From Opitutales bacterium (GTDB taxonomy: Bacteria > Verrucomicrobiota > Verrucomicrobiia > Opitutales > PNEW01), in contig CBDCNV010000002.1 in assembly GCA_965219535.1 (NCBI GenBank), positions 1,350,001 to 1,382,000 on the forward strand: a stretch of DNA of 32,000 nucleotides, in the 5' to 3' direction. This document shows positions 1 through 32,000 of this stretch, piece by piece. Positions within the stretch are counted from its first letter, which is position 1, and each line of letters begins with the position of its first letter. The notes beneath the pieces are model-generated. The model worked only from the letters and a program-made list of their open reading frames with translations, was not told where the DNA came from and did not search any database. The translations under genes and the position numbers were made by a program.

Positions 1-944
1 TCACCATTTGTTGATTTGAGGAAGGCAATAATGTCCAACAGTTGGACAAGGGTGTAGCGTTGACCATAAGTGTCTGGCATCGCCGATGGACGTAGTAACT
101 CAAAGCTTTTTATCTGGTCTGTTTTTATCGACCTCAGGACAGGGGGGAGACTCGTGACGTCGTAAACTTTGGTACGTGTAGAGCTTTCACTGACTTTTAC
201 CGCCTCAAGTTTCTCACCGTCATGAGTCGTCAGCGAAAAAAGTTGTCCAGCTGCGGTGGAGACGGAGTCGGGAAGGATTATATCTTTGAGAATCTCACGC
301 GCGGACCTTCCCGCAATGCCACTTAGATCAGGTCCTACATTTGTGGCATTGCTGTTAAAGCGGTGACAGGCAGCACAATTCAAATCATCACTGAGATCAA
401 AAAACAGCAACTTTCCTTTTTCCGGATCACCCGTCATAACAGAAGAATGATTCTCGCCTGACGCTTGATTGTCCGTGATAGGCTGAGATGCGACTCTTTT
501 CAACGGTGTGGGTGCTGAGAGATCAGATGAAGTTACATCACTGTGAAGTGGAGGCTCGGGATCGTTCGGACCCAATTTTGAAAGCGTCCCGATATAGGCT
601 ACGACCGCTAGGATTTCCTCACCGCTGAGTCGGGATTTCCAACCGGCCATGGATGAGTTCGGAACACCATCCTCTATCACTTTAATTAAATAATCACTAT
701 CCCAGTTTTTTCCCCGTAAGCGAGGACCTCCTCCGACACGACCGGCTTTTCCATGGCAATAACCTACTGAGCAACTCTGCTCGAAAACAGCGCGCCCCAC
801 CTTTAGGACATTTACGTCCGGGGACGAAATGGCCGGCACTTTCGAAATTAACGGAATTGGTGAGAGGCATACACACCCTATTACGAGACTGAAGATCAAT
901 CTCTCTCGCCACTTCAGACTCGACCTCTTAGCGTAACCGCGCAT
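1..944 (-). CDS. di-haem c-type cytochrome, partial (C-terminus runs off the left edge)
   Basis: This ORF is absent from the ORF track because it has no stop in the window. I translated the minus strand codon by codon from ATG 944-942, and the frame stays open to base 1. The N-terminus MAGYAKRSSLKWRERLIFSLVIGCVCLS looks like a signal peptide. QSCSVGYCHGK (CX4CH, 753-773) follows, with SSMAGW downstream as a possible Met ligand. A second motif NCAACHR (CXXCH, 363-377) is followed by VGPDLSGI. The gene starts 45 nt after the PQQ dehydrogenase stop on the same strand. Confidence 0.75.
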   Translation of the reverse strand, partial: MRGYAKRSSLKWRERLIFSLVIGCVCLSPIPLISKVPAISSPDVNVLKVGRAVFEQSCSVGYCHGKAGRVGGGPRLRGKNWDSDYLIKVIEDGVPNSSMAGWKSRLSGEEILAVVAYIGTLSKLGPNDPEPPLHSDVTSSDLSAPTPLKRVASQPITDNQASGENHSSVMTGDPEKGKLLFFDLSDDLNCAACHRFNSNATNVGPDLSGIAGRSAREILKDIILPDSVSTAAGQLFSLTTHDGEKLEAVKVSESSTRTKVYDVTSLPPVLRSIKTDQIKSFELLRPSAMPDTYGQRYTLVQLLDIIAFLKSTNG

Positions 945-988
945 GTGAACCCTATCTCGATGACGCAACGCTCAGGTGAAGTAGGTAT

Positions 989-2674
989 TTATTTTCCAAG
1001 CGCAAAAACGAAAAGAGCGCTGCCACTCGGGAAGTCTTCAATCTCTGGCCAAATTTGCGGCATGATGCCGGCGACAGCAGAACCCCAACCAGCGGGAACC
1101 GCGATGTACTGTCTTCCGTCGACCGCGTATGTCATGGGTGAACCACGATGACCTGAACCCGTGTTGAAACTCCAAAGCTTCTTACCCGAAACCGCATCGA
1201 GGGCAAAAAAATCTCCCTCTGGGTCACCCGTGAATACGAGATTGCCCCCTGTTGCTACGGCGGAAGCGAGGAGGGGATATTTAGAACGGTAACTCCATTT
1301 CTTTTTTCCAGTAACCGGATCGTAGGCATCGAAGTGGCTCCATGCCTCTCCTTCAGGTGTTCGCCGAAGCTCAAAGACCCCACCAAAAAAAGGCTCTCCC
1401 GGTTTTGGTTTCTCTTCTTGTACCGTCAAGTTCTGACACCACTCAATTCCCGTTGTATAAAACAATCCCGTTTTCGGGCTATAGGCTGCGTGGTTCCAAC
1501 TGCGTCCCCCGCCAATCGAGGGGCAGATGATCGTTTGCTCTCCTACCTTGGGTTCAAATCGATCCAGGAGCTGACCATTTGCATCGATACCACTGATCCA
1601 GTTGATCTTTTCAGCGAGCGGCCAGGCGTTTATGAACTCACCATTGGTTCGATCCATTACCCACGTGTAGCCACCCTTGTTTGGATTAACCAGTAGTTTA
1701 CGTTTTACGCCTTTGACTTTCAAATCCAGTAAAACGCATTCATAGGCCGCGTCCCAGTCCCAGACATCATGGGGAATCTCCTGGTGATACCATATAAGCT
1801 CCCCACTGTCCGGATTCAGGGCAACAATACTATCGGTATAGAGATTATCCCCCTCGCGGTCTTTCCCATAAAAGTCGGCCGCGGGATTACCCACACCCCA
1901 GTATACTAAATTGAGCTCTGGATCGTAGGAACCGGTCATCCAGGTAGAGCCACCTCCATACTTCCAGCTATCCCCAAGCCAGGTCTCATTACCCTCCACT
2001 CCCGGCTCCGGAATAGTCCAGAACCGCCAGGCGTGCCGGCCCGTTTTAGCGTTGAAGGCATTGAGGTACCCCCGGTGCGCGGAGTCTCCCGCCGTGACTC
2101 CGACGATGACTTTGTCCTTCACTACCAGCGGCGCCCCGGTTATATTGCAGCCGCACTGATCGACATCTTCGATCTCCACTTTCCATACTTCCTCTCCGGA
2201 CTCCGCGTCGAGGGCGAGCAGATGATTATCAATTGTCCCCATATAGACCAGTCCATGACCCAGGGCGACCCCCCGGTTCCAGGGCCCGTAAAGTAATCCA
2301 AATTCTTTAGGCACTGGATAGTAGTAGTGCCAGAGTTCCTTGCCAGTTACCGCGTCGAGCGCAAACACACGATTCCACGGAGAAGTGATGTACATCACAC
2401 CATCCGCAACCAACGGCGTGCACGAAAACCCCCCGTCCACGACGCCAGTCTGAAAGACCCATACCGGAACCAGGTTATCTACGTTTTTTCGATTAATCTG
2501 ATCCAACGGACTGTAACGCCAGGCGTTGTAAGTACCGCTGTAAGTCATCCAGTTCTCCGGTTCATTCGCGGCATCAATAAGCCGCTTCGAATCAATTTCT
2601 TCACCCCACAGACCTGTGCTCAGTAAAAGCATAAGAGTTAACGATCCGCAGTTCACACCATTTTTAAATTTCAT
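989..2674 (-). CDS. PQQ-dependent dehydrogenase, methanol/ethanol family (8-bladed propeller), secreted
   Basis: 561 aa with a signal-like N-terminus (MKFKNGVNCGSLTLMLLLSTGLWG). Family blocks are present: PLVADGVMY, ITGAPLVVKDKVIVG, RGYLNAFNAKTGRHAWRF, GVGNPA, EGDNLYT, HDVWDWD and NKGGYTWVMDRTNGE. A cytochrome c gene lies immediately downstream. Confidence 0.85.
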   Translation of the reverse strand: MKFKNGVNCGSLTLMLLLSTGLWGEEIDSKRLIDAANEPENWMTYSGTYNAWRYSPLDQINRKNVDNLVPVWVFQTGVVDGGFSCTPLVADGVMYITSPWNRVFALDAVTGKELWHYYYPVPKEFGLLYGPWNRGVALGHGLVYMGTIDNHLLALDAESGEEVWKVEIEDVDQCGCNITGAPLVVKDKVIVGVTAGDSAHRGYLNAFNAKTGRHAWRFWTIPEPGVEGNETWLGDSWKYGGGSTWMTGSYDPELNLVYWGVGNPAADFYGKDREGDNLYTDSIVALNPDSGELIWYHQEIPHDVWDWDAAYECVLLDLKVKGVKRKLLVNPNKGGYTWVMDRTNGEFINAWPLAEKINWISGIDANGQLLDRFEPKVGEQTIICPSIGGGRSWNHAAYSPKTGLFYTTGIEWCQNLTVQEEKPKPGEPFFGGVFELRRTPEGEAWSHFDAYDPVTGKKKWSYRSKYPLLASAVATGGNLVFTGDPEGDFFALDAVSGKKLWSFNTGSGHRGSPMTYAVDGRQYIAVPAGWGSAVAGIMPQIWPEIEDFPSGSALFVFALGK

Positions 2675-2816
2675 GATTAAATCCGATTTCTTTAAGGGTG
2701 GAAAGATCCACTCGCCGGATACCCCAGCGATGGGTTAAGAGGTCAGACCCGATTCGATAACCCTTTACAACCTGATCTGTCAATTGTTTATGACCCCAGG
2801 GGTGTCGGCAGGGTTC

Positions 2817-3300
2817 AGAAAGAAAGATATACGATTTCCGATATCCGATATTCGAAGTAGGTTCTACACTTCACACATCAAACGTCGTATATCAATCCCA
2901 CTTCGCACATTAAACATCGAATTTCAGAAAGAAAGATATCCGATATCCGATATTCGATATACGAAGTAGGTTCTACACTTCACACATCAAACGTCGGATA
3001 TCAAACGTCGGATATCGGTAAGAAAGATATACGATTTATGATATCCGATATGCGATATACGAAGTAAGAAAGAAAACTCAACCCCTCGCAATTCGAATAT
3101 CGTATATCAAACGTCGGATATCGGTAAGAAAGATATACGATTTATGATATCCGATATGCGATATGCGATATACGAAGTAAGAAAGAAAACTCAACCCTTC
3201 ACACATCAAACGTCGTATATCAAACGTCGGATATCGTTAAGAAAGTTATACGAATTACGATATATAATGTAATTAATACATATAAAAATCGAATATAAGA
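2817..3300. repeat. Tandem array of about 5 units (91-113 bp) of a GATATCCGATAT / TCAAACGTCGGATATC-rich repeat, upstream of the four-helix-bundle gene
   Basis: The anchor GAAAGATAT recurs at 2822, 2931, 3022, 3128 and, degenerate, at 3241. Units share AGAAAGATATACGATTTATGATATCCGATATGCGATATACGAAGTA...CCCTTCACACATCAAACGTCGTATATCAAACGTCGGATATCG. Confidence 0.9.
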
Positions 3301-3309
3301 CGTATGTAA

Positions 3310-3663
3310 ATGGATAGGCATAATCTCGAAGAAAGGCTTATTGATTTCACAGTTTTAGCTATCGGTCTGGCCGAGAATTTGCCCAGTTCACCAGCGGGAA
3401 AGCATCTTGGTGGACAACTAATAAGATCTTCTTCTTCTATGGCTTTGAACTACGCGGAAGCACAAGGAGCGGAATCGAGAAAAGATTTTAAGCATAAAAT
3501 TAAAGTAGTACTAAAAGAGGCCCGTGAAAGCCATGTATGTTTACGAGTGATTATTAAAAAGAACGGTCTCGCGGATAATGAAATTGTTCAATCAGTACTC
3601 GATGAAGCTAATCAGATTGTGAGCATATTTGTTAAAATGTCCCAATCGTTAGATGATGCATAA
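3310..3663 (+). CDS. four-helix-bundle protein (23S rRNA intervening-sequence protein family, Avd-like fold)
   Basis: 117 aa. The pattern typical of this family is present: FTVLAIGLAENLP...GKHLGGQLIRSSSSMALNYAEAQGAESRKDFKHKIKVVLKEARESHVCLRVI. Confidence 0.8.
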   Translation: MDRHNLEERLIDFTVLAIGLAENLPSSPAGKHLGGQLIRSSSSMALNYAEAQGAESRKDFKHKIKVVLKEARESHVCLRVIIKKNGLADNEIVQSVLDEANQIVSIFVKMSQSLDDA

Positions 3664-3668
3664 TTATC

Positions 3669-3880
3669 AGAAAGAAAGATATCCGATTTCCGATATGTGA
3701 CGTGCGAAGGAAATTCCAACACATCGAACTTCGGATATCGTATATCAAACGTCTGATATCTCTAAGAAAGATATTCGATTTCCGATATCCGATATTCGAT
3801 GTACGAAGTATGAAGAAAGCTTTACCCTTCGAACATCGAATATCGTATATCAAACGTCGAATATCAATCCCCCTCTCGCA
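3669..3880. repeat. Two more units of the same ~105-bp repeat, same orientation, downstream of the four-helix-bundle gene
   Basis: GAAAGATAT anchors at 3674 and 3766. The units end in CCCTTCGAACATCGAATATCGTATATCAAACGTCGAATATC. Confidence 0.85.
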
Positions 3881-4340
3881 TATCAATCTTCATAACCGTG
3901 TACTCATGACCGTGGGTTACCACCTCTTCAAATATTTTCCAACCCAGCCGTGAATAGAAATTCACCTTGTCGGGAGTGAATAGATAGAGCCGGGGAAAAT
4001 TCAAGGCTCTTGCTTTTTTAACCACGTGTTTCGACAAGGCAGAACCAATGCCTTTATTTCGATGTTCGGGAAGAACAAATACCGTGGATAACCAGGGCGA
4101 TAAATTTTGACGAATAGGCAGGTCGTAGATTGTCAGGCTCGCCGAGCCCACGGGAACGGATCCGGTGAAAGCAACAAAGGTTAGGGGAAGGGTGTTCTTA
4201 TTAAGATGTTCTTTTAAATCAGCTATCCGCCATTCAACTGTTTGTTGCGGTTCAATAGTGCTGGGGCCCCAATGGTCAAAATGCCACTTTGCTATAAGCG
4301 GTATCAAGTCAGCATAATTTTTCAGGTAATCTATTTTCAT
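3864..4340 (-). CDS. GNAT family N-acetyltransferase
   Basis: 158 aa. The acetyl-CoA motif A is present as VLPEHRNKGIGSALSKHVVKKA. Confidence 0.75.
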   Translation of the reverse strand: MKIDYLKNYADLIPLIAKWHFDHWGPSTIEPQQTVEWRIADLKEHLNKNTLPLTFVAFTGSVPVGSASLTIYDLPIRQNLSPWLSTVFVLPEHRNKGIGSALSKHVVKKARALNFPRLYLFTPDKVNFYSRLGWKIFEEVVTHGHEYTVMKIDMREGD

Positions 4341-4435
4341 TCAGTTTAAATGATAGCCAAAATGTTAGTGCCCCTTCAGTAGATACTCCTCTGATCGGCA
4401 TATTCCCTATGACTTTTCCCTATTTTCTTGTTATT

Positions 4436-6922
4436 CTATTGGTTCTTCTGCACTGCCAATGCAAGTCGGGTCTGGATGGTTATCAGTTTAGCTGGGGGAA
4501 GCTTCAGAATGCGATACTGGGGATCGCGATCGACCGGGCTGGTTACTACATCATTTTCCGAACATTCCAGATCGACGATCTCATTGGGAAATTTAACTCT
4601 CACTGTCTGTGCCGTCTTAGACAGCAATTCAACTTTTACTTTGTCCCAATTCCAGTTGAGTCGTAACTCAATGCCACCGCGTGCCCGTAAGCCTTTGATC
4701 TCTCCTTTGCTCCATGTTTCAGGTAATGCTGGAAACAATTTTAGTATTCCAGGCCGGGAATAGGCCAGCGATTCCAGAACTGCCGCCGAGAGACCAGAGT
4801 TCGCATCCATATTGAAGGGGCCGTCAGTCCAGCAGAACGAAAGAAGGTTCTCAGGACTGCAGGTTAGGCATACTCGTCTGACGCACTCCAATGTCCGGTC
4901 GGCGTCACCCAGGCGAGCGTATGCACATGCCTGGTGAGCGCAGGACCAAGCTGCAAAATCTCCTTCACGGTTGAATTTTGTCTCCAGTACCAGCCGGCAG
5001 CCTTCACGAATTGTATCATCTCCCATATCGCCGTTTATCTCGAACCCGGGAAACAATGGATAGATATGAGCCATGTGTCGGTGACCAGGCTGACCTATGA
5101 GGTCCGGGTGTATCCACTCCTTTATAGCGCCATCCTGTCTTAGCTGATATGCGGGTAACTTGTTGAGCATCTCACGCCATCGCTCGACGCCTTCTTTTTC
5201 AACATCGAGTATCTCACATGCTGCTATCAGGTTGGTTAGCACTTCCTTTGTGACTGCGACATCCATAGTCGCATTAATTGTTGTTCTGCTTTTAGATTTT
5301 TTATTTTTCCTGCTTATGGCGATATTTTCAGGAGAGTGCGACGGTGAGAATATGTATTTGCCGTCAACGTCTTCGATAACGAAATCTTCGTAGAACAAAG
5401 CTACCTCCTTCATGAACGGGATCGCACGGTTGGCTAGAAAATCCAGGTCGCCGGTATAGAGATAGTAGTCATAATAGAGTTGAGCCAACCATCCGGCGCC
5501 GGCTGTCCAAAACTGCCATTGGGCGTCTTGAACGATCAATCCGTGGTCGCTGTGGCGCATATAGCTGTATATACCACGACAACCCCAAATCTGCCTGGCG
5601 TTTATTTTCCAGTCAGGAATAAGGGAATCAAAGTAGTCGAAGTAGGGGAGGCTGACTTCAGCCATGTTACCCGGTAATGCCTGCCAATAGCACATCTCTA
5701 CATTTTCGTCTGTCGTATAGTCTGAGGACCACGCCGGCGTCCACGTACCGGACCAAACTCCCTGAAGATTGGCGGGTAGCCCACCTGGCCGTGAACTGCT
5801 TATGAGCAGATAACGACCATAATCAAACAAACGCTCCATCAGCGCTGTGGAAAAACTATCCACATTCGCGGACAGATCCAGCAACTGCTTGTTGGATAAC
5901 GAACGCTGTTTCCCACCATTCAGGTCTAGGGTCATGCGCAGGAAAAGTTCGCGGTGTTGCTTGGCGTGAGGTATGAAGAGGGCATCGTAATCAGCAGGTA
6001 AGCTGCTAATTGTGGAATCCAGTCGCTCAATCACTGCTTCATGGCTCTTTTCATTGGCAAACAGCTTTACAATAATAAAAACTTCATCTGCGCCGCTGAC
6101 CTTCACTTTGTTGTCAGCAGAAGCTTTCATCGATCCACCCTTAGTCCACACCCTTGCTACGCCGCCGAACTCACGCCCGTCCCAGTATCGACCGCACAAA
6201 GTAAGCCGTCTCTGGTCATCCACTGAGGTTCTGTAAGTGACAGGATCTCCCTTGTATGCTTTTCGGGCCAGGAGATACTCTTTTTTTCGGCCCATCCACA
6301 TCGAATATATCTCTTTCTGAGGATCATGAGAAGCCAGAGTAATATCAGTTGTCACTGTGCCGGGCTTTGAGCTCCGCAGCCGTAAGATAATCACGTCGTC
6401 AGTTCGCGATACGAATAGGTTCCGTTGGTATTCACTACCGTTCTGTGTCCAGTTAGCTACGTCCTCGCCCGTTTCAAAATCAAGATGATGTAGGTAGTTC
6501 CCGAAAGGGTCTTTGCTGACGGTGTCGTAATTGTCCGGCTGGTGAATCAGTAGGTCAAAAGCCGGATGGTAAGGATTCGTAAAGGGATTTCTCTGTAACC
6601 CATAGTCAAATTCCTTGAGTTTGCTGTTCCAGAAATTCTCTCCCTCCGTATACTGGCCTTGAGAGAGCATTTCCCTAAGTTTAGGGAGGTGCAGGGCCAT
6701 GTTCGGTACCTCCTCGGGCTTTTCATGAAGAGGGTACCACAGTGCCTCGTGGTTTAACAAGATGGTTTCATCCTGGGGGTTGCCATATGCCATGGCACCA
6801 ACGGAGCCATTGCCGCATGGAAACGCTTCGTCCCAGCGTGTCGCAGGTTGGGTGACTGTCATACCATGCTCGCGAGGAAGAGGCGTATATGCTGTCCCCG
6901 AAGGGAAAGGATCATCCTTCAT
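4436..6922 (-). CDS. glycoside hydrolase family 95-like (alpha-L-fucosidase type), cytoplasmic
   Basis: 828 aa. The N-terminus WDEAFPCGNGSVGAMAYG...LLNHEALW matches the family. The central block LQGVWSGTWTPAWSSDYTTDENVEMCYWQA resembles the GH95 catalytic-region signature. No signal peptide is visible. Confidence 0.7.
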   Translation of the reverse strand: MKDDPFPSGTAYTPLPREHGMTVTQPATRWDEAFPCGNGSVGAMAYGNPQDETILLNHEALWYPLHEKPEEVPNMALHLPKLREMLSQGQYTEGENFWNSKLKEFDYGLQRNPFTNPYHPAFDLLIHQPDNYDTVSKDPFGNYLHHLDFETGEDVANWTQNGSEYQRNLFVSRTDDVIILRLRSSKPGTVTTDITLASHDPQKEIYSMWMGRKKEYLLARKAYKGDPVTYRTSVDDQRRLTLCGRYWDGREFGGVARVWTKGGSMKASADNKVKVSGADEVFIIVKLFANEKSHEAVIERLDSTISSLPADYDALFIPHAKQHRELFLRMTLDLNGGKQRSLSNKQLLDLSANVDSFSTALMERLFDYGRYLLISSSRPGGLPANLQGVWSGTWTPAWSSDYTTDENVEMCYWQALPGNMAEVSLPYFDYFDSLIPDWKINARQIWGCRGIYSYMRHSDHGLIVQDAQWQFWTAGAGWLAQLYYDYYLYTGDLDFLANRAIPFMKEVALFYEDFVIEDVDGKYIFSPSHSPENIAISRKNKKSKSRTTINATMDVAVTKEVLTNLIAACEILDVEKEGVERWREMLNKLPAYQLRQDGAIKEWIHPDLIGQPGHRHMAHIYPLFPGFEINGDMGDDTIREGCRLVLETKFNREGDFAAWSCAHQACAYARLGDADRTLECVRRVCLTCSPENLLSFCWTDGPFNMDANSGLSAAVLESLAYSRPGILKLFPALPETWSKGEIKGLRARGGIELRLNWNWDKVKVELLSKTAQTVRVKFPNEIVDLECSENDVVTSPVDRDPQYRILKLPPAKLITIQTRLALAVQKNQ

Positions 6923-7303
6923 ATTTAAATAAATTTGAAATATAAGGTTTAAGGAGGATCAATCGAATAGTAACTTTCAATTGAACATTATATCATAGGG
7001 ATATTTGATCTTCACTGGCAATGGAGTATAAAATTTTATTTTGAAAAATAATAAAAGAAGAATATCCCCTTTGAAATTTTCCGCATTATGCAAGCCGCGA
7101 ATAAATGTTAATAAGTGCTTGCATGTAGGGGAGAAGAACGTAGTATGCACATTCTTTAGTGTAATTCCCATACGGTTATTTCACTCTAATCCATGCGTCC
7201 CGGTCTTGTAGACAGGGTCGCCCAAATACCGCAATGAATGCGGTCCTTTCTTTTCCACGCGTCCGGCAGGTAGAGATTTGAATCATCCCGGACCTGGAAA
7301 TAT

Positions 7304-8668
7304 ATGAAAGAAAATAGTCATGCGCCACGTGCGCACAATGGACATGCTGTCCCTCAACAAGAACCGCGACCCCTTGAAGGTGCCTTTGGTGCACTGATTC
7401 CGGAGATTCAGCGGGCTGTAAACGCCGAGGGCTATGTCACCCCCACCCCCATTCAGGAGCAATGCATTCCGCATCTGCTTGAAGGACGGGACCTGCTGGG
7501 CTGTGCCCAGACCGGAACCGGCAAAACTGCTGCCTTTTCCTTACCGCTTCTGCAAGGGCTTGCCGGCAGATCACGTAAGTTTCAGAAAGGAACACCCTTG
7601 TCGCTGATCCTTGCTCCCACCCGCGAACTCGCGGCGCAGATCGAGGATAGTATTAGAACTTACGGCCGTTTTCTCCGCGTACGTCACACCGTAATTTTCG
7701 GCGGAGTCAGCCAGTTTAACCAAGTCAAGGCACTGAACCGTGGGATCGATATTCTTGTCGCCACCCCCGGCCGTTTACTTGATCTGATCGAGCAGGGATA
7801 TATCCACTTAAATCAAGTGGAGGTCTTCATTCTCGATGAAGTGGACCGTATGCTCGACATGGGATTTATTCCCGACATCGAGCGTGTATTGGCCTTAATT
7901 CCGAAGAAGCGTCAGACCCTGTTTTTCTCCGCCACGATGGCCCAGAAAATGAGGGAGCTGGCTCACACCATGGTCCGCAACCCGGTAAAAGTGACGATCG
8001 CGCCGGACAAACCTACCTTGGACAGTATCGATCAGAAGATGCTCTTTGTGAATAAAAAGAATAAGGATGCCCTGTTGGTATCCCTCTTGGGCGATCCCCA
8101 GATCAATAAAGCACTCATTTTTACGCAGATGAAACACGTGGCCAACCGCGTAGTGGACAAGTTGTACGACGCGGGCATTCGTGGAACCGCAATCCATAGT
8201 AATAAAAGCCAGGCTGCGCGTACCAAAGCACTGGACGGCTTCAAGCGAGGTCGTTTCCGCGTGATGGTCGCCACTGATGTAGCGGCGAGAGGTTTGGATG
8301 TGGATGATATCACTCATGTCATCAACTACGATCTACCCGTGGAGGCCGAAACTTATGTGCACCGCATTGGGCGCACCGCCAGAGCGGGGGCGAGAGGTGA
8401 TGCCATTTCGTTCTGTTGCGCTGAAGATCGGAGCAATCTGCGGGATATTGAACGCCTGTTGGGCAATCCTGTGCCGGCCGATAAGGATCATGCCTTTCAT
8501 TGCGACAAAGCCGTTTCGTCCTCCAGCAAGCCAGCTAAGAAGAGATACTTCCGTGGCAATGGAGGAGGAGGAGGCCGCAGCAGTAATAGTGGCCGCGGTG
8601 GTTTCTCGCGCTTCCGCACCCGTAGCCGCAACGGCGGTGGAAAGTTCAATAAAGGCCGCGCAAATTAG
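7304..8668 (+). CDS. DEAD-box ATP-dependent RNA helicase (RhlE-like) with a Gly/Arg-rich C-terminal tail
   Basis: A Q-motif region is present (TPTPIQ). Motif I is AQTGTGKT. Motif II reads DEVD rather than DEAD. SAT and HRIGRTARAG are present. The tail is GNGGGGGRSSNSGRGGFSRFRTRSRNGGG. Confidence 0.9.
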   Translation: MKENSHAPRAHNGHAVPQQEPRPLEGAFGALIPEIQRAVNAEGYVTPTPIQEQCIPHLLEGRDLLGCAQTGTGKTAAFSLPLLQGLAGRSRKFQKGTPLSLILAPTRELAAQIEDSIRTYGRFLRVRHTVIFGGVSQFNQVKALNRGIDILVATPGRLLDLIEQGYIHLNQVEVFILDEVDRMLDMGFIPDIERVLALIPKKRQTLFFSATMAQKMRELAHTMVRNPVKVTIAPDKPTLDSIDQKMLFVNKKNKDALLVSLLGDPQINKALIFTQMKHVANRVVDKLYDAGIRGTAIHSNKSQAARTKALDGFKRGRFRVMVATDVAARGLDVDDITHVINYDLPVEAETYVHRIGRTARAGARGDAISFCCAEDRSNLRDIERLLGNPVPADKDHAFHCDKAVSSSSKPAKKRYFRGNGGGGGRSSNSGRGGFSRFRTRSRNGGGKFNKGRAN

Positions 8669-8791
8669 GGAAAGCGCTAACGCGCGTGTTATGTTTTAAG
8701 TGTTAGGTTTTAGGTTTTCATCTTCAACCCTGAACGCTGAACCCTAAACCCTGCTTGCCCTGAGCGTAGTCGAAGGGAACCCTCTCTCCGC

Positions 8792-9796
8792 TCAGATATA
8801 CCCCGTGGCGCGAAGTAGTGTTTCCTGCACGAGCAATTCGTGGTCTAAGGAGCGATCCGATTGACGTTCACCGGAGAGGACGCTGAGCAGGGCCTCGAGC
8901 TCGCGATCGTATAGTTGTTGCCGGTTGTGCCCTATGACCTCGACGATCTGTTCGCCCGCGGCGAAGTCGCCTTGCGCTTTATCGAGGCAGAGACGTATCC
9001 TATCACCGGGCTCAAAGGGTTCGAGGATGATGGCACTTCCTTTTGTCCCATAGACTTCAAAGCGACGGGCCGTCGGATTTGTTTCGAAGGCTGAAATATC
9101 AATGAAAACTATCGCGCCATCGTATTCAAAGACACCGAGCGAGTTGTCGATACAGTCCTTCGCTTCGCTGTCATTGTGCAGGAAGGTGGAGATCTTAGAT
9201 GGACGTCCCAACAGCCAGACGACCTGGTCGAGCATATGAGAGGCGAGATCGTAAAAGATCCCGCCATTGAATATAGAAAACGCTTCACGATTCTCCACCG
9301 GCAGGTTCGTGGACATGTGAGCGCGGAGTGAAGTGATATTACCGAGTAGGCCGTCATGGACCCAGGCGGCGACCTGTTGAAAACCGGTGTGATAACGGAA
9401 CATGAATCCCATCTGGAGCTGGGTTCCCTGCTCGCGTGCCAGGGCGACGACGCGTTGCCATTTTTCCCAGTCGTTGCCCGCTGGCTTATCATACCAGACA
9501 TGTTTCCCCGCACTGACGAGTGCTTCTGTCTGGTCGAGACTCTCGATGTTCGCGCCTTCGGAAGCGACGGCGATAATCGATTCGTCGTTCAGGATTTTCG
9601 ATGGATCATCGAAAAAATCAGCTTCAGACCATGGGGCCTGGTCTTCGACTGAACGGCGTCGTGCTTCATCGGGTTCGTAGACACCGGCGATTTCGACTAG
9701 GGGATTTGAGAGCAACGCTTGCAGTTTCCCCGCGGCATGGCCGTGTTTGGTTCCCCACTGCGCAAATTTCACAGTTCGTTCAGTCGATTTCTTCAT
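8792..9796 (-). CDS. Gfo/Idh/MocA family oxidoreductase
   Basis: The track ORF extends to 9961, but its first 55 aa lie inside the upstream gene. I start at ATG 9796 (MKKSTERTVKFAQWGTKHGHAAGK...), a Rossmann-type N-terminus. This start overlaps the upstream gene's stop by 17 nt. Confidence 0.75.
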   Translation of the reverse strand: MKKSTERTVKFAQWGTKHGHAAGKLQALLSNPLVEIAGVYEPDEARRRSVEDQAPWSEADFFDDPSKILNDESIIAVASEGANIESLDQTEALVSAGKHVWYDKPAGNDWEKWQRVVALAREQGTQLQMGFMFRYHTGFQQVAAWVHDGLLGNITSLRAHMSTNLPVENREAFSIFNGGIFYDLASHMLDQVVWLLGRPSKISTFLHNDSEAKDCIDNSLGVFEYDGAIVFIDISAFETNPTARRFEVYGTKGSAIILEPFEPGDRIRLCLDKAQGDFAAGEQIVEVIGHNRQQLYDRELEALLSVLSGERQSDRSLDHELLVQETLLRATGYI

Positions 9797-10898
9797 CGGA
9801 CTCCATGGACTCTTCGCGGAGGAGGAAAGCACGGATATCATATTTGCCCGGACGCTCTGGCGACAGGTGGCCCGATTCAACCATGAGATCGAGAGGGTTG
9901 ACGCGCGTCTGGAGCGGCAGGTCGACGCGCTCGTGACAGCGCGCGGACTCGTAAACTGCATGGATCATCTGGAGCGCTTTGAATCCATGCTCCGCTTCAC
10001 CGCGATGGTTCTCGATCTTTCCTTCAATCCAGTCCGCAAGTTCATCGGCTTGGGCGGTGCCACCCTCGAGCCATTCAAATGCATCTTCACCGGGTTTTGT
10101 AAAGCGACCATCGGGCTCATGCATCTTCCACTTACCCCCTGTTTCCGCATTCATCAGTTGAAGGTCGTTTACTGACATCTGAATCATACCTTCAGTGCCA
10201 TAAATATTCGCGCCCTGAAAGAGAGGAGAGGGCGTCAGGTCGCAGAGGATCAAGGCGCGTGCGCCGCGCGCAAACTGATAAACAACTTCAGCGCGGTCTT
10301 CGATTCTCGTGTTGCGCTCCCAGCGATCGGTTTTTCGTTCTATGTTTCCCATCGCCCAGACGCATTCGTCGTCACCGAGGAGGTAACGGAACATATCGGT
10401 CTGATGTGTGCAAAAATTGGGTAGCCCCTGTCCGCCGATACTTGTCATGAGGATCACATCGCCGACCGCCCCTTCGGCAATCAGGTTTTTGGCAAGTGTG
10501 TAGGAGGGTAAAAAACGACGCTGGTGGGCGATCGCAAGCTTTACCTCGTTGCGTTTACAGGCGATGATCATCTGTTCCGCGCGGCCGATGCTATCGGCCA
10601 TCGGTTTCTCACAGAGGATTACTTTTGGCCGGAACGCTGCTGCCGCAATCGTCCAATCGGCATGACCGATGTGCCAGGTGCAAACCGAGACAACATCCGG
10701 TTTTTCCTTTTCCAACATTTCTCGCGCATCCGTGTAGTGCTTGGGTTTTATACCGAAGGCTTCGTCGACTTCGTTCATGGCCGATTCGTGGAAATCAGCG
10801 AGTGCAACAATTTCGAATCGACCAGTAGTCAGATAGCCGCGAATGTGGTTGCGGGACATAAGTCCGCAGCCGATGATGGCAGTTTTATGAGTTTTCAT
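9780..10898 (-). CDS. Gfo/Idh/MocA family oxidoreductase
   Basis: 372 aa. The N-terminus KTAIIGCGLMSRNHIRGY is an NAD(P)-binding motif, and the EKP motif is present as LCEKPMA. Confidence 0.8.
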   Translation of the reverse strand: MKTHKTAIIGCGLMSRNHIRGYLTTGRFEIVALADFHESAMNEVDEAFGIKPKHYTDAREMLEKEKPDVVSVCTWHIGHADWTIAAAAFRPKVILCEKPMADSIGRAEQMIIACKRNEVKLAIAHQRRFLPSYTLAKNLIAEGAVGDVILMTSIGGQGLPNFCTHQTDMFRYLLGDDECVWAMGNIERKTDRWERNTRIEDRAEVVYQFARGARALILCDLTPSPLFQGANIYGTEGMIQMSVNDLQLMNAETGGKWKMHEPDGRFTKPGEDAFEWLEGGTAQADELADWIEGKIENHRGEAEHGFKALQMIHAVYESARCHERVDLPLQTRVNPLDLMVESGHLSPERPGKYDIRAFLLREESMESDEEID

Positions 10899-10907
10899 TC
10901 TGTTAGA

Positions 10908-10924
10908 GTCAAAAGGTCAAAAGG
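10908..10924 (-). promoter_or_regulatory. 2 tandem CTTTTGAC words (sense orientation) ending 9 nt upstream of ATG 10898
   Basis: The plus strand reads GTCAAAAGGTCAAAAGG. There is no Shine-Dalgarno-like purine run between the motif and the ATG. Confidence 0.4.
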
Positions 10925-11060
10925 AGAAATGCGTATATGTGAGAAAGCGTTGATGCGGTAGGAGAGAACATTAAGTAATTCTTGCATCCTCTATAGTGGA
11001 TCATGCTTCCAGTATCAATCCGCATTCTACAATCGAAATTCGACAATTGATAAGACCCTT

Positions 11061-11843
11061 TTACTTTTGCGAAGCGATATCTCTTATCTCGTCGAGCATC
11101 TTCTTGGAGTTTTCCATGAGGATCTCCCAGTCATCGCCGCACGAGATCCACGAGAGACCCAGGTCAATCCATTTTTTTATCGCGGCTGGATCGAAACCCA
11201 TTGAATTGCCAACTGGAATATTCTTTTTGATACCTGCTTGAAAGATTGTCTCTACAGCTCCGAGGACTTCGGGATGACTAAACTGACCGGGTAGATTCAT
11301 CGATAGTGAAAGATCAAATGGACCAACCGTAATGCTGTCGATACCGGGAACGCTGACAACGTTGTCGATGTCTTTGACCGCGTCAATGTGTTCGATCTGG
11401 ATTATGACCATCATCTCTTCATCGACTTGCGCCAGGTATTCTTCAAATGGAAGCATCCCGTAGCGGACGCCGCGGGTCGGACCGTAACCACGAACGCCGC
11501 GAGGAGGGTAGCGACAACTGGAAATCGCTGATTCAGCCCGCTCGACACTGTCAATTCGCGGGACGATGACTGCAGAGGGATGCAATTCAAGGATGGGTTT
11601 GACAACGACGGGATCGTCGGATGGCACGCGAATCCAAGCCGCCGTTCCTGATGCACGCGCGGCACGCACGTGTGCCGCTGCATCGACAATGGTCATCGCC
11701 GAGTGTTCCATGTCGATCCATACGAAGTCAAAACCGGCCTCACCGTACAACTCGCTGACGGTGGCTTCGGCCAGTGTGATCTGGGTGCCGACACAAAGTT
11801 GTCCTTTGGACCATTTCTCTCGAATACGTGGTGTATGATTCAT
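11061..11843 (-). CDS. HpcH/HpaI family 2-keto-3-deoxy-acid aldolase
   Basis: Family blocks are present: FVWIDMEHS, WIRVP, RYPPRGVRGYGP, IQIEH..AV.DID and VGPFDLS. The track start at 11864 is a TTG inside the CTTTTGAC repeat. I prefer ATG 11843 (MNHTPRIREKW). Confidence 0.8.
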   Translation of the reverse strand: MNHTPRIREKWSKGQLCVGTQITLAEATVSELYGEAGFDFVWIDMEHSAMTIVDAAAHVRAARASGTAAWIRVPSDDPVVVKPILELHPSAVIVPRIDSVERAESAISSCRYPPRGVRGYGPTRGVRYGMLPFEEYLAQVDEEMMVIIQIEHIDAVKDIDNVVSVPGIDSITVGPFDLSLSMNLPGQFSHPEVLGAVETIFQAGIKKNIPVGNSMGFDPAAIKKWIDLGLSWISCGDDWEILMENSKKMLDEIRDIASQK

Positions 11844-11859
11844 AAATGGAATGGTTAAA

Positions 11860-11884
11860 GTCAAAATGTCAAAAAGTCAAAGGG
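11860..11884 (-). promoter_or_regulatory. 3 tandem (C)TTTTGAC words ending 16 nt upstream of ATG 11843
   Basis: The plus strand reads GTCAAAATGTCAAAAAGTCAAAGGG. Confidence 0.4.
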
Positions 11885-11932
11885 TAGAGTAATCAGTAAT
11901 CAGTGAACAGTGGAAATGCCATAGCAGTGTTA

Positions 11933-12013
11933 AGGTGGAGCGGGTTGTCCCTAGCACGCTTCTTAATTAATCAATTATTATTACAAACGCGCTTGGGACA
12001 GCGCGTTCCACCT
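11933..12013. repeat. Imperfect inverted repeat of the 25-27-nt word AGGTGGAGCGGGYTGTCCCTAGCRCGC with a ~28-nt AT-rich loop
   Basis: Arms are at 11933-11959 and 11988-12013. The element lies in the divergent region between the aldolase (-) and the 2Fe-2S subunit (+). Confidence 0.8.
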
Positions 12014-12250
12014 TTCATACTAATTAAATAAATTCAGCATCCATTCGTATTTACGTATATTCTATTACTCGCATTTACAATATGGATTTTCGGTTATTTT
12101 CATCTTAACAATCTTCAATCAGTGCCGAGGGCTAAGCCCGACATTTTCCAAATCGCCAATTGAAAAGGCCCCTTTTGATAAAAATAAGAGATCGAACATT
12201 GGTGTCGACAAAGGGCGGTATTTTATAAGGTCATATGAGGGCAAGAGGCT

Positions 12251-12718
12251 ATGAGTGATATCAATTTGAAGGTGAATGGCCATTCACATACAGTGGACGT
12301 AGATCCGGCGACGCCATTGCTTCATGTGTTGAGTGACGACCTCGAGTTGCGTGGGCCTAAATTTGGCTGTGGGCTGGCGCAGTGCGGATCCTGCACAGTC
12401 CTCACCGGCGGCCGGGCTATCCGTTCCTGTGTCACACCCGTCGGAACGGTGGAGGGAGCGGAGATCACGACATTGGAGGGGTTGGGCACTACCGAAAAAC
12501 CGCACCCGATACAACAGGTTTTCATTGATGAGCAGGCCACTCAGTGTGGGTTCTGTCTTAGCGGCGTGATCCTGACGGCCAAAGCACTGCTGGATGAAAA
12601 CCCGAAGGCGAGCGATGAGCAGATTCGCCAGGCGTTGTCGACCGTACTGTGCCGTTGTTTTGCTAACGCACGAATGCTTCGGGCGATCAAGCGTTATGCA
12701 AAGGAGTTGTCCGGATGA
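12251..12718 (+). CDS. (2Fe-2S)-binding small subunit of a xanthine dehydrogenase/aldehyde oxidase-family enzyme (IorA-like)
   Basis: 155 aa. The two cluster motifs are CGLAQCGSCTV and CGFCLSG. A GAGG-like RBS lies upstream. Confidence 0.85.
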   Translation: MSDINLKVNGHSHTVDVDPATPLLHVLSDDLELRGPKFGCGLAQCGSCTVLTGGRAIRSCVTPVGTVEGAEITTLEGLGTTEKPHPIQQVFIDEQATQCGFCLSGVILTAKALLDENPKASDEQIRQALSTVLCRCFANARMLRAIKRYAKELSG

Positions 12719-15087
12719 AGAAGCGATCACCAGTCCCTGGAGATGTATCAACCCTGGCTCCGGAGGCTTTGGCGGCGTTGAAACGGAATGGATTTTCCCG
12801 CAGAGACTTTCTCAAGGGAGCCGGGGCTTTGATTGTCACATTCAGTGTTGCAGGAACCCCAGATATACTGACCTCGAGATTATTGGCTGCCCCAAGACCT
12901 GGGGTCCCTGGAGACCAATTGGACTCATGGATAGCCATCGGCATGGACGGGGCAGTTACCGCCTACACCGGAAAATGTGAACTGGGTCAGGGCATTTACA
13001 CGGCGCAAATCCAGCTGATCGCCGAGGAGCTGGTGGTGCCGATCGATCACGTGAATCTGATTCAGTGCGATACCGCGCTCACTCCCGATCAGGGCACCAC
13101 ATCCGGCAGCCTGTCCCACCCGACCAACTTTAACTCGACCAACCTGGCTCAGGCCGCGGCAACCGCTCGTGAAGCCTTGGTCCGTCTGGCCGCGAAACGA
13201 TTCGGGGTTGCGATCGAAAAACTTAGGATCGAAGAGGGATTGATCAGTGCCCTGGCTGATCCTTCCAGGAGCGTCTCATACGGGGAGCTGATCGGAGGGA
13301 GGAAATTTGACCTCGCACTGGACCTCGCGGCTAAACGCATACAGCCAAATGACTGGCGTGTCCTGGGAACGTCGGTCCACCGCGCGGAAATCCCCGACCT
13401 CGTCACCGGGCGTTTTGAGTTTGTTCATAACCTGCGTGTACCGGGTATGCTGCATGGCAAAGTTGTCCGGCCACCTGCCGTGGGCGCTCGACTGGTTGGC
13501 GTAGACGAGCGCTCGGTTCGAGACCATCCCGGTTTCGTAAAGGTGGTTGTCAAGAAAGACTTCGTGGGCATTGTCGCCGAAAAACCCTGGCAGGCGATCC
13601 AGGTCGCTGACAAGCTCGCGTGCACTTGGAGACCTGGAGTCGAGCTTCCCAAACACAATGATTTTTATGAACACCTGCGTCACCAGAAACCAACACGTGA
13701 TACCTTCGTCGTGAATTCGAATGATGTTCCTGAGACGCTCGCAAAAGCGACCCGGATTATCAACGCGACCTACCGTCATCCTTATCAGATGCATGGATCA
13801 ATAGGCAGTTCATGCGCGGTTGCCGATGTGCAGGAGAACAAAGCCACCATCTGGTCGGCAACACAGGCGGTGAACCCCTTAAAGAAAACAGCTGCGATGA
13901 TCCTGGGTCTGTCGCCAAATGAGGTGCGGGTAATTTTTAAGATGGGATCCGGCTGCTATGGAGTTAACGGGGCGGACACTGTGTCCTACGATGCCGCGCT
14001 CTTGTCTCAGGCGGTAGGTCGACCTGTCCGAGTGCAGCTCAGTCGAAAAGATGAAATGGCTTGGGAGAATTATGGTTATGCTTTTGTTATCGACCAGAAA
14101 ATGGGGCTCGATGAGAAAGGGCGGATTATTGCTTGGGATTATGAAGCCTGGTATCCTTCGTTAGGCACTCGCCCGGGCAGAGATCATCCTGGAAATGTCG
14201 TCACAGGGTTTCTCGCTGGTTTTAAACCTCAAGCTTTTGTTCCGAGGACTCCCGCCCCTGCACCTAAGGGTAAGTTCCGTAATAATCGCAACTCGGCTCC
14301 CTCCTATATTGCCGGTTGTGTCAACGGACACTGTGGTGGCACGGGTAGAATTAAGAGTGAACGGGTACTGGCTCACAATATCGAATCGCGATTCTTCACC
14401 GGACCCCTGAGATCTCCATCACGGCTCCAAAATACTTTTGCACACGAGGGTCTCATGGATGAAGCAGCGGCACAGCTCGGAGTAGACCCGGTGGCTTTTC
14501 GACTTGAGCATTTATCCGACCCACGATTGATCGCAGTGGTAAAAGCGGTCGCCAAGAAAGCCAGATGGGAATCCCGTCCTATACCCCGGAAGGGTCTCAG
14601 TAAACAAGGTGTCGCAACGGGACGTGGTTTCGCCTGTGTCTTATATAAAGGGTCGAACGGTTATTGCGCTCTCGCGGCAATTGTCGATGTCGATCAGGAT
14701 ACGGGGACAATAGTAGTTAAAAAATTCGTGTCCGGTATAGACTGCGGTCCGATTTCCAATCCGGATGGACTACGTAACCAGATTGAAGGCGGAACCCTTC
14801 AGGGAATGAGTCGTGCGCTTCTCGAAGAGGTTACTTGGGACGATGAAAAGGTGACTTCGGTGGACTGGAGAACATACCCAAGTCTGATGCTGGGTTTCGA
14901 GATGCCTGAGATGGAAACGGTTCTAGTAAACCGGCCCGACGTTGATGCGATGGGCGCAGGTGAATCGACGATAACCCTGGTGGCGGCGGCCATCGGCAAC
15001 GCCATCTTCGACGCCACCGGTGCGCGCATCCGAGAGGTGCCCTTCACCCCGGCCCGTGTGCAAGTCGCACTCGCAAACCGAACCTGA
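12715..15087 (+). CDS. molybdopterin-binding large subunit (IorB-like) with a twin-arginine signal
   Basis: 790 aa. The Tat motif is SRRDFLKGAGALIV. The ATGA start/stop overlap with the small subunit implies translational coupling. Confidence 0.8.
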   Translation: MKKRSPVPGDVSTLAPEALAALKRNGFSRRDFLKGAGALIVTFSVAGTPDILTSRLLAAPRPGVPGDQLDSWIAIGMDGAVTAYTGKCELGQGIYTAQIQLIAEELVVPIDHVNLIQCDTALTPDQGTTSGSLSHPTNFNSTNLAQAAATAREALVRLAAKRFGVAIEKLRIEEGLISALADPSRSVSYGELIGGRKFDLALDLAAKRIQPNDWRVLGTSVHRAEIPDLVTGRFEFVHNLRVPGMLHGKVVRPPAVGARLVGVDERSVRDHPGFVKVVVKKDFVGIVAEKPWQAIQVADKLACTWRPGVELPKHNDFYEHLRHQKPTRDTFVVNSNDVPETLAKATRIINATYRHPYQMHGSIGSSCAVADVQENKATIWSATQAVNPLKKTAAMILGLSPNEVRVIFKMGSGCYGVNGADTVSYDAALLSQAVGRPVRVQLSRKDEMAWENYGYAFVIDQKMGLDEKGRIIAWDYEAWYPSLGTRPGRDHPGNVVTGFLAGFKPQAFVPRTPAPAPKGKFRNNRNSAPSYIAGCVNGHCGGTGRIKSERVLAHNIESRFFTGPLRSPSRLQNTFAHEGLMDEAAAQLGVDPVAFRLEHLSDPRLIAVVKAVAKKARWESRPIPRKGLSKQGVATGRGFACVLYKGSNGYCALAAIVDVDQDTGTIVVKKFVSGIDCGPISNPDGLRNQIEGGTLQGMSRALLEEVTWDDEKVTSVDWRTYPSLMLGFEMPEMETVLVNRPDVDAMGAGESTITLVAAAIGNAIFDATGARIREVPFTPARVQVALANRT

Positions 15088-15140
15088 CTACCAATTTACA
15101 ATTGCGGATTAGTCAGAGATAGCCACAAGATTCACAAGAA

Positions 15141-15167
15141 GCGTGCTAGGGACAGCCCGCTCCACCT
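15141..15167. repeat. Solo copy (reverse orientation) of the 27-nt GGTGGAGCGGGCTGTCCCTAGCACGC word
   Basis: The sequence is GCGTGCTAGGGACAGCCCGCTCCACCT, in a convergent intergenic region. Confidence 0.8.
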
Positions 15168-15230
15168 TTGCTAAAAGTCTACCGCATTTCCCCTTTTTGA
15201 CGTTTTGACTCTGACTGCGAGATTTAGCGG

Positions 15231-16364
15231 TCAGATATACCCAGTGGATCCGTCAGGCCGTATGGGTGTGGTGCGCTGCCAGTGGAGATAGTCATCCTTA
15301 CTGATTGCCTCTTCGTCTACTTCCACACCGAGGCCGGGGCGGTCGCGGAGTTCAAGGTAGCCGTCTTTAGGAATGTAAGGATCATCCAGCCAGTGGTTAT
15401 CGACCGGGGGCAGATACTCCAGGATTGTAAAGTTAGGGGTGCTGGCTGCGAAGTGGACGTTGACTGCCGTGGCAAGCGGTCCCATGGGATTGTGTGGGGC
15501 AACCGTGACGAAATGCGCTTCCGCAATGGCGGCGATTCTTTTCATTTCCAACAAGCCGCCGCAGGCGCAAATGTCGGGTTGAATAATGTCCGCGCCCTGC
15601 GCGGCAACGAGGTTGAGGAATTCAAATCGGGTGTAGAGACTTTCACCCGTAGCAAGTGGAACTTTCATTTGAGAGCGCAGTCGTGACCACGCCGGGATAT
15701 GTTCAGGTCGCAGTGGTTCTTCGTAGAAGAGAGGATCGTAGGGGGCCAGGGCATTGGCAAGCTGCAGCGCGAGGATCGGCTCGATAATTTTGGCATGGGG
15801 ATCGAAAGCGAACTCCCAGTTAGCATCCGTGTGTTCGCGAAGTTCTTCAAAGTATTTGGCAGCGGCTTTGCAGACTAACCCCCAGCGGTTGGCATTCATG
15901 TCGATGCGGTAAGGGCTTGTTTTAAACGCGGTGACTCCACATTCCTCGTTCAGTTTTATCGCTTGCTCTGCCGTTTCCTTCCCGCTCGCACCATTAGCAT
16001 GGCAGTAGATCTGGATGCGATCACGTGCCGTGCCGCCCAGAAGCATATATACCGGGAGTCCTGCGGCTTTCCCGCTGATATCCCAGAGGGCGTGGTCGAC
16101 TGCCGACATCGCGGCCAACCCGATCGACCCCGGTGGAAAACGAAACTGCTGATACAGTTTCAACATAATGTATTCAATCCGGCGCGGGTCTTCGCCTTTG
16201 ATCATCTCGAAAATGTAATCGGCAATCGGCTTGATCGCCAGGTCCGGTCCATGATTGTAGGCCTCACCCCATCCGTATAGCCCTTCGTCTGTTTCGACCT
16301 TAATAAGCGCACGCGGACGGTTTGCCCAGCGCGTCATGAAAGTTTTAATCGCCGTTATTTGCAT
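15231..16364 (-). CDS. enolase-superfamily (mandelate racemase/muconate lactonizing family) sugar-acid dehydratase, galactonate-dehydratase-like
   Basis: 377 aa. The N-terminus MQITAIKTF...IKVETDEGLYGWGEA fits the family. Metal-ligand-like positions are FDPH, YEEP and ATGES. Confidence 0.75.
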   Translation of the reverse strand: MQITAIKTFMTRWANRPRALIKVETDEGLYGWGEAYNHGPDLAIKPIADYIFEMIKGEDPRRIEYIMLKLYQQFRFPPGSIGLAAMSAVDHALWDISGKAAGLPVYMLLGGTARDRIQIYCHANGASGKETAEQAIKLNEECGVTAFKTSPYRIDMNANRWGLVCKAAAKYFEELREHTDANWEFAFDPHAKIIEPILALQLANALAPYDPLFYEEPLRPEHIPAWSRLRSQMKVPLATGESLYTRFEFLNLVAAQGADIIQPDICACGGLLEMKRIAAIAEAHFVTVAPHNPMGPLATAVNVHFAASTPNFTILEYLPPVDNHWLDDPYIPKDGYLELRDRPGLGVEVDEEAISKDDYLHWQRTTPIRPDGSTGYI

Positions 16365-16372
16365 GGGTGTTA

Positions 16373-16405
16373 GTCAAAAAGTCAAAAAGTCAAAATGTCA
16401 AAAAG
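16373..16405 (-). promoter_or_regulatory. 4 tandem CTTTTTGAC words ending 8 nt upstream of ATG 16364
   Basis: The plus strand reads GTCAAAAAGTCAAAAAGTCAAAATGTCAAAAAGG. Confidence 0.4.
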
Positions 16406-16532
16406 GAAGAGAGTTCCTATCGATTAAACTCGGGAAAGGCATGTTTAGAGGTTGAGATAAAGTTATTGTATCCGCTAGGATCAATTGACAATCGAAAATC
16501 GACAATTGATATGACCTTTTGACTATCTTCCC

Positions 16533-17759
16533 ATGTACGTTTCTCACCTGTCGTGTCCCAAGTGTAGTGCGACTTATGACAGTGAACAGATAAATCAACT
16601 GTGTAAGTGTGGCGCTCCACTGTTGGTTGACTATGACCTGGATAAGATCAAGGACGTTTTTACGAGGGAAATGCTAAAAGGGCGGGAGCCGACGCTGTGG
16701 CGCTACCGTGAACTGCTGCCGGTTAAAAATGAAGAAAACATCATCTCCCTGGGGGAGGGGATGACACCGCTGCTGCCTTTGAAGCAGTTGGGTCCCAAGG
16801 TGAAGATACCCAAGCTCTACCTGAAGGACGAAGGCATAATTCCGACCGGTTCATTTAAAGCCCGAGGTGCTGCGGTGGGTGTTTCGCGCGCCAGGGAACT
16901 GGGTGTCAAGTCACTGGCGATGCCGACCAATGGTAATGCCGGGGCTGCCTGGGCGGTTTACTGCGCATCAGCCGGTATCGAGGCGGTTATTGTGATGCCC
17001 GAAGATGCGCCCCCCATTCCACGAGGCGAGTGTGCCATTGCCGGCGCTTCACTCTACCTGGTTAGTGGATTGATTTCCGATGCTGGTAAAATCGTGGCCC
17101 AGGCTGTAAAAGAATACGATTGGTTTGATGCTTCAACCCTCAAAGAGCCTTACCGGATCGAGGGAAAAAAAACGATGGGACTGGAGCTGGCCGAGCAGTT
17201 CAACTGGGTTATGCCTGAGGTAATCATTTATCCCACCGGCGGAGGGGTGGGTATCATCGGTATCTACAAAGCCCTGGTGGAACTCAAAACCTTGGGATGG
17301 GTGCAGGGTGATCTGCCTCGCCTGGTGGCGGTCCAAGCTACCGGCTGCGCACCGATCGTCAAAGCCTTTGAGGAAAAACGAGCGGAATCCGAGTTCTGGG
17401 AAGGCGCCAACACCTGCGCTTTTGGTCTCAATGTGCCCAAAGCCCTCGGTGACTTTCTCGTGCTGGACGCTATCTACAAGACCGACGGCTGCGCGCTGGC
17501 CGTGGCTGATGAAGAGCTGTTGGAAGCATCGGCTCTGCTCGCCAGTAGCGAAGGTGCCTTTGTTTGCCCGGAAGGGGCCGCTACCTTGAGCGCCGCGATT
17601 AAGCTGGTTGATAGCGGCTGGATCAAACCCGAAGACCGTGTCGTTTTGCTCAACACCGGATCCGGGATAAAATATCCTGAAACCGTTCAGGTTACCCCGC
17701 CCGTGCTGCAACCTGGTGACCGCTTGCCGAAGGTGAACAGTGATCAGAAGCACAAGTAG
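16533..17759 (+). CDS. threonine synthase-family PLP enzyme with an N-terminal Cys4 zinc-ribbon
   Basis: 408 aa. The zinc-ribbon cysteines are CPKCS...CKCG. The PLP-lysine motif is PTGSFKARGA. One CCTTTTGAC word (16515-16523) ends 9 nt upstream of the ATG. Confidence 0.8.
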   Translation: MYVSHLSCPKCSATYDSEQINQLCKCGAPLLVDYDLDKIKDVFTREMLKGREPTLWRYRELLPVKNEENIISLGEGMTPLLPLKQLGPKVKIPKLYLKDEGIIPTGSFKARGAAVGVSRARELGVKSLAMPTNGNAGAAWAVYCASAGIEAVIVMPEDAPPIPRGECAIAGASLYLVSGLISDAGKIVAQAVKEYDWFDASTLKEPYRIEGKKTMGLELAEQFNWVMPEVIIYPTGGGVGIIGIYKALVELKTLGWVQGDLPRLVAVQATGCAPIVKAFEEKRAESEFWEGANTCAFGLNVPKALGDFLVLDAIYKTDGCALAVADEELLEASALLASSEGAFVCPEGAATLSAAIKLVDSGWIKPEDRVVLLNTGSGIKYPETVQVTPPVLQPGDRLPKVNSDQKHK

Positions 17760-17859
17760 TGTTAAGTTTTAGGTGTTAGGTTTTAAGTGAAGATAGAAAT
17801 AGTTTCAGCATCTTTCGCGGGTTAATCTTCTTTCTCCCAATCCGAAATCCGCAATTGAA

Positions 17860-19083
17860 ATGACCCTCGATGAGCAACTGAACAGATCTGAGTTCTATGC
17901 CAATCCTTATCCGGTTTACCAACTGCTTCGTTCCGAGGACCCGGTACATTGGAGTGAGATTATGGGCAGTTGGATCCTCACCCGTTACGAGGATGTCATG
18001 TCCTCGATGCGGGATGCACACTTGTTTTCAAATGCGGGTCGGCATGCCTTATCTCTAAATCGCCTGCCGGAAGCATTGCAGAAAAAGGCGAAACCGATTT
18101 ACGACCATTACGCTGTGGGGTTGATTCACTCCGACCCTCCGGATCACACCCGGATCCGCGCCCTGGTTAACAAGGTATTTACCACGCAGGCGATGGAATG
18201 CTTGCGACCACGCATTCATTCGATCGTCAACCAATTGCTCGATGCTGTATCGGAGGCAGGAAAGATGGATGTGATTCGAGATTTTGCCTACCCATTGCCC
18301 GTTGCCATTATCAGCGAGATACTTGGCGTGTCGACTGAAGATCATGATCAGTTCAAATACTGGTCCGACGGCATCAGCGGACTGACCGCTACCGGTTGTT
18401 CAACGCCCGAAAACCTTGAGCGTGGCTTGCCCAGCCTGCATCACTTGCGGGAGTATCTCGGCCGCCTCATAGCGCAACGGCGTAAGCAACCCAAAGATGA
18501 TCTGATCAGTGTCCTTGTCGCTGTCGAAGATCAGGGCGACAGGCTCAGCGAAGATGAGTTGTTGACAACCTATCAGACCTTGATCACGGCTGGCTTCGAG
18601 ACCACGATGAACCTGATTGGGAACGGATTGCTCTCCCTGTTACGCAATCCTGAGCAATTGCAGCTTCTGAAAGACAATCCGGACTTGGTCGACGGTGCGA
18701 TTGAGGAGATGTTGCGTTACGAATCCCCGTTCCAACGCAATTGGCGCGTAGCTACAGTCGATCTCGAGTTAGAGGGTAAATCAATACGCGCGGGTCAACT
18801 CGTTGCCCAGATGTTGGGTGCGGCCAACCGTGACCCCGCGCAGTTTCCCGATCCCGATCGGTTCGATATCACCCGACAACCCAACCGTCACATCGCTTTC
18901 GGCTATGGTATCCACTTCTGCGTCGGCGCGCCACTGGCCCGTCTCGAAGCCTCGATCGCCTTTAACACACTCCTCCGGCGATTGCCCGAGTTGCGCCTCG
19001 GAAGTGATGTGATCGAGTGGCGGAAAGAAATTGTCTTTCGCGGCTTGAAGTCCCTGCCCGTCCTCTTCGACGGGAATCAGTGA
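17860..19083 (+). CDS. cytochrome P450
   Basis: 407 aa. The I-helix is AGFETT, the EXXR motif is EEMLRYESP, and the Cys-ligand loop is FGYGIHFCVGAPLAR. Confidence 0.9.
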   Translation: MTLDEQLNRSEFYANPYPVYQLLRSEDPVHWSEIMGSWILTRYEDVMSSMRDAHLFSNAGRHALSLNRLPEALQKKAKPIYDHYAVGLIHSDPPDHTRIRALVNKVFTTQAMECLRPRIHSIVNQLLDAVSEAGKMDVIRDFAYPLPVAIISEILGVSTEDHDQFKYWSDGISGLTATGCSTPENLERGLPSLHHLREYLGRLIAQRRKQPKDDLISVLVAVEDQGDRLSEDELLTTYQTLITAGFETTMNLIGNGLLSLLRNPEQLQLLKDNPDLVDGAIEEMLRYESPFQRNWRVATVDLELEGKSIRAGQLVAQMLGAANRDPAQFPDPDRFDITRQPNRHIAFGYGIHFCVGAPLARLEASIAFNTLLRRLPELRLGSDVIEWRKEIVFRGLKSLPVLFDGNQ

Positions 19084-19316
19084 TCAGTAAACAGTGAGTA
19101 ACCTATTGCGGATCTCGGATTTCAGATTGCGGATTGATAAAAAATGCATGATACAAGATGCAGGATGCTGGATAATCATAAATGATCCCGCATCATAGCA
19201 TTCACCCATCTTCGCATATACGCTTTAACACATATCCCTTTTGACTTTTGACTCTACACAATCCGCATTTCCACATCATCGCATACACGCATGTTCGCAT
19301 TAACGCGCGTCAGCGC

Positions 19317-20465
19317 TCATTTATCTTTGTGCTTTGCAATAGCTTTTTCGACTGCTTCGTCGGCGCGGCCGATAAATGTCGGTCGATTATCTTTCGCCCA
19401 GTGCATGCTCTTATTTCGATATTCATTTAGACTGTTGAAGTGCGGCATGACATAGCGGGCAATAAGTTCATAGCTGCGCTTAGTCTGGGCAAAATCGGCC
19501 CAATTATGCGCCATCTGCAGAAAGCAGCCGAAGCCACCGGAATGTTCCCAGAGGCGCTCTAACTGCGCGATGGCATCATCCGGGTCGCCGATTACGCCGA
19601 AGCCCGTTTCATTAAACATGTCCACGAGGGTGTCGAAATCTCCCTCCCAATTGAAGGGCAGCGCTGCCACATTGTTGAAATACCACACGAAATCCTCGAG
19701 ACCGTAGCGCACGTTTTCCTTTGCCTGTTTGCGGCTTTCGGCGATGTGCATGGGTCCGACCAGGCGCCAATCGTCTCGCTTCATCTGCTTACCATTTTCG
19801 GTTGCGCATTGAATGGCTATGTCCCAGTTTTTGGGCAGAGACATGAAACCCGCTTTGCTGGTCGCAGCAAAGGAGAGTAAGCCCAACCCGTGTTTGCCTG
19901 CGATTAGGGCTCCTGTTGGTGAGATGGCCGAGGCCACCGCCATGTGCACCCGGGGATGCGTGAAGGGACGCAGTTGCAACCTCGCATCCTTTAGCTCGAA
20001 CCAGTCCGCTTTATGTGTGACCGTTTCTCCACTTAAGAGAGGAACCAGTACATCCAACGCTTCCTCAAGCATGTCCCTCTGCCGAATGGGGTCGATCCCC
20101 ATCATAAAGGCGTCGGAGGGCAGAGCGCCCGGTCCCATGCCGAACATAAAGCGGCCCCGGGTCTGATGATCCAGCTGCATAACGCGATCGGCGAGTAGCA
20201 GGGGACTGTGATAGGGCACGGAAGACACACCCGTACCCAAACGTATGCGCTTGGTACGGGCGGCGGCGCCAGCCGCGAAAATCTCTGGAGACGCGATGAT
20301 CTCGTAACCGCCAGAATGATGTTCACCCACCCAAACCTCGTCGTAGTTCAGCTCGTCGAGCCATTCCACGAGTTGGAAATCACGCTCAATTGCCAGGTCA
20401 GGATTTTCATTGGCTGCATGAAAAGGAGCCAGGAATATACCAAATCGCATTCTTCGTGTTGTCAT
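19317..20465 (-). CDS. LLM-class (luciferase-like) flavin-dependent monooxygenase, LimB-like
   Basis: 382 aa. MRFGIFLAPFH...VWVGEHHS is a typical LLM N-terminus. The real start could instead be the second Met, at 20450. Confidence 0.75.
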   Translation of the reverse strand: MTTRRMRFGIFLAPFHAANENPDLAIERDFQLVEWLDELNYDEVWVGEHHSGGYEIIASPEIFAAGAAARTKRIRLGTGVSSVPYHSPLLLADRVMQLDHQTRGRFMFGMGPGALPSDAFMMGIDPIRQRDMLEEALDVLVPLLSGETVTHKADWFELKDARLQLRPFTHPRVHMAVASAISPTGALIAGKHGLGLLSFAATSKAGFMSLPKNWDIAIQCATENGKQMKRDDWRLVGPMHIAESRKQAKENVRYGLEDFVWYFNNVAALPFNWEGDFDTLVDMFNETGFGVIGDPDDAIAQLERLWEHSGGFGCFLQMAHNWADFAQTKRSYELIARYVMPHFNSLNEYRNKSMHWAKDNRPTFIGRADEAVEKAIAKHKDK

Positions 20466-20520
20466 GTCTAACCTGTTTGAATCACGACAGAGGTCTCAAT
20501 GCGAGGAAAATGCACAGTGA

Positions 20521-20709
20521 GGGTTCAGGGTTCAGGGTTCAGGGTTCAGGGTTCAGGGTTCAGGGTTCAGGGTTCAGGGTTCAGGGTTCAGGGTTCAGGG
20601 TTCAGGGTTCAGGGTTCAGGGTTCAGGGTTCAGGGTTCAGGGTTCAGGGTTCAGGGTTCAGGGTTCAGGGTTCAGGGTTCAGGGTTCAGGGTTCAGGGTT
20701 CAGGGTTCA
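20521..20709 (+). repeat. Perfect tandem heptamer array (GGGTTCA) x27
   Basis: 189 nt of uninterrupted GGGTTCA. It starts 55 nt upstream of the LLM start codon, in the divergent intergenic region. Confidence 0.97.
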
Positions 20710-20982
20710 GTAAACATTGATGCAATTTTAAATTGTCAATCCATCTGGTCAGATACTCCTATCTTTCTTTCAATCTCCTAACCGTGAACCGTGAACGCAG
20801 AACCTCTGCCCTTCGGATATCGAACATCGAATATCAAACGTCGGATATCAGAAAGATGGATATACGAAAGACAGGTTTCCCTTCGACTGCGCTCAGGGCA
20901 GGCAGGGTACAACCATTCATAAATCTACGGCATCGCTTTTACGCATATACGCATTATCGCGTAAACGCGCGTCAGCGCTATA

Positions 20983-21016
20983 CCCTTTTGACTTTCGATT
21001 GTTGACTTTCGACTTC
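20983..21016 (+). promoter_or_regulatory. Degenerate CTTTTGAC/CTTTCGAC word cluster followed by CGCACAATCCGCAATTGA, upstream of ATG 21046
   Basis: The sequence is CCCTTTTGACTTTCGATTGTTGACTTTCGACTTC. Confidence 0.3.
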
Positions 21017-21045
21017 GCACAATCCGCAATTGATTGGTTTCTCCT

Positions 21046-22989
21046 ATGCACTCACACGCCGGCAAAATTAATATCCAGTTTCCACAGCCGCTGGTATCCG
21101 GTCAATTGGTGACCGTCAAGTTTCAGTACACCGTCGGTAAGACCGGTATGCGTGAGGGAGGACGTCTGCGAATTGGATTGCCCAGTGTCGCCTGGGCCCA
21201 GCCCGAGGTGCCGCAATACTATTTCTGGTCGGAGTTCGCTCGGGGTAAAAAACGTCGCTACACCCAGTACGACCGGGTCAATACCACGGCGAAATTGAAA
21301 ACTGGAAGTAAGGCAGTGCCGCTGCTGGAAACCGATGCTCGGTTTTTTAAGCCGTGGAGCGGTCAACCGAAATGGCTAACCGAATACGACCGCTTCTGGA
21401 TTACACTCACTCTGGAGGACGATGGACTGAGCGCCAATGACAAAATCACGGTGACTTATGGGGATCCGGATCAATTGCCCTTGACCGCGCGCGTGCAGGG
21501 GTTTCCTGAAGAACGTATTAATTTCCTGGTTTTCGTGGACGCTACCGGAAATGGCCACTTTCGTGAGGTGAATGGATCACCATGGATGTCCGAAGTCCGC
21601 TCGGGACCTGCTAACCGGTTAGATGTGATCAGCCCTTCGATCGTGCGGCCGGGTGAACGACCCGAAGTCCGTGTCGCATACACGGATCAGGTAAAAGGGC
21701 CGACGGTACGACTTCCGCGCGTGGATAACTTGCGCCTCGAAGTGACCGGCATTAAGGGACGGGCCAAAGGAGTCCGCGTTAAACGTAAGACGGATGCAGT
21801 TTGCGTGGCGTTGCCGCAGTTGGCAGCCGCCGGCGCAAGGCGACGTGCGCGCCACGTCGTCGTGCGCGACACGAAGCGTGAGTGGCAGGCCCGCAGTAAC
21901 CCGACGCTGGTCCGAGCCCGTGGCGCACGACTGTTCTGGGGCGATCTGCACGCTCAATCACAATATCACGGATGGAACGAAGTTGACCAGAAGGGTATGA
22001 GCTGCCACCTGCCCGAGGAGTGTTATCGCTATGCTCGGGATCTAGCAGGACTTGATTTTTGTGCCGTGACGGACACCTGGAGTATCACGAAAGACATCTG
22101 GCAGGACACTGTCGAGCAAGCGGACAAGATGTATGAGCCGGGGCGATTCGTGACTTTCCGCGGTTCCGAAGTCGGTGATAATTTTGACGGCCACCGCAAC
22201 CTGCTCTTTCGTGGCGATGCCCCCGAGGCGAATATCAAGACAGTCACGCCCAGCAAACGAGGCGTCGGCATGGTCGAACTGGAAACGGCCCAGATGCAAA
22301 AGCGCTATGCAGGTCGCAACGATGTTTTACTGGTACCTCACCACACGAAAATGTGGGCTTCCTGGGATTGTCATGAACCCCTACTAGAGCGGGTGTTGGA
22401 AATCTACTCGATCTGGGGCAACGGTGAAAAGGCCGGCACGGACCAATGGGAAATCCTCCGCGAAATGACTGGTGGCGCGCAGGAGGCTTGGGCCCGCGGC
22501 TACAGATTGGGGGTGATTGCCGGTACCGATACACATACCGGACTGCCCGGCCGTAGCATTCCTCGCTGCGACCGTGATGACTTTATGCCCTACAAAGGTG
22601 GAATAGCCGGTGTATGGGCCGATGAGTTGACCCGCGAATCCATCTTCAACGCGTTGCATGCCCGCTGCTGTTACGGTACGACCGGCGAGCGAATCATCTT
22701 GGAGACATTTGTCGAAAATAACCCGATGGGCAGCGAAGTGATCTGGCCACGACGCTCATCTCCGCGCGACTTCCGCATCAACATCTGCGCTACCGCGGAC
22801 CTGAGCTCGGTGACCGTGGTTAAAAACAACGACGCTGTTCACACCTTCACTCCACGTGGTGATCACGCAGAACTGGTCTGGCGTGACAAGGCGCCCGCCC
22901 GCAACGGAGACTATTATTATATCCGCGTCAAGCAGCGGGACGGTGAACGGGCATGGTCCAGTCCGATCTGGCTGGATGTGCCAGGATAA
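21046..22989 (+). CDS. PHP-superfamily / DUF3604-like putative metallohydrolase with an N-terminal beta-rich domain
   Basis: The C-terminal half carries LFWGDLHAQSQYH, CAVTDTW, LLVPHHT, AGTDTHTG, GIAGVWADELTRESIFNALHARCCYGTTGERI and YYYIRVKQRDGERAWSSPIWL. The track start at 21034 is a TTG. I prefer ATG 21046. Confidence 0.5.
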   Translation: MHSHAGKINIQFPQPLVSGQLVTVKFQYTVGKTGMREGGRLRIGLPSVAWAQPEVPQYYFWSEFARGKKRRYTQYDRVNTTAKLKTGSKAVPLLETDARFFKPWSGQPKWLTEYDRFWITLTLEDDGLSANDKITVTYGDPDQLPLTARVQGFPEERINFLVFVDATGNGHFREVNGSPWMSEVRSGPANRLDVISPSIVRPGERPEVRVAYTDQVKGPTVRLPRVDNLRLEVTGIKGRAKGVRVKRKTDAVCVALPQLAAAGARRRARHVVVRDTKREWQARSNPTLVRARGARLFWGDLHAQSQYHGWNEVDQKGMSCHLPEECYRYARDLAGLDFCAVTDTWSITKDIWQDTVEQADKMYEPGRFVTFRGSEVGDNFDGHRNLLFRGDAPEANIKTVTPSKRGVGMVELETAQMQKRYAGRNDVLLVPHHTKMWASWDCHEPLLERVLEIYSIWGNGEKAGTDQWEILREMTGGAQEAWARGYRLGVIAGTDTHTGLPGRSIPRCDRDDFMPYKGGIAGVWADELTRESIFNALHARCCYGTTGERIILETFVENNPMGSEVIWPRRSSPRDFRINICATADLSSVTVVKNNDAVHTFTPRGDHAELVWRDKAPARNGDYYYIRVKQRDGERAWSSPIWLDVPG

Positions 22990-22996
22990 GTTAAAA

Positions 22997-23141
22997 GGGT
23001 TCAGGGTAGGGTTCAGGGTTCAGGGTTCAGGGTTCAGGGTTCAGGGTTCAGGGTTCAGGGTTCAGGGTTCAGGGTTCAGGGTTCAGGGTTCAGGGTTCAG
23101 GGTTCAGGGTTCAGGGTTCAGGGTTCAGGGTTCAGGGTTCA
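22997..23141 (+). repeat. Second (GGGTTCA)n array, about 20 units
   Basis: One unit is followed by a degenerate GGGTA, then 19 perfect units (23009-23141). The array begins 8 nt after the stop at 22989. Confidence 0.97.
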
Positions 23142-23354
23142 GTAAACATTGATGCAATTTTAAATTGTCAATCCATCTGGTCAGATACTCCTATCTTTCT
23201 TTCAATCTTCTAACCGTGAACCGTGAACCGTGAACGCAGAACCTCTTCCCTTCGACTGCGCTCAGGGCAGGCAGGGGTACAACCATCCATAAACTACGGC
23301 ATCGCTCTTACGCATACACGCTTTACACCTCATCGCATACACGCTTTCACGCGT

Positions 23355-24212
23355 TCACTCTATATGCAGATCAGTCAACGTCCATGTATTCTGTTCATAA
23401 CTGCCGCCACCTACGACCGTAGCGAAGGCGCCCTCGGCGACACAACCGGGTGAGGAGCTGAAAAATCCATTGATGTCGACGGTGTCCATCATCTTTCCAT
23501 CCATCAGCCATGACAAAGTATTGCCGTCATCGGTGAGCAGCAAACCATAACGATGACCCCACCCGCAGTTGTCCCCTGCCGGATCGAATCGTTGTGCCTG
23601 GGTAACCTGGTGACCCGGGAGTGTAATATTGGGAATCATCTCCGGAAATGTGTAATTCTTAGGGATCTCCTTTTCTATTATCCTATCGTTTAATTCGCGG
23701 TCGAGAAGGGGGATCTTCTCGGTGTCACCTGCGATAATGTTACGACCGAGATAAAAAAAGATTCCGGCCTTGGAGAACCAGTCGTAGTGGATTTGAACAA
23801 CCCGTTCAACCGTATCCTCCGGCGCTATTCTACGCGACACGGGCTCATCGCCAACCATCCCTTGAAATGAACTGATCGCGAGGCCAAATCCCGTCACGAA
23901 GCTCCCCTTCACCGGATCCTCAAAGTCGGAGCTATCACCACGCATGATATACTTGTTGAGGAAGGGTCCCGAGTGTGAGTAATCCTCAAGGGTGAATTCA
24001 AACAGGTTGGTGCCCTTCAGGTCAGGGGTGAATACACGCTGCTTCGTGCACATGTTGCCATAAGCCATGACACCGGGTCCTTCAGGGGCTGTAGTGTCTG
24101 CCCGAATATGCGCCTTGCCATTATCGAAGCTGACATCCTTTTGAATGGGAGCTTCGGCGTATGAATTGCGTTGGACAAATAATTTCCAGGTGCTCGCTTC
24201 GAACGGGGCCAT
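23355..24212 (-). CDS. hypothetical protein (no motif I can name)
   Basis: This is a long ORF with coding-like composition. The track start at 24224 is a TTG inside the CTTTTGAC repeat. I prefer ATG 24212 (MAPFEASTWKLF). Confidence 0.55.
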   Translation of the reverse strand: MAPFEASTWKLFVQRNSYAEAPIQKDVSFDNGKAHIRADTTAPEGPGVMAYGNMCTKQRVFTPDLKGTNLFEFTLEDYSHSGPFLNKYIMRGDSSDFEDPVKGSFVTGFGLAISSFQGMVGDEPVSRRIAPEDTVERVVQIHYDWFSKAGIFFYLGRNIIAGDTEKIPLLDRELNDRIIEKEIPKNYTFPEMIPNITLPGHQVTQAQRFDPAGDNCGWGHRYGLLLTDDGNTLSWLMDGKMMDTVDINGFFSSSPGCVAEGAFATVVGGGSYEQNTWTLTDLHIE

Positions 24213-24219
24213 GTAACTA

Positions 24220-24253
24220 GTCAAAAGGTCAAAAGGTCAAAAAGTCAAAAGGG
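24220..24253 (-). promoter_or_regulatory. 4 tandem CTTTTGAC words ending 7 nt upstream of ATG 24212
   Basis: The plus strand reads GTCAAAAGGTCAAAAGGTCAAAAAGTCAAAAGGG. Confidence 0.4.
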
Positions 24254-24313
24254 AAGATATCAATTTTCGATTTATGATTGCTTAATTGCGATATATACCC
24301 ATTGCCATCAATC

Positions 24314-24389
24314 AGGTGGAACGGGCTGTCCCAGCGCGTTTAAAAAGGTCATGATAAAAGAAGCGCGCTAGGGACAGCCCGCTCCACCT
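24314..24389. repeat. Inverted repeat of the GGTGGARCGGGCTGTCCC(T)AGCGCG word with a ~24-nt AT-rich loop
   Basis: Arms are at 24314-24338 and 24363-24389, differing by one mismatch and one 1-nt indel. The element lies in the divergent region between the hypothetical gene (-) and the YtoQ gene (+). Confidence 0.85.
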
Positions 24390-24505
24390 CAATACTAAAA
24401 CCTAAAACTACTACTACATACTTAACCATCGCGAAGGCATATTCGCACTAAACATCACCTTCCATTTTGACTTTCTTCTTCACTTCACTTTAAAAAGAAA
24501 TCGAT

Positions 24506-24952
24506 ATGCAACTTACGATCTATCTCTCAGGTGAAATTCATTCCGATTGGCGGGAACAAATCGTGCAGGGTATAGAGGCTCACGATTTGTCGGTCGAGGT
24601 GCTATCCCCGGTGACGGAACACGCGGCCAGTGATGATGTGGGTGTGGCCATTTTGGGCGATGAAGAGAAGAATTTCTGGAAGGACCACAAGGCCGCAAAG
24701 ATCAACCGTCTGCGCATCGGAACCAGCATTGAACAGGCAGATATCGTCGTCGTAAAATTCGGAGACCAGTACAAACAGTGGAATGCCGCTTTCGAAGCCG
24801 GTTATGCGGTGGCGATGGGTAAATCGCTTATCACTCTGCATGACCCCGAACTCACGCATCCGCTTAAAGAAGTGGATGCCTCAGCGATGGCCGTCACTGA
24901 AACCCCAGCTCAGGTGGTCGAAATTCTGAAGTATGTCACCACTCAGAAATGA
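24506..24952 (+). CDS. ytoQ: YtoQ family protein (nucleoside 2-deoxyribosyltransferase-like fold)
   Basis: 148 aa. It matches the YtoQ pattern as I remember it along its length: IYLSGEIHSDWRE, FGDQYKQWNAAFEAGYA, HPLKEV and VTET. Confidence 0.8.
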   Translation: MQLTIYLSGEIHSDWREQIVQGIEAHDLSVEVLSPVTEHAASDDVGVAILGDEEKNFWKDHKAAKINRLRIGTSIEQADIVVVKFGDQYKQWNAAFEAGYAVAMGKSLITLHDPELTHPLKEVDASAMAVTETPAQVVEILKYVTTQK

Positions 24953-25040
24953 AATCTGAAGAGTCAAAAAGTCAAAAGGATAGAGACACCAGTGAACAAG
25001 GGAAAATGTTCCGCTTATACTCTTCCTCGCGTACTCGCAT

Positions 25041-25850
25041 TTACGCTTTAGTTTCCCCGTAGAAGCCGAGCTCGCTTAAGCGATCGATCCAGCGTTGGCG
25101 CGTGGCACTGCCTTGTCGATTTTTAACCCATTCAGGATGGTACCATAACTGACCGGTTCGATCATGGTTTTCAGGGATCTGTGCTACGCCCACCGCATGT
25201 TTTCGTGCCCATGCTTCCTCCGCGGGTGTCTTCGGGTCAATCAGATAGTAGAGGGTACACAAACGTCGGCCAGTAGATCCGCCCACACTGGAATGCCAAG
25301 TCCTTGGATCGAACACGACTACATCGCCGGGCTCGGCCGGGCACGCTTGAGCCGGTACGCTGGGGATCGGTATTTTCGGTTCCTCTCCGGGTTGCGGAAA
25401 TGGAAACAACATCGCTTGTAATGCGTCGTGATACGGCTTCCGATGTGATCCGGGAATGAGCCGCAAGGCCCCGCTGTCTGTGCCCACCGATTCGAGCATC
25501 CAGGCGATCTTGACCCCGCAGGGATGATCGGAGTCCGAGTCGGGGTGCCACAGCGTATCGCCCACCCGCCGATTGACATCCGAAATCAGCCCAAGGACAT
25601 CGCCACCCAGCTGCTCGGCTATGTTGAGCATCCGCGGGTCTTCCAGGAGCGAAGTCATGAAGGGCGTATCCGGCCCCATCGTAGAAGTTACCTGCTTTAT
25701 TGATCCGTCGAAAGGTTTGTGGGCATAATCCGCATCCAGAACCCGTTCCAGCTCGTCAGCACAGCGCGTAATCTCGTCGGGATTCAAGACTTGTCGGATT
25801 ATTACAAAGCCAAACATCGTGTAATGCGTAACTTGAGCGTCTGAGAGCAT
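25041..25850 (-). CDS. phytanoyl-CoA dioxygenase (PhyH) family Fe(II)/2-oxoglutarate oxygenase
   Basis: The motifs LWHPDSD (HxD), IPGSHRK and WHSSVGGSTGRR are present. The track start at 25862 is a TTG inside the repeat. I prefer ATG 25850 (MLSDAQV). CTTTTGAC x2 (25858-25878) ends 7 nt upstream. Confidence 0.8.
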   Translation of the reverse strand: MLSDAQVTHYTMFGFVIIRQVLNPDEITRCADELERVLDADYAHKPFDGSIKQVTSTMGPDTPFMTSLLEDPRMLNIAEQLGGDVLGLISDVNRRVGDTLWHPDSDSDHPCGVKIAWMLESVGTDSGALRLIPGSHRKPYHDALQAMLFPFPQPGEEPKIPIPSVPAQACPAEPGDVVVFDPRTWHSSVGGSTGRRLCTLYYLIDPKTPAEEAWARKHAVGVAQIPENHDRTGQLWYHPEWVKNRQGSATRQRWIDRLSELGFYGETKA

Positions 25851-26005
25851 GCTTTTAGTCAAAAAGTCAAAAGGTCACCCGCCTTCACTCTATCGAGTTA
25901 TGGCGTGGCATGAAAAGTCAAAAGGGAAGAAACTTTATGCGCCTTCGCGCGTGTAAGTATTAGGTGTTAAGTGTTAGGTTTTAGGTAATTGACTTAAAAC
26001 GGTAC

Positions 26006-27369
26006 AACCAGGACATGGTTTACAGATTTAGATCAAGACATGGTTTACACTTTGTGAGGGATGCTGAACGGTAATCGGGTTATATAGTTAAGTTAATGTT
26101 ATGCGGTTTTAGAGGTTTGGCTGGCATTGTTGGGGCCGCAAGCGGCCCCAATGAAAGCAGCCGTTGAAAGGTCAATCTGACCGATTCTGAGAGTGGCAAA
26201 GTAAACATCGAAGTGTACCGTGTCTAGTGGTTTTAGTCCAACGCTCCAACCGGCGAGGGCGGTGGAGATAGGAATCTGGAAGCCATCGAGTTTGATAGAC
26301 CCGCTTTTTGAGACCCGGCGAGTCATCAAATCATAGCTGATATCGGCAGGAGTGCCACCGTAAGGATGAGAGCTGTGCTGATAGATTTCAGAGGGCGTGC
26401 TCATGGCAAGAGCCGCATGGGGGCGTTCTTCATTGAAGGTCTTGCGCCACAGATCGAAGGCCACCTGTTGGGTGCGAAGATCGTCCTGGGCATGTTTTTG
26501 CAACTCCTCTTTGATATCGCGATGGAGACGCTCATGGGCACCGTTATCCTGGGGTTTACCCGGACGTCCACGCTCGAGATTGATCCCTAAGGCCAGCCAC
26601 CAGGCCGCCAGTTTGCTCAGGCCCAGGACCGCATTGGCACTGGCAAAGGGACTGCCGTTGTCGCTGCGGATGCAAGCGGGAAGTCCATAGCGTTCAAAGA
26701 GTTTTGTGAAGCATTCACGCACCGCTTCGCTACGGGCTGAACTGAGCACCCGCACCTCTAATACATAGCGGCTCCATTCATCCCGTACCGTCAAAGGTTC
26801 ACAACGGTTGCCATCAACGGTGTGCCACCACCCTTTGAAGTCTACGCTCCACACTTCGTTACAGCCACTGGCCTTGACGCTGCGGTAAAGGCGTCCGCTT
26901 TTTTGAGCGCTTCTGCGCCGACGCTTTTGCACCAGTCCCGCACGTTCCAAGACCCGTTTCACGCTCGAGTCTGAGGGGGCCTTCCCGTAACGCCTCTGGT
27001 AAAGCTCGCGGATCTTGTAGGGGCCCCACGTCGGGTGATGATGCTTGAGTTTGATCAGCGTACATACTACTGATTCGGATAGTTCCTGAACACTTCCATG
27101 CGGTCGGCGTGAGCGCTCGTGCAACCCCTCCATCCCTTCGCTCAGGAAGCGCTTCTTCCATTTATACCCTGTCGGTCGGCTGATCCCGTAGTCTTCACAC
27201 AGCTCGTTCATCTTTACTCCCGGTTGCATCGATTCCAGGGCGAATTGGTATCTTTGGTCCATTTTATTTGTTTCCTTCCATGACATCATACCCCTTACTT
27301 AGCATCCTTCTTTCTTTGGCAATCTGTAAAGGATGTCCTGAACCTTTTGTGTAAAGAATGTCTTGAACC
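26006..27369 (-). mobile_element. IS481-family-like insertion sequence, copy A (~1.36 kb; ends approximate)
   Basis: A single transposase ORF is flanked at each end by two tandem ~17-nt motifs with consensus CARGACATNNTTTACAS. Confidence 0.7.
26099..27289 (-). CDS. DDE (rve) transposase with an N-terminal HTH, IS481-like
   Basis: 396 aa. The HTH region is CEDYGISRPTGYKWKKRF. The catalytic region is WSVDFKGW, IRSDNGSPF and NGAHERLHRDIKEE. Confidence 0.85.
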   Translation of the reverse strand: MMSWKETNKMDQRYQFALESMQPGVKMNELCEDYGISRPTGYKWKKRFLSEGMEGLHERSRRPHGSVQELSESVVCTLIKLKHHHPTWGPYKIRELYQRRYGKAPSDSSVKRVLERAGLVQKRRRRSAQKSGRLYRSVKASGCNEVWSVDFKGWWHTVDGNRCEPLTVRDEWSRYVLEVRVLSSARSEAVRECFTKLFERYGLPACIRSDNGSPFASANAVLGLSKLAAWWLALGINLERGRPGKPQDNGAHERLHRDIKEELQKHAQDDLRTQQVAFDLWRKTFNEERPHAALAMSTPSEIYQHSSHPYGGTPADISYDLMTRRVSKSGSIKLDGFQIPISTALAGWSVGLKPLDTVHFDVYFATLRIGQIDLSTAAFIGAACGPNNASQTSKTA

Positions 27370-27488
27370 TATACCGGAGTTTACTGATTTCTTATCGGCC
27401 ACTCCCTCTTTCCGTATAAATTTTTTCTGTGCCTCTTGGTAGATGTCGTCCCGAAAACTCGGGACTCGGTAGTGGCAATCTCTTTTCT

Positions 27489-28274
27489 TTATTTCCCCGC
27501 TTTCGACTTTCGACCTTTGACCTTGGACAAATCTTCCCTACTGTTTACTGAATTCATCTCAGCCGGCGTGGCGAGATCGCGCGCTTTGCGTTTCCAACTA
27601 TATTTATCTTCCCCGGTAAGCAGTGCACGATGTTGGTCCGATAGGGTTTTTACAAAGTCGGGATCGGGATCGTAACCTTTCCAGGTCTGAAACATCGTCG
27701 GCGCGTACCCACCGAGAATGAGTAGCCGGTCCTGGTCGGATTTGATATTGCCTGCCGAATGGATGAGAGATTCGAAAAAAAGCAGGGTGGAGCCGGCAGG
27801 TGCCTCCACCTGTTGAATGAAGGACGGATCCTCCAGGGCCGCATTAATGATCACCTCGTCCGGAACATCGATTGGTATTTTGTGGGTACCTGGAATGACC
27901 GTGGTACCGCCATCGTCCGGGCCGAGATCGGTGAGATTAGTTAGGGCTTTGACAAAGGAGTAATGGTAGAGCCCATTGTCATTGTGATTGTAAGCTGAAT
28001 TTATAGTTCGGTGGAATCCCAAGGGGCGATTTTTATCTTCTACCGGACGTCGTATGTGAGCGTCAGACTGTTCAAGTCTTGCCCGGCCGCCGATAATTTC
28101 TTCGGCCATGCCTAAAATGAATGGGTGCGAAATATAGTCGAAGAAACAGGGCGCCAGATGTGGCAAGTTGTCGACGCGAAAGAACTCCTCGGTAGTGCTG
28201 ATGTTCCAGCCCTGATACCGGCCCAACGTGGGCACATTCGTTAGTGCATGGCGAAAGTCGTCTTCAATTACCAT
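27489..28274 (-). CDS. PhyH-family dioxygenase paralog, left copy (261 aa)
   Basis: The 310-aa track ORF runs across the palindrome centre. I prefer ATG 28274 (MVIEDDFRHALTNVPTLGRYQGWNISTTEEFF). IPGTHK and LIHSAG...DR motifs are present. The last 239 aa are identical to the right copy. Confidence 0.75.
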   Translation of the reverse strand: MVIEDDFRHALTNVPTLGRYQGWNISTTEEFFRVDNLPHLAPCFFDYISHPFILGMAEEIIGGRARLEQSDAHIRRPVEDKNRPLGFHRTINSAYNHNDNGLYHYSFVKALTNLTDLGPDDGGTTVIPGTHKIPIDVPDEVIINAALEDPSFIQQVEAPAGSTLLFFESLIHSAGNIKSDQDRLLILGGYAPTMFQTWKGYDPDPDFVKTLSDQHRALLTGEDKYSWKRKARDLATPAEMNSVNSREDLSKVKGRKSKAGK

Positions 28275-28347
28275 AAAGCGTGTCTTTGAGCGAGAGCGGT
28301 TTCGCTCTCGGTCAAAGACACGCTTTATGGTAATTGATGACGACTTT
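28254..28347. promoter_or_regulatory. 94-bp palindromic core (45-nt arms, 2 mismatches, GTTT loop) containing both PhyH start codons and the whole 52-bp divergent intergenic region
   Basis: The sequence is AAAGTCGTCTTCAATTACCATAAAGCGTGTCTTTGAGCGAGAGCG-GTTT-CGCTCTCGGTCAAAGACACGCTTTATGGTAATTGATGACGACTTT. Confidence 0.6.
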
Positions 28348-29100
28348 AGCCGCACTAACGAATTGCCCAGCCCGTATAGCTGGAACATCAGCACTACCGA
28401 GGAGTTCTTTCGCGTCGACAACTTGCCACATCTGGCGCCCTGTTTCTTCGACTATATTTCGCACCCATTCATTTTAGGCATGGCCGAAGAAATTATCGGC
28501 GGCCGGGCAAGACTTGAACAGTCTGACGCTCACATACGACGTCCGGTAGAAGATAAAAATCGCCCCTTGGGATTCCACCGAACTATAAATTCAGCTTACA
28601 ATCACAATGACAATGGGCTCTACCATTACTCCTTTGTCAAAGCCCTAACTAATCTCACCGATCTCGGCCCGGACGATGGCGGTACCACGGTCATTCCAGG
28701 TACCCACAAAATACCAATCGATGTTCCGGACGAGGTGATCATTAATGCGGCCCTGGAGGATCCGTCCTTCATTCAACAGGTGGAGGCACCTGCCGGCTCC
28801 ACCCTGCTTTTTTTCGAATCTCTCATCCATTCGGCAGGCAATATCAAATCCGACCAGGACCGGCTACTCATTCTCGGTGGGTACGCGCCGACGATGTTTC
28901 AGACCTGGAAAGGTTACGATCCCGATCCCGACTTTGTAAAAACCCTATCGGACCAACATCGTGCACTGCTTACCGGGGAAGATAAATATAGTTGGAAACG
29001 CAAAGCGCGCGATCTCGCCACGCCGGCTGAGATGAATTCAGTAAACAGTAGGGAAGATTTGTCCAAGGTCAAAGGTCGAAAGTCGAAAGCGGGGAAATAA
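28327..29100 (+). CDS. PhyH-family dioxygenase paralog, right copy (257 aa)
   Basis: I prefer ATG 28327 (MVIDDDFSRTNELPSPYSWNISTTEEFF). The remainder is identical to the left copy. Confidence 0.75.
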   Translation: MVIDDDFSRTNELPSPYSWNISTTEEFFRVDNLPHLAPCFFDYISHPFILGMAEEIIGGRARLEQSDAHIRRPVEDKNRPLGFHRTINSAYNHNDNGLYHYSFVKALTNLTDLGPDDGGTTVIPGTHKIPIDVPDEVIINAALEDPSFIQQVEAPAGSTLLFFESLIHSAGNIKSDQDRLLILGGYAPTMFQTWKGYDPDPDFVKTLSDQHRALLTGEDKYSWKRKARDLATPAEMNSVNSREDLSKVKGRKSKAGK

Positions 29101-29219
29101 AGAAAAGAGATTGCCACTACCGAGTCCCGAGTTTTCGGGACGACATCTACCAAGAGGCACAGAAAAAATTTATACGGAAAGAGGGAGTGGCCGATAAGAA
29201 ATCAGTAAACTCCGGTATA

Positions 29220-30583
29220 GGTTCAAGACATTCTTTACACAAAAGGTTCAGGACATCCTTTACAGATTGCCAAAGAAAGAAGGATGCTAAGTAAGGGGTA
29301 TGATGTCATGGAAGGAAACAAATAAAATGGACCAAAGATACCAATTCGCCCTGGAATCGATGCAACCGGGAGTAAAGATGAACGAGCTGTGTGAAGACTA
29401 CGGGATCAGCCGACCGACAGGGTATAAATGGAAGAAGCGCTTCCTGAGCGAAGGGATGGAGGGGTTGCACGAGCGCTCACGCCGACCGCATGGAAGTGTT
29501 CAGGAACTATCCGAATCAGTAGTATGTACGCTGATCAAACTCAAGCATCATCACCCGACGTGGGGCCCCTACAAGATCCGCGAGCTTTACCAGAGGCGTT
29601 ACGGGAAGGCCCCCTCAGACTCGAGCGTGAAACGGGTCTTGGAACGTGCGGGACTGGTGCAAAAGCGTCGGCGCAGAAGCGCTCAAAAAAGCGGACGCCT
29701 TTACCGCAGCGTCAAGGCCAGTGGCTGTAACGAAGTGTGGAGCGTAGACTTCAAAGGGTGGTGGCACACCGTTGATGGCAACCGTTGTGAACCTTTGACG
29801 GTACGGGATGAATGGAGCCGCTATGTATTAGAGGTGCGGGTGCTCAGTTCAGCCCGTAGCGAAGCGGTGCGTGAATGCTTCACAAAACTCTTTGAACGCT
29901 ATGGACTTCCCGCTTGCATCCGCAGCGACAACGGCAGTCCCTTTGCCAGTGCCAATGCGGTCCTGGGCCTGAGCAAACTGGCGGCCTGGTGGCTGGCCTT
30001 AGGGATCAATCTCGAGCGTGGACGTCCGGGTAAACCCCAGGATAACGGTGCCCATGAGCGTCTCCATCGCGATATCAAAGAGGAGTTGCAAAAACATGCC
30101 CAGGACGATCTTCGCACCCAACAGGTGGCCTTCGATCTGTGGCGCAAGACCTTCAATGAAGAACGCCCCCATGCGGCTCTTGCCATGAGCACGCCCTCTG
30201 AAATCTATCAGCACAGCTCTCATCCTTACGGTGGCACTCCTGCCGATATCAGCTATGATTTGATGACTCGCCGGGTCTCAAAAAGCGGGTCTATCAAACT
30301 CGATGGCTTCCAGATTCCTATCTCCACCGCCCTCGCCGGTTGGAGCGTTGGACTAAAACCACTAGACACGGTACACTTCGATGTTTACTTTGCCACTCTC
30401 AGAATCGGTCAGATTGACCTTTCAACGGCTGCTTTCATTGGGGCCGCTTGCGGCCCCAACAATGCCAGCCAAACCTCTAAAACCGCATAACATTAACTTA
30501 ACTATATAACCCGATTACCGTTCAGCATCCCTCACAAAGTGTAAACCATGTCTTGATCTAAATCTGTAAACCATGTCCTGGTT
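29220..30583 (+). mobile_element. IS481-family-like insertion sequence, copy B (mirror of copy A)
   Basis: Motifs lie at 29224-29240 and 29249-29265 on the 5' side. Their reverse complements lie at 30539-30555 and 30564-30580 on the 3' side. Confidence 0.7.
29300..30490 (+). CDS. DDE (rve) transposase, IS481-like, identical to 26099..27289
   Basis: The 396-aa translation in the ORF track is identical to that of copy A. Confidence 0.85.
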   Translation: MMSWKETNKMDQRYQFALESMQPGVKMNELCEDYGISRPTGYKWKKRFLSEGMEGLHERSRRPHGSVQELSESVVCTLIKLKHHHPTWGPYKIRELYQRRYGKAPSDSSVKRVLERAGLVQKRRRRSAQKSGRLYRSVKASGCNEVWSVDFKGWWHTVDGNRCEPLTVRDEWSRYVLEVRVLSSARSEAVRECFTKLFERYGLPACIRSDNGSPFASANAVLGLSKLAAWWLALGINLERGRPGKPQDNGAHERLHRDIKEELQKHAQDDLRTQQVAFDLWRKTFNEERPHAALAMSTPSEIYQHSSHPYGGTPADISYDLMTRRVSKSGSIKLDGFQIPISTALAGWSVGLKPLDTVHFDVYFATLRIGQIDLSTAAFIGAACGPNNASQTSKTA

Positions 30584-30696
30584 GTACCGTTTTAAGTCAA
30601 TTACCTAAAACCTAACACTTAACACCTAAAACGCGCGAAAGCGCTTCCCTCCTTCGACTTTCGACCTTCGACTTTTGACACGCGCTGATGCGCGCT

Positions 30697-31986
30697 TCAG
30701 CGCGCGCCCCCTTCCGTCCGAATCCTAGGATCGAGCCACATGAGGAGAAGATCGCTGACGAGGGTACCGAGGACACCGACGAGGCTGAGGACCATGAGCA
30801 TCGATCCGGCCAGGTACATATCCTGATTCATTAGAGCATCAAGCATCAGGGGGCCGACGGTGGGCAGACTCAGGACCATGGCGACGATTGCACCGCCGGA
30901 AATAAGTTGGGGAAACAGGGTGCCAATCGCTGAGATGAAGGGATTGAGTGCGATGCGCACAGGATATTTTAAAAGTACATGAATCGGTCGCACTCCTTTT
31001 GCCATCGCGGTTACGACATAGGGTTTTTTTAATTCATCGAGCAGGTTGCCGCGCATCACACGGATCATGCTCGCGGTGCCAGTGACCCCGAGAACAACGA
31101 CTGGGAGCCAGATGTGTTGCATGAGGTCTGCCGCTTTGCCCCAACTCCATTCGGGACGCCCGGCGTATTCGGGTGAATATAAGCCCGTCATGCTGATGCC
31201 GAAATAGAGATTACTCCAATACATAAGCAAGAGCGCGAGGAGAAAACTGGGGACGCACATCCCGATAAATCCGAGGAAGGTGAAGAAGTAATCACCAATC
31301 GAGTATTGTCGCACGGCAGAGTAGACACCAATCGGCAGGGCGATCGCCCAGGTAAAGAGTATGGACCCCAACGAAATTAAAAAAGTAAGCAGGATGCGGT
31401 CACCGACAACTTCGTTTACCGATGTTCGGCTCTCCATGGAAAACCCCAGGTGACCCTGGAGCAGACCACGTTCTACAGACTTAAAGGAGAGAAACCAGGG
31501 AAGACCAAGCCAATTGACGTACTGCCTGAAAGTGGATACATCGGTGGGATAGATTTCCCGCAATTGCTCGGCTTCAATTTTCGCTTGATCGTCACCAGTA
31601 TACTCTGCCTGTAAAATTTTTAAATCTATATAATTTGATGGAGGTAACTGAATGATGGTAAAAGAAATGATCGAGATAAGAAGTAAAGTAGGCACCATAA
31701 TAATGAGACGTCTGCCTATATAGGGGTGTTTAAATCCCATGAGAATCAGTCCCACCGCGATGATACCTAATATAATGTGAAGGACAACCCGACCGAAAGA
31801 GTCATTCCCTTTTGTTTCAAAGGTGACTGCATCAAGTGTGTGGGACGGGGGTGTAATCTCGGTCATTTCCCTTTTTATTTGTGCGATAACCCCCGGTGAA
31901 TCGTCCGGTTCCTCGAAATAGTAAGCTTCAAGTCCACCACTGGCAATGCTCTCATAGGCACCCCCGTAAAGCGCGTTACGGGGCAC
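30697..31986 (-). CDS. ABC transporter permease (DppB/OppB-type, binding-protein-dependent inner-membrane component)
   Basis: Multiple TM segments are present, along with the block YIGRRLIIMVPTLLLISIISFTIIQLPP and the EAA-loop region LDELKKPYVVTAMAKGV. The start is uncertain: the frame is still open at the window edge, and an internal start near MGFKHPYIGRR is also plausible. Confidence 0.7.
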   Translation of the reverse strand: MPRNALYGGAYESIASGGLEAYYFEEPDDSPGVIAQIKREMTEITPPSHTLDAVTFETKGNDSFGRVVLHIILGIIAVGLILMGFKHPYIGRRLIIMVPTLLLISIISFTIIQLPPSNYIDLKILQAEYTGDDQAKIEAEQLREIYPTDVSTFRQYVNWLGLPWFLSFKSVERGLLQGHLGFSMESRTSVNEVVGDRILLTFLISLGSILFTWAIALPIGVYSAVRQYSIGDYFFTFLGFIGMCVPSFLLALLLMYWSNLYFGISMTGLYSPEYAGRPEWSWGKAADLMQHIWLPVVVLGVTGTASMIRVMRGNLLDELKKPYVVTAMAKGVRPIHVLLKYPVRIALNPFISAIGTLFPQLISGGAIVAMVLSLPTVGPLMLDALMNQDMYLAGSMLMVLSLVGVLGTLVSDLLLMWLDPRIRTEGGAR

Positions 31987-32000
31987 GCTCTTAAATCCCT

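Follow-up and report, generated by a model that had tools for sequence, protein, structure and literature searches.

A near-perfect palindrome of 4.67 kb lies in the 32,000-nt stretch of an Opitutales genome analysed here (the window), and raises the question of whether it is real and how it arose. In E. coli, such a palindrome, with a 4-nt loop and a centre that folds strongly, would be cut by SbcCD on both sister chromosomes and kill the cell (PMC4245961), so that it should not be inherited stably unless the organism is unlike E. coli or carries the variant only transiently. The palindrome is known from one assembly, with its two PhyH genes (P0001 and P0121) on a single deposited contig of 2.31 Mb. 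Comparison of this sequence with related assemblies suggests that it is probably a real and very recent inverted duplication, formed by replicative template switching (MMBIR-like) and seeded by an inverted pair of IS copies.

Organization of the palindrome

The original prediction described a near-perfect palindrome with arms at 25960–28210 and 28379–30629, and an ungapped mirror comparison (position p against 56589−p) reproduced these coordinates exactly. The perfect mirror run was 2251 nt per arm, extending to 2251 of 2251 nt the identity noted earlier for the stretches checked, and the arms enclose an imperfect centre of 168 nt (28211–28378). A repeat search gave slightly longer arms (25957–28210 and 28379–30632), because one mismatch was tolerated at 25959. 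The two 396-aa transposases were identical, as predicted, and the 261-aa and 257-aa PhyH ORFs agreed over their last 239 aa, also as predicted. The predicted layout of each arm (outer host words, IS, spacer and PhyH) was recovered, with lengths now set at 41 nt, 1375 bp and 113 nt, followed by a PhyH remnant. The features are listed below, where L063 is an assembly of the same strain and L001 a distant relative.

25960–26000 (−): outer 41 nt of the left arm, a copy of the right IS flank (GTTAGGTT-type array), identical to 30589–30629
25960–25972 (−): outer junction J0, inside a 13-nt match, ACTTAACACCTAA
26001–27375 (−): left IS481-family IS, 1375 bp; transposase ORF 26099–27289, 396 aa
27376–27488 (−): mirrored PhyH–IS spacer, 113 nt, within the perfect arm
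27489–28274 (−): left PhyH remnant, 261-aa ORF, deposited as P0121, assigned by Pfam PhyH and alignment of homologues
28204–28210: junction J1, 7-nt microhomology TTCCAGC (window 28190–28240 against L063 13630–13810)
28211–28237 (+): templated patch, 27 nt, from PhyH codons 10–18, matching L063 13643–13669
28236–28312 (−): left copy, inner part, running from codon 58 to codon 33, by comparison with L063
28236–28237: junction J2, 2-nt microhomology AT, at the start of the left copy's inner part
28291–28310: symmetry centre, quasi-palindrome of PhyH codons 34–40, by comparison with L063
28312/28313: turn-around junction J3, microhomology of about 1 nt
28313–29100 (+): right PhyH remnant, at its ancestral position from codon 41; ORF 28327–29100, 257 aa, P0001
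29101–29213 (+): original PhyH–IS spacer, collinear with L001 10904–11013
29214–30588 (+): right IS481-family copy, the putative donor arm; transposase ORF 29300–30490
30589–30629 (+): original outer flank, 41 nt, host word array
30697–31986 (−): SBP/permease gene, past the ancestral intergenic region to the right of the palindrome

The centre holds an inner imperfect inverted repeat (28250–28298 and 28303–28351) with 94% complementarity and a 4-nt loop, GTTT; a single-stranded DNA fold of the 200 nt at the centre gave −95.3 kcal/mol (z = −21). The 113-nt spacer contains a terminator-like hairpin, GTCCCGA-GTTT-TCGGGAC. Unique flanks and a non-identical centre were both observed and, as the original prediction stated, argue against a trivial fold-back artefact. 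The weaker similarity reported outside the arms is real, but it stems from generic modules of the host's intergenic regions (GGGAAG..CGCGCGT and word arrays of the GTTAGGTT type), found again at 8669–8715 and 17759–17788, and the duplication does not extend there.

The ends of the IS, GGTATAGGTTCAAGAC...CCTGGTTGTACC, were set by alignment with nine 93%-identical copies from the Opitutales MAG OY829953.1, which carries at least nine copies with the common ends GGTATAGG...GTTGTACC. Two subterminal CA(A/G)GACAT..TTTACA repeats were detected at each IS end. The transposase encoded by the element is a single protein of the DDE (rve) type, with an HTH/leucine-zipper region at its N terminus (Pfam rve, rve_3, HTH_32, HTH_23 and LZ_Tnp_IS481). 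Its top NCBIfam match, transpos_IS481, scored 222.4 bits where the cut-off is 224, and the next, IS3, scored 124.6 bits. Direct repeats of 3–4 bp (CTAT, ATAG and GCT) flank three of the nine copies in OY829953.1; no target-site duplication was found around the IS copies of the window.

The original prediction gave each arm a PhyH gene of 0.78 kb, but both are 5′-truncated and not intact genes. In the alignment, about 43 N-terminal residues present in all homologues (279–323 aa) are absent from both ORFs, and Pfam PhyH matches the left ORF only from profile position 44 onward. By blastn, the right remnant is collinear with L063 and with the distant relatives L001, L059 and L061. The left remnant consists of ancestral codons 33–58, a foreign patch and then codon 63 to the end, and window 27379–28312 aligns to L001 11013–10094. 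The two PhyH fragments are dead, and the dioxygenase gene has been destroyed.

Precursor allele in related assemblies

The assemblies L062 and L063 are from the same strain, with 0–1 substitutions relative to the window per block of 2.6–5 kb. The single-copy ancestral arrangement sought in related genomes was found in L063 and in distant relatives. The order in L063 is left flank, inverted IS, 698 nt, full-length PhyH, 113-nt spacer, IS and permease, and its inverted IS pair (1367 nt, 100% complementary) occupies the same two sites as that of the window. Five distant relatives (L001, L002, L059, L060 and L061) carry no IS and have one PhyH gene with a convergent permease gene after it, indicating that the right arm is the original. 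The right spacer is collinear with these IS-free relatives, and window 30624–32000, a stretch identical to L063, aligns to L001 11034–12401 at 93.8%.

Since L063 carries the IS pair at the same sites around one PhyH gene, the pair is the substrate of the mirroring and not its product, and the left arm is a reverse copy of the right block (3′ part of PhyH, spacer, IS and 41 nt). The prediction of an inverted duplication rather than two independent insertions thus stands as to the inverted, fold-back-type duplication, but two inverted IS copies existed first.

The left flank differs in L062 and L063, where it reads TAAGTTTTAGCCTAATTACC... and rejoins the window after ...TTAACACCTAA, at TACTT; the outer 41 nt of the left arm are of the right-flank type in the window, unlike those of both sisters. 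Three different outer junctions were thereby detected among three otherwise identical assemblies. In addition, both IS copies of L063 carry a nonsense change, C359A, which the window copies lack. Gene conversion between the two IS copies is evident, because the L063 copies share a nonsense mutation without counterpart in the window, and this mutation together with the three differing outer junctions indicates that in this strain one IS copy is often copied onto another. The earlier proposal that gene conversion may keep the arms identical is borne out insofar as conversion is seen between the IS copies; the identity of the arms, however, is explained by the recency of the event, given the few substitutions among the sisters, and long-term homogenization of an old palindrome is not needed to account for it.

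Junctions of the centre and a proposed origin by template switching

We compared the centre with the L063 precursor. Four junctions were identified, with microhomologies of 13 nt in the host array (J0), 7 nt (J1), 2 nt (J2) and about 1 nt (J3). The J1 sequence is common to the reverse complement of codons 62–64 (gctggaa) and to codons 8–10 (tttccagcc). The adjoining patch replaces 18 nt (codons 59–62) and lies in + orientation inside the − oriented left copy; it is identical to its L063 counterpart at 24 of 27 positions, a score reached by 0 of 300 shuffles. Its donor lies about 130 nt upstream in the precursor gene, and the region of PhyH codons 10–18 has no other occurrence anywhere in the window.

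The inner part of the left copy carries an untemplated +AT at 28248–28249 and a T→AG change at 28293–28294, so that 28236–28312 on the − strand reads ACCGAGAGCGAAACCGCT[CT]CGCTCAAAGACACG, compared with ACCGAGAGCGAAACCGCT[A]CGCTCAAAGACACG in L063. The centre is now CGAGAGCG-GTTT-CGCTCTCG, compared with CGAGAGCG-AAAC-CGCTACG in the precursor; a native quasi-palindrome has been perfected in the window (ACG→CTCG), which is a classic signature of template switching (PMC7202029). The right remnant shows two private changes relative to L063, a→T at 28338 and c→A at 28348. Altogether, the private changes, about nine in number, all lie within 28211–28348, no more than about 140 nt from the junctions, and none in the 4502 nt of the two arms (2 × 2251), while the assemblies differ by at most 1 per 2.6 kb. 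This pattern fits the elevated mutagenesis described during break repair (10.1101/2023.08.09.552703).

These comparisons revealed four features that mark template switching, namely, microhomology at junctions, a nearby templated insertion, pre-existing inverted repeats and clustered changes at junctions. The centre, described earlier as non-identical, reads against L063 as junctions and a templated patch; it is a mosaic of template-switch junctions, not a diverged copy. The precursor allele, the four junctions with their microhomologies, the templated patch and the clustering of errors are seen in the sequences themselves. They may go back to one replicative event, in which a fork collapsed or a break was repaired by break-induced-type synthesis, and one event with four switches would be the most parsimonious account.

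Under this proposal, the growing strand would have left its proper template in or beside the left IS and paired with the identical, opposite right IS and the adjoining host word array, at the 13-nt match. Copying of the right block would then have run backwards, from the 41-nt flank through the IS and the spacer into PhyH, of which the 3′ five-sixths were copied; the strand and direction of this copying are putative. Near PhyH codon 63, copying may have become unstable, and the strand would have hopped three times: by the 7-nt microhomology to codons 10–18 of the same gene, of which 27 nt were copied; by the 2-nt microhomology back to codons 58 down to 33; and, at the quasi-palindrome in codons 34–40, to the forward template at codon 41. 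In sum, a 2.25-kb mirror image would have taken the place of the old IS, the 698 nt upstream of PhyH and codons 1–32 of this gene, about 2.3 kb in all. On this reading, the palindrome is a repair or replication scar, with no function.

Alternative explanations and comparison with known systems

An unlikely alternative is an in vitro or assembly artefact, in which the polymerase switched templates while DNA was amplified or a library prepared, and the assembler took up the resulting chimeric long reads at a locus that is in truth L063-like. Strand-displacing polymerases are known to make inverted chimeras with microhomology. The structure is on only one deposited contig, both junction sequences had 0 matches in JGI metagenome contigs, and the sister contigs are of low depth as judged by their names (ctg..._5x and ctg..._8x); in addition, such a structure is expected to be unstable in vivo (PMC4245961). 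Against this, the flanks are unique on both sides and the arms end after 2251 nt, indicating that the contig is not simply folded back on itself, and the consensus reads would need to contain four junctions, a templated patch and an exact 2.3-kb replacement together. Moreover, L062 and L063 differ from each other in the very array that contains the outer junction, indicating that the site is variable in vivo, and L063 gives independent evidence of conversion between these two IS copies.

Somewhat less probable still is a two-step origin in vivo, in which IS–IS recombination flips the PhyH segment, and a break or template switch then joins opposite sister-chromosome isomers inside PhyH. The 1.4-kb perfect inverted IS pair should readily flip the spacer, and the flipped isomer would have the order of the window (left IS, spacer, PhyH), leaving only the central junctions as illegitimate. 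A crossover inside the IS leaves the outer flank unchanged, however, yet the left 41 nt are of the right-flank type; a flip cannot convert them, and a third event is therefore needed. The flipped isomer was not seen in L062 or L063. We consider very improbable an old palindrome that resembles those of the Y chromosome or the inverted repeats of chloroplasts, with continual gene conversion homogenizing the arms and the centre free to diverge. Arms of 100% identity beside a non-identical centre, and the signs of conversion between the two IS copies, would suit such a history. In contrast, a strain at most 0.04% different (L063) lacks the PhyH mirror and has the gene intact, and collinearity with the five distant relatives speaks against L063 as a derived deletion of the palindrome. 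Furthermore, the centre reads as junctions and a patch instead of accumulated substitutions, the similarity outside the arms is that of generic host repeats, and concerted change is confined to the IS pair, at one site.

Template switching seeded by the IS pair was then compared with known systems. A composite transposon was rejected, in agreement with the original prediction: no target-site duplication surrounds the IS pair, and the PhyH–permease side is the ancestral chromosomal context. The L063 precursor does resemble one, with inverted IS copies flanking PhyH, whereas the interior of the window consists of mirrored gene fragments. Tandem inversion duplication (TID) of Salmonella and E. 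coli, reportedly described by Kugelberg et al. in 2010, is similar in its snap-back at short quasi-palindromes and head-to-head junctions; it was rejected because TID needs three copies (the middle one inverted) and two palindromic junctions, whereas two copies and one such junction are present here. Chloroplast inverted repeats are said, after Goulding et al. in 1996, to expand by break repair against the other repeat copy. There, too, synthesis primed in one repeat runs past the boundary into single-copy DNA and is resolved illegitimately, but in an organelle genome, and usually into the single-copy region without destroying a spacer gene as here.

Template switching seeded by inverted repeats is already a known kind of event, and cases with iterative switches and microhomology junctions have been published (PMC11293582, PMC4352052, PMC2621351). 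In these human DUP-TRP/INV-DUP and MMBIR/FoSTeS rearrangements, as here, one junction lies in pre-existing identical inverted repeats, the others have 1–7 nt of microhomology with a nearby templated insertion, point errors cluster at the junctions and an inverted duplicated segment is produced. The present case is instead bacterial and small (2.25 kb), with IS copies as repeats and the DNA between them as the copied segment, and its outcome is neutral in copy number, 2.3 kb having been replaced by 2.25 kb, not a duplication-triplication. Quasi-palindrome mutagenesis by template switching in E. coli (PMC7202029) likewise turns around at a native imperfect hairpin, which is perfected, but alters a few bases, whereas here the turn-around would be a single step of inverted copying over kilobases. 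Inverted duplications of the E. coli chromosome that are centred on palindromes (PMC3315005, PMC4245961) share the hairpin-centred inverted duplication and the same stability problem; they grow outward from an engineered palindrome via a hairpin-capped end in sbcCD recA mutants, whereas growth here would be inward from the IS pair, with both flanks retained.

It is possible, although we regard it as doubtful, that a wild, uncultivated member of the Opitutales stably inherits a palindrome of 4.67 kb with a 4-nt loop. If so, the lineage would lack, or tolerate, SbcCD-type hairpin cleavage, and the locus, together with its co-sampled precursor allele, would provide a natural record, at nucleotide resolution, of a bacterial four-switch event of the break-induced type. 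Such an event would have been driven by frequent ectopic conversion between IS copies targeting host intergenic word arrays.

One further change lies in the right remnant, where +A at 28332/28333 brings an ATG in frame. It is also present in the left copy and absent from L063, which counts against the proposal in that an additional assumption is needed, either a frameshift that predated the event or a centre partly copied from the nascent strand; we infer that the +A common to both copies predates the event.

Structure of the palindrome and its PhyH ORFs

The arms of the palindrome, 25960-28210 on the left and 28379-30629 on the right, form a perfect 2251-nt inverted repeat with exactly the coordinates given in the original prediction. 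The 396-aa transposases of both arms are identical, the PhyH (dioxygenase) ORFs of both arms do not differ over their final 239 aa, and the palindrome as first observed was confirmed in every detail. The centre comprises 168 nt and contains an inner imperfect repeat (28250-28298/28303-28351) with 94% complementarity and a 4-nt loop, GTTT.

Features of the palindrome
Outer part of each arm, 41 nt: host-type word array
26001-27375, minus strand: insertion sequence of the left arm, 1375 bp
29214-30588, plus strand: insertion sequence of the right arm, 1375 bp
Each arm, 113 nt: spacer between the insertion sequence (IS) and the PhyH ORF
27489-28274, minus strand: PhyH ORF of the left arm, 261 aa
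28327-29100, plus strand: PhyH ORF of the right arm, 257 aa

The PhyH ORFs had been described as genes of the arms, but they are not intact, and the Pfam match begins only at profile position 44. All close homologues (279-323 aa) carry approximately 43 extra N-terminal residues, MSxKPIPFPALTPAQRLHIDIHGYVII.NLL....TLKDTLYG, preceding the IEDDF motif at which the PhyH ORFs of the window begin. The final 11 codons (KVKGRKSKAGK) correspond to an intergenic word array of the GTCGAAAG type (27496-27529/29060-29093), and the PhyH of several relatives stops approximately 20 codons sooner (279 aa), so that the ORF seems to have run into this array at its 3' end. A repeated intergenic element of 78 nt in the PhyH-IS spacer includes a terminator-like hairpin (27420-27497/29092-29169); its counterpart in relatives, at approximately 82% identity, is located downstream of an AlkZ-like gene (4944-5021 of L001, a locus from a more distant relative).

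The weak similarity noted just outside the arms is explained by array modules of the host, GGGAAG..CGCGCGT plus GTTAGGTT, which recur in intergenic regions at 8669-8715 and 17759-17788. Its interpretation as the trace of an older, larger duplication was ruled out by this recurrence at other intergenic sites, and by the match of the left flank of the window to the flank of two sister assemblies, L062 and L063.

The precursor allele and the junctions

The original prediction had proposed a search of relatives for a single-copy ancestral arrangement, and this was found. In five assemblies of distant relatives (L001, L002, L059, L060 and L061), PhyH is 87-95% identical and the common gene order is Ig_7, Ig_7, AlkZ-like, NHL, FG-GAP, one full-length PhyH and a convergent SBP/permease gene; all five lack any IS in this region. 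By blastn, the right arm and flank are collinear with the relatives (window 28204-29210 with L001 10023-11013; 30624-32000 with 11034-12401), the left arm repeats this DNA in inverted orientation (27379-28312 with 11013-10094), and the left flank, including a 273-aa PhyH paralogue and YtoQ, is not syntenic. These alignments identify the right arm as the original. Two other assemblies, L062 (ERZ25067264) and L063 (ERZ25072670), were retrieved by exact look-up of YtoQ, the protein encoded next to the palindrome. They differ from the window by 0-1 substitutions per unique block of 2.6-5 kb and match it without any difference over the 835 nt of the PhyH 3' part plus spacer and the 1371 nt of the right flank. 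By this near-identity, L062, L063 and the window are one strain.

L063 carries a single PhyH, in the order left flank, inverted IS (11496-12870), 698 nt, full-length PhyH (ATG at 13615, end at 14516), spacer, IS (14630-16029) and permease. Its two IS copies are 100% complementary across 1367 nt. The presence of the inverted IS pair with a single full PhyH indicates that the IS pair predates the mirroring. The 698 nt represent what remains of the ancestral NHL/FG-GAP intergenic region and of the sequence upstream of PhyH. A copy of the right-hand block in reverse orientation has taken the place of the old left IS, these 698 nt and PhyH codons 1-32 in the window. Since the intact locus is still present in the same strain, an old palindrome is excluded. 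Comparison of L063 12871-13568 with L001 6755-10026 also indicated that the FG-GAP gene (approximately 2.7 kb, before PhyH in relatives) is nearly all deleted in the strain, with approximately 70 nt of its 5' end left; this deletion suggests that the locus is still losing genes.

Read against L063, the left arm and centre contain four junctions, J0-J3. At J0, the left outer 41 nt of the window are of the right-flank type, GTTTTAAGTCAATTACCTAAAACCTAACACTTAACACCTAA, at the position where L062 and L063 carry TAAGTTTTAGCCTAATTACC(T)TAAAACTTAACACCTAA; the sequences converge inside a 13-nt match, ACTTAACACCTAA, and continue into the left flank that all three share. At J1 (28204-28210), the reverse complement of codons 62-64 and codons 8-10 have 7 nt of exact microhomology, TTCCAGC. 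J1 is followed by a 27-nt patch in plus orientation (28211-28237), identical at 24 of 27 positions to L063 13643-13669 (PhyH codons 10-18), a match score reached by none of 300 shuffles; codons 10-18 had no second source elsewhere in the window and no better one in any fetched locus. J2 (28236-28237) is a 2-nt microhomology, AT. From J2, the inner left copy extends backwards through codons 58 to 33, with an extra AT at 28248-28249 and a T->AG change at 28293-28294, by which the native quasi-palindrome CGAGAGCG-AAAC-CGCTACG becomes perfect, CGAGAGCG-AAAC-CGCTCTCG. At J3 (28312/28313), the reverse complement of codon 33 (GGT) adjoins codon 41 (CAAAG) with approximately 1 nt of microhomology. What looks like the centre of symmetry is thus the loop of a hairpin that PhyH already contained. 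The right copy has two private substitutions (28338 and 28348), and both copies share a +A (ggtAatt), absent in L063, that brings an ATG into the reading frame of the downstream ORF. The private changes are all confined to 28211-28348, and the 2 x 2251 nt of the arms contain none.

The centre could be taken for a diverged copy carrying indels, but this reading was ruled out by the assignment of 28211-28237 to PhyH codons 10-18 in the opposite orientation. An apparently 'diverged centre' of a palindrome can be a junction mosaic and not an indicator of age. To our knowledge, before-and-after pairs of a complex rearrangement are rare except in laboratory and human genetics. The unusual feature of this case is the co-sampled precursor allele: because the precursor (L063) was sampled alongside the product (the window) from one strain, junctions, microhomologies, patch and point errors are directly readable and the event can be reconstructed base by base.

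Formation and stability of the palindrome

The palindrome is probably a very recent, IS-pair-seeded inverted duplication formed by template switching, without function and with destruction of the PhyH gene. Its anatomy has four features: one junction within or next to an identical inverted repeat that existed beforehand, the others with 1-7 nt of microhomology, a patch templated approximately 130 nt away, and point errors only at the switch region. The same junction, patch and error signature characterizes replicative template switching of the MMBIR/FoSTeS type (PMC2621351), the seeding by inverted repeats specifically resembles human DUP-TRP/INV-DUP rearrangements (PMC11293582, PMC4352052), and a perfected hairpin, as at the centre of the palindrome, is the classical outcome of quasi-palindrome template switching (PMC7202029). 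Repair synthesis is strongly mutagenic and prone to re-alignments of this kind (10.1101/2023.08.09.552703). In the proposed sequence of events, a free 3' end from a collapsed fork or break at or near the left IS would invade the inverted right IS and its word array, copy 2.2 kb backwards, make three hops inside a 200-nt neighbourhood and resume forward synthesis at codon 41. Private errors would occur in both 'copies' because all switching was on one nascent strand, if this was so; the shared +A would then be either an earlier frameshift or short self-templated synthesis. GC skew within the window is mildly positive, too weak to assign the strand or direction of switching. Replicative intramolecular transposition was ruled out, as non-IS DNA is duplicated on both IS sides.

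Homogenisation by gene conversion, as originally suggested, holds for the IS pair and is not needed for the PhyH part. Both L063 IS copies carry the nonsense change C359A, after which the transposase stops at 90 aa; it is absent from both window copies and from the L062 copy. The three assemblies are otherwise identical, yet each has its own outer junction at the left IS (GTTT..., GTAT... and CGCTCCACC...). From the shared C359A and the three different junctions, ectopic IS-IS copying seems frequent in the strain, with tracts that seem to overshoot the IS ends and resolve in host arrays. The palindrome is best regarded as an extreme case of such overshooting. It illustrates that ectopic conversion between IS copies can overshoot IS ends, and that an oppositely oriented IS pair can make the intervening DNA palindromic and kill a gene. 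Because this kind of mechanism is already known, the palindrome is an instructive example and a new instance of it, not a new principle.

A read or assembly artefact is an unlikely explanation. The structure is on one deposited contig only (2,312,241 nt), sister contigs of the strain were assembled at 5-8x, and neither the J1-patch-J2 junction nor the central junction was found in scans of JGI metagenome contigs; in-vitro polymerase switching can, moreover, imitate microhomology junctions. However, the unique flanks and the end of the arms after 2251 nt argue against a simple fold-back chimera, the consensus reads would need all four distinct junctions and the templated patch, and the affected site varies independently in vivo.

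As single-stranded DNA, the central 200 nt form an almost continuous hairpin with a 4-nt loop (-95.3 kcal/mol, z = -21), in which pairing is broken by mismatches, a bulge of 2 nt and, 60-90 nt from the tip, an asymmetric bubble of 27/18 nt. In Escherichia coli with SbcCD, a 460-bp perfect palindrome is lethal, with both sister chromosomes cut, whereas recombinational repair allows the same palindrome with a 20-bp interruption to be tolerated (PMC4245961). Palindromes act as starting points of inverted duplications in sbcCD recA mutants (PMC3315005). By this comparison, the centre of the palindrome is close to the dangerous class, and the allele may be transient, or hairpin processing in this organism may be unlike that of E. 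coli. The case raises the practical question of in-vivo tolerance of long near-perfect palindromes in long-read metagenome-assembled genomes.

The insertion sequence, word arrays and the wider locus

The transposase has rve, rve_3, HTH and LZ_Tnp_IS481 domains, and its top NCBIfam model is IS481 (222.4 bits; model cut-off, 224). Exact-protein look-up of the transposase and of the right PhyH ORF (P0001) matched no record. In a genome scan, the complete MAG OY829953.1 (Opitutales, Verrucomicrobiota) contained at least nine IS copies with 93% identity, none of them surrounded by mirrored flanks like those of the window; alignment of these copies set the IS ends as GGTATAGGTTCAAGAC...CCTGGTTGTACC. 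Flanks of the loci L005-L011, L013 and L025 (approximately 4290-4340) were compared with window 30589-30632/25957-26000. In all nine OY829953.1 copies and in the window copies, the transposase-3' IS end lies 4-13 nt from a host word array of the CTTAAAACCTAACACTTAACAC type in constant orientation, and the flank CTATTTTACTTAAAACC is identical at three OY829953.1 copies. This arrangement suggests that host word arrays are preferred target sites, comparable to those of REP-targeting IS elements.

L062 represents a third structural allele, with the left IS followed by an Ig_7 gene in place of PhyH (11502-15244), and has a 470-nt IS fragment (5577-6046) between luciferase-like and DUF3604 genes, a site without such a fragment in the window. 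In the right IS copy of L063, the subterminal repeat unit TGTAAACCATGTCTTGATCTAAATC is duplicated in tandem (25 nt). Judging from the alleles compared, the locus is a hot spot of IS-linked rearrangement. The DUF3604 gene is flanked on both sides by long tandem arrays, whose reported period of 14 is in effect one of 7 nt (window 20506-20831 and 22980-23263) and which share a 228-nt stretch with 98% identity between sides and vary in length among the window, L062 and L063. Several PhyH-family dioxygenase paralogues form a cluster in which they alternate with proteins of approximately 1090 aa that have a solute-binding domain (SBP_bac_5) fused to an ABC permease domain (BPD_transp_1), an unusual fusion; the cluster covers window 25041-25862, 27489-29100 and 30697-31986 and L001/L059 10001-20900.

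The host genome is rich in short intergenic word arrays of the GTCAAAAG, GTTAGGTT, CGCATATA and GATATCC types. Tandem arrays of 7-8-nt words (GTCAAAAG/GTCGAAAG, GTTAGGTT/GTTAAGTG, CGCATATA/CGCATTAT and GATATCC/GATATTC) occupy almost every intergenic region, often in the fixed module [GTCAAAAG]n - GGGAAG - CGCnnnGCGCG - [GTTAGGTT]n, and the same words occur in the intergenic regions of relatives.

Word arrays in the window
2814-3883
8686-8715
10905-10933
11857-11885
16370-16414
17759-17788
19185-19317
20922-20982
23322-23358
24217-24253
24952-25052
25855-25883
30647-30680

A conserved intergenic element of approximately 33-39 nt, AAGAAGCGYGCTAGGGACAGCCCGCTCCACCT, is present at window 11926-11964 (minus strand), 15136-15168 and 24358-24396 and at L001 930-967 and 3521-3558, with 92-100% identity in the window and distant relatives.
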